Part shown: piece after piece, positions 1-64,000 of the stretch
Position numbering within the stretch: the stretch's first letter is position 1
Layout of the letters: each line of letters opens with the position of its first letter
Sequence record: JX128257
Strand: one strand, 5' to 3'
Source: Escherichia phage ECML-4
Length of the DNA stretch: 64,000 nucleotides
Made by a program: the position numbers and the translations under genes
The notes under the pieces: model-generated
Seen by the model: the letters and a program-made list of their open reading frames with translations, nothing else
What the model was told of the DNA's origin: nothing
Database searches by the model: none

Positions 1-181
1 TTTGGTTGGATTGAATAAAGTGGTGGGATTTATTCATTTATATGATACAATACTCAAGGAAGATATTTATTGGAATTCTGAGTCGTTCTTATTGAAAAAG
101 ACTAATTCTGTGGTTCCGGATGAAAATACAGAATACACGAAAGGAAAACTCCGTGAGCTAATCCTTGCCCACGGAATTTGA

Positions 182-2122
182 TTACCAATCCCAAAGAATA
201 CGACCTGCGTCAGTACGGTTGGACGGCTCCAGTTGTGAACTGTTGAAGTTGTTTGTCGTACTGACTTTCTTCGAGTTATCAACATTTTGTTGTACAGGCA
301 TTACCACACTGGCTGGTGGGTTGGCGTAGGAAGATTTAACTTCCTCAATGTTGTTAGCCGCTCTCCCCTGAACCGGATATGCCCCACCCAGAGTACCTCC
401 CCCGATCCCAGCATATGCATCTTTCAATTGAGAAGTGCGATCTGTTACGTTCACAGCATCCGAAGAAACCCCAGAAGGCATTGGAGTCAGCGTGCTGATA
501 TCTGCATTAGGTTGTGCTGGCGATTGACTGTTCGGTGGTACAGAGGCATTCTCAGGAGCCTTATCGTCTTGGCTTATCAGCATAGACTGTCTTGCTTCCG
601 CCATCTTATTCCTGGCTGCTTCACCACCCAACGCATCGGGGATAATGCTGACAAACTTATCCACGATATCAAACATCGCATTGGTGATAGCATTCAACAT
701 GTTGAAGAAAGGTTTCTTCACATTTTCAGCAAATCCTTTCTTCATGTCTTCAACGACTTTGTTTGCAGCCGCCATGCCGTCATCTATCAGGCCAGTTATT
801 CCACCCGTTACCCAATCAACCAATTTTATCAATTGGCCTTGCAAGTTATCTGCAAGTTTACCAGGTATTTCGGTCAGTGATGTGCTCTTCCCAATACCCG
901 CAAACAAATCGTTGGTGACCCAATCAACAATCGAGTTCAACCAACGCACGGGCGCTTCGGTCATTTTCAGCACTTGTTCACGGAACGCCTTTCCAAACCC
1001 AGCATTGTTCCATCCGAATATTTCAGCAACCCAATCAGCGAGATCCCCGAAACTACCGACCAGCTCTGTTATCCCTGCCTGAACCCGATCAACGATCGAT
1101 ACTTGCGCTTTACCAAGGATTTCTTTAGCATTAAAGAACCCTTTACCGAATTCAAATACAGATGTTATTAACGCCAGAGGTCCAACTCGAAGCATCTTGG
1201 TTGCTGCTTTCAGGGGCGCAAGCAACCCGCCGATCCCAGCACCAAACCCCATGAATAATTTAATGAAGCCACCAACAAGTTTTAATGGGGACATCAGGAG
1301 TTTTAACGCGCCCAGTCCAAGGAGTGCCCCCAGCGCCGCGCCTAACCCAGAAGATTGACCATCTTGTTTAGGCTCAGACGGAGGGATAGAACCAGCCTCT
1401 GGATTGTTCTTGTTTTCTTTACCTTCTTCACCACGACGGAATTTCTCTTCTTCTCTATATTTTTGATCACTTTCATAGATACGTGTCAGAGTATCATTAA
1501 GATCTTCGTTCATGTATCCCAATTTGTCATCAATGCTGTCGAGGCGGGTAACAGTTTCGTTACTGGCATCTTTATTGAAATCCAGCGTGTCCTTATGCGT
1601 TTGAAGCATTATGTCAGTCAGGTTTACGATCTCCCCTCCGACCAACGCCAGCTTATCCTTTAATCCATCAAGGCGTTCAAGACTATCTTCGTTGGCTGCG
1701 CCCAATTGATCTGATATCATGTCAAGATATTCAACTGACATGTCGTCAACCGGACCATTCGCTGCTTCACCAAATTTTTCGATCTTGGTGGCGATACGCA
1801 TCAGTTCTTCATTGCCATCCTTTGTTAGACTGACGGTGTCTTTCATCCAAGTGCTGTAATCCCTTGTGAAAATAGGACTGACGCGGACGAACCCACCAAC
1901 AATATCATTCACCGATGGGAATTTAATTGGCGGGACTTTCTGCTCCTGATTAGACGCCTGTCGTGTCTTCAGAGATTGCAGTTGTTTGTTGACATCGGCG
2001 AGCTGTTTATTCGTCTCGGATTGGGCGCGCAATTGCTTGCGCTCCATCATTTCTTTTTTGATTTTATCCAAAACCTTGACGATGTCTTGCTGCCCTGGTG
2101 TCGGTTGATTGTTATCTGCCAT
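182..2122 (-). CDS. putative tail tape-measure / baseplate-hub-like virion protein (T4 gp29-like)
   Basis: 646 aa; N-terminal coiled-coil-like charged region, central Gly/Ala-rich hydrophobic segment (GLGAALGALLGLGALKLL...GFGAGIGGLL) typical of tape-measure proteins; sits in a co-directional structural cluster. Confidence 0.4.
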   Translation of the reverse strand: MADNNQPTPGQQDIVKVLDKIKKEMMERKQLRAQSETNKQLADVNKQLQSLKTRQASNQEQKVPPIKFPSVNDIVGGFVRVSPIFTRDYSTWMKDTVSLTKDGNEELMRIATKIEKFGEAANGPVDDMSVEYLDMISDQLGAANEDSLERLDGLKDKLALVGGEIVNLTDIMLQTHKDTLDFNKDASNETVTRLDSIDDKLGYMNEDLNDTLTRIYESDQKYREEEKFRRGEEGKENKNNPEAGSIPPSEPKQDGQSSGLGAALGALLGLGALKLLMSPLKLVGGFIKLFMGFGAGIGGLLAPLKAATKMLRVGPLALITSVFEFGKGFFNAKEILGKAQVSIVDRVQAGITELVGSFGDLADWVAEIFGWNNAGFGKAFREQVLKMTEAPVRWLNSIVDWVTNDLFAGIGKSTSLTEIPGKLADNLQGQLIKLVDWVTGGITGLIDDGMAAANKVVEDMKKGFAENVKKPFFNMLNAITNAMFDIVDKFVSIIPDALGGEAARNKMAEARQSMLISQDDKAPENASVPPNSQSPAQPNADISTLTPMPSGVSSDAVNVTDRTSQLKDAYAGIGGGTLGGAYPVQGRAANNIEEVKSSYANPPASVVMPVQQNVDNSKKVSTTNNFNSSQLEPSNRTDAGRILWDW

Positions 2123-2132
2123 TTGTCACCTC

Positions 2133-3521
2133 TCAGACCTTCTGGGCTTGTCCTTTCTCTATTGGCGTCGGAGTTGGTGTAGAAGCCACAGTTTGACCAG
2201 TCTGAGGCGGTAAGACCTTCTGGATCATACTATCTTTGGCAATCTCAGCGACGCATTGATAATCATTTGTCAGGCGTGAAATCTTGTGGCGTATCTTTGT
2301 GACGATATAATGGCCTGTTGATAACTTACTTAACTCGGCAATGTTTTCATTAGATTTCGGGCGGTTCGACAAATCTTCAATATAATAAACCTGCCCAACA
2401 TTCAGACGGTTATCCCCCACGACCAGCAAACGCATAACCGTTGATGCGAGGCTGAATTCTATAACGCGTCGTGCGTAATCTATTTGTTCGGCACCATCCG
2501 GTTGCGCTTCAATGTACCTAACGTTCTCGCGGTCGAATTGATCAGAGAACAAAGGGAACGGATCAAGGTGAGCAGTGCTGTCAAACCATTCTGAATAAAT
2601 GCGTTGGGTCGCTGTCGTGGATTTTGTACTAAAGTCATACACGCGCTCGTTCACTGCCAAGATATCCCGATAATTCGCCATGTACTGATCACGCGCCAGT
2701 TTCTTTTCAGCCTTGATGATCGTCCGCATAAAACGTTCGGAGTTGAAGTTGTTGTCTTGCATCAACGGGGCATCTTGAGGATCACGGAAGAATTTCTTTT
2801 CCGCGCTTGCCTCTTGTTTCTCTTCAGCAGTCATGGACTGATTGCCCTGGTTGAACAATGTCGTCATGCTCTTGAAGTGATAGCCTGTGAAGTCTTCATA
2901 GAAAACAAATGGCATAAACAATTCGTCGTATGCGCGGCTGGCCATATAATCGATGGAACGAAGTACAGGCCAAAGAGGAGTTGCGAATCGTTCTTGCACA
3001 CCATACGACGGATCTATGTCTTCAAATTTGGTTCGAGAATTTAACTGCTCAAAAATCTTGGCCGCCATTTCTGAATAAGAACCGCTCAGACCGATAGACT
3101 TACGCAGCATGCTGTCACGGTACGCATCTGTTGTCACCAAGTGCAGCCAAAATGCTTTTTTAGATGATGAATTGGATTCATCCGCAACTCTGCCCACCCG
3201 ACTCACGCGCAATGAGAGAGTAGTGTAATCAGAAGCCGCTGGTGATTTGAATGACACCACCACTTCTTCACCGCCAAGTATCGGCATTGTGTCCAATATA
3301 TCCCAACCTTCTTTTATCAAGATATTGGCTGTCAGTGAAGGAGAAGCATTACCTTCCAAACCAAGATCTTGGTAGACGTTGAATTCTTGAAATAAAGAAG
3401 ACAGGTCATATGGTCTTGGCGTACCACCTTCTGGAGTATGTGGTAGGATCGCCATATACTTCAAATCAAATGTGGTGGACGGTGTTAAAATACCGTCTTG
3501 AGATTCTTTATTTTCGATCAT
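2133..3521 (-). CDS. putative baseplate hub/structural protein
   Basis: 462 aa ORF, 4-nt overlap with upstream ORF, 10-nt gap to downstream ORF; context only. Confidence 0.35.
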   Translation of the reverse strand: MIENKESQDGILTPSTTFDLKYMAILPHTPEGGTPRPYDLSSLFQEFNVYQDLGLEGNASPSLTANILIKEGWDILDTMPILGGEEVVVSFKSPAASDYTTLSLRVSRVGRVADESNSSSKKAFWLHLVTTDAYRDSMLRKSIGLSGSYSEMAAKIFEQLNSRTKFEDIDPSYGVQERFATPLWPVLRSIDYMASRAYDELFMPFVFYEDFTGYHFKSMTTLFNQGNQSMTAEEKQEASAEKKFFRDPQDAPLMQDNNFNSERFMRTIIKAEKKLARDQYMANYRDILAVNERVYDFSTKSTTATQRIYSEWFDSTAHLDPFPLFSDQFDRENVRYIEAQPDGAEQIDYARRVIEFSLASTVMRLLVVGDNRLNVGQVYYIEDLSNRPKSNENIAELSKLSTGHYIVTKIRHKISRLTNDYQCVAEIAKDSMIQKVLPPQTGQTVASTPTPTPIEKGQAQKV

Positions 3522-4075
3522 TTGGTCAGCTCCTGTTCCAGCTGATTAACAAAGGAAGAAACATAATCTGGATCGAGCACTTGGATGTTACGTTTGGCTT
3601 CGTTTTTGTTTATTGCATCATCGTGATATGTAATGCCAGTCAGTCCGTAATTCGCGATGATTGTCGCGTCGTCCATAGCGCCAAGGCCATATGCCAAACG
3701 GATAGCGCGGGGATCTGTTTCATTCCCAAATTCGTCAACGTAGTATTTTACGTCCCACATCCCATCGAGACCATAACGAGCAGTTAGCTCTTCAATGATT
3801 CTGCGTTCTGGTTTTGGCCAGTCTTCTGTGATATCCATGATACCATTGATAAGACATGGTATCCAGAACAACTCGAAGGAACCATAGACCCGTTCCGCAA
3901 AAGACCTTGGGGTTTCCCCATCGAAAACAGTATAAGGCAGGAGAAGCCCTTCTATGTCCCGAATTTTCTTAACAACCATAACCCGTCGTGTCAAGTTTTG
4001 CAACAGGACTTGGTCATTTTCTTTGACACCAATTAGTTGATGCCATACGAGTGGAAATTTCTCAAAATATTTCAT
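3518..4075 (-). CDS. hypothetical protein (virion morphogenesis cluster)
   Basis: 185 aa ORF in structural operon; no recognisable motif. Confidence 0.4.
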   Translation of the reverse strand: MKYFEKFPLVWHQLIGVKENDQVLLQNLTRRVMVVKKIRDIEGLLLPYTVFDGETPRSFAERVYGSFELFWIPCLINGIMDITEDWPKPERRIIEELTARYGLDGMWDVKYYVDEFGNETDPRAIRLAYGLGAMDDATIIANYGLTGITYHDDAINKNEAKRNIQVLDPDYVSSFVNQLEQELTK

Positions 4076-4087
4076 GGCATCTTCCCC

Positions 4088-5056
4088 TTAGAAGCTGTCG
4101 CCTTCGGTATCAAAGCGGCCTTTGTGCAACGGTTCCAGTTCAATAAATGTCATGTCAATCTGGGTTGACACGATGCTATCATCTTTGTGGACAGCATATG
4201 AAGAATCCGGCGTCTCGTTGACAAACATGTTTGACAAAACACAAGTCGATATTCGATGTAACCATTTATTGCGTTCCCCCTGCACCATGAACGTGATGTC
4301 AAATGTGGAAGGGTGTAGGTAGAATGCACTGGAATTCTTGTTGTATTTGTATTCAGGGTACATATGCATCTTGAACAGACGAATGATCTCCCTCACCATT
4401 TTCGCCTCTTTTTGAGATCGAGGGGTGAATTTAAAGGTGAATGGAATTTCGCGGTTGCGCACCCCTTGGAATATCATTTCTACATATGGGTTTGTCATTG
4501 TGCCCGTGAACAACTCTAATGTATCGTGAGCATTAATTGTTGGTAAGAACGGAATTGCTTCCGAAGCAGATTGAATCGCCTTTGTGGCAGCAAATCGCCC
4601 CATTTCTTTTCCCACGTTTAATGCATCGCCAAGTTTGAATTGGCTCATATCTTGGGCAGCGCGGGATAAGAATTGGGCACCCATACCAGCTAATCCTAAC
4701 TCAGAGCCGTTCCAACCAACGCCATAGTTGGTTGTAATAGATTCAGGCATGCATAACACTATGGACTCGTTAGAGCGGACATGACGCGCCCAAGCATATT
4801 TGCTGATAGAACCTGATTTAGAACCATAAACCACAGGAGTTTTTCCCAGTGGGTTTTGGATAGGGTTCTCAACGGTTTGAGTCGTTGTGTCGCCGTATGA
4901 CGATCCTGATATGCGGTTAATATTGAATAAAACATAATGACCGAGGGTTTTACCCCCCGTTATATCCAACGGATAGACCAATTGCTTCTGAGACTTGGCC
5001 AAGCCTTTTGTGTTCAGAACTTTGATCTTATCGATGGTCGACTTGAAATTCGCCAT
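4088..5056 (-). CDS. hypothetical virion/baseplate-associated protein
   Basis: 322 aa ORF, first gene of the minus-strand structural operon. Confidence 0.4.
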   Translation of the reverse strand: MANFKSTIDKIKVLNTKGLAKSQKQLVYPLDITGGKTLGHYVLFNINRISGSSYGDTTTQTVENPIQNPLGKTPVVYGSKSGSISKYAWARHVRSNESIVLCMPESITTNYGVGWNGSELGLAGMGAQFLSRAAQDMSQFKLGDALNVGKEMGRFAATKAIQSASEAIPFLPTINAHDTLELFTGTMTNPYVEMIFQGVRNREIPFTFKFTPRSQKEAKMVREIIRLFKMHMYPEYKYNKNSSAFYLHPSTFDITFMVQGERNKWLHRISTCVLSNMFVNETPDSSYAVHKDDSIVSTQIDMTFIELEPLHKGRFDTEGDSF

Positions 5057-5108
5057 GGTCTGAAGCCCTTAATTAGAATAGAGTAATGACACTATTTAGG
5101 ACTAGAAT

Positions 5109-5729
5109 ATGGCTATGTATTTGCAGGGGAAGTATGTTCCCGTAAATCCCAAGAAATATAAAGGCGATGTGAACAAAATAGTTTTTCGTTCATCACTAGA
5201 ACTTGTCGCCTTCAAATTCTGTGATATGAATCCTGCTATTGTTTATTGGTCATCCGAAGAAACCGTAATCCCATATATCTCTCCAGTTGATGGTCGCGCC
5301 CACCGCTATTTTATGGATTTGAAAGTATGGACTCGTCGACAAGACTCTGAAGAGTTACAGATAACTCTTATTGAAATAAAACCCAAAGACCAAATTAAAG
5401 AACCCCGAAAAACAAAAACGATGAAGGAATCAACGTTCAATAATTCGATGCGTACATGGCTGGTGAACCAAGCGAAGTGGACCGCCACCAAAGAGCATTG
5501 TGCTAAAGTTGGTTGGAAATTCATTATTTGGACGGAAGAGCATTTGGTACCAGGAGAAGATCCCGAAGTTAAAAAACAATTTGCGCTACGTTCTAAGAAA
5601 AAGCGCGAGGTCGAAATGGAAGATCGACGCCGCGCTCAAAGAATTAATGCGTTGAAAGAGCAGATGAAAAAGGAAACTTCCAACAAACAAACGACAAAAC
5701 CTGAGGATGACGGTTTGTTGTTACCCTGA
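5109..5729 (+). CDS. PD-(D/E)XK-like protein, possibly head completion (T4 gp4-like)
   Basis: 206 aa; E...D...E-x-K arrangement (SSLE, FMDLKVW, IEIKPK) consistent with a TnsA-N-like nuclease fold; Lys/Arg-rich tail; lone plus-strand gene between minus-strand blocks. Confidence 0.4.
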   Translation: MAMYLQGKYVPVNPKKYKGDVNKIVFRSSLELVAFKFCDMNPAIVYWSSEETVIPYISPVDGRAHRYFMDLKVWTRRQDSEELQITLIEIKPKDQIKEPRKTKTMKESTFNNSMRTWLVNQAKWTATKEHCAKVGWKFIIWTEEHLVPGEDPEVKKQFALRSKKKREVEMEDRRRAQRINALKEQMKKETSNKQTTKPEDDGLLLP

Positions 5730-5939
5730 TTTCCTTGGATGTCCAGGGGCAAAACAAGTTTGTTTGTCCCTGCATATCACCCATCCTTCCGAACGGGCTT
5801 GTCTAGCACAATCAGCCCAAGTTTCACCAGCATAAGACTTCATACCGCATCTTGGGTGGTGCTCTTGCCAAGCCCAATCACAAGATTTGCATTCCACGCA
5901 TTCACAATACAAATCTAATGTGTATCCTGCGGTAATCAT
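5721..5939 (-). CDS. small Cys-rich protein (possible zinc-binding)
   Basis: 72 aa with 8 Cys including CECVECKSC; fills the gap between neighbours. Confidence 0.3.
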   Translation of the reverse strand: MITAGYTLDLYCECVECKSCDWAWQEHHPRCGMKSYAGETWADCARQARSEGWVICRDKQTCFAPGHPRKSG

Positions 5940-6347
5940 TTAATCCGCCAGGCGTTCGTAAATTTTTTGACGGAACTCATTCCCTTTTGCACAACCTGTG
6001 GCCAGCAAACGAGTACCGCCTGTCCCGATGACACTGATCGTTGAAAATCTGAGAATACGGCCTGTAATGGACTGATCCACTTTGATGGTCTCAACTTTAC
6101 CCAGGCGAAGTTCATCAGCATCACGGCGGATAAACCCTCGTTTTACGATAACCCGTTTGTTGGTGACTGCGAATTCCGTGGTCATCACATTCAAGATAGT
6201 TGGGATCAGGAATAACAAACTGAAACCAAATGTTGGAATAATCGTTAAAGCGACGAGAACATAAATCCAGAATCCACTCCACCAAGTCGGACGAGTGAAT
6301 GCAACCACATATTCATTTTCGCTCAGCATACGGTCGACGTAACGCAT
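5940..6347 (-). CDS. membrane protein with bacterial PH-like domain
   Basis: 135 aa; two adjacent hydrophobic helices then a beta-rich domain (VTNKRVIVKRGFIRRD...LRLGKVETIKV). Confidence 0.4.
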   Translation of the reverse strand: MRYVDRMLSENEYVVAFTRPTWWSGFWIYVLVALTIIPTFGFSLLFLIPTILNVMTTEFAVTNKRVIVKRGFIRRDADELRLGKVETIKVDQSITGRILRFSTISVIGTGGTRLLATGCAKGNEFRQKIYERLAD

Positions 6348-6348
6348 T

Positions 6349-6870
6349 TTAATTCCTTACTTTGTCAGGATTAGATAAGATTTGTTCGTATCCGACTTCT
6401 CCTTGATAGTCGAAAACATGCTGAAGAATCGCCATATCTTCTACCATCCGATAAACTTCAATTCCAGCGTTCATCAATTTTTTGATTCCATCCATAATAC
6501 GATATGGCTCACGATAATATACTTTATCGATTTTACCGCTATCTATTATCTTTTGAGTGCAATTAGGGCAAGGACTATGTGTCACAAACATAACCAACCC
6601 TGTGAAATCATCTGCATTTTCGGGGATACGCATTAGAGCATTTTCCTCCGCATGAACGACACACGGGTTTGTAACAATTTGCCCGTGTTGTTCCATCTCA
6701 CAAACATTCGGCATGCCAGGAGGCGTTCCGTTCCATCCTATAGCCACAGGCTGATCAGTTTCAGGGTTTACAATAACACAACCGACTTGCAGACGCCGAG
6801 CATAACTGGTTACACCATATGCTGCAGCTGATCGCATATGAGCAAACATCATACGTGGTTTGATAGCCAT
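6349..6870 (-). CDS. cd: dCMP deaminase (cytidine/deoxycytidylate deaminase family)
   Basis: zinc-binding signatures CVVHAEENA (H-x-E) and HSPCPNC (PC-x2-C); 173 aa. Confidence 0.85.
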   Translation of the reverse strand: MAIKPRMMFAHMRSAAAYGVTSYARRLQVGCVIVNPETDQPVAIGWNGTPPGMPNVCEMEQHGQIVTNPCVVHAEENALMRIPENADDFTGLVMFVTHSPCPNCTQKIIDSGKIDKVYYREPYRIMDGIKKLMNAGIEVYRMVEDMAILQHVFDYQGEVGYEQILSNPDKVRN

Positions 6871-7274
6871 TATTCACCTCTCAGAAGACGAGCGAAGCGT
6901 TCAACAATGCGATTGCGCGGCTTCTCGGGAACGATGTCTTCTACCGTAATGGTCAGTGTGTAGTTTGTAGAAAAATCGCAATCGGACTTTGTGATGATTT
7001 TCCGTTCACCAGGCAGCGGATACATCGTTAAAGCCCTATCGACGGAATCTAGAGAAGAACCGACCAAGTCCACCACCCTTTGGTGCCCGAACGATAATGG
7101 ACCTACGACATCCTTTTCAAAAATTTCAATCACGTCGGTGACTAACACACCCAATGCAAGTCTTAGTCCAAGGTTCTGATTTTTATCCCCTAGTGTGTAC
7201 ACAAACTGCCGACGCCACAACTCTTTCCGGTCTTCAGAACGGACGAGAGAATAATTCAAATGGTATTGTTTCAT
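6870..7274 (-). CDS. hypothetical protein
   Basis: 134 aa ORF, 1-nt overlap with downstream gene. Confidence 0.4.
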   Translation of the reverse strand: MKQYHLNYSLVRSEDRKELWRRQFVYTLGDKNQNLGLRLALGVLVTDVIEIFEKDVVGPLSFGHQRVVDLVGSSLDSVDRALTMYPLPGERKIITKSDCDFSTNYTLTITVEDIVPEKPRNRIVERFARLLRGE

Positions 7275-7603
7275 TTCACCAACACCTTTTCCAGGAAGAA
7301 GATCATGTCATCCTGGTCGGCACGGCCAAAGATCTGACCGAGGGACACCATGGAATGAACCTCTTTGACAATCAGGTCTTTGCCTGTTGCACCGCTGTTG
7401 TCCAATTCGAGAATTGTAGACATGCGCTCAACCATATGAGGTGGATGATTGATATAACGTTGAAGATACTTTTCACGCAACGCAATTTTTTCGATAAGAT
7501 CTGACATTTCTGCATTCTCTTCTGAATACAGACGTTCTTTAGATTTCAGTTCTTCGAGGCGTTCGTACATTTCTTTTAATGAAATCATGTTTGTCTCTCC
7601 CAA
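7271..7603 (-). CDS. hypothetical protein
   Basis: 110 aa ORF, 4-nt overlap with next gene. Confidence 0.4.
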   Translation of the reverse strand: MGETNMISLKEMYERLEELKSKERLYSEENAEMSDLIEKIALREKYLQRYINHPPHMVERMSTILELDNSGATGKDLIVKEVHSMVSLGQIFGRADQDDMIFFLEKVLVK

Positions 7604-7650
7604 TAAATTAAGGGGAAGTATACCTTCCCCTTCTTCAATAAAATAAATTA

Positions 7651-8001
7651 TTATTCAGTACAAGCTCGACCAAGTTCAGTCAGGCGGTAGAATGTTACTT
7701 CTGATTTCGGCCAATGCTTATACTCTTCAGAGTCATCATGAACCATAGTGAACGCAGGTTCGATCAGACCTTTAGATAATAATGATTGCCCTGAACGTGT
7801 ATCCCACGGATCACCTTTTACAGAACGAAACCCACCAGCAATCGGAGGGGCATGGAATGTCCATACTGTCTTGCCCTTTTCATTCGTCCAAGACTTCGGA
7901 TTGAAATACCAATGACAAAGGCGTCGATCATCATGGGTTTCAAAATTCAGCATTCCCAGAAGGACACAGAGTTGATGTCCTGTGATTCTTGGCTTTTTCA
8001 T
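7651..8001 (-). CDS. hypothetical protein
   Basis: 116 aa ORF in a chain of 4-nt overlaps. Confidence 0.4.
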   Translation of the reverse strand: MKKPRITGHQLCVLLGMLNFETHDDRRLCHWYFNPKSWTNEKGKTVWTFHAPPIAGGFRSVKGDPWDTRSGQSLLSKGLIEPAFTMVHDDSEEYKHWPKSEVTFYRLTELGRACTE

Positions 8002-8330
8002 AAGATCCCCAAGTCAGTAAGGTAACGATAAGACAGGACTACAGATAGAAATCCAATTAACATCCAAGACGACAGGATAGGCTTGCAATTTAGCGTAGTC
8101 TTTCCATTGGGTATGTTGGGACTTCCAGTAATAACAACCGAATCCGTTTTAGCTCTCAACGTCATGACAGAACCCATGAGAATGATTGGGCGCACATAAT
8201 GTCCGTCGCGATTGCGCTTTACAATACATGGTGAAGAAAATCGCAGGAACGGATCACCGCTTTTATAACCGAACAACTCGACCTTTTCTATTTCTTCGGG
8301 AACCTTTTGTCCAGGAAAGAATATTCTCAT
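7998..8330 (-). CDS. hypothetical protein
   Basis: 110 aa ORF, translationally coupled chain. Confidence 0.4.
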
Positions 8331-8887
8331 AATATGATTCCTAAATTTGTGTATAACAATTCAGCTAGAGTAACAGGTCGTTTGAATTGTTCCCAGCTGC
8401 AGTTCAGATATTCACGTTCTTCGCGGATCTTTTCGTGAAGATGTCCGTGGATATTATACGCCCAACGATCTAATTGATACGGAACGTGTGTAGTCAGAAT
8501 CCGACCGACAGAAGTATCCCGCTCATACATGGCACCAAAGGATGTAATCCAGCCCTCCAGATACAACCGCATTAACATTTTGAAACTGTCGTGGTTGCCC
8601 TGTGCCACCCTGATGATAAAGTTCGGACGCCATTCATCGGGAACGGGGCGGCGCTTGAACTCATCAATGTTCCGCTTGGCTCCTTCGCGCATCAGGCGTA
8701 TGAACCCCTCAGCGCCGATAAAGCAGATGTCCCCCGCCAGTTCAAGGACATCCCGAGATTTCAGCCCTTGGAATATGCTGTCTATAACCGCAGCATCATG
8801 GGATTCTTGAGTATCGAATCCACGAGGTTTAAAGACTTTTTTATGCCCGAGGTGAGTGTCACCAAGGTACTTGACAATTCCTGCCAT
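8327..8887 (-). CDS. calcineurin-like metallophosphoesterase
   Basis: GDTHLG near N-terminus, GNHD and HGHLH motifs. Confidence 0.7.
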
Positions 8888-9229
8888 TTATGGCCTCCTC
8901 ATCCATTCTAATATTGGGATGCCTACAAACCCTTTATGCCAGCGGTGGGGTTTATGGCCTCTGTTGTGATCCAACAAACAAGTATCTGGAGGAACACTGA
9001 AATGGATACCATCGATATCGTAATAATTCCCGTCGATAAGAGTATACACATGCCCTTCAATCTGGCTGTAATGAATCTCCGCTTGCGGATAAACGTGTTT
9101 GAGAACCAGGGCGACTTGATAGCACTTCCCGTTCTTTCCCACATACTCAACATCCACCTGTTGTGGGAAAATGTCCTTGATCAGATTTATCAATATGGTG
9201 ATATCATTCACTACAACAGATGGTTTCAT
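8888..9229 (-). CDS. hypothetical protein
   Basis: 113 aa ORF, His-rich C-terminus. Confidence 0.35.
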   Translation of the reverse strand: MKPSVVVNDITILINLIKDIFPQQVDVEYVGKNGKCYQVALVLKHVYPQAEIHYSQIEGHVYTLIDGNYYDIDGIHFSVPPDTCLLDHNRGHKPHRWHKGFVGIPILEWMRRP

Positions 9230-9242
9230 CTTCTCATCTCAC

Positions 9243-9905
9243 CTATGATAACTCATAGCGATGGCGGGTACATGCAGGGCAATTACAGTCTTTTCTCAAA
9301 ATTGGCATTTCACACCACGTCATCAAACCATGTATTGGAGACATATGATGATAAAACCATGATTTTTTGAGACTAATCAAAGGATATAAAATTTCAATTG
9401 GCCTTTCCCCGTCTCTTGTCATCATATTGTATCCTTCGATGACCTTATTGAAAGCTGGGATCCAGTGGATCGCGTCGTCCCCGTTGACATATGCCAATAT
9501 GTATGTGGGAGGCAAACTCCGGCCTTTAAATTGTGTGTTTAATAACCATATCGGGGCTTGTGCTAAACACGCACGAAACCCGCCGTCCGGCACGTGAATG
9601 CTACTAATCGGTTCTTGGTGATGAGTCCAACGATGCATAAGAAGCGGAGCATTCTTGTTGATCCAATTATAAATTTTATTTCGCGCCCAATTCTCACGTT
9701 TGGATTTGAAATTATTATTTTCAAGATGGCAATACACAGTATGAACCGAATAACCTTTCGATAATAACCAAACCAACATGTATGTGCTATCCACGCCGCC
9801 TGACCAAAACAATGTCACTTCTTGATTATTTTCCGGCAAAGGTGCATCCCCTTGAAGGACACGGTACACAAATTCACAATCAGATACAGAGACAGCGATT
9901 TCCAT
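9243..9905 (-). CDS. PP-loop ATP pyrophosphatase, QueC-like
   Basis: SGGVDST PP-loop; C-terminal C-x8-C-x-C-x2-C cluster resembling the QueC zinc site; 220 aa. Confidence 0.5.
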   Translation of the reverse strand: MEIAVSVSDCEFVYRVLQGDAPLPENNQEVTLFWSGGVDSTYMLVWLLSKGYSVHTVYCHLENNNFKSKRENWARNKIYNWINKNAPLLMHRWTHHQEPISSIHVPDGGFRACLAQAPIWLLNTQFKGRSLPPTYILAYVNGDDAIHWIPAFNKVIEGYNMMTRDGERPIEILYPLISLKKSWFYHHMSPIHGLMTWCEMPILRKDCNCPACTRHRYELS

Positions 9906-10201
9906 TAAATTATTCCCCTCAAAGAGTCATTGATTCTACGCAATTCATTTTCCACCTTTATCTTCATATTTTTGTCGTCGTTCACGAAAATCATTTTATC
10001 TAAATCTTCGCCATTAATCTTTGTATAAAAATAAATGTCATGCTCAAAGAAAATCGTTTTTCCAACAGAACGCATGGCAAAGAATGTCGCAATAGTTCTC
10101 GATAATGGCTTGAACTTAATAGCATTAAAACGCAAAGCCTGATATAGGGGTTTTAATGTTCCCAATCTGATACAGTGCTGAATGATTTCTTGTTCTTTCA
10201 T
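9905..10201 (-). CDS. hypothetical protein
   Basis: 98 aa ORF. Confidence 0.35.
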   Translation of the reverse strand: MKEQEIIQHCIRLGTLKPLYQALRFNAIKFKPLSRTIATFFAMRSVGKTIFFEHDIYFYTKINGEDLDKMIFVNDDKNMKIKVENELRRINDSLRGII

Positions 10202-10283
10202 CCCATTGTCCGAGTGACGGGGTTTCCGATGAATCCCCCTATGTTTGTTGGTTAAACAATGATACTTTAGTCAAGATATAGAA

Positions 10284-10306
10284 AAGCCCCTTTCGGGGCT
10301 TATTCT
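10284..10306. terminator. hairpin terminator (possibly bidirectional)
   Basis: AGCCCC-TTTC-GGGGCT with T-rich flanks. Confidence 0.5.
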
Positions 10307-10590
10307 TCATCAGATTTGAAAAGGTTCCATCGGCCTATTCCATACCATTCTCCAATATTGTTGGAGTAGCGGGTTGTCCTAACTCCACCGATTTCGTACC
10401 CCCATTTGAAGAAACTCCATCTTTCCTTTAGGGTGGGTGGTTTATTTCCGGTTGCCAAGGAGCAAGCTGTAAGCCAACGTGCGATACTAATGGCTTGAAA
10501 AATTGGATGAATAAACGAATAATACACAACACCCAGAGTTATAATGACGAAGACGCATGTCGTAATCAACCCGACAATTTCAAAGAACAT
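10300..10590 (-). CDS. small membrane protein
   Basis: 96 aa; N-terminal hydrophobic helix (LITTCVFVIITLGVVYY); terminator hairpin just downstream. Confidence 0.4.
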   Translation of the reverse strand: MFFEIVGLITTCVFVIITLGVVYYSFIHPIFQAISIARWLTACSLATGNKPPTLKERWSFFKWGYEIGGVRTTRYSNNIGEWYGIGRWNLFKSDEE

Positions 10591-10664
10591 TTATAACCCC
10601 CAATATTGAACACACACTATGATGAACGTTGTGATCGTGAATACCCAGGAGAAGATAGAAAGTT

Positions 10665-11297
10665 TCATTCTTCTACCTTTAGCCCCATCAGGTCTTCCAT
10701 GGTCTTCTGAATACGAAGCCAATCAAGAGCAGCGTCATAACGAGGATCGTGGTATACCATGCCTTCCAGTTCCCAAGCCTTGATACCAGCATAACGATCC
10801 TGTTGCCCAACGCCTTTCAGCCAGCTCACGATGTCGAAGGTGTGATGGTAATCCCAAGGCTCGTTGGAGTCCTGCTTACATGTCACCTCAATGATATGTT
10901 GGGCCTTGCGGAGATCAAACAAGTTTCGGTCACACCAGTCAACCGAGCGCGGGTCTATCCCAAGACGATGACAACCTTTGCGGATTTCATCGGCCAGCTG
11001 GAAGATAGAGGTGTCCTGATCGGTCGGGTACAGGCTGACAGCGCGAGCAGCATCACACGGGTTTCGCTTACCCGTACCTAACCACCATTCAACAGTCCCC
11101 TGATCCTTGACGCGGCCAAGTTTAGTCTGCTCTTTGACATCCAACTTTATGAACGTCGTTCGCTCTTCAACGAGTTGCTGAAGAGTGTAGCGTTTGGTCA
11201 GGTCGGCGATAGTATGCGCCCAGGATAACATAATAGCATCGTCCCAGCGCCCCAGAGTCTCGCTATCGGCGACAGCCAAGAAATTAGATTTATACAT
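10665..11297 (-). CDS. 3'-5' exonuclease, DEDDh (DnaQ-like; DexA-like)
   Basis: Exo I AVADSETLG, Exo II HHTFDIVSWL, Exo III YHDPRYDAALD. Confidence 0.65.
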   Translation of the reverse strand: MYKSNFLAVADSETLGRWDDAIMLSWAHTIADLTKRYTLQQLVEERTTFIKLDVKEQTKLGRVKDQGTVEWWLGTGKRNPCDAARAVSLYPTDQDTSIFQLADEIRKGCHRLGIDPRSVDWCDRNLFDLRKAQHIIEVTCKQDSNEPWDYHHTFDIVSWLKGVGQQDRYAGIKAWELEGMVYHDPRYDAALDWLRIQKTMEDLMGLKVEE

Positions 11298-11634
11298 CGG
11301 TTTCCCCCGCTTTCTCTAAAAGAAGTTTCAAAGGATATGTCCCACAAGCGGTGGCATATTCAACTCTGAAATATGAATTATCGTTCATGGCGAAATTGCG
11401 ATGAGGAAAATATTCACCATCATCAAAACCACCCATCCCTCCACCGACGCGATATTGTTTCAATTCTACTTCGCCACCGTAACGCAGTTGGGCGTAGAGA
11501 CCGATAGGAGCGCGAACATAATGCTCCAACCACACCCAATTACCGTCATGTAGACGGGTGGGTAAAAACGCAAACCGTACCTTGGGATGAAGAACGGCTT
11601 TAGCCAACATTTCTTCCGTCACTTCAGATTTCAT
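11290..11634 (-). CDS. hypothetical protein
   Basis: 114 aa ORF overlapping neighbours by 8 and 4 nt. Confidence 0.35.
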   Translation of the reverse strand: MKSEVTEEMLAKAVLHPKVRFAFLPTRLHDGNWVWLEHYVRAPIGLYAQLRYGGEVELKQYRVGGGMGGFDDGEYFPHRNFAMNDNSYFRVEYATACGTYPLKLLLEKAGETDV

Positions 11635-12236
11635 CCGATGCTTTCCTCTTCGATGACGTCTTCTTCATTAGGAACAACCGAGATCCCAAAGTCGATCATT
11701 TGAGAGAGTTCTTGTAAATCCTTTTCGAATCCATCCCCTTCCCGAATATAGAATACTGGGACCACGCGACGGCGAGTATCTTCAAAGATGGTTTCGGCGA
11801 TTTTGTTAATCTGGCCCACCACATGTGTGAGATTCAAGCCACCAATACCACAACCGATGGCGGGCAAACCGACATAGACAGTTTCATCAGCTTTGGCTTC
11901 AACGATATCATGAATTTGTTCAAACATGATCTGGACTGAGCTAATGATAGATGGCATGCGAGCATTGGGACCTGGGTAAAATTGAGTATACAAATTGAAT
12001 CCCCAGACACCAGTGTCATGATCAAACGCATAGGACATGTTTCCCAAGCGCTGTTCCGGACCACGTTCATCTAATTGGTCGGCGCGGTAAATCTCTGGGA
12101 AATTCAATCGAACGTGATTGGCGATACCCGCGCCCATTACAGACCAACAATTTGCGCCGTGAGCAAAGGCATTGATAAGATTGAAACTCGTGGCGGCTTT
12201 TAATAAATCGCCATTTGTGATAATATAAGTGGTCAT
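11631..12236 (-). CDS. macro domain protein (ADP-ribose binding/hydrolase)
   Basis: INAFAHGANCWSVMGAGIANHV matches the macrodomain N-x6-GGG-V-x2-AI signature; start moved to the ATG at 12236 forming an ATGA overlap with the upstream stop. Confidence 0.6.
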   Translation of the reverse strand: MTTYIITNGDLLKAATSFNLINAFAHGANCWSVMGAGIANHVRLNFPEIYRADQLDERGPEQRLGNMSYAFDHDTGVWGFNLYTQFYPGPNARMPSIISSVQIMFEQIHDIVEAKADETVYVGLPAIGCGIGGLNLTHVVGQINKIAETIFEDTRRRVVPVFYIREGDGFEKDLQELSQMIDFGISVVPNEEDVIEEESIG

Positions 12237-12469
12237 GCGTAACGTCTCCATTGTATAATTTCGTTGTCGACACAACTGACCTGAATGATACACATATTCT
12301 GGCGATGGTCGGTGAGTGTCATAATAAAACTGTCTGGTTGTGACATGACACGATTAACAGATATCCCGCGCGACATCAAACGAAAGCAAATTTCTTGATA
12401 CAAACGTTGCATATATCCTGAAACAGAAGCCGATTCATATGCGCGTTCAAATTCGTATAATTCGTTCAT
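12233..12469 (-). CDS. hypothetical protein
   Basis: 78 aa ORF, 4-nt overlaps on both sides. Confidence 0.35.
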   Translation of the reverse strand: MNELYEFERAYESASVSGYMQRLYQEICFRLMSRGISVNRVMSQPDSFIMTLTDHRQNMCIIQVSCVDNEIIQWRRYA

Positions 12470-12690
12470 TTATTAAGACCATTAATAGCATTTTCAGAGA
12501 TGTATTCGACGAATTGATTGTCAGCCGCCATTTTTAAAAGTTCAAACAATTCAGTTCCAACTGTACTCCCAAACATTCCTTCCAATACTCCTTGGACATC
12601 TTCATCTATTTCTTCGATGATGAGTCCATAAGATTTCAGGCGTCGCGAAATAGCACGGAACTGGGCAATATCTCCAATTTCATTTGCCAT
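12466..12690 (-). CDS. hypothetical protein
   Basis: 74 aa ORF; TATAAT-containing hairpin upstream. Confidence 0.35.
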   Translation of the reverse strand: MANEIGDIAQFRAISRRLKSYGLIIEEIDEDVQGVLEGMFGSTVGTELFELLKMAADNQFVEYISENAINGLNK

Positions 12691-12738
12691 GGTATTATCT
12701 CAATATGGGGTTAGGCGGCAATTATACCGCCATTTTCT

Positions 12739-13152
12739 TCAATAGAGGTCTTCGGAAAAGAGTTCACGGAAAGGAGTGTTCTTCAAACGAACTTGATTGG
12801 TTTGTCCAGCTTCACGGGCTACAATAGCCGCCTCTTCCCTAGACATCCATTGCCCATAGTTATCGATAAACCCTTGTTCACGCGTGCGGGTGTTTTCGAT
12901 AACACCTGCTTCCTTCAATCGTTTCAGTTGCGCATTCATTAATTTGTCGTGGTGACGGGCGCTTACAACGATGACATCACCATATCTGTTGGCAGCGGCC
13001 ACTACGCGGCGGTCAAATTTAGTTGGGTCTGGTATATCCCGAGCATATAGGGCGATATGGGTGTCGTCAACATCCCCTTTGACTTCAGAATATAACTGGC
13101 CACCATTAGGAGATCCAGTGGGTAAAGAACGAAAATAACCGAGTAATTTCAT
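12739..13152 (-). CDS. hypothetical protein
   Basis: 137 aa ORF. Confidence 0.4.
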   Translation of the reverse strand: MKLLGYFRSLPTGSPNGGQLYSEVKGDVDDTHIALYARDIPDPTKFDRRVVAAANRYGDVIVVSARHHDKLMNAQLKRLKEAGVIENTRTREQGFIDNYGQWMSREEAAIVAREAGQTNQVRLKNTPFRELFSEDLY

Positions 13153-13207
13153 AATCTAGTCTATCCATATTTCAGGTTCGGGGATATCAACCATCTCCAT
13201 TGACATA

Positions 13208-13519
13208 TTACGCCTCCACTTCTTCATCAGGAAAATAAGGGCGTAAATCCCCAATTAATTTAGGGAAGAGGGCAAACCCGAACAGATTAAAAGAACGCAT
13301 GGTCCCAACCATACCAACATCATCCAATTCGGTAACGTCAGAAAGGGCACACAACGGTATCCACACGTCTTCTTGTCCTTCGTAATTTACGAAGGCAACT
13401 TCCTCTTTGATGAATCGAGGACACAGAATATCAAACAGCCAATAGACGTATGCCAGTAATGAGAGACTGCGGAAATATACAAACATGGTGAACCCCTCAC
13501 AGGTTTGGAGGGAATTCAC
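13208..13519 (-). CDS. hypothetical protein
   Basis: 103 aa ORF. Confidence 0.35.
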   Translation of the reverse strand: MNSLQTCEGFTMFVYFRSLSLLAYVYWLFDILCPRFIKEEVAFVNYEGQEDVWIPLCALSDVTELDDVGMVGTMRSFNLFGFALFPKLIGDLRPYFPDEEVEA

Positions 13520-13528
13520 CCTCCAGAT

Positions 13529-14860
13529 TTATAGGCTTAATGCCTTTTCAAGATCATCTAAATCATCATTGTAGAGATCAATGTCTTGTTTGTTATTTAA
13601 TTCTTCTCTTTGTTCTTCCAGATTCTTTATCTGATTCAACAATCGTTCACGTGCGTCTAACGTGATTGATGATAAAGACATCTTGAATAATTCATCAAGA
13701 TCACCATCAAAATCTGGATAATCCGTTTGAAACAACGCTTTCAGTTCTGTAATGCTGCGACGCATATCCGTAACCACAGCCCAACTGATGAATAATGCAC
13801 GGTTGTTCAGGCGATGAATTTTATCAGTCATCTCCTTTAACAGGTATTGACGACGGTCTTCATAACGGATCAAACGATAGTTGAAGAAGGAAAGCAGCAT
13901 CTCCTTCCACCCAGAATAACGTCGGATGACACCATCTTCATCCCATGCCGTCCAGACGGGTTTGTTCGCAGAGTATAGTTTGAACATCTGCTCGATTTGT
14001 GCATCATCCAGCTTAGACAATTCACCACGTTTGAACACGACAGTAATGTCCCAGCCGTCTTCGGTCGTGTCATTGGCGTATTCAGTGAGCAAACCCGCCT
14101 TATACAACGGCAACAGAACTTTGGTCTCATACGATTTAGCGAACCAACCAATTGGGACCTCGGTGATGTGAAGGGTTGTAGCATTGATGCGTTTGAAGAT
14201 GCCGCGACTGTATGCTCTTCCTTCCTCAGTATAGCCTGTCTCTCCTTTATATCCATTCCAGTACGGTTTTAAGTCCGTAGGGTCTTCGCCACGGAGAAGT
14301 GCTCTCAGAGCGCCGAGGACTGATTTAACGCAATGGCATGGGGTGTCCGTTGAGTACCCAGATCCGATACCATTAATTCCGTTCACCAAGAACATGGGAA
14401 TAACAGGCAAAAAGAACTTTGGTTCCAATTGTTCTTCACCCAAGTAGTTGTAATCCAAAATCCCCTCATCTTCCTTACGGAATATTTTACGGATAACATC
14501 GGATACAGAAACAGAAATGTAACGAGCAGACGATGCATCACGTCCCATGATAGAACCAAATTGACCATCACGGTCAAAGTATGGAATATTGTTCGTACCA
14601 GGAAACGCCTGAGCCATGTTCACAATCGTATTGCCCATGTTCTCACCACCGGACTTGTAGTTGGTACGAGCGGCGGCGAACATACCCAGACGATCAACAA
14701 TCTCTTCCTTGCCATATTCCAATGCAGTGAAAAGAATTTTGCGCTGACTTGGTTTCAAACTGTCAATCAACTGAGGTATTTGACGGATGCTGTTGAACAC
14801 AGAAAATGCCTTGTGATCATTATTGACATAATCCGTGACATTGATACTTTGAGCGACCAT
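13529..14860 (-). CDS. DNA topoisomerase II medium subunit (GyrA-like cleavage domain; T4 gp52-like)
   Basis: DGQFGSIMGRDASSARY matches the GyrA active-site tyrosine region; LKPSQRKILF matches the GyrA N-terminal box; start set to ATG 14860 (GAGGGAGAA SD, abuts upstream stop). Confidence 0.8.
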   Translation of the reverse strand: MVAQSINVTDYVNNDHKAFSVFNSIRQIPQLIDSLKPSQRKILFTALEYGKEEIVDRLGMFAAARTNYKSGGENMGNTIVNMAQAFPGTNNIPYFDRDGQFGSIMGRDASSARYISVSVSDVIRKIFRKEDEGILDYNYLGEEQLEPKFFLPVIPMFLVNGINGIGSGYSTDTPCHCVKSVLGALRALLRGEDPTDLKPYWNGYKGETGYTEEGRAYSRGIFKRINATTLHITEVPIGWFAKSYETKVLLPLYKAGLLTEYANDTTEDGWDITVVFKRGELSKLDDAQIEQMFKLYSANKPVWTAWDEDGVIRRYSGWKEMLLSFFNYRLIRYEDRRQYLLKEMTDKIHRLNNRALFISWAVVTDMRRSITELKALFQTDYPDFDGDLDELFKMSLSSITLDARERLLNQIKNLEEQREELNNKQDIDLYNDDLDDLEKALSL

Positions 14861-14861
14861 C

Positions 14862-16772
14862 TTATTCTCCCTCTGTTTCAAACAAACAAACATCACTAAA
14901 CCAGGTTTTGCGGTAATCGGCGGCCTCATCACCGAAGCCGTTCTTCAGTGATTCTTTGTAGTTGTCATCCAACGTGACCGTCGTAGTATACGCATCCAGA
15001 TTGTTTAGAATACGTTTGAAGTCTTCAGTGCTGTTACCACCAAGACCTTTCAGATATTTCTTCTTCGTAATCTTCTTGGCGTCAGGGGTTTTTAAAAATT
15101 CTTCATATTCCGTATTGCTCATAAACTCATACATCGTTTTACCACACCAAATACGCATGTATGGTGTGCGCAGGAGTTTCAGCCTACCCTGACGGACGTA
15201 CTCCGGCCAATATGTGCAATACAGAGTAATCAACAAACCACGGATGTGAATGCCATCATCGTCCGCATCGGTGGCTACAACAGTCTGTGGGTAGCGGGTG
15301 ATATCAATCGGCTGACCTGGGACTGCGCCTCCATGAATCGTGCAAAGATTCTTGAACTCCTCATTATTCATTACCTTTGATCGCGGATTGTTTAAACAAT
15401 TGATGAATTTACCACGCAAAGGGAATAATCCAATCTTTTTAGTATCACGGGCGTTCAGGATAGGATTGGACGCGCTGTCACCTTCAGTCAATAACAGAGA
15501 GCACCCACTGCGATCACCACGGGCGGTCGCCGGATAATACTTCTCTATCTCACGATAATCCCGTTTGCTAATATCCTTCTTGGCCTTTTCAAATTCAGCA
15601 TCATCTTGGTCGTTACGCAAGGCGGCCAATTCTTTGCTCAGGCCAGCTGTGACAAACTCCAGAGCCTTCCGGATTAGTTTATCGCTGGGTTTATAGGTCG
15701 TACCAAACTGGCTAACAGGAGTCGTCATACGCTCCTTGGTTTGGCTATCAAAACGAGGGTTGTTGATATCAGCCGAGATGAAAAGCATCATATGGTTTTT
15801 AATCATAGAAGGCTTCAGATCAGTCTTAAACTTTTTCACCAATTGTGGGCGAATCGCATTCACGATCTGGTCAGCAACGTAATCCACATGAGGACCACCG
15901 ATATGGGTGGCAATGCTGTTCACATATGATGCATGAATAAACGTCCCTTGTGAAGGAGCAACAGCAACAGACCACTCCTCTGTTTCATCAACAGAAGAAC
16001 CTTGGCAAAAGTAATCCACAAAATGGCCAAATCGGTCGATACGGATTTGTTTCCCGTTCAGAATGACTTTCAGGCGCGGGTTACAAGCAGCCACTTCAAA
16101 TGCGCGGCGATAGATCATCAACAAGTTATTTTGATCAAGACCTTTGACACCCAGACGCGCATAATCAGGTATCCATGCGATAGACGTCCCAGGGGCATTC
16201 AAATTACTGATCACCGGATTAGAACGTTTGCTCAAATTGTCTTCAAATGTTTGAGTGTAAGACTTCTTCCCGTCATTTGTCGTGACACGGAACCATTTTG
16301 AAAATACGTTGACCAGTGAAGCCCCTTCACCGTTCTGACCACCTGATTTTTTGTTATTGTATTCTTCATCGTCGTCGTTGAAGTTGCTACCCGCATAGAG
16401 GGAGCCAAATAACATTTCAGGGAGCCATTCCTTTGTCTCCCCGTGTTTAACAACCGGAATACCCCCATTGTCAGCCACGATGATCTGACCATTCATAGGA
16501 GAAACGGTAATGGTGATTTCTGTGAGGCTTTTACCTTCTGGCGTTTTGCTATGATCTACAGAGTTGGTGATAATTTCATCAAACTGTTTAATCAATGCAG
16601 GAGAATATTCAAAATTATCCTTGAATATAACTTGATCTTTTATTGGATCATATATCCAAGTTGTTCCAACGGCTGAACGGATACTACCCAGATGACGCTC
16701 TGGGCGAAGAAGGATATGCTCTATGTGAGTGAGCTTTTTGTATTTTCGTTCAATATCAATCATATTAGACAT
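14862..16772 (-). CDS. DNA topoisomerase II large subunit (GyrB-like GHKL ATPase + toprim; T4 gp39/gp60-like)
   Basis: LRPERHLGS, GHKL N-box EIITNSVDH, G1 box DNGGIPV; 636 aa. Confidence 0.85.
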   Translation of the reverse strand: MSNMIDIERKYKKLTHIEHILLRPERHLGSIRSAVGTTWIYDPIKDQVIFKDNFEYSPALIKQFDEIITNSVDHSKTPEGKSLTEITITVSPMNGQIIVADNGGIPVVKHGETKEWLPEMLFGSLYAGSNFNDDDEEYNNKKSGGQNGEGASLVNVFSKWFRVTTNDGKKSYTQTFEDNLSKRSNPVISNLNAPGTSIAWIPDYARLGVKGLDQNNLLMIYRRAFEVAACNPRLKVILNGKQIRIDRFGHFVDYFCQGSSVDETEEWSVAVAPSQGTFIHASYVNSIATHIGGPHVDYVADQIVNAIRPQLVKKFKTDLKPSMIKNHMMLFISADINNPRFDSQTKERMTTPVSQFGTTYKPSDKLIRKALEFVTAGLSKELAALRNDQDDAEFEKAKKDISKRDYREIEKYYPATARGDRSGCSLLLTEGDSASNPILNARDTKKIGLFPLRGKFINCLNNPRSKVMNNEEFKNLCTIHGGAVPGQPIDITRYPQTVVATDADDDGIHIRGLLITLYCTYWPEYVRQGRLKLLRTPYMRIWCGKTMYEFMSNTEYEEFLKTPDAKKITKKKYLKGLGGNSTEDFKRILNNLDAYTTTVTLDDNYKESLKNGFGDEAADYRKTWFSDVCLFETEGE

Positions 16773-16819
16773 CGGCCTATCCCGTCAATGGTAAACACAA
16801 GATTATGTATGGGGTCGGC

Positions 16820-17398
16820 TTATAGACCAAATTTACCGCGCCATTTCTGTACTTTGTGTTCAACAGCGCGTTCTACGTCAGGGATCGTACTCTTGAGATT
16901 GCAATGGCAGTCACAAGCCAGTTTAGCCGTGTGGCGAATAACACCGTTGATCAGATCAAAGATTTGGTCATTTGAACGCTGCGGCTGGTTCAGAAGTCGG
17001 GTGATGCGGCCTTTGTAATGATTGATCCTAGCCAACTGCCTATCCACCGGATCTACACCACCACAGAACCAGTAATCTTCCAAGGTATGCTCTGATAAGT
17101 TTGTTGTGTGGTTGGCCTGAGCCAACGCATAAATGACAGAATCGAATATTTCTTCTTTTGTCATGGAACCATGTTGTTGGATATGCTGATATTCACAAAC
17201 ATACAACAAATCCAGAGCCGAGATGATAACATCCGCCACTTCCCCATTCAAAGGTTCCGACGCAGCAATCCCGTAGAACACGTCCGATAGTTCACATGTT
17301 TCTTCTACAAGTTTACAGAACACAAATACAGATGGACGATCCGGTTCGTTCTGGCTGAGTTCATAAGATGTTTCTAAGATGCGACGAATAAATTTCAT
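16820..17398 (-). CDS. MazG-like nucleoside triphosphate pyrophosphohydrolase (T4 gp56 dCTPase-like)
   Basis: EETCELSD ... EVADVIISALDL resembles the MazG E-x2-E ... E-x2-D metal-binding helices. Confidence 0.55.
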   Translation of the reverse strand: MKFIRRILETSYELSQNEPDRPSVFVFCKLVEETCELSDVFYGIAASEPLNGEVADVIISALDLLYVCEYQHIQQHGSMTKEEIFDSVIYALAQANHTTNLSEHTLEDYWFCGGVDPVDRQLARINHYKGRITRLLNQPQRSNDQIFDLINGVIRHTAKLACDCHCNLKSTIPDVERAVEHKVQKWRGKFGL

Positions 17399-17895
17399 TT
17401 CAAATATCCTTCTAAGCGAAAGCGGTTGATATGTTGTATGATAAAGTCCATAGAGTTTTGAAAACTATATTTCCCCTGATGCTCATATGCATGAATAAGG
17501 GGAAGTCGGCTGTGAGCCAATTGGAATCGCAGTCTTGGTGGCATAGACAACAACTTGGCTGATGTCGCCGCGATAATACGAGAACGCAATATGGGGGAAT
17601 CTGAATCAACGAGAGGGATTTGTATTTTACCCAAATCCAATCCATACTTCTTGGCTTCATAACCACTCAGATGCCGAAGAGCATCATCGCGATATTTTAT
17701 CCAGTACCAATAACCCTCGATAGAATCGAAGTGCCCGTCCAGGGTTTCAATCGGATGATGGGTAAAATGCGATAGGAATTTTCCCAGATCAGTCCGGCTT
17801 TGGCTGTATATGTTGTAATGATTGACACCCTCAGTTATAGGCGTCATCGCTTTCTTTGAAACATTCAGTAATATAAGCATGATATAGAGTCTCAA
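17395..17895 (-). CDS. NADAR (YbiA-like) domain protein
   Basis: VNHYNIYS ... GKFLSHF ... PIETLDGHFDSIEGYWYWIKY ... ATSAKL aligns by eye to YbiA INFYS ... GDFSNFA ... PIKVDG ... TSEHYFQAQKF ... ATAPAKL; true start may be the internal Met (MTPITEG). Confidence 0.5.
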   Translation of the reverse strand: MRLYIMLILLNVSKKAMTPITEGVNHYNIYSQSRTDLGKFLSHFTHHPIETLDGHFDSIEGYWYWIKYRDDALRHLSGYEAKKYGLDLGKIQIPLVDSDSPILRSRIIAATSAKLLSMPPRLRFQLAHSRLPLIHAYEHQGKYSFQNSMDFIIQHINRFRLEGYLK

Positions 17896-18159
17896 ATCAA
17901 AATTGCTGTGTGTAATCAGGTCAAATCTTTTTATATGCTTTCAGGGTACAGATAATAGAGACGCCGCCAAATAGAACGAGCAATATGAATCGTTCCATCC
18001 TAAAATCAGGAAGGGAAAGCAGTCCCACAAGGCTGTCTAAAGCAATCATGAACGTTACTCCAGTCAGCATGCCCAACTTAAAGGAGTTGGAACCTCTTTT
18101 GCAACGTAGCATAAATCACCTCCGATTCAAATGGGGAGTTTCCTCCCCATACAAATTAT

Positions 18160-18663
18160 CTAGCCCAGAAACACTACTAAAGTCAAATTTGTAAAGCAGC
18201 TGCGATTATCTTTTAACATTTGATGGGCAGCGGAAAGGCGCTTAGCATCATGCAGAGTATCTGAAAACACGATGATATTGGCCTTGTCGATTTTGGTCCC
18301 CATAAAATTGGCCATGGTCGACGTTTTCTCTTTTCGATCAAATTTTTCATACTGCTCCCCTGTGGTTACATTTTTCGATTGAGTGAAAAACGTATCACGT
18401 TCACGAGCAGTGTGAAATACACCGAATACGTCGATTTCATTTTCAATTTGGAATTTTTCAGAAAGGAGTTTCTTTAACGCCGCAGTGTGACCAGTCTGGC
18501 GAAGCATTCGATAGTAGAGCATGCTCCCACTGCCTGCGGGATCAAGGTCGTAACGAATCCGGCGGTCTTTTTGAATTTCATACGCATCTAGAACCAATTG
18601 TTGTAGCATTTCAATATGCGCATTAAGGGATACTTCTACTTTTCGTTTAACTAAAGATTTCAT
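18160..18663 (-). CDS. hypothetical protein
   Basis: 167 aa ORF. Confidence 0.4.
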   Translation of the reverse strand: MKSLVKRKVEVSLNAHIEMLQQLVLDAYEIQKDRRIRYDLDPAGSGSMLYYRMLRQTGHTAALKKLLSEKFQIENEIDVFGVFHTARERDTFFTQSKNVTTGEQYEKFDRKEKTSTMANFMGTKIDKANIIVFSDTLHDAKRLSAAHQMLKDNRSCFTNLTLVVFLG

Positions 18664-18729
18664 TGTTGGAGCCTCGAATTTACGTTCCGCTCATGGGGAA
18701 CATAAAAATTATACCCTTAGACACAACAA

Positions 18730-18751
18730 TGAAAAAGAGGCCGAAGCCTCT
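18730..18751 (-). terminator. rho-independent terminator
   Basis: minus strand AGAGGC-TTCG-GCCTCT followed by TTTTT. Confidence 0.6.
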
Positions 18752-18973
18752 TTAATCGTCATATTTGCCTGTCCTGAAATTCCATTTCCTGGCCTTGGAT
18801 AGGTCAAGATCTTTGAATATATTACCGAAGATCTTTTTAAACCCTGACTCTTCTTCAAGATCTTTCGGTCTCTTGACAGGTTCTTGAACCATACCGCCTT
18901 CGGGTTTCCCCACATCAGCGGTAGTGGTGGCCGGAGCAGAAGAGTCTTCGAGGTAATCCTGGAAGCTCTTCAT
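18752..18973 (-). CDS. hypothetical small protein
   Basis: 73 aa ORF followed by a strong terminator hairpin. Confidence 0.35.
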   Translation of the reverse strand: MKSFQDYLEDSSAPATTTADVGKPEGGMVQEPVKRPKDLEEESGFKKIFGNIFKDLDLSKARKWNFRTGKYDD

Positions 18974-18976
18974 AGA

Positions 18977-19798
18977 TTACACCACAGCCAGTTCACAACG
19001 GGCGGAAGTTACAGAATGGCCGTCCGCGTCTTCTACAACACACCAGTACTCACCCTCAGAAGCAGCGGTGACAGCGTGGTTGACCAGAGACGCAGTCGCT
19101 GCTGTTGGGTTAACACCAGCATCAATCACCACACCTTCGCCGCCAGGGGTGTCAGAGTAATACCACGCATAAGAGTACGGCGTGGTGCCGCCAGCAGCAA
19201 CGATAGTGAATGTCGCATCAGCGCCGTCGGCCACGTCCTGAGAAGCAGCCAGATCGGTTGTCAACGACAACAGTCCTGCGATGGTAATGACGGTAGAATC
19301 GGTGTGATTTCCTTCTACAGTAACACCATAAACTGTAACAGAACCAGACTGAAGCAGTTTGAATTTACCACCGCCGATATGGATCGCCTTCGTCAGGTCG
19401 CCAGAATACCAGTTCACTCCTTGATATGTTGCGTTCACAGGAGCAACAGTGGCCAGCAATTCAACGATTTGGCCTATTTCCCCGCTGGCCGTAGCCGGAG
19501 TAATGGTCAGACCTGTGGTAAGAACAGCAGTCGGATCATGGATTTCATAAGAAACCTGGAAACCTACTGGCTTGGTCGGATCAACTTTGGTGACACCGTC
19601 CGCTTGCAGATTACTTTTGGTCAGCAACGCATCAAGACCTTTACATTCGGTCAGGATCTCATCAGGATCTTGATTTAGGCTGGTTTTTTGCCAACCCTTT
19701 GCAACACCCGTCACGACATGATTGCGTTCGGTTTCCGGTTTGTTGCGGACAACTTCCGGCGCGACTAATACTGTGATTGTTGGCATGGTTTCCTCCAC
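18977..19798 (-). CDS. Ig-like domain protein
   Basis: Thr/Val/Gly-rich beta-strand repeats and C-terminal YWCVVEDADGHSVTSARCELAV resembling Ig-like/Big_2 domains. Confidence 0.4.
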   Translation of the reverse strand: MEETMPTITVLVAPEVVRNKPETERNHVVTGVAKGWQKTSLNQDPDEILTECKGLDALLTKSNLQADGVTKVDPTKPVGFQVSYEIHDPTAVLTTGLTITPATASGEIGQIVELLATVAPVNATYQGVNWYSGDLTKAIHIGGGKFKLLQSGSVTVYGVTVEGNHTDSTVITIAGLLSLTTDLAASQDVADGADATFTIVAAGGTTPYSYAWYYSDTPGGEGVVIDAGVNPTAATASLVNHAVTAASEGEYWCVVEDADGHSVTSARCELAVV

Positions 19799-20157
19799 TC
19801 ATCCAAATCGTTGTTCAGAGCCATCATCAGCTCGTTATCTGGTTCGTATGAACCGGAACATAAATCATCTCTCCAAACTCCTAACGTCAACAGCGCTGCC
19901 TTTAGACGAGGATGTTGGTTCTTATCCGTTTTCAACACCAGCATTCGACACACAGCTTCAGTTTCGAAAGTATTGAAAAGAATAATCAATTGATTGATAA
20001 GCACACGAGGACTTTTCCCTGGCACAAATCTCTTCAATGATTGATTAATTAGCGAAATTCGCTGAATGTCTACCATCAAATCATCCCGTGAGACACCAGC
20101 AGTGATATAGTGTCTCAGGGCATATTCCATCAAATTGCTTTCGTCAACGATAGCCAT
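19765..20157 (-). CDS. hypothetical protein
   Basis: 130 aa ORF. Confidence 0.35.
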   Translation of the reverse strand: MAIVDESNLMEYALRHYITAGVSRDDLMVDIQRISLINQSLKRFVPGKSPRVLINQLIILFNTFETEAVCRMLVLKTDKNQHPRLKAALLTLGVWRDDLCSGSYEPDNELMMALNNDLDEWRKPCQQSQY

Positions 20158-20189
20158 ATTGAATTATAATCAGCAGTTATACACTGGGA

Positions 20190-20603
20190 TTATTTAATCT
20201 GGAGTTTTTCAGTCAATTGAGCAATAATTTCATTCCGGTCGGTAGAAACAATTCCCAAAGGTTCGGCCAATGTTTTAAGATCATTGATGTCAAGCAAGAG
20301 AAGGACTTCAACCGTAATATCGGTGGATACCACAGTGCCTGGTTTCATAGGCTTACCGAACTTGTCTAACCCATATCGACGTAAAGTACCCGCCAGCCCC
20401 GTAAGTTCCGCGAGAAGCTCCTTCGTGCCGTCTTTGTATTCACAGACCCAACCGTAGTCACCAGCATAAACGACGCCACCGTCGCCCCCCTGAGGGATGT
20501 TATCCACCACACGCTGGAGATAACTTGGGAGTTTGTTTTCTTCCTGGGCGGTGATTTCCTGGGAAGTTTGGGTATTTTCAATTTTCTTTGGTGTCTTCGC
20601 CAT
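20190..20603 (-). CDS. hypothetical protein
   Basis: start moved to the internal Met (MAKTPKK) to remove overlap with the upstream gene. Confidence 0.35.
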   Translation of the reverse strand: MAKTPKKIENTQTSQEITAQEENKLPSYLQRVVDNIPQGGDGGVVYAGDYGWVCEYKDGTKELLAELTGLAGTLRRYGLDKFGKPMKPGTVVSTDITVEVLLLLDINDLKTLAEPLGIVSTDRNEIIAQLTEKLQIK

Positions 20604-20877
20604 GATCAGTTCTCCTATAGACTGTAATGTATTTACCACAGCAATTGCAGCAATAAACGTGCATGGAATATCCGTCGTCATTGAAATCACACCCACCACA
20701 ACGACAGAACAATTTCACAAACTGGTCACCACTGACTTCTCTTGGAGGAAAATTCTTAAACGAGTATTCTCTGAGTTCACCCTCAAATTGGAATGAATCA
20801 ACAAGGAACTTTGTTTTTCGGCGCAGTGATCCAAATGCCTGTTGCTCATACACGAAGTAAACATCTCTGGTTTCCAT
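20578..20877 (-). CDS. Cys-rich zinc-ribbon-like protein
   Basis: 99 aa; CRCGGC ... CCNCCGKY cluster. Confidence 0.35.
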   Translation of the reverse strand: METRDVYFVYEQQAFGSLRRKTKFLVDSFQFEGELREYSFKNFPPREVSGDQFVKLFCRCGGCDFNDDGYSMHVYCCNCCGKYITVYRRTDHGEDTKEN

Positions 20878-20889
20878 ATTAACCTCAAA

Positions 20890-20912
20890 GAAAAGGAGGC
20901 CGAAGCCCCCTC
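20890..20912 (-). terminator. rho-independent terminator after rIIB candidate
   Basis: minus strand GGGGGC-TTCG-GCCTCC (one G-U pair) followed by TTTTCTTT. Confidence 0.5.
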
Positions 20913-20930
20913 TTTTATGTCAGTTCGCGG

Positions 20931-22514
20931 TTACTTGTACAGACCGTCAACGTCAATAGATTTATGTTGGCGGTTGTATTCCGTGGTATAGTCATCCAAC
21001 ACGAGATATTCACAGCAGCGGATTTTACTAGAACCGTAATCATCAGTGATAGACACGATGTCTTTCGGGTTCAGTTTACAACGCACAACCCGCTGGCCCA
21101 GGCTACCGAAACATTGTTTCAGATACGCCAGAGAACAAACGTGAAGACCATAGGAGCACAGGTCTTTGTTGTTATCGTTCACGAATGAGCGAGCCATCCG
21201 GACGATAGTGCCAGGTGCGTTGCTGACTTTACCTGTGCGCTTATCCATATAATTTCCGCGAACGGATTTGTATAGAATAATGTCGCCGTCTTCATGAATC
21301 TCAATGTCTGAGTATGCCATGAATTCATAGATCCGACCAGACTGAACCAGAGCAGCGCTCGGGTTTTGGAACATCTTGTCAAGGAAACGGCCCAAGCGTT
21401 CCAAGTTCGGATAATCGCCTTTTAATGCCAAAGCCAAAATGCGTTTGGCAACGGAAGTTCCGGTGATATCATATCCACCCCAGCGAACACGGTTGTCTGA
21501 AAGATCAACCATGCCTGTAGTGAATTGTTTGATGGCTTCACGCGGTTTCATCAGAGTGTAAGCTGTTTTGACGTCACGATTTTTAATCGCTTCAACAATA
21601 CGGTCATACGCCTGGTGGCTCGTTGTGATCGTTTCCGGTTTACCATCGACCACAATCACGATACTTTCCGGCAAAATCATGATCTGGTGTTCGTTCAGGA
21701 ACACAGACAGTTCTTTTTCATTAAATGAATTCTGAGTTTGCTTGTCGCCTGTTTCTTCAACAACTGCAACCGTCTTGACCACGAATAATACGGATGACAA
21801 TGCCAGACGAAGTGTACGGCCTAAAATTGCATCAAAGTAACCCACGCGCCGACGGGCATCAAGGGAACCGCGCATCGGATATGTTTCACCGTCATGCTGT
21901 ACGCTGATTTTCACACCATCATTGACTTTAACCACACCATCAACCAATGCAGTAGCCAGTTCTGCTAACGGCGAAATATTTTCTTCATTGAAGCGGCTTG
22001 ACCGAGTTTCTAACGGTTTCAGTTCTTCGCTTCTGAAAAGTTTGGCCTGAATAGCAGCAGAGCTATCATAACGCATACAGATAAACACTGTTTGGTTTTC
22101 CAGGAAACGGCCAACATACCATTCTTCGTCTTCAGAATCGACAGACACCGAACCTTCCAGAACTTCATAGGTGTCGGGGATTTTCCCTTCTTCAGTCAAT
22201 TCTTTAATTGGCGAAATCACGACCACGTTATTAGATTCTTTGATGATACGAACCATCAGGGCGCGGGCAATTGTTTTGGCACTGACACCATAAACTGATG
22301 CCAGAGAAGAATTGCTTTCACCTTTGCTGCTCTTGGTTTGTATTTCTTGAATCTGTTCAGTGGTCAGAGACTTAATCGAAGCCGGATCCACTCCCAGTTC
22401 TTTATCCGACACGCGTTGTATCATTGAGCGCGGTACGCCCAATTCACTGGCTATTGAACTTTGACTTCTGTTCTCATTCAACAGCTTGAGAATACGTTTT
22501 TCTATAGCATTCAT
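20931..22514 (-). CDS. rIIB: putative rIIB-like protein
   Basis: immediately downstream of the rIIA-like gene (T4-like synteny); N-terminal HTH-like segment (SIASELGVPRSMIQRV); 527 aa. Confidence 0.45.
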   Translation of the reverse strand: MNAIEKRILKLLNENRSQSSIASELGVPRSMIQRVSDKELGVDPASIKSLTTEQIQEIQTKSSKGESNSSLASVYGVSAKTIARALMVRIIKESNNVVVISPIKELTEEGKIPDTYEVLEGSVSVDSEDEEWYVGRFLENQTVFICMRYDSSAAIQAKLFRSEELKPLETRSSRFNEENISPLAELATALVDGVVKVNDGVKISVQHDGETYPMRGSLDARRRVGYFDAILGRTLRLALSSVLFVVKTVAVVEETGDKQTQNSFNEKELSVFLNEHQIMILPESIVIVVDGKPETITTSHQAYDRIVEAIKNRDVKTAYTLMKPREAIKQFTTGMVDLSDNRVRWGGYDITGTSVAKRILALALKGDYPNLERLGRFLDKMFQNPSAALVQSGRIYEFMAYSDIEIHEDGDIILYKSVRGNYMDKRTGKVSNAPGTIVRMARSFVNDNNKDLCSYGLHVCSLAYLKQCFGSLGQRVVRCKLNPKDIVSITDDYGSSKIRCCEYLVLDDYTTEYNRQHKSIDVDGLYK

Positions 22515-22546
22515 CTTGTAGTTCTCACTGTGGGGTAATGGGGCTA

Positions 22547-25288
22547 TTATGCCCCGAGAATACGTTTTGAAATAGCCTTCACAAATCTAGTGGCATCTTC
22601 AATCGCATTATGCGCCGTTGGCTGATATTTTGACATCATGAATTTCACCAAACGATGACATTCAACTCGGTATCGGTTTTTGGCCTTTTGCTTTTGAGAT
22701 ATAGTGCTAGTGACCTTTATCTCATCAAATCCTTCAGCAGTTAATTTTTCATTCAATAAATCAACAACTTGAGTTAACTGGTTACAGGCGCGGAAAAATC
22801 TCGTAGTTGAGAAAGGCATTTCTATACGATAATGTAATTCCTCAACAGCCTTGCGGAAATAACCGTACCCCGATCCAGACGGGTTTCGTTTGGCCAGCAT
22901 ACGAACAACCTTCCATTCTTCTTCAGTGATTTGTTGTTTCGCATAACCGATGATTGCTTTTGCCCTGTGTTGATGATGAGCATAGCCATCCGTAACTTCT
23001 CCATGGGAATCAATCAACAGCTTGGCACCATAATCAATGCGATGAGACATGATGTTTATGCCCTTGCGAAGTTTCAGGAGTTTCTTAGATTCAAGCGCCT
23101 GAAATTCATCTTTATAATGCTCAAGCAACATATCAAACACTGCGTCAATGGGGATGAATACTTCTGGGAATTTCTTCATCATCGGAACAGATTTACGACG
23201 CGCAAGAACGATTGTTGGATGCGCTCCCAGCAAATCAAACATGTTTTCGTTTCCATTCTCGCCGAACTTCGTTCTTTCCATCGCTTCACGCAAATGTCCA
23301 GCCGTGGATTGTCGTAAGGTATTACCATGAATTTTATGGATACCTTCTCGGCCAGATACTTCGATATATACGATCTTTTTGCCTGAATCAATAATATCTG
23401 AAACGGTTTTTCCATCCAATTCATAAACGCTGTCGAAGTTAAATGAATTGTAATGGAAACTAAACATCCCAGGATCTTTTTCAACGGTCGGGCGAACATA
23501 TTCCATTTCATGCATGAAATAAACTTCATCCGGATTGAATAAATCGCCAAAAACCTCGATCAGTTTATCGGCAAAGACCAGGTAGTCCGGTGTTGTTTCT
23601 TGTACACCGATCCATGATTCAAAATAAGACTTCAATTCCTCATGGTTGGTGAATGATTCTTTATGTGCCGCCAGCTGATTCCGATTACTGAAATAATTTT
23701 CATTCGGTTTGACGACGATAACGACATTGAAGTTATTACGTGCTGTTTGTATCTTCAGGTTTCGAGCACGATTCGAGTTATCAATAATAACAGCAATTTT
23801 TGATTTAGATTTCAACCAATTTCCGACAGAGTTCACATAAATGCTGTCGTGTACTACACCGTCGTCGTGTACTTCAATTTCGTAAGGACTACCAATAGAC
23901 CGGAAAGGTGCATCCACAGAGTAATCGCGCACGACGTCCGGCGCTCCGATATAACGGAACGTGCCTTTGTAGAAACGGTTATCTGCAGGAAATTCTCGCT
24001 CCACTAATTTACGGAAACCGCTACCGAACATATCGGTCAATTGAGCCTTCTTCATATAAAGCATAAGAGGACCCATAGATTCGGCCTGGCGAAGTTCATA
24101 CATCTTCGCCTGCATAATATTGTCAGCCACATATTTGAACACTCGGTTCAGGCTTTCACGGGTGAACTCGTCATATGACAAGTCTTCACGTGATGGAGGA
24201 ACATTCAATTCTCCAAGTTCAAAGAATGTATAGGAACTCGGGAATTTCTCCAGCACCGAACGTATTTCAGAATCCAATTGCTCAAGATCTATCGGATAAG
24301 AAACCCCGCCCATAACAGCATAGTGGGTATTATCAGAATCAGACTTCGGCTGAATATACGTGTTGCCCACACGGTTTTCAAAATTGATGTCCTGCCAGCG
24401 GAAAGAATAACTGGCATTTTCAACCTTCGGGCGCATTGATGGGCGCATAACTCGACCCAGACGGACCAGTTCTTGTTCAAATGCAGTAAATCGCTGATTC
24501 TTTACAGGCACTTTAACAGTCAGACCATTGAACTCATCAGTGTCTTCTGGTTTCGGATCACGGGTGTCCAAATCCTTGGTGATCAGGTCCACAGTAGGAA
24601 TCCTGTCCGCATTCAGATACATAAGGAAGCGATACAGTTTACCTTCATAACGACTTTCTACAGTAAATGAGTCCGACACTGCAAATGGGGATTTAGAACC
24701 CAGCCCGAACGCGCCGATCTGCCCGTCGTCGTCCTCTTTGGTGCTATGGAAGAGTGTTGTGTACAAACCAGGTCCACGGATGATCTCGCCGTCCTCAGCG
24801 CGGAATACCAACACCCCATTGTAATAACCAGGCGTCCCAATAACAGCAGTGCTGTCAGGGATTTCATCTTCCTTCACAACAATGTTGCCTTCGACAAGCA
24901 CTTCATCTTCCCGCGCTGCGATAGGTTCACCGATAATCATTTCTAACGGAAGGCCAATCCCATAATCCTTGATTTCCAGCCATGGTTCCATAACATCAGG
25001 TAAATGGACCACAACGGGCGTCCCTTTGGGAGCAAGATGCTTGCTGTATCTTTGGGGCATAGGGGTAAGAGGGGCATAATGGGACGGCAACCAACGCTGT
25101 TGGCGATCACGCATATTATGCGAGTCTATACCGTTACATAACGTCTCACGCAAAGATGCGGCCTCTTTATATTTGTAGAGACTTGAGAACAATGTTTCAA
25201 ATAATTTATCCGTCATCTTGACATTAAATGTCTGTCCGACGATAGTGGAAGAAGAGCGCACGAAATGCTCAGACTTGCGCATTTTCAT
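22547..25288 (-). CDS. rIIA: rIIA-like protein with N-terminal GHKL ATPase domain
   Basis: GHKL N-box ETLCNGIDSH, G1 box KDYGIGL, G2 box GAFGLGSKS; 913 aa; adjacent rIIB candidate. Confidence 0.6.
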   Translation of the reverse strand: MKMRKSEHFVRSSSTIVGQTFNVKMTDKLFETLFSSLYKYKEAASLRETLCNGIDSHNMRDRQQRWLPSHYAPLTPMPQRYSKHLAPKGTPVVVHLPDVMEPWLEIKDYGIGLPLEMIIGEPIAAREDEVLVEGNIVVKEDEIPDSTAVIGTPGYYNGVLVFRAEDGEIIRGPGLYTTLFHSTKEDDDGQIGAFGLGSKSPFAVSDSFTVESRYEGKLYRFLMYLNADRIPTVDLITKDLDTRDPKPEDTDEFNGLTVKVPVKNQRFTAFEQELVRLGRVMRPSMRPKVENASYSFRWQDINFENRVGNTYIQPKSDSDNTHYAVMGGVSYPIDLEQLDSEIRSVLEKFPSSYTFFELGELNVPPSREDLSYDEFTRESLNRVFKYVADNIMQAKMYELRQAESMGPLMLYMKKAQLTDMFGSGFRKLVEREFPADNRFYKGTFRYIGAPDVVRDYSVDAPFRSIGSPYEIEVHDDGVVHDSIYVNSVGNWLKSKSKIAVIIDNSNRARNLKIQTARNNFNVVIVVKPNENYFSNRNQLAAHKESFTNHEELKSYFESWIGVQETTPDYLVFADKLIEVFGDLFNPDEVYFMHEMEYVRPTVEKDPGMFSFHYNSFNFDSVYELDGKTVSDIIDSGKKIVYIEVSGREGIHKIHGNTLRQSTAGHLREAMERTKFGENGNENMFDLLGAHPTIVLARRKSVPMMKKFPEVFIPIDAVFDMLLEHYKDEFQALESKKLLKLRKGINIMSHRIDYGAKLLIDSHGEVTDGYAHHQHRAKAIIGYAKQQITEEEWKVVRMLAKRNPSGSGYGYFRKAVEELHYRIEMPFSTTRFFRACNQLTQVVDLLNEKLTAEGFDEIKVTSTISQKQKAKNRYRVECHRLVKFMMSKYQPTAHNAIEDATRFVKAISKRILGA

Positions 25289-25364
25289 AGTATAGAATTC
25301 CTATTCAGTTTCAAAGGGAACACATTATTGGGGTATGGGTATGATACTAGCGGGGGACTCAATA

Positions 25365-25388
25365 GAAAAAAGCCTCCAAAAGGAGGCT
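25365..25388 (-). terminator. rho-independent terminator upstream of rIIA
   Basis: minus strand AGCCTCC-TTTT-GGAGGCT followed by TTTTTT. Confidence 0.6.
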
Positions 25389-25397
25389 TAATCAGGT

Positions 25398-25751
25398 TTA
25401 ACTCTGGTCTACATTTACAACGGCAGCGTTAAAGTTGAATGTCGGATGGGTAGCGCCTGGCTCTAACGTTTCTTCCAGATAACCCGCGATATTCCGCACC
25501 ACGGTTTTAGGCTCAGAACGTGAAGGCTTCGTTGCTCCAAGTTCAATGATACTGGAAGTAACTTGTTCGACTTGGGTGTGAGCCACAACAAAATGGTAAC
25601 GACTACCAAACGCCGCCACTTCAACTTCTGTAATTTCCAAACCACTCAATTCAGAGCTGCTCAACTGCTTCACATTCAGTTGTGAACGAAGGTGTTCCAC
25701 AATGTTGCTATAAACATATTGTGGCGTGATCAGCTGTTCAATAGAACTCAT
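25398..25751 (-). CDS. hypothetical protein
   Basis: 117 aa ORF; terminator hairpin downstream. Confidence 0.4.
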   Translation of the reverse strand: MSSIEQLITPQYVYSNIVEHLRSQLNVKQLSSSELSGLEITEVEVAAFGSRYHFVVAHTQVEQVTSSIIELGATKPSRSEPKTVVRNIAGYLEETLEPGATHPTFNFNAAVVNVDQS

Positions 25752-26038
25752 GACATATCCTCATTTCTTTGGGGGTTATTGTTACTTAACCGGACGACCT
25801 CTGCTCGAAGGAAAAGGATTTCATCGGCCATTATCTTTCCCTCTTCAAACATCACATGGCAACGTGATAATCTGGGTTCGCCTTCAGATAATGCGTGAAG
25901 ACGATATTCAGGGATGACATCATTTACGACGTTTCTTTTTGTTCTTTCCATGGATCTTGGCCTTTTTAGGACGACTAACGGAAGGACGGGCATGCCCAGG
26001 CTCCCCAGGGGTACAACCTTGGGCATAACGTTGGTCAT
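25748..26038 (-). CDS. hypothetical protein (frame and start uncertain)
   Basis: 96 aa ORF; a second frame (25920-26126) competes. Confidence 0.25.
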   Translation of the reverse strand: MTNVMPKVVPLGSLGMPVLPLVVLKRPRSMERTKRNVVNDVIPEYRLHALSEGEPRLSRCHVMFEEGKIMADEILFLRAEVVRLSNNNPQRNEDMS

Positions 26039-26118
26039 CCCAGAGGCGTCCTTTGTGAGACATATCTTCAGCCATCGCGGACAAGGCGAGGGTTGCTACA
26101 GCCGCAGCAGATAATGGT

Positions 26119-26565
26119 TTAGACATCTGTTTCTCCTTTTGCTGCATATGCCAGTGCTTTTACAATCATCACGGCCAATCCGATTGGGTCGCACGTACCT
26201 TCGAATTCTTGTTCTAAAATCTCACGTATTTCATCAGAAGATTGTACTTCGGAGCAGTTCTTGCTCTGTCGACGTTGTTCTTGCTCAACGAGGTCTTTGA
26301 ACAGAAGGTCTTTGAAAGAATACTCATCGAAGTTTTCCAGATACTGCTGGATACTTGGTTGTTTCGCATCCATCGTTCTACGCAGATTGCTGATAGTTGT
26401 ACTCGCCTGTTCGCGGTGTTTGTTCATAACGGAAAAGTTCACGGGTTTTCCCCAAGCGTTCGTCACTGTGTTGGAACATACTTGTCCGAAGAGATCTTGG
26501 AAGGCGTCATCCAGATGAATCAGCGCGGCGGCCAGTTCATCATAAGTTGGTTTTTGAGCAGTCAT
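26119..26565 (-). CDS. hypothetical protein
   Basis: 148 aa ORF. Confidence 0.4.
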   Translation of the reverse strand: MTAQKPTYDELAAALIHLDDAFQDLFGQVCSNTVTNAWGKPVNFSVMNKHREQASTTISNLRRTMDAKQPSIQQYLENFDEYSFKDLLFKDLVEQEQRRQSKNCSEVQSSDEIREILEQEFEGTCDPIGLAVMIVKALAYAAKGETDV

Positions 26566-26945
26566 TTTCGTTTATTCCTATTTTTAGATTTCTTGGCTTG
26601 ACGTTTATGCTGAGCGGCTCCATACAAGCGCGGAGGCTTTTGATAACGCTGTGAGGCAATTATATCCCTGTAGTCGGCTTCGGCTTCACAGCAAGAAACA
26701 TCCGTTCTTCGTAATTGCGCGACCGCTTGTGACACCAGCATTTTACGTTCGCTTTCTACCAGGTCATCACAAATTATCATGCGCTCGCCTGGTTCACAAC
26801 GACGTTTGGGAATGTCGTCAACACTGATGCATTCCACCTCAACGCCTTTCAATTTTTCTTGAAGGATGATGGCCATAGTACGAGCGCCCACCCCTCCTCC
26901 AATAATTGCAATCTTTCTTGGCTTGTCAGACATAATACATTCCAT
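26562..26945 (-). CDS. small protein with Rossmann-like dinucleotide-binding motif
   Basis: KIAIIGGGVGARTMAII (G-x-G-x2-G/A) near N-terminus; 127 aa with Lys/Arg-rich tail. Confidence 0.3.
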   Translation of the reverse strand: MECIMSDKPRKIAIIGGGVGARTMAIILQEKLKGVEVECISVDDIPKRRCEPGERMIICDDLVESERKMLVSQAVAQLRRTDVSCCEAEADYRDIIASQRYQKPPRLYGAAQHKRQAKKSKNRNKRK

Positions 26946-26953
26946 AAAAAAGA

Positions 26954-26994
26954 GGATAGAGCAATAATACCCTATCCCCCTTTATTGAAGAACG
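26954..26994 (-). terminator. terminator hairpin within a repeated intergenic element
   Basis: GGATAG...CTATCC hairpin plus shared 14-mer TTTATTGAAGAACG (plus-strand reading), also present at 29792-29805. Confidence 0.45.
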
Positions 26995-26995
26995 A

Positions 26996-27421
26996 TTAGT
27001 CTTTGGATTCTACTTTATCACCACGCAGATCCTGGACGGGTTTGCCATCCGGCGACATGATGTAGATGGTGTTAATTGTTTCAAACCAAGACAGTTCATC
27101 AACTCCTTCAGTGTATGGAGTTACCGGAACTGAAGTTTTGATATGATCACCAACGTTATTTGGGGCACCATCAGACTTCAGCACTGGCTCCAGGAAGGCG
27201 AAACGACCATTTGGATAAATCACCCCGCCTTTGAACATGCGAATCTTCTTGCGAGGGTTGTTAGCCTCACCAAGACACACCACCAGATGATGAATCATCT
27301 CAGGGCGGGTGAGCAACGTGTCGTCACGGATGATCCCCTGTTTGATAGCAGAGATCACCACTTCATCCAACAAAGCCTGTTGCTGTTCCAGAGTCAAAGA
27401 TTCAGTAAGTTTCACGCTCAT
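26996..27421 (-). CDS. hypothetical protein
   Basis: 141 aa ORF. Confidence 0.4.
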   Translation of the reverse strand: MSVKLTESLTLEQQQALLDEVVISAIKQGIIRDDTLLTRPEMIHHLVVCLGEANNPRKKIRMFKGGVIYPNGRFAFLEPVLKSDGAPNNVGDHIKTSVPVTPYTEGVDELSWFETINTIYIMSPDGKPVQDLRGDKVESKD

Positions 27422-27424
27422 GGT

Positions 27425-27994
27425 CTAACCTTTGAAATTAATTGGGTTCTGAACCCCAGAGTCAAACGCGGCCTGGGTACGGGTATCGCTCACCACCTGA
27501 CAGGTCTTTTCGAGATCGATGCGAGGGTATCCAAAGATGCCAGCAATGACAGATCCAGGGAACTGGCCGAGTTTGGTTTCATAGATAGCACACGCATCTA
27601 ATTTCTTTGTCTGGCTGATACGGAATTCATCACGTCCTGAACTGATGACCACCTGAATTTCTTTGTACAGGCTTGAATCAAACTGGATGTTCTGTTCCTG
27701 GATCCATTGCATAACCGCCTTTGAACCATCAGCACCATAACGACCCTGGAAAGTATCTTTGATCACTTCTTTCAGACCGTCTTTGTACAGGCCAGGTATC
27801 TGAGCCGTCTCTTGTACTTTGTTTGTATAGTTGCTCAGATGGTTTTCAGAATCTTTATTGAACTTTTTGACTTGCTGTTCAATACGATTGAAATCATTGA
27901 AATAACTGACGAAACTACCAACACCGATTACAACAAAAGCCAGAATCGCCAAACCGATGATCCAACCAATTGAAATACCTTTACGCTGCGACAT
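27425..27994 (-). CDS. LemA family membrane protein
   Basis: N-terminal TM helix; C-terminal YETKLGQFPGSVIAGIFGY matches the LemA Y-N-x-FPGS-x2-A-x2-FGF signature. Confidence 0.6.
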   Translation of the reverse strand: MSQRKGISIGWIIGLAILAFVVIGVGSFVSYFNDFNRIEQQVKKFNKDSENHLSNYTNKVQETAQIPGLYKDGLKEVIKDTFQGRYGADGSKAVMQWIQEQNIQFDSSLYKEIQVVISSGRDEFRISQTKKLDACAIYETKLGQFPGSVIAGIFGYPRIDLEKTCQVVSDTRTQAAFDSGVQNPINFKG

Positions 27995-28009
27995 CTTTAC
28001 TTCCTCTTG

Positions 28010-29119
28010 TTAAAACAAACGTTTGTAAGTGCGACCATTGTACTGCATATGGCCTAATATGAAAATTGCGGTAAACGGAACACAACCTAATAAAACGACG
28101 ATAATCACTTCCCATGTCTTGAGGTCACGCCATTTCAGATACTCCATTTCCTTCATTTCAACACGGTTATAGCCTTTGCTGATATTGACTGCAACTTCTT
28201 GGAATACTGATATCCCCATGGGTTTGCCAGTCAATGAAAGACCGTTTCGGGAATGAAGTTCCATGTTATTCATCCCATCAGCAAATGACGTGGATTTACC
28301 CCAATTGATTTTCATATCCTTCGATATGTCAGTAACCACAATGACATCGTTCTTTTTACCACCAGACCATGCATATAGCAGCCCCTGAAAATATTCCACA
28401 GGCTGGCCAGAAGTCACTACCCACACGATATTGACCTGACGTGATGCCCCCAATGTTTTCAAAGTGTTGTTCAGATAATCATTCCAATAATCAACGGGAA
28501 TATCCATCCCTGACATATTCAGAACACGAGTCACCCGATAATAATCATACACCCTTGGATATGACGGGATATGGTCTTTGAACTTCTCAGCGAATTGTTG
28601 GTCAGATTTGGAGAATAAAGAATCCTTGTTCCCTAGAACATAGTTCATATATGCATGTTCACGCGCTGCAGGTTCTCCGATTTTAACTTGCGCCCAACGC
28701 GGGGGCTCTGTAGTACCCTGACGATCAATACGGTCAATGCTCAGATCACCGACGGATGTTAATACGTCCCAATCAACGTCATAAGAGTGCTCATAGCACG
28801 TGCTGCAATGACGCGTTTGTGTACAAGATCGGTTATTTCCTGAACCAGAGCAAGAAGTTGTGTAATAGCACATACATTCATAAGAATGGCTACAACCCAC
28901 CTTATTTCGTTGCTTGTCAGTAACGTATCCATTCAAAATTTCAACATCTCCCGAACTACCCAGGGAAAATGCAGCGTATGCTCCCGCCTGGATAAGACAG
29001 GATAATACAACCACTATCGCAGTAGCAATTAGCGTTTCTTTTGGTTCATGGGTTTTGCGATGGTAAACCACGAACAATATGGCTAAAATAATAGGGACCA
29101 CAAACAGAAGGTAAATCAT
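28010..29119 (-). CDS. membrane protein (two N-terminal TM helices, Cys-rich ectodomain, C-terminal TM)
   Basis: 369 aa; hydrophobic helices at both termini; Cys cluster (CSHSYECMCYYTTSCSG...CTQTRHCSTC). Confidence 0.45.
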   Translation of the reverse strand: MIYLLFVVPIILAILFVVYHRKTHEPKETLIATAIVVVLSCLIQAGAYAAFSLGSSGDVEILNGYVTDKQRNKVGCSHSYECMCYYTTSCSGSGNNRSCTQTRHCSTCYEHSYDVDWDVLTSVGDLSIDRIDRQGTTEPPRWAQVKIGEPAAREHAYMNYVLGNKDSLFSKSDQQFAEKFKDHIPSYPRVYDYYRVTRVLNMSGMDIPVDYWNDYLNNTLKTLGASRQVNIVWVVTSGQPVEYFQGLLYAWSGGKKNDVIVVTDISKDMKINWGKSTSFADGMNNMELHSRNGLSLTGKPMGISVFQEVAVNISKGYNRVEMKEMEYLKWRDLKTWEVIIVVLLGCVPFTAIFILGHMQYNGRTYKRLF

Positions 29120-29502
29120 AACACACCATCCACGAGTTGTTCCTTCGTCATACCAAGAAGTTGATTTTTATGACCTGATTCAGCTCCATTTTTCAACAAC
29201 AGATCCCAACGTTCTTCATGATACTGTGGAGTCATTGCATCGTCAAAAGAAACATGGTGGCGATGCATAATTGTTGCAACGGTATGAAGAACGATTGCTG
29301 TCGCTCTTTTTAAAGCACGTGTATCAGTGATATGGTCTTCATATTCAATACCCATCAAATCGAGTTCTTTCCGAATATATGCAATAGACAAATCACCTTC
29401 AGAATGCAATTTAACAATAGTCGCTTTCTTAGGATGTAACACGCCGTCTGTTTCTTTCATGAACAGATCGTACAAATATTGTTTGTATTCGGGGCGCATC
29501 AT
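29116..29502 (-). CDS. hypothetical protein
   Basis: 128 aa ORF, 4-nt overlaps. Confidence 0.4.
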   Translation of the reverse strand: MMRPEYKQYLYDLFMKETDGVLHPKKATIVKLHSEGDLSIAYIRKELDLMGIEYEDHITDTRALKRATAIVLHTVATIMHRHHVSFDDAMTPQYHEERWDLLLKNGAESGHKNQLLGMTKEQLVDGVL

Positions 29503-29738
29503 CTCGTAATCCCTCCGGCACAGATAATATTCAGTTCACCGCGACGGAAACCGCCTTGCCCATCGTCCAACTTAGTCAGAGGTGTATGTGCATCTCGAAC
29601 TTTCTGAGCGAACTCTTCCGACACCACCAGATGACCCATCAGAGGAGTCTTTTCTTGTTTTGGGGTGGATTCAAAATAGTCACCGAACGTCGCTTCCATA
29701 TCCAGCACAGACATATCTTCAATTCGTTGCATTGCCAT
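29499..29738 (-). CDS. hypothetical protein
   Basis: 79 aa; ATG at 29738 preceded by AAGGAAATACATC, the same initiation context as gene 38210. Confidence 0.4.
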   Translation of the reverse strand: MAMQRIEDMSVLDMEATFGDYFESTPKQEKTPLMGHLVVSEEFAQKVRDAHTPLTKLDDGQGGFRRGELNIICAGGITR

Positions 29739-29819
29739 GATGTATTTCCTTGTAAAAGAAAGGGGAACGGGCTAATAATAACCCATTCCCCTTTATTGAA
29801 GAACGCAATCGCAGTCAGA

Positions 29820-29996
29820 TTACTTTTTCTTCAGCTCTTCCAGCTTGGCTTCAATTTGGTCCAGAATCTCTTTACCTTTCTGGACGATGGCTTCACCGTC
29901 TTGCGCGTGTTTACGAAAAACCAGAGCGCCAGCAATGAAACCAACAACCACGCCTGGGAGCGCATACACCAACAGATCTTGTAACATGATTTATAT
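29820..29996 (-). CDS. small single-pass membrane protein (58 aa; not in ORF track)
   Basis: hand translation MLQDLLVYALPGVVVGFIAGALVFRKHAQDGEAIVQKGKEILDQIEAKLEELKKK; GAGGA SD 8 nt upstream of ATG; terminator downstream. Confidence 0.4.
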
Positions 29997-30025
29997 CCTC
30001 ACTTTTATAAGCAAGGATATTTATA

Positions 30026-31261
30026 TCATCGTTTCAACAAAGACATGAGGTTTACACTGGTCGACTTCGGATTGTCATCTATCTTCCGGACGGGCATTTT
30101 CAGATTAGTGTAAACCTCAGATGGTTCCCAACGCGTACCCTGCTGCAGGTGCCAAATATGAAGAGGAACACCCGTCTCAAAGAACACAGGCATCTTCCAC
30201 TTCTGGACGCCAGGAACGTGCCCTGCAGGAGCTTTTTCGCATAACAAGGTATCTGGTAGCCAGAGGGAACGGGCTTCCCATAATGCCTTACAGGAGTACT
30301 CAGGCCAGATGCGTTCCATGTAGTCGATCTCATCCCAAGTACGCTCAGCATCCCACCCGATGTAACGAGTGTTTTTCAGACGGAAGAATTTCTTAAGCCA
30401 ACAAGCACCGGAAGTCTCAAAGTTCAAACGATTGATGAACGTGATGTGACCAAACTCGGCGACACAATCTTTGAATGCCTGTTCAAGATCAGCCTCAAGG
30501 ATGTCGCATTCTTCATCGGTGATAGGACAGCCGTTGATCTTTTTCTTTCCGTGCTTGGTCACCCAGTCGTCACGGTTTGACAAGAATGCCGCGCCGTTGC
30601 GGTTGGACTCACTACCATCACGGTCACGCAACATGAACCCAGGGACGTCGATCTGATACATGTTGCCGAATACCATGTTCAGGGCTTCCAGGAAGTTCCA
30701 GGCGCTCAGGCGACCGAAGTATTTCCATCCCATAGCCGTGTCCCATAGCTTAACGAATTGATCACTTTGCAGTTTAGTCTCCAACAACGGACGGAAAGCA
30801 TCCATCTGAGTACGACCAGCTAGCCAATCAATGTAGGACTGAACACACGGGATCATCTTCGATTTGCGATAGCGGCAATCAGTATCGAATCGCATACGCT
30901 CGAAGTTCAGGTTATACCAATCACAGAATCGCTTGAACTCTTGTGGTGACTGAGGCGGTACAGGAAACTCACTATAAATCGTCCATGGGCCAATCCCATT
31001 ATAACAACAGCCCCAAAGGAACGCCATCCAGATCTTGCGCTCGATCTTCTCAAGCTGTGTAATGCCTTCAGTGACTTCAATCGCATAATCCATCAGACGA
31101 ACTTGTTGGTTGTGTTCTTCCGTATACGACAGCGCCTCCACCCATGCTTTGAGCAGATACATCCGATTCTCTGGCTTACGATAATCGATTGACAAATCAA
31201 TTGGGTACTTCCATTCAGCCGGAGGCGTATAACCTGTCGGCATTTTAGATAGATGCGTCAT
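30026..31261 (-). CDS. hypothetical enzyme-sized protein (candidate DNA-modification enzyme)
   Basis: 411 aa, Trp/Cys-rich, no motif recognised; lies beside the P-loop kinase and HAD genes. Confidence 0.3.
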   Translation of the reverse strand: MTHLSKMPTGYTPPAEWKYPIDLSIDYRKPENRMYLLKAWVEALSYTEEHNQQVRLMDYAIEVTEGITQLEKIERKIWMAFLWGCCYNGIGPWTIYSEFPVPPQSPQEFKRFCDWYNLNFERMRFDTDCRYRKSKMIPCVQSYIDWLAGRTQMDAFRPLLETKLQSDQFVKLWDTAMGWKYFGRLSAWNFLEALNMVFGNMYQIDVPGFMLRDRDGSESNRNGAAFLSNRDDWVTKHGKKKINGCPITDEECDILEADLEQAFKDCVAEFGHITFINRLNFETSGACWLKKFFRLKNTRYIGWDAERTWDEIDYMERIWPEYSCKALWEARSLWLPDTLLCEKAPAGHVPGVQKWKMPVFFETGVPLHIWHLQQGTRWEPSEVYTNLKMPVRKIDDNPKSTSVNLMSLLKR

Positions 31262-31595
31262 CCTTCACCTCGGCTTCGAGTTGGATATCTTCAGGGTTTA
31301 AAACGGGCTGGCCCAAAGACCAAATTGGAAGGAACCGACGGTCATTGGATACTACCCAGATTTGCTTGGCGGTTTTCGTTTTTTCAGAAATATAATGCTG
31401 GGCATTAACCTGAGTCCGTGCCAGCCCAATTTGCCGCCATGCACCGAAATCTTTAGAAGATGGATTGGTGTTCAGCTGGAATTGGGGAATGATTTTATTC
31501 TGTTCCGGATAATATCGGACAGCGTTAATCATATTGGCATCGCCACGATAGTCAACAGCAATAGCAATGGCATTGCGTGGAATAAGAATTTTCAT
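31245..31595 (-). CDS. hypothetical protein
   Basis: start moved to the internal Met to abut the upstream stop. Confidence 0.35.
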   Translation of the reverse strand: MKILIPRNAIAIAVDYRGDANMINAVRYYPEQNKIIPQFQLNTNPSSKDFGAWRQIGLARTQVNAQHYISEKTKTAKQIWVVSNDRRFLPIWSLGQPVLNPEDIQLEAEVKDDASI

Positions 31596-31596
31596 T

Positions 31597-31800
31597 TTAA
31601 TTCCTTTTGAAACTTTCAATTATGTTGTAAACGAACGGCGTTAATAAAGCAACACCGCCCGAATAATATAACGCGTAAACATTCAATATTTCGGTTGAGT
31701 CTAATTCAACGATGCCCAAATATTTCATAACACCGACAAGCATAGCTGAAAAGCACATCACCAGACCGACGAACACAAAATATTTAGACATCTTTTTCAT
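31597..31800 (-). CDS. small membrane protein
   Basis: 67 aa, two hydrophobic helices. Confidence 0.35.
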   Translation of the reverse strand: MKKMSKYFVFVGLVMCFSAMLVGVMKYLGIVELDSTEILNVYALYYSGGVALLTPFVYNIIESFKRN

Positions 31801-31803
31801 TAT

Positions 31804-32718
31804 CTACGCCTTACGCATTAGCCCCAGAAGGGACACGGATGAGGTCTTTGGTTCTTCCTTGGCGACGGCCTTGTTTTTAGTTTTGGATGCCTTCTGCGGC
31901 TTCTCAGGCACTCTGTGAGCCAAAGGATCCTGACCGCCGACTTCACGCGTCATCGGATTGGTTTCGCAATAGCCGTAGAAGTCTTTCGACATCAGATTGT
32001 TAGCGCGGCAAACTGTGCCAAGCTGATGATAGATAGCATTACCCACCACCCACAACGGGGCGTCGAACGGCAACATAGCCAATTCGCTATCATTCCCAGT
32101 CTTGAATTCTTGGGTGTTCGTAGCCGTTTGGTGGTACAAAACGTCTTGCCCACTGTAATCATCCACGGCAACATTCCAGCCAAGCGCCAGCATTTCAGCC
32201 TTGGACTTCTCGAACTCCTTGGAGTAAGATTCGTTGCGCGACCAGCCGGAATCCCCCGCTTCTTTACCAGAGCGTCCACGGATGCGGGCATCGTACTGAT
32301 AGCGGTCTGGATATGCAAAGTACAGCAGCGCCAAAGAATCAATCGGATAGTTCTTGAACATCCATTCAGGACGCCACTTGTCCGACAGCATCAGGGGTTC
32401 GCCCTCACACACCAGGGTATATCCCTGAGCCAGCCAACCCTTGACGAGGTCGCGAGCAATATCCCCAGAGCCTGTGGCAGCATGAATGGCGTCCATAGAG
32501 GTCCAAGACGCCAGGCCGGATTTATTGGACACTGTGTATTGGCCGACGAAGATTAACTTCAGCTCTTCAAATTTCAGGCCGAAGGGGCGCGTCTTATCCC
32601 CAACAGTGTACGACAATTCAGTCGGCTTCAGCTTAGTGCGGAGCCACTCGATGAACTGTACGACACGAGTGCCTTTACCCGTGCCGCTGGTTCCTTTGAT
32701 TACGATGATCTTTGCCAT
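31804..32718 (-). CDS. P-loop nucleotide kinase-like protein
   Basis: N-terminal IVIKGTSGTGKGT, an NMP-kinase-style G-x-G-K-G-T P-loop; 304 aa. Confidence 0.5.
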   Translation of the reverse strand: MAKIIVIKGTSGTGKGTRVVQFIEWLRTKLKPTELSYTVGDKTRPFGLKFEELKLIFVGQYTVSNKSGLASWTSMDAIHAATGSGDIARDLVKGWLAQGYTLVCEGEPLMLSDKWRPEWMFKNYPIDSLALLYFAYPDRYQYDARIRGRSGKEAGDSGWSRNESYSKEFEKSKAEMLALGWNVAVDDYSGQDVLYHQTATNTQEFKTGNDSELAMLPFDAPLWVVGNAIYHQLGTVCRANNLMSKDFYGYCETNPMTREVGGQDPLAHRVPEKPQKASKTKNKAVAKEEPKTSSVSLLGLMRKA

Positions 32719-33023
32719 TATGCAGCATCCTCAATGCGCCAACTCACTCCACCCAACCAAGGTGCCCAAAACACGGCAACTTGCGGATGACCATTCTCAA
32801 CAAACTTCACTTTATACTGGTCATCAAAGTTATAGAAAATTTCGTCGTCATCAGGTGCCATACCGTTTTCAATCAGAACTCGTTTTAATTCCAACGCTGC
32901 GCCAACGGAAGTTGGTGGATTCTGATTACGGATGAAGTTGTTTACATGGATAATGATACCATCCATATCACTGTCACCGGAACGCTTGTCAGGGCTTTCT
33001 ACAACTTTATTTTGTTCTTGCAC
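32718..33023 (-). CDS. hypothetical protein
   Basis: 101 aa ORF, 1-nt overlap. Confidence 0.35.
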   Translation of the reverse strand: MQEQNKVVESPDKRSGDSDMDGIIIHVNNFIRNQNPPTSVGAALELKRVLIENGMAPDDDEIFYNFDDQYKVKFVENGHPQVAVFWAPWLGGVSWRIEDAA

Positions 33024-33032
33024 GATGTGCTC

Positions 33033-33875
33033 CTATCGGACATATTGATAATGAGAAACCAGGCGATTCACCACTTCATCGAGGTTACGATTTAAGAAGT
33101 CAAAGTGGTTTTGGCCTTCTACATGCTTAATATAAAGCATATCCTCGCAATTCGAAAGATCCAGTTTTTCATAATTGCCCTGAGGGACGAAGATGACGAA
33201 GATGTTATTCAGGGCACACGGCTCAACATACTTCGGATTGTCGTCGATCAGGACATCGCCAGCAAGCAGATGCTTTTCATCCGTGCTCACGAACCCATTA
33301 ATCAACGATTCAAAGTGATGGTATATGAACTGACGCTTGCTGCGTTCGTGTTCCGGTTCGCATTTTGTAACTGCCACCATTTCCACTTGCTCAAACTTCT
33401 GAAGGAGAGCGGCCTTTAAATTCGTAAGGAATTCAACAGCCCCTGGCAGTGGTGACATTCTGGAATACAGATCAGGCATACGCCACCAATCCATCGGATC
33501 ACGTCCTGTTGGCGAATCCATCCACTGACCAGCAACGAATACACGGCGCGTTAACCAGGCCGGATGCGCGCGTTCACGCATGAGGATCGCCAGATCACCA
33601 GCGTGTGACATATAACACTCTTTGGTGATTGGTTGAAATTCAGATGGGTAGTCGTGACATCCCATATTTTCCGCAGCGGCTTTAGAATTAGAAATATTGA
33701 ACCATTCAACCCACGGCGATAGGGAATCAACCAGAGTCAAATCCACATCCACCAGAACGCGATATAACCCGCCAATTTTAGAACATGCGTCATACAGACC
33801 AACGTGATTATTCATCAGATTTCTCCACATTGTCATAACCCGTTGCGGTGCATTGTTCTTCAGTGCAATCGGCAT
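33033..33875 (-). CDS. HAD-superfamily hydrolase (5'(3')-deoxyribonucleotidase-like)
   Basis: HAD motif I in LVDVDLTLVDS (DxDxT), late DVLIDD; start probably an internal Met because the ORF 5' end overlaps the upstream gene. Confidence 0.5.
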   Translation of the reverse strand: MPIALKNNAPQRVMTMWRNLMNNHVGLYDACSKIGGLYRVLVDVDLTLVDSLSPWVEWFNISNSKAAAENMGCHDYPSEFQPITKECYMSHAGDLAILMRERAHPAWLTRRVFVAGQWMDSPTGRDPMDWWRMPDLYSRMSPLPGAVEFLTNLKAALLQKFEQVEMVAVTKCEPEHERSKRQFIYHHFESLINGFVSTDEKHLLAGDVLIDDNPKYVEPCALNNIFVIFVPQGNYEKLDLSNCEDMLYIKHVEGQNHFDFLNRNLDEVVNRLVSHYQYVR

Positions 33876-34170
33876 ACAGAACCACAGAAGATTCCTTCAC
33901 GTAAGTGGTACAGTGATAGGTTTCATCTTCCTGGATGGAATCATCATAATTGCAAACAGTTTGCAACGGACCAGGAGTGGTGTTGTCCAAAGCTGCATGT
34001 GCCTTGATGGTGTCTTCCATCTTATTCACCGCTTGCTGATTGGTGAACGTCGGCGCATCGAGGTCAACAGTAGACGCAACGTCCAGAAGGGTAGAGCATG
34101 CAGTGGTAGAGAAAGCCAGAGCACACACCAGAAGAATCTTATTGAGTTTCATAACAATACCTGTTGTCAA
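33808..34170 (-). CDS. putative secreted/lipoprotein
   Basis: signal-peptide-like MKLNKILLVCALAFSTTACSTLL with Cys after the hydrophobic core; several further Cys. Confidence 0.4.
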   Translation of the reverse strand: MTTGIVMKLNKILLVCALAFSTTACSTLLDVASTVDLDAPTFTNQQAVNKMEDTIKAHAALDNTTPGPLQTVCNYDDSIQEDETYHCTTYVKESSVVLYADCTEEQCTATGYDNVEKSDE

Positions 34171-34212
34171 AGGGATAACAGGGGGAATTATATCCCCCTT
34201 TGTTTTATTGAA

Positions 34213-37209
34213 TCAACCTTTCTTGCCCATCATGGACAACAGATTAACTCGACGTTTGTGAGACCAACCAACCACGTCTAGAATAGACTGAATCGGCTCT
34301 ATGAAGGTCTTTTCAAACGTGGTGTGGTAATCTACCCACTTATCCAGCCCCAACTCCGGAGGGAGGAAGTCAGGGAAGGCTATGCGGTCGTTCCCCACAG
34401 GGTTCCCAGGTTTCAGGTTAATGATTTTAACCTTATCGCCAGATTCTATCGGCGGGAGACCGAGGTCTTCATGCTTGTCTATCAGCTTGTTGTACATAAT
34501 ACAAGCCTTGGCAGCAAAGTGTGTGCCACTGATATAATTTCCGTTGCCGTCTAACCACTTCTCAATATCACTAACGCCAGAGGCTTGAGCAATATCATCC
34601 ACGGTTAATTCCATATATTCCTTCTTATAACCCGCGATCAATTCCTGAACTTCAGCCTCCGTCCCCAGCAGAACTTTCTCATAGCATTTAACCAGACGCT
34701 CACGACACCATTCCGGCGTTGTAGATTTACGCGCTTCCAGACCTTTGAATTTTATCTTTGGCTTCTCATACTTGATGCCTTCGCTATCGTATACTGCCAT
34801 GCAATACATCTTCTTGGCTCGCCATACAGCAGACGATGCGATGACCTCACGTTCCCAGACCATGCGCTGCTCAAACCCGTTCATGGTATTACACAACAAC
34901 TGCGCCCATTCACTGGTTTTTGGCTGGTAATTCTCTTTGATCCATTGGTCAATGTTATCAACGAGTTTGTGATGATCCTTTTCTTCAGGCCACAATTGCT
35001 TGACCAGACGTTCAATGCAAATGTAGTTGGAGTCAGTATCACCCGCGATAACAAAATCCTGACCAGTAGTGCCGCAAAGTTTGTTCAGATAATCATCGGT
35101 GTGGCGTTTGTTCCATTTGTTGATCAGCTGGCCGGAAGTGGTGATTGCTTCAGCGATGTTGATGTTGAAGTATTCTTTAAACCAGACGTTGGAGATTGCG
35201 CCATAACCTGCGTTCATCAAGATCTTCAGACCTTGTTGTAACGTGTCTTGAGCAACCCCCAGATCTTCCCACTTGTGCATGACTTCAGTCAGGTGATCAA
35301 GATCGATGTGCTTGTGTTCTTCATACCATTCAGGATCGTAGAAACGAGACTTCATGGCGGATTCAAGGTGGAAATCACCTTTAGACATTTCCTTACACCA
35401 ACCAGCCCATTGCTCATACTTCAGGCCAGTTGCTTTCTCTCCTTTACGGTCAGCGTATATGCCTCGCATAATTTCGGAAAGGAAGGACATCTTCTCATTA
35501 CTGAAGAACTGAACGTTCGGGGTAAACGAAACGTTATATCGGCGTAGTGTTTCAAAATGGAATTCGCCCAGCGCGACCAATTCATCAACAACTTGTATGC
35601 GTTCATCAATAGCACGCTGCAACTTGTCGTGAAGATTTTTGAGATGACGACGTTTATTCATCGGCGTTGTCATATCATTCATCGCTTTGGTCAATTCCTC
35701 ACACATGGCCTCAATAATATCACGGCGGGTGTGCTTATCAGAAACGATAGTCTCTGGACCAAGGTTGTATTGCTGTATGATGTGGGGATACAGGGAGTTT
35801 AAGTCCTCAGAGAAGACCCAGAAATATATCCCTGGTGCAACCTCCATGACATATGCGCCTTCAAAATCTGTTGGCCCATCATAGACGCGCTGGATTTTCG
35901 GGACAATCCCCTTCTCATAAAGACGATAATAACACATCGCCAGCCACGGCGCTACAGTGCCGAGACCGTCTTCATAGTTGGATTTAGTGCGATAAGCCAA
36001 TACAAACATCAGCTGTATCAAACGCAGTTTTTGTTCTAAGCGCCACACCAGCTTGACGTCTTTGATACCATATCGCGTATGCTTGCAATAATCATTGAAA
36101 TAAAGGTCATACAATGATTTGCTTTCACTATAATCCAACTTCTTCTCACCGAGTTCACAATAAGCGATCCAGTCCAGTGAGTATTTTTCACGGGTGGTGT
36201 AAGTGTGTTTCTTGTACACTTGCATGTAGTCCATCATTGGACAACCCACAAACTGATAAGACGTGACGTCGCCTTTACGGTCTTTGATGAAACGTTTCTT
36301 CAGTTTACCCCAAGGACTGAGACGTTGGGCTTCAGATTCACCAAGAACCTGCGTAATTCGTTCAACCAAATAGGGGCTATCGAACGTTTCAATGTTCCAC
36401 CCAGTCCAACCGTCAAATTGACGCTGCGACCAGTAATCCAAGAAGGCGCGAAGCAGATCTTGTTCCGTCGTATATTCTTTATATTCAACCTCAAGACCGC
36501 CGACTTCTTCATCATTGGGGTCATATTTGAATTTATGGCGATCCTTGGAACACGGCATGCCCCAGACATAGAATTTATTGGTATTCATATCTTGGAGCTG
36601 TATCAGCGTAATAGGGAACGCCGCATTCATGTTCTGTGTGATTTTACCGTTACTGTCAATTATAGGGAATTGGTCAGTCACGTTGTTGGAAATAAAGGAA
36701 CCAGGGAAATGCTCCCGAACGAAATCATGGTTGGCCAGTACTTGCTTATGGAAACGACGAACCCGCGCCTCGCTGCCTTTAAACGTGTGAGATTCAATCG
36801 TTGCGTGTGGGAATGGACCTTTAGTCATTTCTCCGTCACGCCAACCAGCCGAGAACACTTCGATATCCACGTTGGCGATGTGGATATTTGAATAATCAGG
36901 TGTGATCATCCCAGGAAAACTATGGGCGATGAATTGATATGCATAATCCGTTTGTCCATACACCGCAGCCCCTTCGACCTCCTTGTACTCCTCAAGATAG
37001 TTGTCAGCGTCGCGCATTGATGCAAACTTTTTAGACACCAACGGTTCGTTGAGGAGGCCAATCTTTTCAACTTTGGAATAATCAGCTGTGGGTAAATACA
37101 AGGTGGGTTCGAATTTCTTACGCAACATGCGGCGATTGCCGTTGTCGTCTGCGATACGAATCAGAAGGTCGTTACCCTGTCGGGCAACGTTCGTATAGAA
37201 AACAGTCAT
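34213..37209 (-). CDS. family B DNA polymerase (T4 gp43-like)
   Basis: Exo I NVDIEVF, motif A DLNSLYPHI, motif C AGDTDS; start set to ATG 37209 (MTVFYTN) preceded by GGAGA SD. Confidence 0.9.
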   Translation of the reverse strand: MTVFYTNVARQGNDLLIRIADDNGNRRMLRKKFEPTLYLPTADYSKVEKIGLLNEPLVSKKFASMRDADNYLEEYKEVEGAAVYGQTDYAYQFIAHSFPGMITPDYSNIHIANVDIEVFSAGWRDGEMTKGPFPHATIESHTFKGSEARVRRFHKQVLANHDFVREHFPGSFISNNVTDQFPIIDSNGKITQNMNAAFPITLIQLQDMNTNKFYVWGMPCSKDRHKFKYDPNDEEVGGLEVEYKEYTTEQDLLRAFLDYWSQRQFDGWTGWNIETFDSPYLVERITQVLGESEAQRLSPWGKLKKRFIKDRKGDVTSYQFVGCPMMDYMQVYKKHTYTTREKYSLDWIAYCELGEKKLDYSESKSLYDLYFNDYCKHTRYGIKDVKLVWRLEQKLRLIQLMFVLAYRTKSNYEDGLGTVAPWLAMCYYRLYEKGIVPKIQRVYDGPTDFEGAYVMEVAPGIYFWVFSEDLNSLYPHIIQQYNLGPETIVSDKHTRRDIIEAMCEELTKAMNDMTTPMNKRRHLKNLHDKLQRAIDERIQVVDELVALGEFHFETLRRYNVSFTPNVQFFSNEKMSFLSEIMRGIYADRKGEKATGLKYEQWAGWCKEMSKGDFHLESAMKSRFYDPEWYEEHKHIDLDHLTEVMHKWEDLGVAQDTLQQGLKILMNAGYGAISNVWFKEYFNINIAEAITTSGQLINKWNKRHTDDYLNKLCGTTGQDFVIAGDTDSNYICIERLVKQLWPEEKDHHKLVDNIDQWIKENYQPKTSEWAQLLCNTMNGFEQRMVWEREVIASSAVWRAKKMYCMAVYDSEGIKYEKPKIKFKGLEARKSTTPEWCRERLVKCYEKVLLGTEAEVQELIAGYKKEYMELTVDDIAQASGVSDIEKWLDGNGNYISGTHFAAKACIMYNKLIDKHEDLGLPPIESGDKVKIINLKPGNPVGNDRIAFPDFLPPELGLDKWVDYHTTFEKTFIEPIQSILDVVGWSHKRRVNLLSMMGKKG

Positions 37210-37270
37210 TGTTTGTCTCCGGTTAACCGTGCCGTCAGCACGTCCCCGTAATTTAACCGAGGAACGTTCA

Positions 37271-37861
37271 ATGACCAAGGAGTTTAAAATGGCAATCCCC
37301 TTTGTGAGCATGATTCCAGGGGCGCTAAAGCAACTCTGGAATCTTGGGACTGATTTGGTGCAATATAAGCGGGAAATTGTTCAGGCTAAACACGATGTTA
37401 AACTGGAGGCAATAAAGTCTTCTTCAGAATGGGAACTTTCTAAGATTACCGAAGTCGGCGGATCTTGGAAAGATGAATTCTGGACAATCGTTTTGGCTGT
37501 TCCCGCTATCCTTGTTATGATCGCTCCGGTTGTGGAACTTCTAATGTTCCCCACCGAGTATCATAAAGGGGATTTCATCAAAGCAGTAATTGATGGTATG
37601 CAAGCCCTTGAAACAGCGCCTGATTGGTATACTGCTTCGCTATTGACAGCAATTAGTGCATCATTCGGTATCAAGGGGTACAACCATTACAAAAGCAATA
37701 GCCGGAAGGCGCAAGCTGTGGATGCTCTCAAACAGTTTGGGGTCAAAGTGGTTAACAAAGATCCCACTGTTGTTACTCAGTCGGGTTCTCCCGATCTTGA
37801 GTCTGCTCCCCCAGCTGGGTCTACTGCGACCTCTGGTGCGTGGCCTGATCTGAAGAAATAA
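37271..37861 (+). CDS. membrane protein
   Basis: start at ATG 37271 (GAGGA SD); TM helix FWTIVLAVPAILVMIAPVVELLMF; terminator at 37868. Confidence 0.45.
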   Translation: MTKEFKMAIPFVSMIPGALKQLWNLGTDLVQYKREIVQAKHDVKLEAIKSSSEWELSKITEVGGSWKDEFWTIVLAVPAILVMIAPVVELLMFPTEYHKGDFIKAVIDGMQALETAPDWYTASLLTAISASFGIKGYNHYKSNSRKAQAVDALKQFGVKVVNKDPTVVTQSGSPDLESAPPAGSTATSGAWPDLKK

Positions 37862-37867
37862 GTTCAA

Positions 37868-37890
37868 GGGGAGGAAACTCCCCTTCTTTT
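37868..37890 (+). terminator. rho-independent terminator
   Basis: GGGGAGGAAACTCCCC hairpin followed by TTCTTTT. Confidence 0.6.
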
Positions 37891-37901
37891 GGTGTTAGGG
37901 A

Positions 37902-38114
37902 ATGAAAGTGGTAAACAAGAGATTGCTCGTCACCCAAGGCGGGGCGACGATAGTACGTGGACGGATATATGAACAAACCAAGCTGGGTGATCATAAGACT
38001 CGTCTGACGGTTAAAGCCCCCGACGGCGGTTGGCCAACAAAGGTGATTGTCCCAGACGGCCTCATAGAACGAGGGACGGCGACGTATAAGGGTGCAGAGT
38101 TCAAAATTTATTAA
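37902..38114 (+). CDS. hypothetical small protein
   Basis: 70 aa ORF. Confidence 0.35.
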   Translation: MKVVNKRLLVTQGGATIVRGRIYEQTKLGDHKTRLTVKAPDGGWPTKVIVPDGLIERGTATYKGAEFKIY

Positions 38115-38131
38115 AATATTTATTGAATAAA

Positions 38132-38160
38132 GTTTACTTCTTCAATAACTGGCGTATACT
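38132..38160 (+). promoter_or_regulatory. candidate sigma70-type early promoter
   Basis: GTTTAC (38132-38137), 17-bp spacer, TATACT (38155-38160); about 50 nt upstream of ATG 38210. Confidence 0.3.
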
Positions 38161-38209
38161 TCTAATTGTAGTACGAACAAACAACAATCTGAAGAGAAGG
38201 AAATACATC

Positions 38210-38767
38210 ATGGCAATCGAAATTATCGCTCAATCAAAATCAGGCAAGACTGTAATGTACGGCACTGAAGAAGGCCGCTGTATCATCAACTACGGCACTA
38301 TCACTGGCGAGTCTCCAGAGAAAGGTGGTCGCTATCTGGTTGAGTACGGTTCACGCCTGCTAATGGTAAGCAAAGTCGATGGTCGTGAAATCATGATTCC
38401 TCGTAAAGAATACTTTGACTCACGCTCTGCCGCGATGACTTTCTTCCTCTTCCAGAAACGCCACGAACTCTTCGTTGAAGCGAAAGACGCAGGTCTGGAC
38501 GACGCGACGGCTGAGCTGATTGCCGAAGGTAAAATGACTCTCGAAGCTGCTCTCGGAGACATGGATTGCGAAGCCGAAGCACATTATATTGAATATTCCG
38601 CATATCAGAACGAATGTGAAGATGATCCGGAAGACGACGGATTCGACCCTGACCTCCACGGCGGCGAAGACGATAACACCCCTTCCTTAGAAGTTCTGAT
38701 GGCTGGCGGCCAGGCCGCTTGGGAATGGCAGAACGAGAAGAACGCCTGGCTGGATTCCCGTATCTAA
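38210..38767 (+). CDS. hypothetical protein with acidic C-terminus
   Basis: start at ATG 38210 preceded by AAGGAAATACATC; C-terminal ECEDDPEDDGFDPDLHGGEDD. Confidence 0.45.
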   Translation: MAIEIIAQSKSGKTVMYGTEEGRCIINYGTITGESPEKGGRYLVEYGSRLLMVSKVDGREIMIPRKEYFDSRSAAMTFFLFQKRHELFVEAKDAGLDDATAELIAEGKMTLEAALGDMDCEAEAHYIEYSAYQNECEDDPEDDGFDPDLHGGEDDNTPSLEVLMAGGQAAWEWQNEKNAWLDSRI

Positions 38768-38815
38768 TTGACTGAAGCCCCTTCGGGGGCTTACTTTGAA
38801 CTGAAGGACTATATC

Positions 38816-38968
38816 ATGATTTTAATCTTATGGTTTGTATTCACATTTCTGGCCATGGCCGACATCGGCAAGTATCACGTTCTCCCAAGCGACCTGACCG
38901 TCCTACTATACGGCATAGTTTCGTTTGTGCTGGGTTCCTTGCGCGCCCATATGAGGACTATATCATGA
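38816..38968 (+). CDS. small membrane protein (50 aa)
   Basis: MILILWFVFTFLAMADIGKYHVLPSDLTVLLYGIVSFVLGSL; initiation context AGGACTATATCATGA. Confidence 0.35.
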   Translation: MILILWFVFTFLAMADIGKYHVLPSDLTVLLYGIVSFVLGSLRAHMRTIS

Positions 38969-39510
38969 GCACCCCAAAAACTCCTGTCCGTATCGCTGTT
39001 GAGCCTCTGCTGGTTGATGCTGAGAATGCTGCTGAGCAGTACGCGAACAAAGTCATCAAGAACATAATGGACGATCTGGCCTCCAACGACTGGGACGTCG
39101 AGAAGTGCGCTCCGTGGCCGTCTTCGGTTGGCGTCAAGTTTGGTGATCCAGATTACCAACGAATGAAATCAAAACACGCACTCTACCGTTCTTTGACCCA
39201 GGCAGTGAATCCTTCTTACACACCTGGGAAGCCGGATATTGTCAAAGCTGATCCTGAGCGCCATGCTCTGTTTGTCAAGGAAGCACGTCGAAACGCCGCG
39301 ATGCAGTATGAGTCTTTCATTTGTAAACTGGAAAACAAAATTGGTGGTCACAGCGCGGCTGTACTGAATGGTTCCCATGTATGGGGTTATTCAATCCTGA
39401 CCGTGACTACACCAGAGGGGATCGAGCGCTGGAAGACTCAGACGATTATCAATGTGTCCAAGCTGGGCAAACTCTTTAACCAATATCCAACGAGGAAGGT
39501 GAAGGAGTAA
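38965..39510 (+). CDS. hypothetical protein
   Basis: start at ATG 38965 with the same AGGACTATATCATGA context; ATGA overlap with upstream stop. Confidence 0.45.
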   Translation: MSTPKTPVRIAVEPLLVDAENAAEQYANKVIKNIMDDLASNDWDVEKCAPWPSSVGVKFGDPDYQRMKSKHALYRSLTQAVNPSYTPGKPDIVKADPERHALFVKEARRNAAMQYESFICKLENKIGGHSAAVLNGSHVWGYSILTVTTPEGIERWKTQTIINVSKLGKLFNQYPTRKVKE

Positions 39511-39521
39511 AATTAGAACAA

Positions 39522-39544
39522 CAAAGGGGCTTAATGCCCCTTTG
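39522..39544. terminator. bidirectional terminator between convergent genes
   Basis: CAAAGGGG-CTTAATG-CCCCTTTG hairpin with T-rich flanks on both strands. Confidence 0.5.
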
Positions 39545-39545
39545 T

Positions 39546-40004
39546 TTATTTCCCATCCCAAAAGTCGTCTTCATCGTCTACTTCATCAAACGCAGAATCC
39601 AATTCTGCGTCAGAGTACTCTGGTAGACGACCATTCTGTTTCAGATATTCAATTTCGTCATCTTCCAATTGAAGATCCGTTGCTATAAACAGCGCTCCGG
39701 TCTCTTCATCATGTTCAATGCTATAAGACGTATATTCAGAACCCTGAACTGTAATGATGATAGATGTTGGATCTTCTGGATCCACGTGAGCTTCAAACGG
39801 GATACCGTCAATTGGGGCGTCTTCTAAGAATGTTGCAAGGGCTACGGCAGCGCGGACAACATCCGTACCCTGTACCGATGCATAAATTTCTTCTGCGCCC
39901 GTTTCCCCGCGCTCAAAGAATTCAATCGTAGTTCCGTCTTGAACCCCAGTCCAGATAGGCATATCTGCTGGTGTATCGGCTTCAAATAATTTTGAAATTG
40001 GCAT
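39546..40004 (-). CDS. highly acidic protein
   Basis: 152 aa, very Asp/Glu-rich with few Lys/Arg. Confidence 0.45.
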   Translation of the reverse strand: MPISKLFEADTPADMPIWTGVQDGTTIEFFERGETGAEEIYASVQGTDVVRAAVALATFLEDAPIDGIPFEAHVDPEDPTSIIITVQGSEYTSYSIEHDEETGALFIATDLQLEDDEIEYLKQNGRLPEYSDAELDSAFDEVDDEDDFWDGK

Positions 40005-40039
40005 GTTCGTTTCCTCTATGGATAAACCTTATGGGATAT

Positions 40040-40489
40040 TTAGGCTTCTCTCTTCGCCAGCCCTGGTTTGAATACCACCATTTCTTCTACGTTATTGGCA
40101 CTCATAGAGGCTATGGAATCGAATCCTTTATTGATAAGTTCCTTCACATTATCGTGAATCTTACCAGGTTCTATCCCCAACTCACGCATTTTGTTTTCCC
40201 AAACAGAAACGTTATTAGAATCTATTACCAGAGTCTTCTTGGCCTTAACACGAAATGCCATGACAACAGGTTCACCAGATTGACGATAGCGAACGGCGTT
40301 TTCCGCGTAGATCTGCGCTTTTTCTGGATCCCCTGTCAGGTAAAATCCAGCACCCATCGTACCAGAGTCAGTCTGGCCAAATTTTTCAAAATCAAAGACG
40401 TCGAATTCAACATTCGACCCATGATATAAAACAATATCCGTAAAATCGGGCAATGTTGATTCACGATAGAATTCTAGGAAGGTTTTCAT
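40040..40489 (-). CDS. ADP-ribosyltransferase-fold protein (PARP-like H-Y-E class candidate)
   Basis: LYHGSN (H-G-S), GAGFYLTGD (G-x-G-x-Y-F/L), IYAEN, later NNVEEMVVF resembling the PARP catalytic-Glu strand; 149 aa. Confidence 0.4.
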   Translation of the reverse strand: MKTFLEFYRESTLPDFTDIVLYHGSNVEFDVFDFEKFGQTDSGTMGAGFYLTGDPEKAQIYAENAVRYRQSGEPVVMAFRVKAKKTLVIDSNNVSVWENKMRELGIEPGKIHDNVKELINKGFDSIASMSANNVEEMVVFKPGLAKREA

Positions 40490-40528
40490 GGATACCCCAC
40501 ACTTGCTGTATGGGGTATTTAGGAGGGA

Positions 40529-41722
40529 TCAATCAGGGGTAAACTCGTTCACAGGAACTTGTTCCGGCATAGACAATTCGGGGCATGCTGCCTTCATTGG
40601 CTCAATATACGGCTTGCTACCAACAATCCAGAACAGAGCGTTTTCGTTGAGCAGTTCTGGCTTATGCTGTTGGATCCAGGTCATGACCTTGCCTTCATAG
40701 CGAGGATGCAGCTCAATATCACCCCACTGATAATCCATCAGGTCATTATAGCGAACCCAATTCGTTGTATGCAAATCCCAATGGTGTACTGCAAAGCGTG
40801 GGAGCGTTATCTCCGGCTCTCCCTTCTCGCGGATACCCATCAGGAGGCCAGCCAGCGAAACGCTCTTAGAGGCATGCTGAAGATCCTTCTTACCATACAC
40901 ATAATCTGGGTTGTCGTGATAGCAACGAGTGAAATCCGTTATGTGCGGAAGATTAGCTTGTTTTCCAATAATACGCAAACGGCTTTCAATAAAGTCCAGA
41001 CGGTTGGGACCAATCCCGATCAGATATACATTTTTCAGATTTGGTTTCGGGTGCATTGCCAGCCCTGTCAAAATGCTGGTACAAGAATTACATGAACCAG
41101 CAGGAATGATCAGATCTGTGATATGGTCCGGAATGTTAGCAACCTGCTCGCCGCCCAGCATATGAAATCCTGCAATCCTCTCCGGAGAATGCAACGTATG
41201 ATCCAGAGTGATCCCATACTCTAGATAATATGCTTTTGGATTCTGCTGCTCAATCAATTTCTTGCAGCGCGGCTGGATAGTGCTGTTGTAACCCGAACCG
41301 ACAAAGTTGAATTCGCTGCCGAACCAGGCGCTCATCTTCACCATGTCATGGTTCATACACGTGGTGGGTTTGGTAGCGCCCAGGACTGTAGTTGTCTTGC
41401 CGCCGAAATGCCGTGAGACTGCCGTCGCCATAGGGGACTGCGGACTACCAACGACTGTACCATGGATAAGGTCTGGGGAGCCTCCGGCCTTTAAATGCTC
41501 AACCATCAGCCAGATGGCCTGACGAAGTTTACTGCCGTTGATGCCCTGCTTGCCATCTGTATAGTTGGACAGCGGCGCGAAGTAATCTTCACGCTTGAAC
41601 CAGACCTGTTGATTGGTTTCAGGGTTGGCAACGAGTTCACACGGGGTGTGCTTGTAGAGGTAGTCTTCCCAGTGGACCAGGTTGCGGTCGAGGGAAAGTG
41701 TATCGAAGATGGACTTGTTCAT
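40529..41722 (-). CDS. PLP-dependent enzyme, fold type II (ACC-deaminase/D-cysteine-desulfhydrase-like)
   Basis: GINGSKLRQAIWL resembles the G-N-K-x-R-K-L PLP-lysine motif; Gly-rich loop VGSGYNST; 397 aa. Confidence 0.5.
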   Translation of the reverse strand: MNKSIFDTLSLDRNLVHWEDYLYKHTPCELVANPETNQQVWFKREDYFAPLSNYTDGKQGINGSKLRQAIWLMVEHLKAGGSPDLIHGTVVGSPQSPMATAVSRHFGGKTTTVLGATKPTTCMNHDMVKMSAWFGSEFNFVGSGYNSTIQPRCKKLIEQQNPKAYYLEYGITLDHTLHSPERIAGFHMLGGEQVANIPDHITDLIIPAGSCNSCTSILTGLAMHPKPNLKNVYLIGIGPNRLDFIESRLRIIGKQANLPHITDFTRCYHDNPDYVYGKKDLQHASKSVSLAGLLMGIREKGEPEITLPRFAVHHWDLHTTNWVRYNDLMDYQWGDIELHPRYEGKVMTWIQQHKPELLNENALFWIVGSKPYIEPMKAACPELSMPEQVPVNEFTPD

Positions 41723-41791
41723 TCTATTTCTCCTGTAGACATTGGCTTATCATAGCGTATCTACAGGAGTATAGAAAAGGAGAATCTCGGG

Positions 41792-42475
41792 TTACTTGGT
41801 CAGAAAATCCATCAGGCGGCGGAAAAACGATTTGCGTGAGTCACTCACCTTCGGAGGATACTGAAGGATGGGTGGAAGTTCAGGATCCACACCAACAGGC
41901 GCTCCCTGATCGTTCAGAACACGACTGGCTGGTGGAGTCGGTGGAGTCGGCTTCAAAGATTTGATCGCCTGATTCAGATCGGAATTGTCCACAACACTCG
42001 CTTCTTCAGCCACAGAAACACACGGCTTGATTAAAACAGATTTCTTGGACTGCTCATACTGATGAGCGATATCTAGATATTTCTTGCGCTCAGCGTAGAA
42101 ATCTACGTTCTTAACTTTACGGCGGCGAGCAGTAGAACTCTCTTCACCATAAAAGTCATATCCATTTTTGAACATCCAATTCACTGCTTGCTCAAATGAA
42201 TTGAATACCATATACAGGCCGCGCCGCCCGTTGACCATATCGTCTTCGCTGGAATAACCGATGAACACCGCTTGGCCTTTCTTGTTCAGATCAAATGGGG
42301 TGCAGACGCCCGTATCATCTAGGGAACGCGGTGCTAGGTGCCCGTCTCTGTAAATGTAAGCCGGATACAAGAACTCATTCAGAGTGCGCTTGTTGCCTTT
42401 ATATGTGTACAGACGAGCAAATGGAGGCAGATCACAAACAACATCATTGTAATCCCAAATTGTTACATTGCGCAT
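41792..42475 (-). CDS. hypothetical protein
   Basis: 227 aa ORF; Pro-rich C-terminal segment. Confidence 0.4.
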   Translation of the reverse strand: MRNVTIWDYNDVVCDLPPFARLYTYKGNKRTLNEFLYPAYIYRDGHLAPRSLDDTGVCTPFDLNKKGQAVFIGYSSEDDMVNGRRGLYMVFNSFEQAVNWMFKNGYDFYGEESSTARRRKVKNVDFYAERKKYLDIAHQYEQSKKSVLIKPCVSVAEEASVVDNSDLNQAIKSLKPTPPTPPASRVLNDQGAPVGVDPELPPILQYPPKVSDSRKSFFRRLMDFLTK

Positions 42476-42546
42476 GGTGTTTCCTCAAATCAATGAAGGG
42501 GTTTATAAACGGTTAAATTTTAAACCCCTTATTGTCATTGAACAAA

Positions 42547-43065
42547 TCAAATACTGGTCATATAGAGTGGGACAACCTGCTCGGCAATCAACACGACCTC
42601 AGTAATAGTGAAGTCACCGCCATAAGAGTACAGTTTGATTTGCGCCCCGTTTGTCGCCAGATTCCCATCCTTGTCAACACTGAAGAACGTAATGAAAGAC
42701 AGGGTGTCCGGCGGCGGTACGCTAGCATCACGACTTCTTGATAACTGGTTCCCAAGAGAGCCAACAAAGTCAACAATCATGGTTCTGTTTGAAGTGGATC
42801 CAGACCATGAACCGACGATATTGACCTTCACCGGAAGAATAGAATCATAAGGAAACGCGTGAAATTTGTGATCTGATAATTTAAAGAACGGAGCCAAACC
42901 AGTAGGAGAAGAAGGGTTCGGAGTCTTCCCATCCAACACAGTTAACAAATCTATTCCAGTTGCCCCAGAAGTTAGAAGTTGTGACAAACCGGAAAATCTG
43001 ACTTCTGTTTTGATGCGATGGGTCTGAAGCATATTCCCCAAATAGGGAGATATCAAAATGGCCAT
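42547..43065 (-). CDS. hypothetical protein
   Basis: 172 aa ORF. Confidence 0.4.
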   Translation of the reverse strand: MAILISPYLGNMLQTHRIKTEVRFSGLSQLLTSGATGIDLLTVLDGKTPNPSSPTGLAPFFKLSDHKFHAFPYDSILPVKVNIVGSWSGSTSNRTMIVDFVGSLGNQLSRSRDASVPPPDTLSFITFFSVDKDGNLATNGAQIKLYSYGGDFTITEVVLIAEQVVPLYMTSI

Positions 43066-43074
43066 ACTCCCTCC

Positions 43075-43308
43075 TTAAGAAACGATAACCGTCGCATCAG
43101 AATTAATTGCCTTAACCCATCCCACCGTCGGCGGGGTTAAAACGACCATATTTCCTTGATATATGATATGCGCGTTGTTGCCCGTTGGAGCGCTGGGGCT
43201 ATCACACAGATACACAGAACCGTGAGTCACTTGAAGAGTTTTCAAAGATGTGCCGTCTGAGACTTGCGTCCATGTACTTGCGTTTGGTGTGATCTTAGCA
43301 GTTGCCAT
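43075..43308 (-). CDS. hypothetical small protein
   Basis: 77 aa ORF just downstream of the tRNA-cluster terminator. Confidence 0.35.
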   Translation of the reverse strand: MATAKITPNASTWTQVSDGTSLKTLQVTHGSVYLCDSPSAPTGNNAHIIYQGNMVVLTPPTVGWVKAINSDATVIVS

Positions 43309-43355
43309 AATAGACCTCCTTTACAAGTCAGATCTATTTATTACAGACAAAAAGA

Positions 43356-43378
43356 AGCCCGATCGTCCTGATCGGGCT
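43356..43378 (-). terminator. terminator downstream of tRNA cluster
   Basis: AGCCCGATC-GTCCT-GATCGGGCT hairpin; minus strand followed by TTCTTTTT. Confidence 0.5.
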
Positions 43379-43599
43379 ATATTAAACCATCGTGGGGATG
43401 GAAAGACTACTCACAGCAATTTCTGATAATGGGCGTTGGGAGAGTGCGTCGGGAATCGAACCCGAAACCGTCAGGACAATGAAAAGCTATTGCATTTCAC
43501 TTTGCATATCCTCCGGCTTTCTTAACTTCCTTAACCCCAGATTGTTATGAAGTCGGCATGCACACCTTCTTCATCTTCAGGAAGTCACACTCATTGTTC

Positions 43600-43675
43600 T
43601 GGTTGCTTCAACTGGATTCGAACCAGTGACCTCTCCCTTATCAGGGGAACGCTCTACCTACTGAGCTATGAAGCA
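43600..43675 (-). tRNA. tRNA-Ile (anticodon GAT)
   Basis: hand-folded cloverleaf: acceptor TGCTTCA/TGAAGCA, D stem GCTC/GAGC, anticodon stem TTCCC/GGGAG with loop CTGATAA, T arm ACTGG-TTCGAAT-CCAGT, CCA encoded. Confidence 0.8.
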
Positions 43676-43678
43676 ATT

Positions 43679-43767
43679 TGGCGGAAGGTGAAGGATTCGA
43701 ACCTTCGGGGGCTAAAAGCCCCACTCGATTAGCAGTCGAGTCCCTTAAACCTCTCGGGCAACCTTCC
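43679..43767 (-). tRNA. tRNA-Ser (anticodon GCT), type II
   Basis: acceptor GGAAGGT/ACCTTCC, anticodon stem CTCGA/TCGAG with loop CTGCTAA, long variable arm, T arm GAAGG-TTCGAAT-CCTTC, CCA encoded. Confidence 0.8.
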
Positions 43768-44052
43768 GTATACTGCGCCTCGGTCAAGAATTTTCCAAGC
43801 CATGACCTAAATCTGGGTTCTTGACCTGACCGAGCGTAATTTGGACGGGCTTCACACCCGATTGTGCATTTGATCTGCCGTAGCCCAACTCCCCGCGCCG
43901 AAGCGCCGATTGGTTAACTGGCACCAGTGCCTTCTGGTTCGATCTCCTGTAACTTTACAGGCTTTGCGCCCGACCATTTCTGGAAGTTGAGGCATCGTTC
44001 CCGATGTGGAGTCCCCTCATTTTACACAGCTGGCTGCAACGCTTACTGTGTT

Positions 44053-44136
44053 TGGTGTGAGTGGATGGATTCGAACCACCGCGCTGTTACGGGGAGATTT
44101 ACAGTCTCCTGCATTCGACCGCTCTGCCACACTCAC
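44053..44136 (-). tRNA. tRNA-Tyr (anticodon GTA), type II
   Basis: acceptor GTGAGTG/CACTCAC, anticodon stem GGAGA/TCTCC with loop CTGTAAA, 12-nt variable region, T arm GGTGG-TTCGAAT-CCATC, CCA encoded. Confidence 0.75.
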
Positions 44137-44392
44137 ATTTGGTCTACCACCACGTGCTGGGCCACGCTCGAGGACATCGGCCATCCTTCCTCAGCTAATC
44201 CACGCGGCGGTAGATTTAGATCAGAGTGTACGGTGTAGCATTCCGCAGGGGTGCACCTACTGTAGCCCTTTCACTCTGAAATTGTATGAAGTAGGTCTCA
44301 CTCCCCTGGGTATCTGTATCCTGCAGCCTTACATTGGCAGCTATCGCGCGATTCGCACTTCCGAAGGCGCTTCGAGATACTCTACTTCAATT

Positions 44393-44468
44393 TGGCGACG
44401 ATGGCAGGACTTGAACCTGCGACATATGGATTAACAGTCCACCGTTCTACCGACTGAACTACATCGTC
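44393..44468 (-). tRNA. tRNA-Asn (anticodon GTT)
   Basis: acceptor GACGATG/CATCGTC, D stem GTTC/GAAC, anticodon stem GTGGA/TCCAT with loop CTGTTAA, T arm GCAGG-TTCAAGT-CCTGC, CCA encoded. Confidence 0.8.
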
Positions 44469-44469
44469 A

Positions 44470-44670
44470 TTATCCGTGCTTGTTTGCTTCAATTGCCCTT
44501 AATTGAGCATCAGCGTCAGCTTTGGTGTCATGTGTCCCAAGAACCTTCGTCTTGGTGTGGTCAAGGACAACCCACTTGTCGCCTCGCTTTTCAACAAACT
44601 CAACAATCTCTTTGTTGTCGGTAGCGAGGCCATCCCACTCAGCAAGAAACTCACCGAACGTTTTCATCAT
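44470..44670 (-). CDS. small hypothetical protein embedded in tRNA cluster (66 aa)
   Basis: track ORF begins with TTG; more likely start is the ATG-ATG pair at 44670 preceded by GGTGAG. Confidence 0.35.
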   Translation of the reverse strand: MMKTFGEFLAEWDGLATDNKEIVEFVEKRGDKWVVLDHTKTKVLGTHDTKADADAQLRAIEANKHG

Positions 44671-44787
44671 ACTCACCAATTGTTTATTGAACAACTGGTT
44701 TATTTAGGTGCTCCCGAGGCGGTATTTTAATCCCGCGATCCCATCTCGCCTGCCGTAGACCAGAGCATGCTGACAGTCCAACATATT

Positions 44788-44863
44788 TGGTGACCCTGGC
44801 TGGACTTGAACCAGCGACCAATCGATTATGAGTCGACTGCTCTAACCACTGAGCTACGGGGCC
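44788..44863 (-). tRNA. tRNA-Met (anticodon CAT)
   Basis: acceptor GGCCCCG/CAGGGTC (one C-A mismatch), D stem GCTC/GAGC, anticodon stem GTCGA/TCGAT with loop CTCATAA, T arm GCTGG-TTCAAGT-CCAGC, CCA encoded. Confidence 0.7.
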
Positions 44864-44971
44864 AAAATTGGCGGGGTCTGAGGCTTTTCACCTCACCTGC
44901 TGGATTGGCCTCCAGCTGTTCTCTCTGGGGACTCGCTGTCCGGACAGCTATCCCTTAAACTATCGCCCCTT

Positions 44972-45086
44972 AATTCATATTGCTGTGGGTAATACCAAAG
45001 CGGAGGTTTGGAATCTCTCGCCCTATAGCGACCTTTAAACCGTTTGATCAGTCCGATCCAAAGGACTACCCACAGCAATATGAATT
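44972..45086. repeat. 20-bp perfect inverted repeat flanking a 75-nt loop
   Basis: AATTCATATTGCTGTGGGTA (44972-44991) and its exact reverse complement (45067-45086); a 14-bp palindrome GCTGTCCGGACAGC lies just upstream (44935-44948). Confidence 0.8.
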
Positions 45087-45293
45087 TGTTGTGTCCAATC
45101 AAGGACTGTCAACCTTTTATCCCGTTTGTGCATGATCAGTTCATGCAGGCCTCTTTGTGCGCCTCACGGCAACGCGCTTCTGTAGGTCATTGACTTGCAC
45201 CGTAGTCTCACCACAGGCGTTTATTTTTCCAGGGCTTTCCACTTACAAGTCTTAACCAGATCGGGATACGGGCTTGTAAGATCAGATTGGACA

Positions 45294-45371
45294 CAACTTT
45301 GATGGCTCTAGGACTAAAGATCCCGCGTCACCCATAGACTTGGTTTATAAAATCTAGAGCCATCAAAGTTG
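45294..45371. repeat. 18-bp perfect inverted repeat flanking a 42-nt loop
   Basis: CAACTTTGATGGCTCTAG (45294-45311) and CTAGAGCCATCAAAGTTG (45354-45371); an 8-bp hairpin CTTACAAG/CTTGTAAG lies upstream (45242-45280). Confidence 0.8.
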
Positions 45372-45750
45372 CAACCAATGTCGCAACTCGCACTTCAGCG
45401 TCTTCGTCTCGCTTCAGCACTTGTCCTCTACGCTCGGACCAAACGAGGCTGGCCGACAGAAACATGACACCACTCATCACTAGAGCGAGGATGTGGTTGA
45501 TAGCCACGATGCTATATCTCTGTCGCAGAGTGATCACACTTGTCAGGATGATCACTGTTTTGCGAACTTGAAAATACTGCGCCTGTCTCGGGTTTCCCCT
45601 TAGTTCGGCCTCTCATTGTTCGTCTAGTCAGGGAGCTACCCTTGATGACCAGCTTATTTTGAGATCTTCGCCAGCACCCACTAGTGTCTAGAATATGTAG
45701 GTGTCGAGGTCTGCAAGGCATTGCCCTATTTCATACAACGCTCTCTCAAG

Positions 45751-45888
45751 TACGCAAATCGAAGTTCTCTGGGCTTAACAGGTTCGACCCAACATGTTGT
45801 ATATCGCCTAACTTGCTCATGGGACGGACACATCTGTGTACAGACCTTGAGGGTTAAAAGATATACCCAGAGAACTTCGATTTGCGTA
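45751..45888. repeat. 23-bp perfect inverted repeat flanking a 92-nt loop
   Basis: TACGCAAATCGAAGTTCTCTGGG (45751-45773) and CCCAGAGAACTTCGATTTGCGTA (45866-45888); loop contains a T-loop-like GGTTCGACC. Confidence 0.8.
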
Positions 45889-46477
45889 GCCCTTCACTTG
45901 CCAAAGATCAGGGCTAATAACAAGACTTCGCTCACATCTTTGAGGGCACTCAGTGTACAACAGGCTCCGATATTTCATAGGGCATTACTGCCTCGGATTT
46001 AAGTTGCCTTTCTCCTGAAACTCCATGCAGTCTCGCGTCTGACGCGGAATGCCCTCAAAGATGTGGAGCCGTTTTAGGGAGTCGAACCCAAATGCTTGGC
46101 CAGCGCTGACCTTACATCCCATCTGACTTAGGCAACCCACCTCTGCTTACTCAGGAGCTTATCCCCTTTGGACAGTCAGATATAACGGCTTTGGGATTGG
46201 AGGAAGGACTCGAACCTTCTCATGTACGCTCCTGATTTCTCAGAAGTAGCCTGCTCCCATCGACCTATTAAGTACACGCTCCGCTCATTGTTCGGCGGGA
46301 GCTTATTAATCACACCCTCCCGCCTATTGTTAGTGCGCCGAATTTTGTTATGAGGAATCGGAAGACCTCACTGGTGTATGGCTATTAAGCTACTGCCAGG
46401 AACGTGTTATCATTAGCGATTATTTTTGTGGTCAGTTTCTAAAAACCCGCAAAGTCACGCACAACGAAAACGAAAAC

Positions 46478-46542
46478 CTGTTTGAGTCCTAAACCTACCT
46501 GTCTTGGTCTCACATCGCTATGAGTGGCCAGGACTCAAACAG
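46478..46542. repeat. 13-bp perfect inverted repeat flanking a 39-nt loop
   Basis: CTGTTTGAGTCCT (46478-46490) and AGGACTCAAACAG (46530-46542). Confidence 0.7.
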
Positions 46543-46617
46543 CTTGCCGTTCAGTGAGTTAACTATACTTTGTAACCCGTTATTGATAAAACCTTTTATT
46601 TTTGTTGACGAGGGTGT

Positions 46618-46718
46618 GGAATCGAACCACACTTCTGAGCGCTGCCCCGTGTCACCAATGCACCACCTCACCATCGATTTGCCGGAACTTACGCATCCGG
46701 CCTCGTCCTGTCGGTGTT
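46618..46718 (-). ncRNA. tRNA-like element (perfect 7-bp acceptor stem plus canonical T-arm, non-canonical 101-nt body)
   Basis: GACGAGG (46618-46624) pairs perfectly with CCTCGTC (46712-46718); T-arm-like GTGTGG-AATCGAA-CCACAC at 46625-46643; no standard anticodon arm could be folded. Confidence 0.3.
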
Positions 46719-47332
46719 CTTCTGAATCCGGGAAGATCAGCAGGAACTATGAATCAAGTTAATTCAACCAACAGGAATCCTCGTGTTGCCCTTTGACGCA
46801 ACATTATGAACCCTCTATGAAGACTCATAATGTTGTCGGCGTGATGGAGATTAGCGCCCCCGACCTCCCCTTATATGTTGGTGTCGACTTGCCAACAGGG
46901 TGCTCTCTGATTCTGAGCTAATCACGCTACAACAGGGAGTTTCGTTCTCCGACGGTCAAGTGCGTCCACTGACACCAGCGAGGTGGATATTATGCCTCTA
47001 TTCACACAAGCCCCAGAGACTAGGGGTTCACTGTTTTCGGTTTCAAGCCTACTCACACTGTGCTGTTTCCCTCATGTTTGATACTTTACTGCAAGCCAGC
47101 CAATTTGAAAAATCCTCTCCCCTTTGAATTACACTGCCCACAGCAGTGCGGACGAACCTTCATTCAAAACCGGATGCGCCGAAATGGGCGACTGTGTACC
47201 GGACTGATCAGGTCGACCCAGGAGAGAGCAGGTAATCCCGATCAGGAGGATGAGGAGTAACATCATGTAAAACATAGTGTTCCCTCCCTTCCATGCAACT
47301 AACTTTACCGCATTTATTTATTGAATAAAGCG

Positions 47333-47902
47333 TTATTTTATCAATTCTAACTTCACAACGCGGCGCAGAAGGTAAACATATTCGCCAGCAGCTTCATGCG
47401 TCATATAATGGGTAGAAGGTGTGGAATGATTGTTCTGGGTTTCTTTTAATCCAACACGTTCTGCCCAACCATTAATCGAATTCCCATAGAATCCGATGAT
47501 CGCGCCGAAATAAATGCGCTGGCTCTCTGGTTCTAAAATATAGTTGACAGTGAAGCAGATGTCAGAACGAATAGATTCCAACTTTATACCGACCCGACCT
47601 TCAGAGAATTCGTTGCGAACATACAAATGACGAAAACGATCGCGTCGCGCTTGTGATGACTCTTCCAATTCTTGGCGAAGTGAGGATGTTGCATCGATAT
47701 TAAATGAAAATGTCGGGTTTTGCAAATCGGTACGGGCTAACTCTAATGCTGATTCAACAACACGGCGGAAATTGATACTTTTACCTGTCAGACGTTTCAC
47801 TTCATCTGTGATTGTTCCAAAAGGGATTTTCGTGGCGCGTTCTCCTTCGTATTTCGCCAATAAAGGAATAATGTGTTTCATGATTGCTGTGTTAATGTGC
47901 AT
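47333..47902 (-). CDS. hypothetical protein
   Basis: 189 aa ORF; first minus-strand gene next to the divergent switch region. Confidence 0.45.
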   Translation of the reverse strand: MHINTAIMKHIIPLLAKYEGERATKIPFGTITDEVKRLTGKSINFRRVVESALELARTDLQNPTFSFNIDATSSLRQELEESSQARRDRFRHLYVRNEFSEGRVGIKLESIRSDICFTVNYILEPESQRIYFGAIIGFYGNSINGWAERVGLKETQNNHSTPSTHYMTHEAAGEYVYLLRRVVKLELIK

Positions 47903-48265
47903 TTCCTGAGCCTCGTCAAATTAATTAAATGTCCCCACTATTATATTGGGAATATGTTTATTGAATATAACCCCAAGAAAGGCCAATAAAATAATGACAG
48001 CGATTATTAATAGGTAAAAACTACTTTTCTACAACATCAAGAAACTGTATCTTAACGCGGTGCCCTTCGAGTTGTGAGTGTTAACGAACAACGAGAAGCA
48101 GCCTCCATGGCTGCGGAATGGGACTGCCTGTCAAGGCGGTGTTACGAGCGAGGGCGTCAGCCCCCTCGCGAGTATATTCGAATAAATTAACGCGCGAGAG
48201 CGTTTTGATTCCCTTTGGCTAAATATCTTCAACACCATATTCAAACTCAGGTGATGGAGATTATC

Positions 48266-50047
48266 ATGGCCACGCAAACAGTTCCTTCACTCGACGTCAG
48301 AGCCTTTGAGTACATTATCAAACAGCGAATGAAAGCTGATCCCACCTTTAAAGATTATGACTTTGAAGGTTCCGGTCTTAGTGCTATTATTCGTTTGTTG
48401 GCATCTGATGCGAACGCCATAGCCTTTATGCAGAACATGCTTAATGGTGAAGGCCATTTAAAAACAGCAAATCAACGTTCTAATGTTGGTTTGTCTGCTG
48501 CTTTTCTTTCTTACACCCCCGACAACTATCGGGCGGCATACATGTATGCCAACATCAAAGTAACGCCGTATGACGCTAGCACAGCTCCTAATGAGATCAT
48601 TATGGACCGCCGTGTGATGTTCGTTGGTGCAAAAGATGGTAGTTCCTACAACTTTACTGTTGAGAACCCCGTGTCCGCCACGTTGACTGCAGACGGTTAT
48701 TACATGTTCAACAATGTAAAGCTGATTCAGGGTAACTGGTTGTACAAGACTTATGATGTTGAAGGAAGCGCGATTTCGACTTATACGATACCTTCGGAAA
48801 ATGTTGATATCAATCATCTGGTCGTACAGGTACAGGAATCAGAGTCCTCTGATGTTTCAACGACATACCAGAGATACAACAGTCCATTTGACCTGAGCCA
48901 ATATGCCTACCTGTATTTCGTAGAATTAGGCATTGACGGTCTGTATGTGTTTGAATTCGGAGATGGTTATCTTTCGCGTCGAGTAGAAGATGGCAACGTC
49001 ATATTCCTTCAATACTTGGAAACTTCTGGTGCTGATGGAAATGACATCACAAGCCTGTCGTCAGCGTCTTCCATAGGCGGGTTTAACCAAGTTGATGTAG
49101 AATTAGTTTCCGAACGTAGCGCGGGCGGGGACAATCCGGAATCCATTGAAGACACCAAACGGTTGGCTCCTTTAGCTTATCAGGCTGATGGTGCTGCGGT
49201 TACAGAAACCGATTATGGCGTATTGACCGAAAGGTTATTCTCCAACGTCGCCCGTGCTAAATCATATGGCGGTGATACGCTTTCCCCTCCGGATTCTGGT
49301 TACGTTTATATCGCTGTGATACCATCTGTTGGGGAGACTCTTTCAGACGCAGAGAAGGCTGATATCGTTGCCGCGTTGGACAAATACAACGTTGGGTCCA
49401 TCACCCCCAAAGTAGTAGATTCTGAGATCACATATATCCAAGTCGCCACGACTATATTTTGGGATCCGACTTCAACGGTTTATGTTGAAGAACAAATGAA
49501 AGTGGTGGTGGGTAATAGTATCACCAAATGGGGTGAAAACAATCTCGGCGGTTTTGATCAGTTATTCGACAAAGAGATATTGCAGGAAGCAATTACGAAA
49601 ATGGAACGTTCCATTAACTCAAATATCACGTCTGTCGGTTATAAACGTCATTTCAAACCTGATTATGGTGTGTTGGATAGCTTTACTTTCAGTTATGGGA
49701 GAAGCATTAAACCTGGTTCTGTGAAAATAACAGGGTTTAAACCGCTTCCGGCCGAAGTTGATTTCACATATTATATGCGCGATGACAATGGCGATTTGAA
49801 CATGTATAAAGTGAACAACAACGACACCACTAAAGAATTTTTGGTTCAAAAGACTGGTGTTGTGGATTACGCCAACGGCGTCGTAGATCTTCAGCAGATT
49901 ACGGTTTCAAACTATAATACTGAAGGAGTAACGATCGTTGTGCTACCAGATGGCCTGAATCAGAATATACAGGCTTCACAAAACCAGGTATTCAAAATCG
50001 GTGATGTGGTTGTTACGCCAGAGGTGCGCTATGTCCAAAGATCTTAA
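48266..50047 (+). CDS. putative baseplate wedge protein (gp6/J-like)
   Basis: start at ATG 48266 (GGAG SD); about 594 aa; first gene of the plus-strand late module, upstream of fiber and tailspike genes. Confidence 0.4.
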   Translation: MATQTVPSLDVRAFEYIIKQRMKADPTFKDYDFEGSGLSAIIRLLASDANAIAFMQNMLNGEGHLKTANQRSNVGLSAAFLSYTPDNYRAAYMYANIKVTPYDASTAPNEIIMDRRVMFVGAKDGSSYNFTVENPVSATLTADGYYMFNNVKLIQGNWLYKTYDVEGSAISTYTIPSENVDINHLVVQVQESESSDVSTTYQRYNSPFDLSQYAYLYFVELGIDGLYVFEFGDGYLSRRVEDGNVIFLQYLETSGADGNDITSLSSASSIGGFNQVDVELVSERSAGGDNPESIEDTKRLAPLAYQADGAAVTETDYGVLTERLFSNVARAKSYGGDTLSPPDSGYVYIAVIPSVGETLSDAEKADIVAALDKYNVGSITPKVVDSEITYIQVATTIFWDPTSTVYVEEQMKVVVGNSITKWGENNLGGFDQLFDKEILQEAITKMERSINSNITSVGYKRHFKPDYGVLDSFTFSYGRSIKPGSVKITGFKPLPAEVDFTYYMRDDNGDLNMYKVNNNDTTKEFLVQKTGVVDYANGVVDLQQITVSNYNTEGVTIVVLPDGLNQNIQASQNQVFKIGDVVVTPEVRYVQRS

Positions 50048-50885
50048 TAATGGTCACAATGGGGTTAAGTATGAAACCCCGTTGTTTTACCAAAACGATT
50101 TTCCTCTGTTCATCGAGTTCATGGACACGTTCTTTAATTGGCTGTATCGGCAGCAGGGCTTCACTCAAGAAGAAATTTTGGCATATCTGGCAGACACTTC
50201 GAGTTGGATGAATCCTGAGAGTGAAGATTCACCTGTTAAACAACTCATAGATTTAAAGGCCGACAAAACGCCAGGTTCTGAAGCCAAAGATTATTTGTCA
50301 GATAAATTTTTGGTCAGAACATTTGAGAACATGATGGCTCTTGATGCCGAGATGCTGCTAGACGCTGATGGAAGGCCGTTGCTTTCTATTGAAGACAAGA
50401 ACAAGCAGATAGACGACTGGTATAATGATTTTGGGTTTCAACGAACTGTCGATAAATCATTTCAAGAATTTGGACATTTTATTCCAGTCGGTTCGGATTC
50501 TTTATTGACGGCCACGGGCGATACGTTCTCTGTTTATATTGAAGGAACTAAACGAAGAACTCTGGATCATCCGCGTTGGCTGAAATTGTTGAAACACATC
50601 TATAAAATACGTGGAACAAAGAAAGCGATTGAATTGTTCTTTTGGATATATTTCGGTTGTCCAGTCAGCGTCTATTTTACGAAAGAAGACATAGGCGGAC
50701 TGGACGGAAATTTTGAATGTGACGGCACGACAGGGATGCGTGATGATTACTATTATGATGAATACACTTATGTTATAGGAGTCCCAGGCGACGTATCTGA
50801 TTTTGAAGGTGTGTTTGAGCGCGTCTTCCGTCAGCATTTCCATCCTGCTGGATTTACTGTATTCCTAGAAAGCACAAGGAGCTAA
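50030..50885 (+). CDS. hypothetical virion protein
   Basis: start taken as ATG 50030 (MSKDLNN), overlapping the upstream gene end by 18 nt. Confidence 0.35.
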
Positions 50886-50887
50886 AA

Positions 50888-52078
50888 ATGGCCGATTTCC
50901 TGAGTCAATATACAGGTCAGCAGATAGATCAGATATTGGGTTCTGTTGATGACAAAGTAAGTAAAAATGACGTTATTAACGATTTTGAAGTTAACGACCC
51001 GTTGTTTCCACCATCTGCTCGCCTGACTTATGAGTTGAAAAGGTCTGTGGATACGATTAATGATACCCTGACCAACAAAGTTATAAGAACGGATAGTGGC
51101 GAACAGACAATCAACGGTAAGAAGACATTTAATGCGCTGTTGGTTACTAACGGGGGAATCCAAGTCCCCACTGGGAAATCTGTTTCAATCGCGGACGAAC
51201 CAACCAACTCAACAGACGGTGTCAACCTGAGTATGTTGAGGAAACATGGTGTCAGTGAAGACACCGCGCCAGATGGGTCTGGTTTGGCTGGGGAATTATT
51301 GACTTCCGGATATTACAAATTCAAACTGGATTTTAACAGATTGGCTGCGTATACGGAATTAACTCTCCCAACATCAGTTCCCGTGCAAACAGATTCTGGA
51401 GTTCGCACATGGTCAATGACTGCATTTTTTAATGCGTTATTTGCCGACGACCGTTTTAACGGTTATGTAACGACGACCACGTATGATGCCGACATGTTGA
51501 GTCTGGAGTCTCAGCTTAACAATATCAACACGACGTTGAACGGCAAAGTCAACACGTCAACTTACAACACAAAAATGGCTTCGTTGGATTTGAGTATATC
51601 CAACATTAACACATCTTTGAGCAACAAGGTTGAGGTCAGCACATATAATACGAAGATGACTTCCTTGGACGGCAGTATCAGTTCTCTCACGACTGGTAAG
51701 GTCGATGTATCAACGTATAATGCCAAAATGACCACAATTGATAACAGTTTGGGGAACGCTGTTTATCGCACCAAAACAAACTTGTCATCACTGACAGTAT
51801 CGGCTTCTGGAACAACAGCTCTGCCAGACTTTGATTTGGTGAAACTTTGCCAGATATTGGTAACAGCACAATGGGGTACAGGAGATGTCGTAGACACATA
51901 TCGTGTCACCATAACTCGAGACGGGACGATTAAGTCTGAGCTGCTGATCCAGAAAAGTACGAGCGGAACTGTGACGTTTACGGGTTCTGTAGTTGGTGGG
52001 AAACTGAGGATTTCTGTTGTCAATGCCAATACGACAACACCTTGCTCAGTCGATTATTCTATTACAGCATCTTTCTAA
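50888..52078 (+). CDS. tail fiber-like protein with tandem peptide repeats
   Basis: AGGAG SD; repeated units VNTSTYNTKMASLD / VEVSTYNTKMTSLD / VDVSTYNAKMTTID; Ser/Thr/Asn-rich. Confidence 0.5.
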   Translation: MADFLSQYTGQQIDQILGSVDDKVSKNDVINDFEVNDPLFPPSARLTYELKRSVDTINDTLTNKVIRTDSGEQTINGKKTFNALLVTNGGIQVPTGKSVSIADEPTNSTDGVNLSMLRKHGVSEDTAPDGSGLAGELLTSGYYKFKLDFNRLAAYTELTLPTSVPVQTDSGVRTWSMTAFFNALFADDRFNGYVTTTTYDADMLSLESQLNNINTTLNGKVNTSTYNTKMASLDLSISNINTSLSNKVEVSTYNTKMTSLDGSISSLTTGKVDVSTYNAKMTTIDNSLGNAVYRTKTNLSSLTVSASGTTALPDFDLVKLCQILVTAQWGTGDVVDTYRVTITRDGTIKSELLIQKSTSGTVTFTGSVVGGKLRISVVNANTTTPCSVDYSITASF

Positions 52079-52082
52079 AACT

Positions 52083-52120
52083 AAATACCCCTAGATGACA
52101 TGAATACATTTAGGGGTATT
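52083..52120 (+). promoter_or_regulatory. conserved ATACCCC/GGGGTAT hairpin immediately upstream of a tailspike start codon
   Basis: AATACCCCTA (52083-52092) pairs with TAGGGGTATT (52111-52120), 4 nt before ATG 52125. Confidence 0.5.
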
Positions 52121-52124
52121 ACAA

Positions 52125-55100
52125 ATGGCCAACAAACCAACACAGCCTCTTTTCCCTTTGGGTTTAGAAACTTCGGAGTCTTCGAACATAAAAGGCTTCA
52201 ACAACTCCGGCACCATAGAGCATTCCCCTGGTGCAATATTGACGTTCCCTGAAGATACTGATGTTGCGGGTCTCCCATCTTCTGTGCGTTACAATCCTGA
52301 TAGTGATGAATTCGAAGGTTATTACGAAAATGGCGGGTGGTTGTCTTTGGGCGGCGGTGGAATACGCTGGGAAACGCTCCCATACGCTCCCTCCAGCAAT
52401 CTGTTAGAAGGGCGCGGCTATCTCATTAATAACTCCACTGGGACTTCTACGGTGGTTCTTCCTTCCCCTACGCGCGTTGGTGACTCGGTTACAATTTGTG
52501 ATGCCTATGGTAAATTCGCGACGTATCCATTGACCGTATCTCCAGCGGGAAATAACCTGTACGGCTCCACCGAAGATATGACGATATCCACCGATAACGT
52601 GTCGGCGACTTTCACTTGGTCTGGTGCTGAGCAGGGTTGGGTTGTTACATCTGGTGTTGGCCTCGGTCAAGGTCGTGTGTACAGTCGAGAGATTTTCACT
52701 CAAATTTTAGCATCTGATACAAATGAAGTGACTCTCAACATCCCTCCGACAATTGTGGACGTGTACACTGATGGGAAACGCCTTACAGAATCCAAATATT
52801 CTTTAAATGGAAACGTAATCACTTTCGACCCTTCTTTACCTGCTGGCACTGAATTGCAGGTAATAGAATATACTCCGATTCAGTTAGGTACTGGCGGCGG
52901 GGGTTCGGGCGCTTCTGCAATCACCTGGATTTACAATGGCGGATCCGCTATCGGCGGCGAAACCGAAATAACGCTAGACATCGTTGTAGATGATGTTCCG
53001 GCTATTGATATAAACGGGTCTCGTCAGTACAAAAATCTTGGATTCACGTTCGACCCATTGACGAGTAAAATCACTCTGACGCAAGAACTGGAACCAGAAG
53101 ATGAAGTTGTTGTGGTTATAAATGGGACACCAAACATCTATAACCAGATCGATCGTTCTTTACAGGAAGTTGCTCGCGCCTACAATTTTACAAATGCTCA
53201 AGTTATTTTGAGCAACGATTATACTTCTGTGCTGGATAATAAAGTCGTTATTTATGATACGACATCCCAACGTTCTTGGGGGATTCCATCTGGAATTCCA
53301 GCAGGTTCTACAGTGGTTTCCGTCAATGGGGATCAACTGAAATACAAAAATGGATCAACTGAAACCACTGTTACATTGGTGAGCGTACCAGGTAGTGCAG
53401 AGAAGTTGAAGAACGATCTGGCGTCGAACTCTGGCGCGGGTATGTTGAAAACTTCTAGAGGTGATACCGTAGAAGAAGAATTGACTTTTATTAATCAGAA
53501 TATGGTCGTTCAAATTTCAGATTTCGCGAGCCTTAGAACTTTAGTGCCAGCCACAGCGGGCATCCGAGTCAAATTGAAAGGTTATTATTCTGGTTCTGAA
53601 ATTGGTGGCGGAGAATTCATTTCCGTCGCTGGTGATGCTGTTGATGATGCTGGGATGATTGCTCGAGTGTCAAGCAGCTTCTATTGGAAGAGAATTATCG
53701 ACAAACATATTACTCCTGGTATGTATGGCATCAAAGGGAATCTTCCAGAAGATCCGGCAGTGAAACTGAACGCTATGTTTGCGGCTGCGGCTGCGGCTAA
53801 CGCTTATGTCTTACTGAACGATGTCGATACTCTGGTCTGTAAAAGCCCTGTCGTGATCCCAGCACATTCATTAGTGTACGGCAACAAGCGGACCATATTG
53901 AAACGTGATGCATCGTTGTCATATGCTAATGATTTCTTGACAATTATGAATGATTCATATGTCAAGGGGATCTATGTTGATGGTAGCCGTTTAGATTCTC
54001 AGACTCCGCTAGAAGCAGTTTTGGTGCGCATCGCTGGGAATGTGACTATCCATAAGAGCGAGATCCGAAACAATGCTGGCTATGGCGTTGTTGGTAACGC
54101 AGTCCCTGGCATTCGTATCACCAAGAACATTTTTTCCAACTTCGCCAAAGGTTGTGTGGCTATGTTTGGTGACGGAACGGCGACGAGTGATGATCTGCAA
54201 ATTAATGATAACAGATTCTTTAACCTGGGCGCGGGAACCATTTATGTTGGCGGTTACTCAAACTTCCTTGTCGACAAAAACGTCGGAAGAGGCACTTACG
54301 TGGGTTCTCCAGGAAACCGTCTGTATGTTGTGACCAATACCAACGGGACTATCACCCAAAGCGCTGGGCCAGATTTTGGGGCGCTGAAAACGGGTATGTT
54401 CTTTGTATTGCCTGGTGGTTCTGAACATATGATAACGGCAGTCAACAGCCTTACAAGTGTGACAGTAACCCCAGCACCTCCGTCGAATGCAACGGTTCGT
54501 GCAATTGCTGGGACAGGGGATCTTCTGGGCATCCAATCATGCTCCTACGGCACCATCAGCCGTAACAACCTGACCGATTGTGTGACTTACGGAACTGGTG
54601 GAGGCACGATGGAGGGGAGCACTCTGGGGTGCAATTATGTCACATGGGAAGACAACTTCATCCGCAACACAGGTAAGAACGGAATCAACGTCGGGCAATC
54701 AGGCGCTGGGGTCGCCACGTGTTCAATCCTGAGGAACACTCTGATACAGGTTGGTAACGGCGGTCAGGGTGTTGGCCCAGCGTATCTTCTGCCTTGGTTC
54801 GATACGGTAGGTATTGCTCTGTATCAGGGAAACCCAGGTTATATGGCGAATATGGACGTCAGTGATAACAACGTCTCTACATGGTCTGGCGATCTGAATG
54901 ACGGCGCTGCTTGGTTTGGTATGAGCGGTTGTACGGAAGCCACTGTGACTTGTACAGGCAACAAATCTTCTGGTTATTCCGACGGCTATGTTCGTGGAGA
55001 TATATTAGAAGTCACGTTGACAGGTTATGGTACAGGGGCGGCTGCGACTTCATTCGTTAGTGATGGTGAGTCTATACAGATAACTGTTCAAACAGGTACT

Positions 55101-55298
55101 TCACCAACAGCTTCTCCTTATTTTTCAGTGCGGAAGGCGATCCGCACCCGCCATCAACCGATGATAACGGCGCAGATCGTCACCACAACTGGGAACATGT
55201 CTCATTGTTGGGGTATGCAATCTAGTACAGCAGGAAATTGGATGGTGGGTCAGAATACAACTCCTTCAGGGGTCACGACGTATTACGCAAAAGGGTAA
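52125..55298 (+). CDS. tailspike protein (1057 aa) with beta-helix region
   Basis: internal module IDRSLQEVARAYNFTNAQVILS...VVIYDTTSQRSWGIP homologous to the other three tailspikes; C-terminal Gly/Asn/Thr-rich repeats typical of right-handed beta-helix. Confidence 0.75.
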   Translation: MANKPTQPLFPLGLETSESSNIKGFNNSGTIEHSPGAILTFPEDTDVAGLPSSVRYNPDSDEFEGYYENGGWLSLGGGGIRWETLPYAPSSNLLEGRGYLINNSTGTSTVVLPSPTRVGDSVTICDAYGKFATYPLTVSPAGNNLYGSTEDMTISTDNVSATFTWSGAEQGWVVTSGVGLGQGRVYSREIFTQILASDTNEVTLNIPPTIVDVYTDGKRLTESKYSLNGNVITFDPSLPAGTELQVIEYTPIQLGTGGGGSGASAITWIYNGGSAIGGETEITLDIVVDDVPAIDINGSRQYKNLGFTFDPLTSKITLTQELEPEDEVVVVINGTPNIYNQIDRSLQEVARAYNFTNAQVILSNDYTSVLDNKVVIYDTTSQRSWGIPSGIPAGSTVVSVNGDQLKYKNGSTETTVTLVSVPGSAEKLKNDLASNSGAGMLKTSRGDTVEEELTFINQNMVVQISDFASLRTLVPATAGIRVKLKGYYSGSEIGGGEFISVAGDAVDDAGMIARVSSSFYWKRIIDKHITPGMYGIKGNLPEDPAVKLNAMFAAAAAANAYVLLNDVDTLVCKSPVVIPAHSLVYGNKRTILKRDASLSYANDFLTIMNDSYVKGIYVDGSRLDSQTPLEAVLVRIAGNVTIHKSEIRNNAGYGVVGNAVPGIRITKNIFSNFAKGCVAMFGDGTATSDDLQINDNRFFNLGAGTIYVGGYSNFLVDKNVGRGTYVGSPGNRLYVVTNTNGTITQSAGPDFGALKTGMFFVLPGGSEHMITAVNSLTSVTVTPAPPSNATVRAIAGTGDLLGIQSCSYGTISRNNLTDCVTYGTGGGTMEGSTLGCNYVTWEDNFIRNTGKNGINVGQSGAGVATCSILRNTLIQVGNGGQGVGPAYLLPWFDTVGIALYQGNPGYMANMDVSDNNVSTWSGDLNDGAAWFGMSGCTEATVTCTGNKSSGYSDGYVRGDILEVTLTGYGTGAAATSFVSDGESIQITVQTGTSPTASPYFSVRKAIRTRHQPMITAQIVTTTGNMSHCWGMQSSTAGNWMVGQNTTPSGVTTYYAKG

Positions 55299-55310
55299 TA
55301 TTGAATGCCT

Positions 55311-55345
55311 AAATACCCCATATTGGTCATCCTTTATGGGGTATT
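55311..55345 (+). promoter_or_regulatory. conserved ATACCCC/GGGGTAT hairpin upstream of a tailspike start codon
   Basis: AATACCCCATA pairs with TATGGGGTATT, ending 4 nt before ATG 55349; near-identical copy at 57847-57881. Confidence 0.5.
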
Positions 55346-55348
55346 ATC

Positions 55349-57232
55349 ATGATTTCTCAATTCAATCAACCACGCGGCTCCACTTCCATAGAAGTTAACA
55401 AACAATCTATCGCTCGAAATTTCGGTGTCAAAGAAGACGAAGTCATTTATTTCACTGCTGGTATTGATCTCAGTGGATTTAAAGTAATTTATGATGAGTC
55501 TACCCAACGGGCTTATTCTCTCCCTTTCGGTATTGTTTCAGGGACAACTGCAATTAGTCTGGATGAAAGAGCTATCCTCACTCATTCCGCTGGCTCTGTT
55601 GACCTTGGGGAATTAGCAGTAAGCCGCGAAGAATATGTGACTTTACCTGGTTCTTTTAATTTCGGCCATACCATTAATGTGAAAAATGAACTTCTTGTTC
55701 ACGATGATAAAAAATATCGATGGGATGGCACATTACCTAAAGTTGTTCCTGTTGGATCAACTCCTACAACAACTGGGGGAATTGGGGTTGGTGCATGGTT
55801 GAGTGTTGGTGATGCATCGCTACGTGGTGAATTATTTTCAGAATACATCTTATACAAAACACCTCAGGCATTTGGTGCTATTGGTGATGGAGTTGCTGAT
55901 GACACTTTATCACTGCAAGATGCAATGGATTACTGTCAGGTTCACAACGAGAAACTTGTTATCCCATCAGGACGCTATCGAATCACCAAGCCACTGCTAT
56001 ATCGCAACCAGGGTTTTTATAACTATGAGATTGAAGGGCAGGGAGGTGCTGCTGTAATCATCATGGATTCTCTGGAAAAAACTGGAATTACTGCTCCTGA
56101 TGCCTTTGGCGATGATTTTAACGTTAACGCAGCGATGGTAGTTCTGAATGACACTAACCAGAGTAAGTATTGCCGCATTAGTGGATTGCGTTTCGAATCA
56201 CCAGTTGGTGCTGAATATGCTATTTATGTTGGTCAGGCAGAAAATACGTATATCCATGACTGCTTCTGGACTGGTTTCACCTTTGGGTGGTATGACCTTG
56301 GATCATGGGTTACACGCGTAGAACGCTGTATTGCCAGGGATATTGTAGATACTGGGTTCTTTAAGAAAAATGGCACCAGTACCTACATAGCTGAGTGTTA
56401 TGCAGACAGGATGATGCGAGGGTATTACCTCGGGGGTGGGTATTCGGCTATCATAAATTGTGCTTGCGATTTAACCACTCGCTGGGGGTTCTATCTATAT
56501 GGTGGTAGGACTGGTTCTGATTTAGCAACATTCTCTATTAAAGGTTGTGGTTCAGAGCAGTCTGGAACTGATTCTGTATTTTATGTTGACGGGCTAGTTG
56601 CGCTGTCTATAGAGGACCACAACGCAGGTAATGACCCAACTGTTCAACCAGCACCTGCTGCGTTGCTTAGCATGGCTTCGAATACATCATATTCACAAGT
56701 GGTGCTGAAAAATATTAGGACAGTAAATGTGGATACATTAATTTTGGATTCTGCTGACCATAATTATTTTGATTTAACAAATGTCACATGCCGCAGCGAG
56801 ATGTCGAAAGAATTTTATCTCGGTACGAATTCAAGAGTTTTAAAAAGGTCATATGATGGTGAAAGATTCATTACTAGCAACGACCAAGTTGGCATTGGCT
56901 TTGCGGAGTCTGATATTGTTGATGGATGGACAGATCTCACTTTGTCTGGACTAAGAAATGGACAATTTATAATTAGGAGGACTGTAAGCATACCCAGAAC
57001 TTCAGGGGATGCTGGGGCGGTAACTATCACGATGCCATTAAATATGGATACGAATTATACCGTAGCTGCCACTCTGGAGGGTGAATTTAGTCAACTGCAA
57101 TCCATTTGCCCTGTGTTCAGTGTTACAGATAAAACATCATCTAGTTTTTCTTTGTGTGCATCGTCTGCAAAGAATAATACAACATGGTCAGCTATAGATG
57201 TTGAGGTGATTATATATGGGCTGAAATCGTAA
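55349..57232 (+). CDS. tailspike protein (627 aa), pectate-lyase-like beta-helix
   Basis: N-terminal anchor shared with the 60707 gene (KVIYDESTQRAYSLP...HSAGSVDLGELA...LPGSF); FGAIGDGVADDTLSLQDA resembles the Pectate_lyase_3 signature. Confidence 0.8.
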   Translation: MISQFNQPRGSTSIEVNKQSIARNFGVKEDEVIYFTAGIDLSGFKVIYDESTQRAYSLPFGIVSGTTAISLDERAILTHSAGSVDLGELAVSREEYVTLPGSFNFGHTINVKNELLVHDDKKYRWDGTLPKVVPVGSTPTTTGGIGVGAWLSVGDASLRGELFSEYILYKTPQAFGAIGDGVADDTLSLQDAMDYCQVHNEKLVIPSGRYRITKPLLYRNQGFYNYEIEGQGGAAVIIMDSLEKTGITAPDAFGDDFNVNAAMVVLNDTNQSKYCRISGLRFESPVGAEYAIYVGQAENTYIHDCFWTGFTFGWYDLGSWVTRVERCIARDIVDTGFFKKNGTSTYIAECYADRMMRGYYLGGGYSAIINCACDLTTRWGFYLYGGRTGSDLATFSIKGCGSEQSGTDSVFYVDGLVALSIEDHNAGNDPTVQPAPAALLSMASNTSYSQVVLKNIRTVNVDTLILDSADHNYFDLTNVTCRSEMSKEFYLGTNSRVLKRSYDGERFITSNDQVGIGFAESDIVDGWTDLTLSGLRNGQFIIRRTVSIPRTSGDAGAVTITMPLNMDTNYTVAATLEGEFSQLQSICPVFSVTDKTSSSFSLCASSAKNNTTWSAIDVEVIIYGLKS

Positions 57233-57269
57233 TTATTGTATTAAATAAATAACTTATCTTTTATTAAAA

Positions 57270-57296
57270 AACCCCGCTTCGGTGGGGTTAGTTTTT
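57270..57296 (+). terminator. rho-independent terminator
   Basis: AACCCCGCTTCGGTGGGGTT hairpin followed by GTTTTT. Confidence 0.6.
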
Positions 57297-57846
57297 AGAA
57301 GTTGTTGATGGTAATCGGCGATGATTGCTCATTTTGTTTTGGGTAATTCTTCGATCTTCAGTCGTTAAACGCCATCATTGCTGCTTCCCATCCCAGCGCC
57401 ACACACACACACACTATGCATCCGGCATTTAAAGATGCGGAAAGGTAATCAATCTGGCCTTCCTCCCAATCGCTAATTGTGTGGTCTTTCCTCTTGCTTC
57501 TGGTGTTTCTTTGTCCGGCGCTGGGAATTATATGGTAATTTCGGGAAACACGTTGATGGCTAATAACCCATCTGCGCCTGAAAATATAACTTTGTATCAG
57601 GTCACAGGTGCGCAGAGTTGGGTGGCCCATTATGAAACTATCAGATGTGTTCGAAATGATTTCAAATCTGCGCTGTTGGCGATTAATGCAACAGGGACAG
57701 CACAATCTGGTTTGAGTACTACCAATAAATTCTGGTTCGGGGATAACGCGACGATCAATACCACGGTTGTTTGTACTTATCCTGCTGGCAACAAAGCCAA
57801 CACCGATATCACTCAGACAGTTTCAGTTTAAATTGAATTGAGCCTA

Positions 57847-57881
57847 AATACCCCATATTGGCAAATCCTTTATGGGGTATT
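57847..57881 (+). promoter_or_regulatory. conserved ATACCCC/GGGGTAT hairpin upstream of a tailspike start codon
   Basis: AATACCCCATA ... TATGGGGTATT, about 35/40 identical to the 55311 copy; track ORF starts at an ATG inside the 3' arm. Confidence 0.5.
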
Positions 57882-57886
57882 TTCAA

Positions 57887-60652
57887 ATGACCAGAAATGT
57901 AGAAGAATTATTCGGCGGCGTAGTCACAGCTCCCCACCAGATTCCTTTCACTTATAAATCAAGTGTCGGTGGAGAAACTTTCTTTTCTCTACCTTTCTAT
58001 CCTGTCACTGGTGTTGTCACAATCAACGGTGGTATGCAAGTTCCGTTAGAGAACTTCGAGATAGACGGGAATACGTTGAATCTCGGGCGCGCATTGTCCA
58101 AAGGCGATGTTGTGTATTGCTTATTCGATAAAATTCTTTCACCAGAAGACACTGCCAAAGGCATCCGCATATACAAATTTCAAGCCGTGGGTGGAGAAAC
58201 CGAATTCACGCCTGACTTTACTTCTTATGGTGTACAGTCTCTTTATATCGGTGGCGAATACAAAACTCCTGATATAGAATATTCATACAACAGTACGACT
58301 GGGAAAGTGTCTTTGCAAACTGCATTGACTGCAGGCGTTTGGGTAGTCGCTGAAATCTCTGTTAAACAACCGAATATCAGTCCGGCGTTTGACCGCAGTA
58401 TTCAAGAAATTGCCCGTTCTGCTAATGTGAAAGACTCTGAAGTCATCGTTAGTACGGACACCATATCTTTGTTGGATGGGAAGAAAGTTGTTTATGACAT
58501 AGCGGCACAAACCAGTTATGGTTTACCAACCATTCCTGATGGTTCTGTCATTTCTACGATCTCAGACGGGAAATTGAATTACAACCCAGGTGATGTGCAG
58601 GTTGATTTGTTGCCTTTAGAAGATTCATTTATTAATGTGATAAACACTCTGGGGCGCAATGATGGTGCCAAGTATATCGGAGAATGCCATTCTGTTGCTG
58701 ATCTCAGGAATACTGAACCCACTATGGATGGACAACGCATTATTCTTAAGCAACACACTGCGGGTACTCTTCTTGGTGGAGGGGTATTCCGTGCGTTAAT
58801 TGATGGTACAGGAAAGACTGATGATAACGGTACTGTGATCAAAACTGTTGGCGGCGCAGCCTGGTTACGTGTTAATGCTGATAGAGTTAACCCATTCATG
58901 TTTGGTGCTTTGGGTGGTTCTAATGATGATACTATTCCAGTACAATCTTGTGTGGACAGTGGTAAGGCCACACAATTAACTGGTATACATTACGTTAGCA
59001 ATATCCAGTTAAAATATAATACGTCGTCTATTTATGGGTCTGGATTACATTACTCCAGGTTGCATCAGTTGCCTTCTGCTACTGGGAATTGTATTACCAT
59101 AAAAGATACATGCTCCCTTATTGTATTAGACTCCTTTGGGGTATATGGCACAGGTGCACAACAAGGCACATCATTTACTGCGGGTACAACAGGTATCTAT
59201 ATAGAAACTCCTTCAGGTCTCTCAGCCGATTATCCGTTCCACACTACCGCAGACCCAAGACGCGACTTGTGTATTTCTAAGGTCCATATAGCAGGTTTTG
59301 ATGAATATGGGTTAAATATTGATAGTGGTAACTTTAGTGTTACTACAGATTCTCTTTTAGTCAACCACATCAATCAGGTGGGCGTCCGTTGTGCTACTAC
59401 TGATTGGACTTGGACAAATATCCAGGTTAATACCTGCGGTAAACAATGTCTGGTTCTTGATGGTTGTGGTAATGGTCGTATTATTGGTGGTAAATTCATT
59501 TGGGCTAACTGGCAACCTTATGGTACAGTAGGACAGTTCCCAGGCATTACTATTAATAATAGCCAGAATATGGTTATTAATGGTATTGAGGTACAAGATT
59601 GTGGCGGGAATGGCATTGAGATTAGCGATTCATATTCAATTTCCATGAACGGATTGAACACCAATCGTAACGGCATCAACGCTAACAACACTTTCTACAA
59701 CATCGTATTTAACAAAAGTGATGCAGTTATCAACGGATTCGTAGGACTCAATTATGCCGCGAATAGTGGTTCAGGTGCTAACTCTAGTGCGGGCAATTTT
59801 CAGTTCCTGTCTAATGATTGCAGCGTCACCATTAATGGTGTGGTTGAGACTGGTTATATGGGCATTAACTTTATTGGTGATAACAATATTATCAACCCCA
59901 CAAATTCCGACCTGAGCATTAACGGATTGGTTAATTATTCCAAGACTGGTTTGCAAACCATGAACGAGACCCCTACATTTGATGGTGTTAGCACTACACC
60001 TGTTTATGTAAGTGTCCCATCTTCTGTAGGGCAAGTAAATGGTCTGAGACTATCACAAGCCAACAAAGATAAATTACTGTACTCAAGAACAGCAGGTCCA
60101 GAAGGTATTACCATGGCTGCTGTTGTAGTACCTACCATATCTGGAGCTGAAGTATTTAACTTCATGGCCATTGGTTCAGGGTTTAGTGATACATCCAACA
60201 GTCTTCATCTTCAATTAGTTATAGACGCTTCCGGAAAACAAACAATTGCTTTGCTATTGGGGGGCGATGGTACAACCCAAATTTTATCTGGGGATTTACC
60301 TAACGACCTTAAACTACAAAGTGGTGTGCCATATCATATAGCTATTGGTGCTAAACCTGGATATTTCTGGTGGAGTATTCTTAATATTCAGACGGGTAAG
60401 AGAATCAGACGGTCATTCCGAGGCGCTTATTTAGCTGTACCATTTAATTCTATATTCGGATTAACTTCTTCATTAACATTCTTCTCGGATAGCAATGCTG
60501 GTGGGGATGCCTGTTCTGGTGTAGGTGCTAAAGTGTATGTTGGTATGTTCTCTTCTGAGAATGATTATGTAGCTTCACGGTACTACAACCTGATTAATCC
60601 TGTAGACCCTAATAAGTTAATTAGTTACCGTATATTGGATTCTTCTATTTAA
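57887..60652 (+). CDS. tailspike protein (about 921 aa) with beta-helix region
   Basis: start set to ATG 57887 by analogy with the other tailspikes; module FDRSIQEIARSANVKDSEVIVS...VVYDIAAQTSYGLP homologous to the 52125 gene; Gly/Asn-rich repeats. Confidence 0.75.
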   Translation: MTRNVEELFGGVVTAPHQIPFTYKSSVGGETFFSLPFYPVTGVVTINGGMQVPLENFEIDGNTLNLGRALSKGDVVYCLFDKILSPEDTAKGIRIYKFQAVGGETEFTPDFTSYGVQSLYIGGEYKTPDIEYSYNSTTGKVSLQTALTAGVWVVAEISVKQPNISPAFDRSIQEIARSANVKDSEVIVSTDTISLLDGKKVVYDIAAQTSYGLPTIPDGSVISTISDGKLNYNPGDVQVDLLPLEDSFINVINTLGRNDGAKYIGECHSVADLRNTEPTMDGQRIILKQHTAGTLLGGGVFRALIDGTGKTDDNGTVIKTVGGAAWLRVNADRVNPFMFGALGGSNDDTIPVQSCVDSGKATQLTGIHYVSNIQLKYNTSSIYGSGLHYSRLHQLPSATGNCITIKDTCSLIVLDSFGVYGTGAQQGTSFTAGTTGIYIETPSGLSADYPFHTTADPRRDLCISKVHIAGFDEYGLNIDSGNFSVTTDSLLVNHINQVGVRCATTDWTWTNIQVNTCGKQCLVLDGCGNGRIIGGKFIWANWQPYGTVGQFPGITINNSQNMVINGIEVQDCGGNGIEISDSYSISMNGLNTNRNGINANNTFYNIVFNKSDAVINGFVGLNYAANSGSGANSSAGNFQFLSNDCSVTINGVVETGYMGINFIGDNNIINPTNSDLSINGLVNYSKTGLQTMNETPTFDGVSTTPVYVSVPSSVGQVNGLRLSQANKDKLLYSRTAGPEGITMAAVVVPTISGAEVFNFMAIGSGFSDTSNSLHLQLVIDASGKQTIALLLGGDGTTQILSGDLPNDLKLQSGVPYHIAIGAKPGYFWWSILNIQTGKRIRRSFRGAYLAVPFNSIFGLTSSLTFFSDSNAGGDACSGVGAKVYVGMFSSENDYVASRYYNLINPVDPNKLISYRILDSSI

Positions 60653-60653
60653 A

Positions 60654-60677
60654 AATATACCCCTCTTCGGAGGGTAT
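60654..60677 (+). promoter_or_regulatory. ATACCC hairpin with TTCG tetraloop upstream of fourth tailspike
   Basis: ATACCCTC-TTCG-GAGGGTAT followed by T-run; AGGAGA SD then ATG 60707. Confidence 0.5.
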
Positions 60678-60706
60678 TTACTAGAGAAAAACAGGAGATT
60701 CTTATT

Positions 60707-62941
60707 ATGAATCCGCAATTTGCTCAACCAAAAGGTTCTACTTCAAAAGAATCGAACAAAGACAGTATTGCTCGTAAATTTGGGTGTAAAAAGTCGGAAG
60801 TCGTTTATGCGAAATCAGGACAGTCCTTGTCTGGATATAAGGTTATTTATGACAAGGAAACACAGAGAGCGTATTCCTTGCCTGTAGATATTCCAGCAGG
60901 AACCACGGCTATTAGCCTTAGCGCCAGTGCTCTGCTTGTACACTCTGGGGGTTCTGTAGACCTGGGCGAACTAGCTTCCCAACGCAATGAATATAATGTA
61001 TTACCTGGTTCTTTTACTACTGGTGCAATAGTATCCACAAAGAATGATGTACTTACCCACAATGGTATCCAGTATCGTTGGAATGGTTCATTACCTAAAG
61101 TTGTACCTCAGAACTCTTTACCATCCAGTGATGATAATTGGATTGGCTTGGGTGCTTCTTATCTGAAGGAACAGCTTAACAGTACCAGTGGTGCATCCAT
61201 GGTAGTACTGGCTAATGGCAAAACCATTGAAGAAGAATTTGCCGAAGAAGCTGCATGGCAGAACCAAGAGAATATGGTGAGAACCGTTATTCCTAATGTT
61301 TATCACCATATCCGTGGCGTTCAGCGTCACTCTGGTAAAAACTTAGCATGGTCTGCTCCAGACGTTGCTATTGATAAACTTAACCCTACGGATACCGTCT
61401 TCTACCGTATGCCCCAGATTGTTAAAACTGGTGATGGTACTCTGATGATTTTCTGTAATGAGTTGCATGGTAACAATACAGATATTGGTGCTACTCCAGA
61501 TCAGCAATGTAATATCGTTATGAAATACTCCATTGATAATGGGTGGTCTTGGTCGGCTAAGGTAGTGGTAGCTAACTTTGGGGCTACGTATCAGAACGGT
61601 GAGATTGCTGCTGTGTATAACCCAGTAGATGGTCGGGTATACTGTTACTTTACTTCCTGCAAAGGCCAGTTGGGTTGGGGATACTCACAGCCAGGCAATG
61701 ACCCTAATACATCATCCCAGATATATGTTACCTACTGTGATGCGGAAGCTCCTACTATATGGCGTACACCAGCTAACATTACTGCTACCCTTAAGCCAGC
61801 AACGGCAGATTTTATCTGGACTTCACCAACTAAACCAGTTGTTTTACCGGATGGTAAGATGGCAATGATTGTGTCTACCGTCACTGGTTCACGGGTTGAT
61901 TCTTTCCTTACCATCATGAAGTATGACATTAAGTACAGCATGGACTACGTACTTAGTTCCGAAGAATCTGGTGGGGAAGTCGGACTGAACCTTTTGCCGG
62001 ATGGTCGTATGGTGATGAACTCTCGTGCTTACCACACCACAGACCTTAAAGGGCTTCAGAAATTCTATATCAGTGATCATCAGTTTAAGAACTGGCAGCA
62101 CTTATCTGATTTAGTTACATCGGATAGTAAGGGTGACCTGGTTCCTATTTTTGATGGGGTTAATGGTGTTCTTACTTGGGCGTTTACTTGTGCTAATGGT
62201 GTAGGTGATAATTCTATTGGTCGTACTAACTACCGAGTATGGATTAGTCGTGACCTAGTTACTTGGGGGTTAGCTCCTACTGGGGATATCAACACAAGTG
62301 ATTCTGTTGGGTACATCGCATCAATGCCTGGTGGTGATGATGGTTATGTAATCTCTACATCTGAATCAGGTGGTTTTGGTGGTATTTGGTTTACTCAATG
62401 GAATGCTAAGTATATCCAGAACAGAAACTACAACCGCTATCACAAAGAGTTGCGAGAATTAGAGTCAGTAGATGAAACAGCAATGCTCGCATCCGGCGCT
62501 ATTCCTAACTACTCTTTTTACGTAAACAAAGACTCCAACCTAATTAACTTCAACCGCAACGGTACTCCAGTTAAGATTCAGCAATTGGGGGTTAGTCAGA
62601 ATGCTGTTGATAAGTACACTACAACTCAGACCCTAGCATCTATTCCTGTAGATGGTGTTGATATTGTATTAGTCACTGGTTCCGGTATTACTCTTACCCT
62701 TAGTGGGTTTAGCGGTGGATATATGGGCCAGCGTGTGACAGTTATCTCTGATTCATCTGGTGGTGGGGTAGTGCTTAAACGTGCTGATACAACATTGCCT
62801 ACTGTAACGGACAGATTCCACTTTAATGTGGCAGGAGCCTTTACTGCTTTGAGGGTAGACTATGCAACTAAGATGATGGTTACTTTAGTTAAGACTCCAT
62901 CTGGTTGGTTCACGGAAAGTATTGCTAACGTAACAATCTAA
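60707..62941 (+). CDS. tailspike protein (744 aa) with Asp-box (BNR) beta-propeller-like domain
   Basis: N-terminal anchor KVIYDKETQRAYSLP...HSGGSVDLGELA...LPGSF; Asp-box-like SIDNGWSWS and SRDLVTWG in the C-terminal half. Confidence 0.75.
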   Translation: MNPQFAQPKGSTSKESNKDSIARKFGCKKSEVVYAKSGQSLSGYKVIYDKETQRAYSLPVDIPAGTTAISLSASALLVHSGGSVDLGELASQRNEYNVLPGSFTTGAIVSTKNDVLTHNGIQYRWNGSLPKVVPQNSLPSSDDNWIGLGASYLKEQLNSTSGASMVVLANGKTIEEEFAEEAAWQNQENMVRTVIPNVYHHIRGVQRHSGKNLAWSAPDVAIDKLNPTDTVFYRMPQIVKTGDGTLMIFCNELHGNNTDIGATPDQQCNIVMKYSIDNGWSWSAKVVVANFGATYQNGEIAAVYNPVDGRVYCYFTSCKGQLGWGYSQPGNDPNTSSQIYVTYCDAEAPTIWRTPANITATLKPATADFIWTSPTKPVVLPDGKMAMIVSTVTGSRVDSFLTIMKYDIKYSMDYVLSSEESGGEVGLNLLPDGRMVMNSRAYHTTDLKGLQKFYISDHQFKNWQHLSDLVTSDSKGDLVPIFDGVNGVLTWAFTCANGVGDNSIGRTNYRVWISRDLVTWGLAPTGDINTSDSVGYIASMPGGDDGYVISTSESGGFGGIWFTQWNAKYIQNRNYNRYHKELRELESVDETAMLASGAIPNYSFYVNKDSNLINFNRNGTPVKIQQLGVSQNAVDKYTTTQTLASIPVDGVDIVLVTGSGITLTLSGFSGGYMGQRVTVISDSSGGGVVLKRADTTLPTVTDRFHFNVAGAFTALRVDYATKMMVTLVKTPSGWFTESIANVTI

Positions 62942-62948
62942 AATACAA

Positions 62949-62974
62949 GCCCCCAATAAGGGGGCTTTCTTTTG
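62949..62974 (+). terminator. rho-independent terminator
   Basis: AGCCCCCAATAAGGGGGCT hairpin followed by TTCTTTT. Confidence 0.6.
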
Positions 62975-63105
62975 CTATGTCTCGTTAACCTGACAGGAAC
63001 TGGAAGTTCAAAACTATCAGGTGGAGGAACTGGGTTTTTATTTCTATCTGTTTGTTGGCTGTATACTAAATATCTCTATAAAATGGCACTAGATGGAGCA
63101 TCAAA

Positions 63106-64000
63106 ATGCAATCTACAAATTTAAACCGTCGCCCGTATTGGGATGACTGGAATCCTGGGAAACGTTTTTCACGGATTCTTTTTCGTCCGATGCCTATCAA
63201 GGTTCAGACTCGCGAACTGAACCAGATGCAGACTATTCTTCAGGATCAAATTGAAAAACTGGGCAACCATCTGTTCAAAGATGGTTCTATGGTTATCCCT
63301 GGCGGTCTGACGATCACCAATGCCGCAGTCTCTTTGAAATTCACTTTGGCGGGTGGTACTGAATTCACCGATCTGGAAGGTATTTCTGAACTCTACGTTT
63401 TGGGGAAAGACAATAACGCCAAAGCGCGTGTGTTGTCTCTTGAACGTGATCTGTCTGCTCCTGATACGATGTTGGCCATCCTTGAGATGACTGAAGCGGG
63501 TAATGCTGACGGATTCCATGTTAACGATAATCTGTATTTCCAGACTTACGACGTGAATGATAATTTCATTCGTATTGGTTATGGGATCGCGGCTGCTGTA
63601 ACTGGTTCTATCGTTGCTCGTATGACGAAAGGCGTTTACTTCATTCGTGGGATGTTCCTTGATGTTGATGACGCGACTCTCATCGTCGATAAAACTTCAA
63701 ACACTTCTTCCCATCGCGTCGGGTTTAAAGTCACCGAAACCATCGTGACTGAATCTGAAGACGAATCCCTTTATTCAAACGCTCAGGGAACGATTAACTC
63801 CAAAGCCCCAGGCGCTCATCGTCTTCGAATAGATCTGGTCTTATCTCGATTTGATTATGATGCTGTGGTTGAAGACTTTGTTGAACTGGCCAAAGTTCGT
63901 GATGGTAAAATCCAGTCTATGGTGACTCAGTCCACCTATAATATTCTGGAAGACACGTTGGCTCAACGGACGTATGAAACCAACGGCGATTACAACGTTT
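63106..64000 (+). CDS. virion structural protein, 5' partial (runs off window end)
   Basis: open frame from ATG 63106 (GATGGAG SD) to the window end with no stop; part of late module. Confidence 0.5.
   Translation, partial: MQSTNLNRRPYWDDWNPGKRFSRILFRPMPIKVQTRELNQMQTILQDQIEKLGNHLFKDGSMVIPGGLTITNAAVSLKFTLAGGTEFTDLEGISELYVLGKDNNAKARVLSLERDLSAPDTMLAILEMTEAGNADGFHVNDNLYFQTYDVNDNFIRIGYGIAAAVTGSIVARMTKGVYFIRGMFLDVDDATLIVDKTSNTSSHRVGFKVTETIVTESEDESLYSNAQGTINSKAPGAHRLRIDLVLSRFDYDAVVEDFVELAKVRDGKIQSMVTQSTYNILEDTLAQRTYETNGDYNV

Follow-up and report, generated by a model that had tools for sequence, protein, structure and literature searches.

The tRNA region of Escherichia phage ECML-4 (record JX128257) raises the question of what is encoded by a locus that carries a T arm and an adjoining end helix next to a body that does not fold as a standard tRNA: a tRNA, the remains of one, or a tRNA-like RNA of another kind. 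The window analyzed here is a stretch of 64,000 nucleotides of this genome, and all coordinates refer to it. A sequence-only reading had described a 101-nt tRNA-like element, placed at 46618–46718, with a perfect 7-bp acceptor pairing (GACGAGG/CCTCGTC) and a T-arm-like hairpin. All of the strings quoted in that reading are present in the window, 11 nt lower than the positions given. On the plus strand GACGAGG-GTGTGG-AATCGAA-CCACAC occupies 46607–46632 and CCTCGTC occupies 46701–46707, and the 101-nt span is therefore 46607–46707. Read on the minus strand, the locus is 5’-GACGAGG ... GUGUGG UUCGAUU CCACAC CCUCGUC A-3’, in which the T arm is followed by the acceptor 3’ strand, the same orientation as in the neighbouring tRNAs.

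Genomic setting

The window is from a Kuttervirus (Ackermannviridae) and matches Salmonella phage STML-13-1 with 99.6% identity over 3.8 kb around the element; for about 100 related genomes, coverage of this 3.8 kb is 80% or more. The element resides in an ORF-poor, non-coding tRNA region of ~4 kb (about 43300–47330) flanked by a conserved 189-aa ORF and by a small ORF preceding a tail-completion gene. Five canonical tRNA genes (Met, Asn, Tyr, Ser and Ile) at 43600–44863 on the minus strand, the same strand as the element, are recognized both by ARAGORN and by Rfam RF00005 (56–77 bits). Related phages vary widely in the tRNAs that they encode here. No upstream promoter for the element was identified. 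A terminator-like hairpin is present on the plus strand at 46697–46714; it was dismissed because no plus-strand gene ends there.

By simple arithmetic, a perfect complement to a 7-mer is expected within ~150 nt in ~1% of cases. The T-loop motif GTTCRANTC has 11 matches in the 64 kb window, nine of which lie on the minus strand within 43453–46627, and this clustering argues that the observation is not due to chance. The nine clustered matches correspond to the five canonical tRNAs and to four orphans. Besides the element itself these include three further T arms, which had been noticed earlier and are indeed found near the positions reported for them, at 43449–43465, 46075–46091 and 46203–46219, all on the minus strand.

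Boundaries of the conserved unit

Comparison with homologous loci, which the sequence-only reading had itself recommended, moved the 5’ boundary of the element to 46672. The comparison covers 33 unique versions of the locus gathered from GenBank and IMG/VR relatives, and it delimits a 67-nt unit, GGUGAGGUGGUGCAUUGGUGACACGGGGCAGCGCUCAGAAGUGUGGUUCGAUUCCACACCCUCGUCA, at 46606–46672 on the minus strand. This unit opens with the acceptor 5’ strand GGUGAGG (46666–46672), which pairs with 46607–46613. The 5’ strand proposed earlier, GACGAGG (46701–46707, minus strand), is a near-repeat of the inner strand that belongs to the constant upstream flank. Three lines of evidence favour the inner strand as the partner of CCUCGUC. 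First, the outer 7-mer persists where the element is absent, as in May and EspM4VN among other phages, where it is replaced, and where it lies ~190 nt away, as in L027. Second, among the nine strand combinations observed, the outer strand has an A·C or other mismatch with the 3’ strand in five, versus two for the inner strand. Third, the A-U double change found in T751 (GGCGAAG/CUUCGCC) is compatible with the inner strand alone. The outer pairing is perfect in the window, Ag3 and SKML-39, and it is included in the minimum free energy (MFE) fold of the 102-mer (z = −2.1); the 101-nt outer fold is energetically fine and was rejected on these comparative grounds, and with it both the proposed acceptor stem and the proposed boundaries.

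The unit that moves between phages is the inner 67 nt, and every copy examined retains the U at position −1. Trained on 15 unique copies, a covariance model has exactly one match in each element-carrying genome; the search for paralogues with this model otherwise returned weak matches to real tRNAs. In GenBank, the identical inner 67 nt is annotated as ‘tRNA-Ala’ in SeKF_19 and ST2, and the same annotation appears at the element’s site in SeKF_64.

A cloverleaf without an anticodon arm

Within the inner boundaries, most of the arms of a tRNA can be recognized. The acceptor stem varies as GGCGAGG/CCUCGCC, GGUGAGG/CCUCGCC and GGCGAAG/CUUCGCC; these variants alter both sides of one pair and a single side of two others, and 95.9% of cells are paired. 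U8-G9 directly precedes a D arm, GUG(C) AUUGGUG (A)CAC (46649–46663, minus strand), which consists of three pairs plus a C·A at 13:22 and has GG in its loop. The D arm also covaries: in T751, U11-A24 is replaced by C-G and the stem is a perfect GCGC/GCGC. The T arm (46614–46632, minus strand) has a 6-bp stem, GUGUGG/CCACAC, and an invariant loop, UUCGAUU; it has two double changes, both from G-C to A-U, one at the sixth pair in RCIP0012 and the other in T751. Together with the 7-bp acceptor stem it would form a 13-bp stack, versus the usual 12. The acceptor 3’ strand CCUCGUC and the discriminator A (46606–46613, minus strand) are followed by ACAAAAAUAAAA, so that no CCA is encoded; the 3’ side of the element reads A-ACAAAAAU, unlike the five window tRNAs, all of which encode CCA.

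The anticodon arm is missing. The spacing between the D and T arms is just 17 nt, which fold as a mini-hairpin, GGGC-AGC-GCUC (46637–46647, minus strand), with a 4-bp stem and a 3-nt loop. This 11-nt hairpin stands where a tRNA has a 17-nt anticodon stem-loop, and the 7-nt anticodon loop is absent. Across the copies, pairing holds in 98% of the cells of the mini-hairpin, and only one-sided changes occur (G·U to G-C, U·G to C-G); in RCIP0012 it is re-registered as GGGG-UAGA-UCCC. The earlier statement that neither a standard D arm nor an anticodon arm could be folded thus holds for the anticodon arm, whereas the D arm emerges once the inner boundary is used.

The element retains the acceptor stem, U8, A14, the D-loop GG and the T loop that form the elbow, and the A discriminator; the D-loop GG and the discriminator A are present in all but one or two copies. 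As judged from the sequence, the D arm resembles those of type II (Leu/Ser/Tyr) tRNAs, and the mini-hairpin is reminiscent of a type II (Leu-like) variable arm. Loss of the anticodon arm from a type II tRNA gene would be the simplest origin.

Conservation and covariation

Given the 15 unique copies, RNAalifold recovers the cloverleaf de novo, with no guidance: a 7-bp acceptor stem, U8-G9, a D stem of 3–4 bp, the short hairpin, a 6-bp T stem and the discriminator A. For our own variant of the fold, paired cells make up 92.5%, versus 35–64% when the 3’ partners are slid by 1–3 columns. Four pairs change on both sides (one in the acceptor stem, one in the D stem and two in the T stem), a number reached by none of 500 shuffles; three of these double changes are in T751 and one is in RCIP0012. 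Covariation is confined to the well-diverged T751-type and RCIP0012 lineages; the remaining copies are more than 94% identical.

T751 is the most diverged copy, set apart from the common Kuttervirus form by 12 substitutions; ten of these fall in stems, none of the 21 pairs is broken, and the 13:22 pair is repaired. When the same number and type of substitutions were simulated, such pair retention had P = 0.004–0.008, and it should be read with the fact that 11 of the 12 changes are transitions, which wobble pairing tolerates easily. Every stem change in T751, RCIP0012 and Ag3 preserves pairing (P<0.01). The cloverleaf is the MFE structure or near it in the Ag3 and T751 copies. In the window copy it lies 2.3 kcal/mol above the MFE, and the single-sequence fold is no more stable than those of shuffled sequences (z = +0.4).

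The anticodon-less form is common to Kuttervirus, Agtrevirus and Taipeivirus copies. The element is a conserved, partly covarying tRNA-like fold that lies on the tRNA strand within the inner boundaries and has no anticodon. The best reading of these data is that selection has maintained the fold in several lineages. The earlier description of a tRNA-like element with a non-canonical body is supported to this extent, with tRNA-like arms that fold and an anticodon arm that is missing.

A variable cassette site

Alignment of the 33 unique stretches places the element in a site with two recognizable edges. The upstream edge is a constant hairpin, GCCGGAUGCGUAAGUUCCGGC (46681–46701, minus strand), which is present in all 33 and shows one-sided changes only in an alignment of nine sequences. 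The downstream edge is a sigma-70-like promoter, TTATCA-16-TATAGT (46562–46589, minus strand), conserved in other genera as TTGTCA-16-TATAGT. The outer GACGAGG is positioned upstream of the constant hairpin and accompanies every type of site content described below, also where it has no 3’ partner; GGUGAGG is inside the cassette.

The content of this site is highly variable. The 67-nt element is present in ~160 of 246 matching records. The site is empty in May, EspM4VN and bering. Marshall and KWBSE43-6 carry a different tRNA-like element of ~145 nt (UGCGGUG ... GUCGG-UUCGAAU-CCGAC-CACCGCA), L027 carries both elements in tandem, and L022 carries an ORF. Deletion derivatives of the element are found in PC3, phage 241 and Phi_10. 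Deletions at the locus fall between short GGTG repeats, which indicates that it is prone to recombination. In a Kuttervirus sub-lineage the element is decaying: SeHz-1, S115 and SPTD1 all have a U·U in the acceptor stem, to which SeHz-1 and SPTD1 add a mismatched T-stem pair and S115 the loss of 1 nt from the T arm. It is in these three phages and in the deletion derivatives that substitutions ignoring base pairing are found. The element has been lost, truncated or mutated in many relatives and is therefore dispensable. It is an optional cassette in a highly variable tRNA cluster.

Searches for known RNA classes, coding capacity and a parental gene

Neither ARAGORN nor Rfam recognizes the element. 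ARAGORN made no call for it in the window or in 13 related loci, including every element carrier scanned. Rfam matched it neither as a tRNA nor as an intron at the gathering score or at E≤10, in searches of 5.5 kb and of 126 nt; for RF00005 no match was listed at E≤10 even in the 126-nt search. A canonical tRNA can be set aside, since the acceptor, D and T arms are present, and the anticodon arm and recognition by tRNA models are not.

Two other classes that had been suggested find no counterpart. An intron-containing tRNA is rejected: neither the 101-nt nor the 67-nt reading holds anticodon-stem halves, no insert is flanked by an anticodon stem-loop, and no Rfam intron family, group I introns included, matches at E≤10. 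In tmRNA mode, ARAGORN made no prediction in the window, and the match of the Rfam tmRNA models is confined to the 17-nt T arm, with 7.7–9.7 bits versus gathering scores of 84. A protein-coding reading was also rejected. The three ORFs that overlap the element have no Pfam or PHROG match, and the indels found in relatives would break their frames.

Searches for wider homologues and for a parent were likewise negative. Two pattern scans of JGI metagenomes were empty, and the element has no match in 5,426 E. coli genomes. In IMG/VR there are 16 contigs, at least some of which are isolates already in the phage collection. All of the covariation is therefore drawn from GenBank Ackermannviridae. 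Alignment of the element to 46 unique tRNAs from T4 and related phages showed only weak, generic similarity. A literature search found nothing on non-coding RNAs, transcriptomes, expression or processing in Ackermannviridae.

Other tRNA-like elements of the cluster

The three further orphan T arms belong to elements that were judged to be of the same kind, tRNA-like RNAs, as had been suspected. The first, at 43441–43592 on the minus strand, is a predicted RNA of ~150 nt with a four-way junction, two large arms and the tail UCCCA. Its 5’ and 3’ ends pair as a 7-bp acceptor stem, GAGUGUG/CGCACUC, which adjoins a T arm, UCGGG-UUCGAUU-CCCGA. Across three genera, 18 of its 41 predicted pairs change on both sides. 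The acceptor strand varies as GAGUGUG, GGGCGUG, GGGUGCG and GGGGUAU, with a matching 3’ strand in every case, and in KWBSE43-6 the acceptor sequence is wholly different with complementarity kept. This element is the final gene ahead of the cluster’s terminator.

The second is a 126-nt four-way-junction RNA at 46064–46189 on the minus strand, with the paired ends GCCGUU/AACGGC followed by U-CCA, and with a T stem of 3 bp (GGG/CCC) and the loop UUCGACU. It is 93–100% identical in nearly all of 197 Ackermannviridae records, regardless of upstream content; its changes are one-sided only, and no pair is broken save for one U·U in a single sequence. The third is a 69-nt mini tRNA-like element at 46192–46260 on the minus strand (AUGGGAG ... 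GAAGG-UUCGAGU-CCUUC CUCCAAU C CCA), the body of which is a single GAAA-capped hairpin. Its T stem covaries, becoming GGAGG/CCUCC in Taipeivirus-type copies, and its body differs between lineages. These three elements share a design, and the 67-mer is therefore one member of an anticodon-less, tRNA-shaped set in the cluster.

Comparison with known systems

Several tRNA look-alikes that do not decode are known from other systems, namely the MHV68 vtRNAs, the MALAT1-derived mascRNA, the Bacillus cereus ‘tRNA-Other’ and the tRNA-like domain of bacterial YrlA. These are tRNA-like cloverleaves matured by RNase P/Z and CCA-adding enzymes, and some of them are mainly processing signals. They differ from the 67-mer in their hosts and genomic contexts, and to our knowledge all of them keep some equivalent of the anticodon arm. 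Neither YrlA nor any other Rfam family matched the 67-mer.

A likeness to type II tRNAs is evident throughout the element. It shares with tRNA-Leu-like molecules the 7-bp acceptor stem, U8-G9, a 3-bp D stem with a 13:22 mismatch, A14, the D-loop GG, a short, variable-arm-like stem capped by a 3-nt loop and the T loop UUCGAUU, and, in comparison with T4 tRNA-Leu, the discriminator A. It differs from them in the lack of an anticodon stem-loop, in its 6-bp T stem and in the lack of an encoded CCA.

The closest phage counterparts are two T4 RNAs, rnaC (species 1, 139 nt) and rnaD (species 2, 119 nt), the role of which is unknown (PMC3014915). They are likewise encoded in a phage tRNA cluster on the tRNA strand. 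T4 rnaC has near its 3’ end the T arm CCGGG-UUCGAAU-CCCGG and, after it, a strand pairing with the 5’ end of the RNA. It has a non-tRNA body, no anticodon and no encoded CCA, and its 3’ end, like that of the 67-mer, reads ...ACA; like the ~150-nt element, it is the last gene of its cluster. There are also differences. The terminal strands of rnaC (CGAUUCG/CGUUUCG) form a helix with two U·U mismatches, unlike that of the 67-mer, both T4 RNAs are about twice as long, and the 67-mer keeps a recognizable D arm and elbow. The covariance model of the 67-mer has no match in the T4 tRNA region at E≤10, and by eye there is no similarity beyond the T loop. The 67-mer shares with rnaC its location in a tRNA cluster and on the tRNA strand, a T arm that adjoins the end helix and the lack of an anticodon. 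By analogy, it is best read as an RNA of the rnaC kind, which is not a demonstrable homologue.

Possible functions of the 67-mer

On balance, we favour the view that the 67-mer is a processed, non-decoding tRNA mimic, the product of a tRNA-derived minus-strand gene that runs from 46672 to 46606. It would be transcribed within a polycistronic precursor of the tRNA region and released by RNase P, cutting after the conserved U(−1), and by RNase E, cutting in the A/U-rich trailer. The 3’ end would then be trimmed and CCA added by a host enzyme. The mature 67-mer would be stable and tRNA-shaped, and it may act in trans on proteins that bind tRNAs and not on the ribosome. Weighing against this view are the negative search for an upstream promoter, the narrow base of the covariation, the absence, deletion or disruption of the element in several relatives, the lack of an encoded CCA, the unremarkable stability of the window copy and the negative search for a parental tRNA.

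Less probable, and still a serious contender, is that the element is an inert tRNA pseudogene, in which the anticodon arm was deleted and the remainder is functionless and slowly decaying, its apparent conservation reflecting short divergence and transition bias. Such a relic would fit the independent loss, truncation or disruption of the element in many relatives, the recombination-prone locus with its GGTG-repeat deletions, the rejection of the element by ARAGORN and Rfam, and the lack of an encoded CCA in a cluster where the real tRNAs have one; the near-identity of most copies means that they carry little information. The same anticodon-less form is, however, common to three genera, and the T loop, D-loop GG, U8 and A14 are intact. 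In the two diverged lineages all stem substitutions keep or improve pairing, the D-stem mismatch is repaired, and simulation gives P<0.01. Nor was an intact parental gene identified in the 5,426 E. coli genomes or among the 46 unique phage tRNAs. The sequence-only reading had offered a degenerate tRNA or a tRNA-like RNA with a different role; these remain the right pair of options, and the structure-preserving substitutions lean towards the second.

A third explanation, which we consider improbable, is that the fold is a cis-acting processing signal (‘tRNA punctuation’), which merely directs the RNase P and RNase E cuts and leaves the 67-mer as a by-product. MALAT1 and mascRNA provide a precedent, and a minihelix of acceptor stem and T arm is sufficient for RNase P. 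Such cuts would define the 3’ end of an upstream structured RNA and separate it from a downstream promoter/small-RNA unit. The location of the element is suitable, as it ends the upstream non-coding unit directly before the conserved promoter with no intrinsic terminator between them, and the alternative ~145-nt cassette, as in Marshall, also ends in a T arm and acceptor stem. Yet the empty-site phages May and EspM4VN manage without such a signal, and although a minihelix would suffice, the D arm and elbow nucleotides are conserved and covary. Finally, it is very unlikely that the 101-nt outer structure is itself the functional unit, as a long or intron-containing tRNA or a tmRNA-like RNA: its perfect pairing in the window, Ag3 and SKML-39 and its place in the 102-mer MFE fold are set against an outer strand that persists without its 3’ partner in many phages, the mismatched strand combinations, the T751 double change and the lack of an anticodon arm, intron family, tmRNA or tag ORF.

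A bolder and rather doubtful extension is that Ackermannviridae carry a set of selected non-decoding tRNA mimics, which may comprise the 67-mer, its three companions in the window (69 nt, 126 nt and ~150 nt) and additional elements of related phages. The enzymes that process tRNAs would mature these RNAs, whose targets would be tRNA-binding proteins, and the 67-mer would possibly be chargeable and never enter the ribosome. The major identity elements for bacterial LeuRS are the discriminator and tertiary structure, and for the Aquifex enzyme deletion of the anticodon stem-loop costs only ~2.5-fold in affinity (PMC2377443). The 67-mer has A73, a type II-like D arm and an intact elbow but no anticodon arm, which is what bacterial LeuRS needs, and it could therefore be chargeable. 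Larkin et al. (2002) reportedly found the same tolerance of anticodon stem-loop deletion with a minimal tRNA-Leu of E. coli. A chargeable 67-mer might serve as a synthetase sink or decoy, or as a donor for a non-ribosomal transferase. Alternatively, it might be a decoy for defence toxins that target the acceptor end.

Taken alone, the 67-mer is of modest significance, as a small, dispensable mimic or relic. Phage tRNA clusters are usually read only as sets of tRNAs for codon supply or anti-defence. Kuttervirus, Agtrevirus and Taipeivirus, which comprise ~200–250 genomes and include therapeutic and biocontrol phages, appear to carry several conserved tRNA-shaped RNAs as well, which annotation pipelines miss or mislabel as ‘tRNA-Ala’, ‘tRNA-OTHER’ or hypothetical ORFs. 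They would be the natural equivalents of rnaC and rnaD of T4, for which no function has been established in 50 years. In contrast to the T4 pair, they occur in many natural presence/absence and cassette-swap variants, so that their function may be tested across near-isogenic phages.

Predicted structured RNAs neighboring the tRNA genes

Two tRNA-like RNAs on the minus strand accompany the canonical tRNA genes and the 67-nt anticodon-less element of ECML-4. The first, about 150 nt long (window 43441–43592), closes the tRNA cluster on its 3' side, shortly ahead of the terminator at 43378–43356. Its loops AAGGUGUGCAUGCC and GUGAAAUGCAAAUAGCUUUC are conserved, compensatory pairs account for 18 of 41 across Kuttervirus, Agtrevirus and Taipeivirus, and it carries no annotation in the records inspected. 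It occupies the same position in the cluster as the small stable RNA rnaC does in phage T4. The second, a 126-nt four-way-junction RNA (46064–46189), has a tRNA-like end with an encoded U-CCA and is shared at 93–100% identity by almost all of 197 Ackermannviridae genomes, while its flanks are far less conserved. It has the 10-mer CCUGAGUAAG in common with T4 rnaD, a sequence match that may be coincidental.

Directly downstream of the 67-nt element is a candidate small-RNA unit (46465–46589, minus strand), in which a conserved promoter, TTATCA-16-TATAGT, is followed by a long hairpin, CUGUUUGAGUCC...GGACUCAAACAG, and then by GUUUUCGUUUUCG. The hairpin stem covaries, becoming GUUUGGGCA.../...UGCUCAAAC in Klebsiella phages. 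Upstream of the 67-nt element, a long-range helix, UGUUGUAGCGUGAU...AUCACGCCGACAACA (46831–46934, minus strand), surrounds about 75 nt that include the tRNA-D-arm-like UAGCUCAGAAUCAGAGAGCA; helix and enclosed stretch may form another structured module.

The non-coding stretch upstream of tRNA-Met also contains four long, near-perfect inverted repeats (44972–45086, 45286–45379, 45751–45888 and 45933–46065) with arms of 20–26 bp and a spacing of 42–92 nt, the last of which begins immediately past the CCA of the 126-nt RNA. Comparison with Rfam returned only spurious microRNA matches for these repeats; processing hairpins of the RNase III type or additional structured RNAs are possible readings.

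Unusual tRNA-like genes and annotation in related phages

An alternative cassette, absent from the window, occupies the site of the 67-nt element in Marshall (locus L007, about 4059–4203), with equivalents in L011, L013 and L027. This ~145-nt tRNA-like element combines the acceptor UGCGGUG/CACCGCA and UA with a GG-containing 5-bp D arm and a T arm, and carries an insert of about 67 nt in place of the anticodon loop. Further odd tRNA-like genes are found in Ag3 (L005, about 6881–6945 and 6608–6690), L001 (4677–4760) and L007 (6910–6993). One is a 62-nt anticodon-less mini-element (UGGGUGG.../UCACCCA G CCC); another, an 84-nt "tRNA-Ile(GAU)" with a 6-bp T stem, shares the 7/6 acceptor/T architecture of the 67-nt element. 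Hercules, PhaxI and SeKF_19 have "tRNA-OTHER/Undet" calls after tRNA-Ser.

The sole plausible protein gene within the tRNA cluster is a small ORF between tRNA-Met and tRNA-Asn (44470–44694, minus strand), whose product would be 74 aa long with a TTG start and 66 aa long with the ATG start (MMKTFGEFLAEWDG...). Several relatives have an annotated 198-bp ORF directly upstream of tRNA-Asn, described in the Ag3 record as similar to p176 of Aeromonas phage Aeh1. In GenBank records of relatives, several pipelines place short "hypothetical protein" ORFs across the non-coding region on both strands; because some of these overlap tRNA-like elements, the records suggest that such ORFs are mis-annotations.

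Follow-up and report, generated by a model that had tools for sequence, protein, structure and literature searches.

The window analysed here, 64,000 nt of Escherichia phage ECML-4 (sequence record JX128257), comes from a Kuttervirus of the Vi01/CBA120-like Ackermannviridae and carries on its plus strand the tailspike genes TSP4, TSP3, TSP2 and TSP1. Ahead of TSP4 (ATG 52125) lies hairpin 1 at 52084-52120, with its 5' arm at 52084-52097, its loop at 52098-52106 and its 3' arm at 52107-52120, the last containing a Shine-Dalgarno (SD) sequence GGGG at 52113-52116. Hairpin 2 (55312-55345; 5' arm 55312-55322, 3' arm 55335-55345, SD GGGG 55338-55341) precedes TSP3 (ATG 55349), and hairpin 3 (57846-57882; 5' arm 57846-57857, 3' arm 57871-57882, SD GGGG 57874-57877) precedes TSP2, whose true ATG is at 57887; the start at 57872 given by the open reading frame list falls inside the arm of hairpin 3, and the annotation of the related phage Marshall uses the ATG equivalent to 57887. 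All three hairpins overlap a late-promoter-like box on the plus strand, aCTAAATA at 52080-52087 (predicted +1 at 52093), cCTAAATA at 55308-55315 (predicted +1 at 55321) and cCTAAATA at 57843-57850 (predicted +1 at 57856), these start points being obtained by transferring the T4 box geometry of -13 to -6 (PMC2988020). The CTAAATA sequence was found at 52081, 55309 and 57844 on the plus strand and at 40522 on the minus strand, and the helices begin at position 3-5 of TAAATA.

The predicted RNA free energies of hairpins 1, 2 and 3 are -19.1, -19.6 and -18.8 kcal/mol, with z scores of -5.3, -4.1 and -4.6 against dinucleotide shuffles, and the pattern ATACCC-N(4-30)-GGGTAT has 5 matches in the window where 0.15 would be expected. 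Their loops are long (9-15 nt) with inner pairs, and hairpins 2 and 3 are identical across about 40 nt with the exception of the loop, which bears out the near-identity of two copies reported in the preliminary description. Likewise, the 3' arms of hairpins 1, 2 and 3 do end close to the ATG, at distances of 5, 4 and 6 nt respectively, and the GGGG that they carry is the sole SD-like purine run, labelled as RBS by the Marshall annotators. A possible link with a RegB-like 'translation repressor' may be mentioned here, the GGGG SD being devoid of the GGAG cleavage motif. No Rfam covariance model matched at 52.1, 55.3, 57.8, 60.6 or 40.5 kb, even at E values up to 1, and the only Rfam matches in the window are tRNAs at 43.6-44.9 kb.

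In order to estimate the effect of these helices on the ribosome site, the predicted energy needed to free the region from -13 to +3 around the start (opening cost) was calculated for read-through RNA and for RNA beginning at the predicted +1. The cost falls from 19.6 to 6.8 kcal/mol for hairpin 1, from 18.7 to 6.3 kcal/mol for hairpin 2 and from 16.6 to 5.4 kcal/mol for hairpin 3, and the transcripts beginning at the predicted +1 would still carry 5-7 kcal/mol of structure across the ribosome site.

TSP1 is different. The preliminary description had placed the element before all four tailspike genes, and this stands for TSP4, TSP3 and TSP2, where its coordinates agree within 1-3 nt with those given above, but not for the fourth site. 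What lies after TSP2, at 60657-60677 on the plus strand, is a terminator-like UUCG hairpin with a CCCUC-UUCG-GAGGG stem (z of 0.07 in a 65-nt context), outside the family, which is located 30 nt from the TSP1 ATG and is devoid of a CTAAATA box; relatives have unrelated GC stems at this place. TSP1 (ATG 60707) has an ordinary SD, AGGAG at 60693-60697 (plus strand), within a leader (60693-60709) conserved across genera, and its opening cost is unchanged with or without upstream RNA (6.2 vs 5.3 kcal/mol). Since the fourth site differs in stem, distance and box, and since TSP1 has its own AGGAG, the statement that the element precedes all four genes was too broad.

The fourth site fits the class of intrinsic terminators, and it is an unlikely alternative that the hairpins in general act mainly as terminators, attenuators or 3'-end stabilisers of the preceding cistron, with an incidental RBS overlap, or as back-to-back terminator-promoter units. 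As in Rho-independent terminators, the stem cores are G+C-rich, A being frequent on the 5' side and U on the 3' side; a helix formed with the AAATA of the box automatically gives UAUUU on its 3' side. Hairpin 3 is followed by UUUUC, U-runs also follow Marshall_68 and the endolysin and RuvC-like members, and two Marshall sister elements are annotated there as terminators. However, a scan for short G+C-rich stems closed by 3-8 nt of loop and followed by 8 nt with 5 T or more flagged 60661-60674 (within the fourth site, tail TATTT), 57270-57289 and 62947-62967, and left hairpins 1, 2 and 3, which have tails of TAC, TATC and TTTC and lack this combination, as well as the fifth copy described below (hairpin 5) unflagged. 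The genuine terminators nearby, at 57270-57289 and 62947-62967, are unlike the hairpins and consist of AACCCCGCTTCGGTGGGGTT followed by TTTTT. In contrast to Rho-independent terminators, hairpins 1, 2 and 5 have tails of UAC, UAUC and CC with no U-tract, hairpins 1-3 have long loops, and the 3' arm serves as the SD as well. Nothing in a terminator calls for a 3' arm that is at the same time the only SD of the following gene and lies at a fixed 5-9 nt from the AUG. A terminator function suits the fourth site and may be a secondary role of hairpin 3, and it does not suit hairpins 1, 2 and 5.

The element is not specific to tailspike genes as had been proposed, and the same module is found before non-tailspike genes. 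A full fifth copy, absent from the preliminary description, lies on the minus strand at 40492-40523 (box 40523-40516, helix 40518-40492, ATG 40489, predicted +1 at 40510), ahead of a 149-aa gene of unknown function (40040-40489, minus strand, phrog_4700). Its free energy is -17.2 kcal/mol (z of -4.3), its opening cost is 19.1 kcal/mol on read-through RNA vs 4.9 kcal/mol from the predicted +1, and among 12 orthologues its arms are invariant and its loop variable. In hairpins 1, 2, 3 and 5 alike, the GGGG is situated 5-9 nt 5' of the ATG within the 3' arm, and there is no second purine run. Three sister elements with lower stability were also detected in the window. The first, on the minus strand at 29985-30025, has a TATAAATA box (30025-30018), a helix at 30020-29993 made of other arms, AUAUCCU and AGGAUAU (-13.2 kcal/mol; opening cost 16.9 vs 3.7 kcal/mol), and the ATG of a 55-aa ORF at 29987, and it is the equivalent of the Marshall_12 leader. 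Two weaker ones are located at 44668-44708 on the minus strand (box 44708-44701, helix 44699-44675, ATG 44670 of a 66-aa ORF; -10.8 kcal/mol, 9.7 vs 3.7 kcal/mol) and, before a baseplate wedge gene, at 48218-48268 on the plus strand (box 48218-48225, helix 48225-48261, ATG 48266; -11.6 kcal/mol, 15.9 vs 9.2 kcal/mol). Two boxes served as controls, namely a CTAAATATCCC box without hairpin at 40037-40044 (minus strand) before a 152-aa gene (ATG 40004), whose orthologues in L034 and L035 read CTAAATACCCCATA and likewise lack the 3' arm, and a CTAAATATCTC box without sequestering hairpin at 63065-63072 (plus strand) before the gene that follows TSP1 (ATG 63106). The occurrence of boxes with no 3' arm at 40044-40037, at 63065-63072 and in L034 and L035 indicates that the box is a functional unit in its own right.

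Hairpins 1-3 and 5 each have as their 5' arm an exact, intergenic copy, 5' of a gene, of the motif CTAAATAcCcc, of which Adriaenssens et al. 2012 is reportedly the original source. This motif is listed, as CTAAATACCCC or CTAAATAcCcc, among the regulatory motifs of ViI-like phages (PMC7283392), and, among the papers found, those on it name the motif without referring to a complementary 3' arm, to an RNA helix or to the SD (PMC7283392, PMC8432352). In Aeromonas phage Aeh1, a/gC at -13/-12 of the T4 late box yields (A/G)CTAAATA (PMC2988020), and the CTAAATA of the window equals this late-promoter variant, which suggests a late-promoter identity on the basis of sequence. Homologues of gp55, gp33 and gp45 are present in the family, in CBA120, ViI and AG3 (PMC3184105, PMC3121705), and the gp55 late sigma, the gp33 co-activator and the sliding clamp are annotated in Marshall, with genes lying outside the window. 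In Marshall, 17 of 21 CTAAATA sites lie on the coding strand within 78 nt 5' of an annotated start, vs about 1 expected (P about 5e-19), and they mostly precede virion genes. An exact-pattern scan of IMG/VR gave contigs mostly indistinguishable from chance matches, of which the only informative parts are the enrichment of a nearby ATG and that of the full T4 octamer. Just 3' of the late box, T4 has an A+T-rich segment (PMC2988020); since the box is followed here by CCCC, the start point or the promoter strength could differ from T4.

These data also bear on an improbable alternative whereby CTAAATA is no promoter and the whole hairpin, present in all transcripts, is a constitutive attenuator or a thermo- or factor-dependent gate relieved by breathing, a helicase, ribosomal protein S1 or a phage factor. 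The location of the SD within the stem and the C-rich tract after the box, unlike T4 (PMC2988020), would be in line with it; moreover, a search of the literature found neither experimental support for initiation of transcription at CTAAATA nor a mapped transcription start, promoter activity or translation measurement for any Ackermannviridae phage. Against it, the placement of CTAAATA 12-78 nt 5' of starts on the coding strand is extremely non-random, many of the sites being hairpin-free, and the box matches the Aeh1 late-promoter variant. In addition, the start of the helix always falls within the box or directly behind it, which is also the case in T4 gene e, and abundant virion proteins would pay a high price for a lock of 17-20 kcal/mol on their only ribosome site unless its release were built in.

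In the leader of T4 gene e (lysozyme), late promoters lie within a hairpin that sequesters the RBS (McPheeters et al. 1986, reviewed in PMC3014915). The elements described here are probably promoter-in-hairpin translational gates of this T4 gene e type. CTAAATA would be the Ackermannviridae version of the T4 TATAAATA box, read by the gp55/gp33/gp45 late system of the phage, and the box together with the C-tract after it would encode the 5' strand of an RNA helix whose 3' strand carries the only SD of the gene (GGGGU), 5-9 nt before the AUG. RNA entering from upstream would have both strands, and thus a helix of 11-14 bp would close its ribosome site. Transcripts from the gene's own promoter would start about 6 nt after TAAATA, just past CCCC, and their ribosome site would be open since the 5' strand is absent, so that translation of a gated gene would depend almost entirely on the transcript from its own late promoter. 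This model supposes an active promoter, a start at the predicted +1, the existence of read-through RNA and an effect of the helix on translation; read-through into hairpins 1, 2 and 5 is plausible because there is no terminator between them and the upstream gene. The proposal of the preliminary description that translation is gated by a structure holding the SD inside the stem is therefore supported, although the form it takes is narrower and already known, with the 5' arm itself being the putative late-promoter box. Since the 5' arm coincides with the late-promoter box, the gate is probably set by the start of the transcript and not by melting or by a trans-acting factor. Within the tailspike cluster, each tailspike would be uncoupled from the preceding cistron, and TSP3 and TSP2 would receive the same promoter and leader whatever the receptor-binding module lying upstream, which would be the benefit of the gate in the cluster.

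Alignment of the tailspike junctions across related phages, suggested as a check in the preliminary description, showed that the hairpins are kept at orthologous junctions with invariant arms and variable loops, hairpin 1 being conserved in L001-L017. A column-based covariation analysis of the hairpin 1 orthologue alignment was dropped, MAFFT having moved the 3' arm by one column in distant rows. As the orthologous tailspike cores never vary, direct covariation comes only from the sister elements and from the comparison of paralogues. In Marshall, sister elements with other arms precede the endolysin gene, a RuvC-like resolvase gene, a gp14-like gene and others. The RuvC-like leader displays double changes from A-U to G-C and from A-U to U-A plus a matched G...C insertion, and in the endolysin leader a G.U wobble is the only variation, with 1 of 117 cells broken. 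For the 26 candidate promoters of Marshall, pairing of the -8 to +5 tract with the -18 to -1 region of the same gene gives a mean of -8.5 kcal/mol, compared to -4.8 +/- 0.46 kcal/mol for permuted promoter/SD pairs, and none of 20,000 permutations reached the cognate value. Without the CCCC family, the means are -6.6 (cognate) vs -4.1 (permuted), again with 0 of 20,000. The pairing of the arms is thus under selection and not accidental, and such cognate-specific pairing with the promoter tract is nothing that a terminator would require.

The same comparisons make it extremely improbable that the inverted repeat, overlapping as it does a promoter-like box, acts at the DNA level as the operator of a regulatory protein or as a cruciform or hairpin promoter recognised single-stranded. 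The spacing of the arms ranges from 8 to 21 nt among copies, which is hard to reconcile with an operator bound by a dimeric protein. The G.U pairs of hairpins 1 and 5 and of the endolysin leader would turn into A.C mismatches if the other strand were read, and therefore point to sense-strand RNA. The 3' arm is, furthermore, tied to the AUG and not to the box.

The hairpins could also be homology boxes for the exchange or deletion of tailspike cassettes, their folding potential being secondary, a proposal of the preliminary description that we consider very unlikely. At the junctions, the phages do become similar from CTAAATA, or from a few nt 5' of it, onwards, after receptor-binding ends that differ; hairpins 2 and 3 form direct repeats, about 40-50 nt long and extended further in relatives sharing tattagttcaga upstream; and in L005/L042 TSP4 leads straight to a TSP2-type junction, as a deletion between repeats would give. 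On the other hand, non-tailspike genes are preceded by the same element, and the single exchange visible in the window had its crossover about 355 bp 5' of hairpin 3, inside the old TSP3 gene. There, a remnant of a Vi01-type TSP3 3' end (57489-57843, plus strand; phrog_7992 C-terminus) ends just before hairpin 3 and is 98.9% identical to the TSP3 3' end of Vi01 in a phage database search. The canonical intrinsic terminator after TSP3 (57270-57289, listed without strand) arrived with the foreign cassette, and a terminator fragment is the only match of 57233-57843 to the relatives' loci by local BLAST. Hundreds of bases of homology are supplied in any case by the flanking conserved N-terminal coding regions, published recombination has been placed in the TD1 motif, N-termini and flanking genes (PMC8432352), and homology boxes need neither complementary arms, nor wobble-preserving changes, nor a fixed relation to the AUG.

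Taken together, the promoter-in-hairpin gate would give a mechanistic reading to a motif listed for over a decade without a stated function, and it predicts exact late transcription starts. As judged from the sequence, it would be a known kind of switch in new places, before three of the four tailspike genes and several others, extending the T4 lysozyme-type gate to a remote branch of the T4 superfamily, where many genes would have it. For tailspike swapping in Kuttervirus, the 45 nt before each tailspike would combine promoter, gate and ribosome site and would have to stay intact; a tailspike placed behind another promoter with the 5' arm kept is predicted by the model to be silenced. A further extension is offered tentatively, as possible but not likely: the lower-case C's of the motif might be in part an anti-SD, the hairpins a genome-wide insulator of cistrons in Ackermannviridae at roughly 10 of about 26 late promoters, and the tailspike leaders a standard expression socket. 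Each tailspike would then have its own identical promoter and leader as the sole source of its translation, and the stoichiometry of the branched four-spike complex would outlast a swap of the upstream receptor-binding cassette or of its terminator.

The closest known system is the leader of T4 gene e, where, as in the window, a pyrimidine tract after the late box pairs with the SD and the AAATA of the box forms the base of the 5' arm. The arms read TATAAATACCTTC...GGAGGTATTATG in T4 and CTAAATACCCC...GGGGTATTATCATG in the window, both 3' arms end with GGTAT just before the ATG, and the T4 leader, folded for comparison, has a similar stability of about -19 kcal/mol. A Marshall sister element also precedes the endolysin gene, so that the endolysin and Holliday-junction resolvase gates would mirror those of T4 genes e and 49. 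Unlike T4 gene e, the window has CTAAATA and not TATAAATA, GGGGU and not GGAGG as SD, and one box and not two. The genes upstream of the tailspike hairpins are late, and consequently the silenced read-through would not be early RNA and the T4 rationale of silencing early read-through is not directly transferable. The other documented late-promoter/hairpin gates, those of the T4 soc, gene 49 and I-TevI leaders and of Aeh1 mobE (PMC3014915), follow the same logic, with the SD and/or the AUG in a helix whose 5' strand is lacking in late transcripts, and the RuvC-like resolvase of Marshall, which bears a sister element, is the functional counterpart of T4 gene 49. Their proteins and arm sequences are unrelated to those described here, and, unlike these T4 and Aeh1 cases, the device of the window type is found at at least 8-11 genes per genome, including those of large virion proteins.

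Searches with the 9.5 kb around the hairpins matched 255 phage records, the best being Escherichia phage KEP4, Salmonella phage AR2819, Sa157lw and Vi01, a similarity which assigns the window to Kuttervirus (Ackermannviridae). A baseplate wedge subunit gene and two conserved virion-region genes lie upstream of the tailspike genes, TSP4-type (52125-55298, plus strand, 1057 aa), TSP3 (55349-57232, plus, 627 aa), TSP2 (57887-60652, plus) and TSP1 (60707-62941, plus). The window contains five matches to the pattern ATACCC-N(4-30)-GGGTAT, where 0.15 would be expected. The preliminary description had placed a hairpin before all four tailspike genes, which holds for TSP4 (hairpin 1, -19.1 kcal/mol, z -5.3), TSP3 (hairpin 2, -19.6 kcal/mol, z -4.1) and TSP2 (hairpin 3, -18.8 kcal/mol, z -4.6) and fails for TSP1 (z 0.07). 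At these three sites GGGG is indeed the sole SD-like run and sits inside the stem, the 3' arm stopping 5, 4 and 6 nt short of the ATG respectively, and the two copies reported as nearly identical, hairpins 2 and 3, differ in the loop alone. The restriction to tailspikes was not sustained, as a full copy that had been overlooked (hairpin 5, minus strand, 40518-40492, CCTAAATACCCCATACAGCAAGTGTGGGGTATCCATG; dG -17.2, z -4.3) precedes a conserved gene of 149 aa. The observation is real at three of the four sites and at one or more further sites outside the cluster. At the fourth site (60657-60677) there is instead an ordinary terminator-like stem, CCCUC-UUCG-GAGGG, non-significant in its context and picked up by the terminator scan; it lies 30 nt from the TSP1 ATG without a CTAAATA box, the conserved leader between it and TSP1 contains an ordinary AGGAG, and relatives have CCCCCTCCTTCGGGAGGGTTTATT or unrelated G+C stems in its place.

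When junctions were compared across related phages, the hairpins were found at orthologous positions in all Ackermannviridae loci fetched, even where the relative's neighbouring protein has just 51-65% identity. Box, CCCC/GGGG core and TAT stay constant; the variation is in loops, distal stems and upstream flanks. The sole broken core pair among about 100 copies is an A.C mismatch in hairpin 2 of one relative (IMGVR_UViG_2974546594_000001; L009 14516, L036 3036), where the 3' arm reads GGGGCAT through a T-to-C substitution.

Hairpins 1, 2, 3 and 5 all start with CTAAATACCCC, a string listed as CTAAATAcCcc among two "unique regulatory motifs" of this phage group (PMC7283392), and by its sequence the 5' arm looks like a late promoter. 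The T4 late promoter is an 8-bp box, TATAAATA, at positions -13 to -6, and Aeromonas phage Aeh1 has a/gC at -13/-12, giving (A/G)CTAAATA (PMC2988020); homologues of gp55, gp33 and gp45 are encoded by ViI-like phages (PMC3184105, PMC3121705; also the annotation of Marshall). In the complete genome of Marshall, a close relative, CTAAATA is not over-represented (21 copies); 17 of these copies are on the coding strand and no more than 78 nt ahead of an annotated start, where about 1 is expected (P about 5e-19), and the genes behind them are mostly virion genes (baseplate wedge, tailspikes, gp14-like protein, sheath, scaffold, tube cap). We infer that CTAAATA is a gp55-type promoter. The box is also found without a complementary arm, at 40044-40037 and 63065-63072 in the window, before TSP1-type genes of relatives (CTAAATACAAG plus AGGAG) and before relatives' orthologues of the 152-aa gene (CTAAATACCCCATA), and therefore acts as a standalone unit to which the hairpin is added at some genes. 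The box at 63065-63072 (CTAAATATCTC) precedes the gene after TSP1 and follows the strong bidirectional terminator behind TSP1 at 62947-62967 (AAGCCCCCAATAAGGGGGCTT). A different mode of overlap between terminator and promoter-like box is present at Marshall 99050-99069 (L058 49050-49069), where an annotated terminator (AATCCCCCTAAATACAGGGGGATT) contains CTAAATA in its loop and the gene immediately downstream encodes a "starvation-inducible transcriptional regulator".

With the box assumed at -13 to -6, +1 would be the sixth base after TAAATA, putatively 6 nt past the box, which predicts starts at 52093, 55321 and 57856 (plus) and 40510 (minus), immediately beyond CCCC. The modelled energy needed to make -13 to +3 single-stranded was 19.6, 18.7, 16.6 and 19.1 kcal/mol for hairpins 1, 2, 3 and 5 in a long RNA entering from 90 nt upstream, and 6.8, 6.3, 5.4 and 4.9 kcal/mol in RNA from the predicted +1; for TSP1 the modelled costs did not differ (6.2 vs 5.3). 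The elements are probably T4 gene-e-type late promoters embedded in an SD-sequestering hairpin, whereby read-through RNA from upstream would carry both arms and the hairpin would gate translation of the downstream gene. The genes upstream in the tailspike cluster are late as well, and the likely benefit there may be that each cistron is insulated and that TSP3 and TSP2 are given identical expression signals. A constitutive attenuator, with the whole hairpin in every transcript, is unlikely, requiring that CTAAATA not be a promoter, which the placement of the box speaks against.

The complementarity is specific to cognate partners. For 26 TAAATA sites that precede annotated starts in Marshall, pairing of the 13-nt tract at -8 to +5 with -18 to -1 averaged -8.5 kcal/mol for the own gene versus -4.8 +/- 0.46 for permuted partners (0/20,000), -7.0 versus -4.2 with a single member representing the CCCC/GGGG family (0/20,000), and -6.6 versus -4.1 with that family left out (0/20,000). 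Sister elements, box-in-hairpin leaders with other arm sequences, precede the Marshall genes for endolysin (AAAUACCUCUGCA / UGCGGAGGUAUUU) and a RuvC-like Holliday-junction resolvase (AUACCCAUAAC / GUUAUGGGUAU), as well as Marshall_68 (TATAAATACCCCC / GGGGGTAT) and Marshall_12 (AUAUCCU / AGGAUAU); matched arms of other sequence also occur at gp14-like, baseplate hub and baseplate wedge genes. The sister elements at Marshall 102470-102508 and 113589-113634 (L059 2470-2508, 13589-13634) and 62835-62865 (L058 12835-12865) precede the endolysin, the resolvase and a 242-aa hypothetical protein. In the window, a tract downstream of TAAATA is paired with the following ORF's SD in sister elements at 30025-29985 (minus, dG -13.2 kcal/mol, exact T4 octamer TATAAATA), 44708-44668 (minus, -10.8 kcal/mol) and 48218-48268 (plus, -11.6 kcal/mol), and at a further box at 43342-43306 (minus, -8.6 kcal/mol). 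Five tRNA genes (Rfam scores 56-77 bits) are clustered at 43603-44863 (minus), between two boxed leaders.

Across genera, the resolvase leader displays compensatory double changes (A-U to U-A, A-U to G-C) together with a matched G...C insertion, and the endolysin leader varies through G.U wobble alone, with 1 of 117 cells broken. Such wobble pairs, present in hairpins 1 and 5 too, point to sense-strand RNA. A DNA-level element, either an operator for a regulatory protein or a cruciform/hairpin promoter, is most improbable, and the variable arm spacing of 8-21 nt speaks against a protein operator. Two of the endolysin, resolvase and 242-aa protein elements are labelled terminators in the Marshall GenBank record. 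U-rich tails follow hairpin 3 and some of the sister elements, which may therefore have a secondary attenuating role. That the hairpins are mainly terminators, attenuators or 3'-end stabilisers of the preceding cistron, or back-to-back terminator-promoter units, is nevertheless doubtful, since hairpins 1, 2 and 5 have no U-tract and are passed over by a scan that picks up true terminators nearby. Marshall_78 (L058 20422-20886) is annotated "translation repressor", and for a related phage an endoribonuclease that regulates translation is described in the SW16-7 paper. Should the Marshall_78 product be a RegB-like enzyme, its cleavage motif would be missing from the gated genes, which carry GGGG, not GGAG.

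TSP3 closes with a strong terminator of its own (57270-57289). Behind it come about 200 bp (57296-57495) from siphoviruses of about 46 kb (ECO95 1-6-1, S.Kent 1-2-1, gmqsjt-1 and Vi II-E1-like; 83-90% identical) and then the 3'-terminal 355 bp of a Vi01-type TSP3 gene (57489-57843, 98.9% identical). Judged by these similarities, 57233-57843 is the fossil of a horizontally acquired receptor-binding cassette with the old 3' end left behind. Recombination between the repeats, as homology boxes for exchange or deletion of tailspike cassettes, could account for inter-phage similarity starting at the box and for one relative without TSP3 between the two repeats. In that Kuttervirus (IMGVR_UViG_2974516482_000001; L005 6545-9737, L042 2061-5253) the TSP4 gene runs directly to the TSP2-type junction hairpin, an arrangement that deletion between the direct repeats of about 45 nt (tattagttcagaCTAAATACCCCATATTGG...) could yield. 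As the primary role this is quite improbable, however, because the element also occurs outside tailspikes and the exchange seen in the window crossed over elsewhere, its right-hand junction lying about 355 bp upstream of hairpin 3, given that 57489-57843 is the Vi01 TSP3 3' end.

Rfam has no family at these hairpin sites, and intergenic sequences, promoters and hairpins go unmentioned in the main paper comparing tailspike clusters of Ackermannviridae (PMC8432352). In IMG/VR, a pattern scan also hit unrelated contigs in which the module carries the exact T4 octamer (e.g. TATAAATACCCCTAGGAAACTAGGGGTATTTTTTTATG); of the 89 matches, many of which may be due to chance, 42 are within 10 nt of an ATG. 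Mostly metagenomic contigs outside Ackermannviridae (L066, L067, L090, L110, L117, L121, L123, L132) carry TATAAATACCCC-loop-GGGGTAT-T(n)-ATG, also with the exact octamer. The sequences suggest that a gate of the CCCC/GGGG type has further occurrences among T4-like phages. Comparable systems are already known: in T4 genes e, soc, 49 and I-TevI the SD and/or AUG is sequestered on long transcripts, and related phages retain a late promoter in the region encoding the 5' strand (PMC3014915). The endolysin and resolvase leaders of Marshall have their T4 parallels in genes e and 49, and the T4 gene e leader (TATAAATACCTTC-TATAAATACTTA-GGAGGTATTATG, dG -19.4 kcal/mol) has the same layout as the window hairpins: AAATA lies at the base of its 5' arm, its SD pairs with a pyrimidine tract, and GGTAT comes right before the ATG.

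Follow-up and report, generated by a model that had tools for sequence, protein, structure and literature searches.

The window analysed here, a 64,000-nt stretch of DNA, comes from an Ackermannviridae genome, that of the Kuttervirus ECML-4, and its DNA is 95 to 98% identical to that of the Kuttervirus phages KEP4, AR2819, and Vi01. An earlier note had read four consecutive tailspike genes at 52125-62941, and we confirmed four tailspike open reading frames (ORFs) in a row there, on the plus strand in the order TSP4, TSP3, TSP2, TSP1. All four proteins are exact matches to those of Escherichia phage ECML-4 (AFO10349, AFO10350, AFO10352, and AFO10353). The cluster is flanked upstream by baseplate wedge and tail-fibre genes and downstream by vriC; block 63032-63999, downstream of the row, is 94% identical to the vriC-type gene Vi01_169c. 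The row is made up as follows.

52085-52119, plus strand: ATACCCC..GGGGTAT hairpin between genes, 5 nt upstream of the TSP4 start codon (-19.1 kcal/mol, RNA fold)
52125-55298, plus strand: TSP4, 1057 aa, exact match to AFO10349
55313-55344, plus strand: hairpin between genes, 4 nt upstream of the TSP3 start codon (-19.6 kcal/mol)
55349-57232, plus strand: TSP3, 627 aa
57848-57880, plus strand: hairpin between genes, 6 nt upstream of the TSP2 start, holding a spurious ATG at 57872 (-19.4 kcal/mol)
57887-60652, plus strand: TSP2, 921 aa (XD2-XD3, D1, D3', beta-helix), exact match to AFO10352
60661-60674, plus strand: short G+C hairpin after TSP2 (RNA fold, terminator scan)
60707-62941, plus strand: TSP1, 744 aa (D1-D2 head, propeller, C-terminal beta domain), exact match to AFO10353
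62947-62967, both strands: bidirectional terminator at the end of the tailspike row, ahead of the vriC promoter region

The ATACCCC..GGGGTAT hairpin was found in four copies in the window versus 0 expected (pattern search). These hairpins are probably the counterparts of the terminator-like "motif three" of Pas et al. (PMC10408124). TSP1 has an ordinary AGGAG ribosome-binding site in place of the long hairpin. The longest ORF of TSP2 has 926 aa and starts at 57872; we took the second ATG (57887, 921 aa) as the right start because CBA120 TSP2 (PDB 6W4Q) begins there and the upstream ATG lies inside the hairpin.

Pairwise BLASTP bore out the N-terminal sharing described before between the 627-aa and 744-aa proteins (55% identity over residues 1-164; E value, 9e-52), although the shared part is the D1-D2 head and not an anchor. 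The module common to the 1057-aa and 921-aa proteins was likewise found (30% identity across 272 residues; E value, 1e-29), as was the relationship between the two pairs (E values of 1e-5 to 2e-8). In a four-way alignment, all four spikes had in common one module of ~80 residues (IAR..V..L..V.YD..Q..P..I..G), which is the D1 "head" domain of the CBA120 nomenclature. The baseplate anchor is a distinct region, TSP4 residues 1-79. The likeness between TSP4 and TSP2 reaches beyond D1 on both sides, from XD3 to D3', while Pfam Tail_spike_N (PF18668) matches TSP3 and TSP1. The C-terminal parts differ, as had been claimed: they showed no significant mutual similarity by pairwise BLASTP and match different families, with a beta-helix in TSP4, TSP3, and TSP2 and a predicted GH33 sialidase-like propeller in TSP1. 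Homology to characterised anchor and head domains was present throughout (TSP4 to 7REJ, TSP2 to 6W4Q, TSP3 to 6NW9, and TSP1 to 4OJ5).

TSP4 comprises, in order, the baseplate anchor AD, the assembly domains XD1-XD2-XD3, the D1 head, D3', and a beta-helix body. Its residues 1-339 match the CBA120 TSP4-N structure 7REJ (E value, 1e-205; about 91% identity), residues 631-719 match Pfam Beta_helix, and a Pfam search gave no match to D2 (PF18668); after D1, the protein instead resembles TSP2, which sets it apart from CBA120 TSP4. The gene is 98% identical at the nucleotide level to Vi01_173c and belongs to the Vi01/Maynard type, "TSP4-12" (PMC10892097), a conserved type with at least 22 sequences. 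TSP2 and CBA120 TSP2 (6W4Q) align from end to end with 97.7% identity (21 differences in 921 residues), and ECML-4 appears under the TSP2-1/O157 type (PMC8432352).

TSP1, of type "TSP1-20", matches 4OJ5 and others over residues 1-163, followed at about residues 210-575 by a predicted GH33 sialidase-like six-bladed propeller. This region matched solved sialidases by sequence at an E value of 1e-9, and the AlphaFold model (pLDDT, 75.7) matched sialidases and KDNases in Foldseek (E value, 5e-17; probability, 1.0). Like the GH33 exo-sialidases and KDNases (Porphyromonas gingivalis PG_0352 8FEB, Hz136 6MNJ, and Micromonospora viridifaciens 1EUS), TSP1 has an F-Y-R-M-P ("RIP") motif, two Asp-box-like motifs, and the Arg triad, Asp, and Glu/Tyr pair at canonical spacing. 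In contrast to these enzymes, to which it is merely 16 to 19% identical, its propeller sits behind a trimeric tailspike head and is followed by an extra C-terminal domain; it is also unlike the GH58 endosialidases of K1 phages. Among 12 homologues (34 to 80% identical), the candidate catalytic residues E424, R440, R506, and Y536 were present in all 12; R234 and D259 were present in 11, and the remaining homologue has a gap at these positions. The predicted GH33-type propeller probably acts on a sialic-acid-like (nonulosonic acid) sugar, which it would remove or next to which it would cleave.

The exact ECML-4 matches and the homology to the solved CBA120 spikes support the multi-tailspike Ackermannviridae reading, which is correct but already known and ordinary. 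The Kuttervirus CBA120, with its branched TSP1-4 receptor-binding complex (Plattner et al. 2019; Chao et al. 2022, PMC8825819; 4OJ5, 6W4Q/5W6P, 6NW9, 5W6H, and 7REJ), has the same gene order, flanks, and D1/D2/XD domain logic, whereas its TSP1, TSP3, and TSP4 bodies, which target Salmonella enterica O:21 and Escherichia coli O77 and O78, are unrelated to those of ECML-4. KEP4 (PP047754) has TSP4, TSP2, and TSP1 in common with ECML-4 (96 to 98% nucleotide identity), as does AR2819 (MW021753), and Vi01 (FQ312032) shares TSP4. ECML-4 proteins served as references for typing AR2819 TSP1 (TSP1-20) and TSP2 (TSP2-1) (Harris et al. 2024). The TSP3 bodies of these three phages, in contrast, are not that of ECML-4, and AR2819 is typed TSP3-1 (S. 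enterica O:4/O:9). Moreover, KEP4, AR2819, and Vi01 have only about 50 to 115 nt between TSP3 and TSP2, while ECML-4 has a gap of 654 nt, which the earlier note did not mention.

The fresh detail is a DNA scar, running from within TSP3 into this gap, whose sequence indicates that the receptor-binding part of TSP3 was taken from an unrelated phage. We found no description of it in the searchable literature. Its parts, of which the terminator, the nuclease gene fragment, and the remnant are lacking in KEP4, AR2819, and Vi01, are the following.

55349-55728, plus strand: backbone-derived part of TSP3, about residues 1-126 (D1 and first half of the D2 head)
55729-57232, plus strand: imported part of TSP3, about residues 127-627 (remainder of D2, neck, pectate-lyase-like beta-helix, C-terminal domain)
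57270-57289, both strands: imported intrinsic terminator, bidirectional, its G+C stem flanked by T-runs (terminator scan), now within the tsp row
57328-57495, minus strand: VRR-NUC nuclease gene fragment, 3' end, about 50 codons (start coordinate approximate)
57489-57831, plus strand: remnant of the displaced Vi01-type TSP3, last 113 codons and stop in the original frame

TSP3 residues 1-164 are near-identical to CBA120 TSP3 (6NW9), with the first mismatch in the alignment at residue 127. Site by site, the DNA up to about 55728 agrees with AR2819 at every position and with Vi01 at nearly every one, and beyond that point it is of the type of contig L009; the left crossover falls in the conserved YRWDG codons at the end of the backbone part. 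The body matches Pfam PF12708. In a collection of 50,697 phage records, segment 55871-57232 had no match in Kutterviruses, and its best matches were the Guernseyvirinae CR01, M01, and UTEC10 (81% nucleotide identity), while contigs L009 and L012 reached 89 to 90%. No direct donor was found (best nucleotide identities, 89 to 91%), and none of those sampled combined the body with the VRR-NUC flank. The same body was found on at least five different anchors, with 84 to 95% protein identity on five unrelated ones, some in prophages adjoining the O-antigen-modifying gtrABC.

Downstream of TSP3, block 57267-57495, which holds the terminator, is 91% identical to the DNA that immediately follows the tailspike gene in phage ECO95 1-6-1, and the terminator also travels with the TSP3 body in L012. 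In Guernseyvirinae-type siphophages, the VRR-NUC gene (annotated "VRR-NUC domain protein" in phage gmqsjt-1) is convergent to the tailspike gene. ECO95 1-6-1 has a complete VRR-NUC ORF of 145 aa, ending ..LSDWEEGQIDYLSASLNAGCTVCVALGWEAAMMAFND.., and the minus-strand ORF 57358-57705 of the window has the same C-terminal peptide; the fragment also holds a (CA)n run (57397-57414). By junction alignment, the right junction is a 7-bp microhomology, TCCTCTT (57489-57495), with the remnant behind it. The latter has 99.0% nucleotide identity with the 3' end of Vi01_172c and 98.7% with KEP4, and its ORF matches PHROG 7992 (tail spike) at C-terminal positions 1051-1148 of 1163 (E value, 8e-17). At TSP3, KEP4 DNA aligns with the window in two places only, over the head and over the final 343 nt of the gene, starting at 57489, where the identity to the 3' end of Vi01 TSP3 is about 99% for either phage. 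The KEP4 TSP3, which appears to be Vi01-type (head and 3' end compared), fits the preswap state.

The 654-nt insert could be a mis-assembly with reads from a cocultured siphophage, in that phage lysates may be mixed and DNA characteristic of two phage families meets in the insert. However, the same junctions were found base for base in two independent assemblies from other samples (ENA ERZ27313666, a 158-kb contig, and Logan SRR10451678), and the TSP3 frame is unbroken across the left junction, leaving this explanation with hardly any probability. These two metagenomic Kutterviruses carry the identical scar, and their TSP4, TSP2, and TSP1 differ. It is also highly improbable that the phage has a real fifth tail gene, a small one, in the 116-codon ORF 57481-57831 rather than a dead remnant. 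Its frame is open, a gene was called in metagenomic relatives (116 aa in L011 and 91 aa in L010), and it is >99% conserved among ECML-4, L010, and L011, but this conservation equals that of the adjoining DNA and therefore gives no sign of selection. Furthermore, the ORF is exactly the last 113 codons of a Vi01-type TSP3 in the same frame, starting at the recombination junction; its GTG "start" has neither a ribosome-binding site nor the hairpin seen before the real genes; and it lacks the head, the neck, and most of the beta-helix required for trimerisation and attachment.

The opposite direction of transfer, with the body arising in Kutterviruses and spreading to siphophages and prophages, would agree with its presence on many anchors and with the lack of a sampled donor above about 90% nucleotide identity. 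Against this, the VRR-NUC piece and terminator are intact and functional-looking solely in Guernseyvirinae-type genomes, the Kuttervirus copy being truncated, and the ECML-4 allele overlies a truncated older TSP3 gene. TSP3-1 was found in 52 of 69 Kutterviruses, with ECML-4 not listed under it (Sorensen et al., PMC8432352), and no Kuttervirus record of the phage collection has the ECML-4 body. We consider such a reversal very unlikely. Import into ECML-4 would have involved one crossover in the conserved YRWDG-coding motif and a second, illegitimate join at the 7-bp microhomology within the old gene, bringing in ~1.76 kb from a phage with a Guernseyvirinae-type tailspike/VRR-NUC arrangement and leaving the end of the old Vi01-type TSP3 as a dead remnant.

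Pas et al. 2023 (PMC10408124) described how receptor-binding domains are exchanged between genera at conserved DNA motifs, and they had already placed ECML-4 RBP3 in one group with a Gamaleyavirus spike (subtype X2); the GTTAVSL/TD1 recombination proposal is that of Sorensen et al. 2021 (PMC8432352). Unlike in these motif-based exchanges, the right junction in ECML-4 was not formed at the conserved downstream motif, and the join left a remnant and imported flanking DNA.

Overall, the region is very probably the tsp cluster of ECML-4, coding for four trimeric tailspikes that form a branched baseplate receptor-binding complex, with an imported TSP3 body. Assembly order and presence in virions are taken from relatives of ECML-4. 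By analogy with CBA120 (PMC8825819), TSP4 would anchor the complex via its N-terminal triple beta-helix (AD), its XD2 trimer would bind TSP2 XD2, its XD3 trimer would bind the TSP1 D1 head, and TSP3 would dock on the TSP4:TSP2 subcomplex. The possibility that only one of the proteins is present in virions is countered by virion mass spectrometry of the close relative Sajous1, in which tail-fibre proteins were listed along with a tail spike protein and with gp139, a tail protein of the sialidase type that the authors typed as TSP1 (PMC10892097). Nothing contradicting the main reading was found.

The suggestion of several polysaccharide receptors is reasonable, with demonstration limited to the TSP2 type, whose receptor is the O157 O-antigen of E. 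coli (PMC8432352, PMC7506556). TSP2 would cleave this antigen, as shown for the 97.7% identical CBA120 spike, and on this identity the same specificity is expected. TSP3 and TSP4 are predicted beta-helix depolymerases; for the TSP3 body, its relatives in prophages suggest O-antigens of E. coli and Citrobacter freundii.

Alternatively, TSP2 might be the sole working receptor-binding protein, the other bodies being structural passengers whose heads are needed for the complex. ECML-4 (an Intralytix phage) is known as an O157 phage, which would agree with this, and for the TSP1, TSP3, and TSP4 body types no receptor identification was found in the literature. In the related phage SPTD1, TSP1 and TSP4, which have different bodies, are dispensable for all its known hosts, and its authors raised nonfunction as a possibility (PMC9965104), so that a body in ECML-4 may also be nonfunctional. 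Nevertheless, all six candidate catalytic residues of TSP1 recur in each homologue covering the column, the TSP4 type is conserved, and the maintenance of the TSP3 body at 84 to 95% on five unrelated anchors implies selection for function. We regard a TSP2-only phage as unlikely. With each spike carrying a different C-terminal glycan-binding and -cleaving body, one virion could use several surface polysaccharides. The cluster would evolve via body swaps behind conserved heads, with TSP3 as the record of one such swap.

Four consecutive tailspike genes occupy 52125-62941, all on the plus strand and each with an exact match to an ECML-4 protein, which bears out the earlier note's reading of this region:

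52125-55298, plus strand: TSP4, 1057 aa, exact match to ECML-4 AFO10349
55349-57232, plus strand: TSP3, 627 aa, exact match to ECML-4 AFO10350
57872-60652, plus strand: TSP2, longest reading 926 aa; the second ATG (57887) gives 921 aa, the reading that exactly matches ECML-4 AFO10352
60707-62941, plus strand: TSP1, 744 aa, exact match to ECML-4 AFO10353

Exact protein identity to ECML-4 (157,308-bp genome) places the region in the Ackermannviridae, genus Kuttervirus, and the nearest records were all Kuttervirus. The phage collection used for BLAST did not contain ECML-4 itself, and the nearest-record figures are those of other phages: KEP4 covered 84% of the region at 97.7% identity, AR2819 covered 81% at 97.9%, and Vi01 covered 46% at 96.7%. 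The genes stand in a row between baseplate-wedge/tail-fibre genes and vriC. Upstream, there are proteins matching baseplate wedge PHROG 219, as well as a 396-aa protein matching PHROG 3838 (annotated function unknown) that is called a tail fibre in AR2819; downstream, the DNA matches Vi01_169c, called VriC in AR2819. The 396-aa protein (50888-52078) carries three copies of a ca. 25-residue peptide unit, K-V-x-(T/V)-S-T-Y-N-(T/A)-K-M-x-(S/T)-(L/I)-D-x-S-(I/L), a repeat missed by the DNA-level tandem-repeat search, and has a weak BppL_N-like match at its N terminus. Published work already covers the four-spike cluster, the logic of its domains, and the swapping of bodies (PMC8432352, PMC8825819, PMC9965104, PMC11414711).

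From the sequence alone, an N-terminal module had been proposed for the 627-aa and 744-aa proteins and a related internal module for the 1057-aa and 921-aa proteins, and pairwise BLASTP recovered both. TSP3 and TSP1 were 55% identical over residues 1 to 164 (E 9e-52), TSP4 and TSP2 were 30% identical across 272 residues (E 1e-29), and the heads of TSP1 and TSP3 matched the internal part of TSP2 and TSP4 (E 1e-5 to 2e-8). Aligned together, all four spikes showed a common module of ca. 80 residues, named D1 in the papers on CBA120, a Kuttervirus with solved spikes. The word "anchor" used in the earlier note should not be taken for the baseplate anchor, the common module being the D1 head that docks onto the XD domains. 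Homology to characterized Ackermannviridae tailspikes was found throughout (7REJ, 6W4Q, 6NW9, and 4OJ5). Residues 1 to 339 of TSP4 aligned end to end (E 1e-205, ca. 91% identity) with the T4 gp10-like CBA120 TSP4-N335 (7REJ), a structure made up of the baseplate anchor AD (1-79), XD1 (80-178), XD2, and XD3 (domain limits from PMC8825819). In TSP2, one D1 head comes after XD2-XD3, and the protein aligned over its full length with CBA120 TSP2 (6W4Q), with 21 differences in 921 residues. The match starts at Met-6 of the long ORF, where the crystallized protein begins, so that the previously given length of 921 aa is correct. The 926-aa start (57872) sits in the intergenic hairpin, and public annotations of this TSP2 type are divided between 926 and 921 aa.

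TSP1 and TSP3 begin directly with the D1-D2 head, and PF18668 (Tail_spike_N, the D2 domain) was found by Pfam in these two spikes only (E 1.7e-27 for TSP3 and 2.1e-8 for TSP1). Over residues 1 to 164, the PDB matches were 6NW9 for TSP3 and 4OJ5, 6NW9, and related chains for TSP1. Against CBA120 TSP3 (6NW9), the first mismatch of TSP3 does not occur before residue 127, and the alignment extends to residue 164. In the Vi01-type TSP4 (residues ca. 340 to 545; gene 52125-55298), Pfam gave no Tail_spike_N (D2) match, and after D1 the protein is TSP2-like through D3'. CBA120 TSP4, in contrast, has been described with a D1-D2 head; the head architecture of TSP4 seems to vary between subtypes.

The C-terminal domains do differ, as had been noted: the bodies showed no significant mutual similarity by BLASTP and matched different families or folds. 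The body of TSP2 is the O157-specific beta-helix of CBA120, in line with the listing of ECML-4 under subtype TSP2-1 / E. coli O:157 by Sorensen et al. (PMC8432352). The TSP4 gene is 98% identical in nucleotides to Vi01_173c along its whole length and is of the Vi01/Maynard type, named TSP4-12 by Harris et al. (PMC10892097); the protein has a Pfam Beta_helix match, and its resemblance to solved depolymerases is confined to the D3' region. The TSP3 body matched a pectate-lyase-like beta-helix (PF12708), and on these family matches, TSP3 and TSP4 are placed among the beta-helix spikes. An NCBIfam search gave nothing useful for TSP2, TSP3, and TSP4, and in the literature found, no receptor is reported for the TSP1 (subtype TSP1-20), TSP3, and TSP4 types of ECML-4.

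The TSP1 body is different in kind from the beta-helix bodies of the other three spikes. It matched solved GH33 sialidases by sequence (E 1e-9), and an AlphaFold model built from 12 homologues (mean pLDDT of 75.7, propeller blocks mostly 85 to 94) matched more than 50 sialidase/KDNase chains with a Foldseek probability of 1.0 (E 5e-17 to 1e-14). The body is therefore predicted to be a six-bladed beta-propeller of the GH33 sialidase superfamily. By sequence, the GH33 catalytic set (Arg triad, acid/base Asp, nucleophile Tyr with its Glu partner, and Asp-boxes) is present: R234 (FYRMP), D259, E424, and R440 align to the Porphyromonas gingivalis sialidase, while R506 and Y536 were assigned by spacing. 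All six stand at the canonical GH33 spacing, as in NanH of S. typhimurium. E424, R440, R506, and Y536 were present in all 12 homologues (34 to 80% identical) and R234 and D259 in 11, the twelfth being gapped at both columns. Asp-box-like motifs are SIDNGWSW (275) and SRDLVTW (514).

In CBA120, four trimers form a branched complex, as observed by ultracentrifugation and electron microscopy (PMC8825819). Transferred through the 91 to 98% identity of the assembly domains, TSP4 would anchor the complex to the baseplate, its XD2 would bind XD2 of TSP2, its XD3 would bind the TSP1 head, and TSP3 would join the TSP4:TSP2 subcomplex. Each body would then bind and cleave its own polysaccharide, the O157 specificity of TSP2 being the only one that rests on experiment (with a near-identical protein). 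The branched multi-tailspike apparatus of Ackermannviridae, proposed in the earlier note, is supported by the anchor homology to solved CBA120 domains and by the Kuttervirus genome. In virions of the close relative Sajous1, mass spectrometry detected a tail spike protein, several tail-fibre proteins, and a sialidase-type tail protein (PMC10892097).

The gap between TSP3 and TSP2 measures 654 nt in the window versus 115 nt in AR2819 and 55 nt in Vi01. It forms, together with the TSP3 body, a mosaic of the following parts:

55716-55730, within TSP3: left junction, in codons of the conserved YRWDG motif
55871-57232, within TSP3: body
57270-57289, both strands: bidirectional terminator, 3' of the TSP3 stop (terminator scan)
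57267-57495: block 91% identical to the DNA directly 3' of the tailspike gene of ECO95 1-6-1
57489-57831: block 99.0% identical to the 3' end of Vi01 TSP3 (last 113 codons and stop), with the original frame kept

Among 50,697 phage records, the TSP3 body had no Kuttervirus match, and the best records were the Guernseyvirinae siphophages CR01, M01, and UTEC10 (81% nucleotide identity). In ECO95 1-6-1, the counterpart of 57267-57495 consists of the terminator and the 3' end of an intact convergent gene for a 145-aa VRR-NUC nuclease. This Guernseyvirinae-type locus (tailspike, terminator, and convergent VRR-NUC gene) is intact in ECO95 1-6-1 and annotated in gmqsjt-1; what the window keeps of it, at 91% nucleotide identity, is the terminator and ca. 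50 codons from the end of the nuclease gene. Because the VRR-NUC gene is truncated in the Kuttervirus, the transfer was directed into it. The 116-aa ORF over the remnant of the old TSP3 has a PHROGs match to a tailspike C terminus; the remnant differs from Vi01 at four sites in ca. 400 nt, too few for judging selection.

At the left junction, the sequence changes from AR2819-identical (and near-identical to Vi01) to resembling L009, a contig with a TSP3-type body; a 7-bp microhomology, TCCTCTT, forms the right junction. In its TSP4, TSP2, and TSP1 types KEP4 agrees with the window, and its TSP3 matches in just two stretches, the head and the part from 57489 on, where both are ca. 99% identical to the Vi01 TSP3 3' end. 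Judged from the head and 3' end, KEP4 TSP3 would fit the pre-swap arrangement. Pas et al. placed ECML-4 RBP3 in one subtype (X2) with a Gamaleyavirus spike and regarded the conserved DNA motifs on either side of the bodies as probable sites of recombination (PMC10408124). The left TSP3 junction fits their motif, but the right one does not, which is why a remnant of the old TSP3 survives. A minus-strand ORF of 115 codons (57358-57705) runs from the antisense of the remnant across the junction into the VRR-NUC fragment; this chimera arose through the swap and is almost certainly no gene.

The whole stretch (55309-58233/58497) was found in a single alignment at 96% identity in two independent metagenome assemblies, L010 (ENA ERZ27313666, a 158-kb contig) and L011 (Logan SRR10451678). 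Their junctions are identical to those of the window, so that an assembly error as the origin of the scar was rejected, and the sole indel is 4 nt in a (CA)n run. This run, within the VRR-NUC fragment (57397-57414), is longer in the window and lengthens the peptide (VCVCVAL versus VCVAL in ECO95 1-6-1), which looks like slippage in nonfunctional DNA. L010 and L011 carry other types of TSP4 (1007 aa), TSP2 (764 aa), and TSP1 (596 aa); identical junctions amid different neighbors point to one ancestral swap followed by spread of the scarred allele via homologous exchange. The TSP3-TSP2 spacer probably preserves, as a molecular fossil, one capture of a receptor-binding body across phage families, from a Guernseyvirinae-type siphophage to a Kuttervirus, together with its mechanism, a possible dosage effect, and its later spread. 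A homologous crossover in the YRWDG motif would have formed the left end of the capture and the microhomology join the other end, and a strong bidirectional terminator would have come to lie inside the tailspike row, ahead of the O157-specific TSP2. The scarred allele would then have spread among Kutterviruses with different TSP1, TSP2, and TSP4 sets.

TSP3-type bodies (84 to 95% protein identity) also occur on several other anchors:

TSP1 position of a more distant Ackermannviridae (contig L012): imported terminator again present
46-kb contig L009: adjoins gtrABC
UTEC10-type 611-aa anchor: on 33- to 44-kb contigs
P22-like head-binding domains: in E. coli prophages
Citrobacter freundii prophages

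A distant version (54% identity) was found on contigs of ca. 70 kb. In L012 (7938-8408), and likewise in L013, the body and terminator are followed by ca. 330 nt matching none of the loci tested and then by the vriC promoter; this stretch may be a second, different scar. No donor with both body and flank at near-identity was found among the sampled genomes: the best body identity was 89 to 90% in nucleotides (L009 and L012), and the best flank (91%) was that of ECO95 1-6-1, whose body differs. A peptide-pattern scan of IMG/VR for close relatives of the body gave no match. We infer a Guernseyvirinae-type donor lineage.

In complete E. coli genomes, the body was present in 2 of 5,426, each time as a fragment, truncated by IS911, within the remnant of an argW prophage. 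On the chromosome of E. coli SWYHX138.261ft (locus L008, 7991-8983), the fragment is interrupted by an IS911 copy and adjoins gtrABC-type O-antigen glucosylation genes and intS at a tRNA-Arg, a context that looks like a decayed CPS-53/KplE1-like prophage. With these two carriers, whose source names give no serotype, no O-serogroup could be assigned to the TSP3 receptor. The "serotype O8" host of Gamaleyavirus PGN829.1 (subtype X2 of Pas et al.) is a weak hint, given that this phage has two spikes.

A second kind of element marks the spacers, a hairpin of the form ATACCCC-N13..21-GGGGTAT present in four copies versus zero expected:

52085-52119: ahead of TSP4
55313-55344: ahead of TSP3
57848-57880: ahead of TSP2
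40492-40518: ahead of a minus-strand gene starting at 40489

Each ends 2 to 6 nt short of the start codon (folding of three copies gave about -19 kcal/mol), and the spacers that follow have no separate ribosome-binding site, the only Shine-Dalgarno-like run being the GGGG of the 3' arm. As novel elements they were rejected, since they most likely correspond to the published, terminator-like "motif three" described by Pas et al. in 2023 (PMC10408124); their placement right against the start codons suggests a further part in translation or in the processing of mRNA. Between TSP3 and TSP2, this hairpin stands alone in relatives without the swap, whereas in the window it is joined by the imported terminator, whose stem is strong and which carries T-runs on either strand; this terminator may affect the relative dosage of TSP2 and TSP1. 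A T4-type late promoter (TATAAATA) from which TSP2 could be transcribed downstream of this terminator was absent from the region, and sigma-70-like promoter matches were below the shuffled expectation.

The four-spike apparatus explains how one phage can recognize several surface polysaccharides, and it already underlies host-range prediction as well as engineered reporter and biocontrol phages. In practical terms, this window yields a typing result, with O157 recognition via TSP2 next to three further spikes, of which one is sialidase-like. The sialidase-type TSP1 and the TSP3 scar are modest points. A description of the scar was not found in the searchable literature, which is absence of evidence only. 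The sialidase-like propeller predicted for TSP1 would make this spike a good candidate for a receptor search among O-antigens that carry sialic, legionaminic, or pseudaminic acids. As a natural example of body movement between unrelated phages, the TSP3 scar is small but clean, and its exact junctions could guide the design of chimeric spikes.
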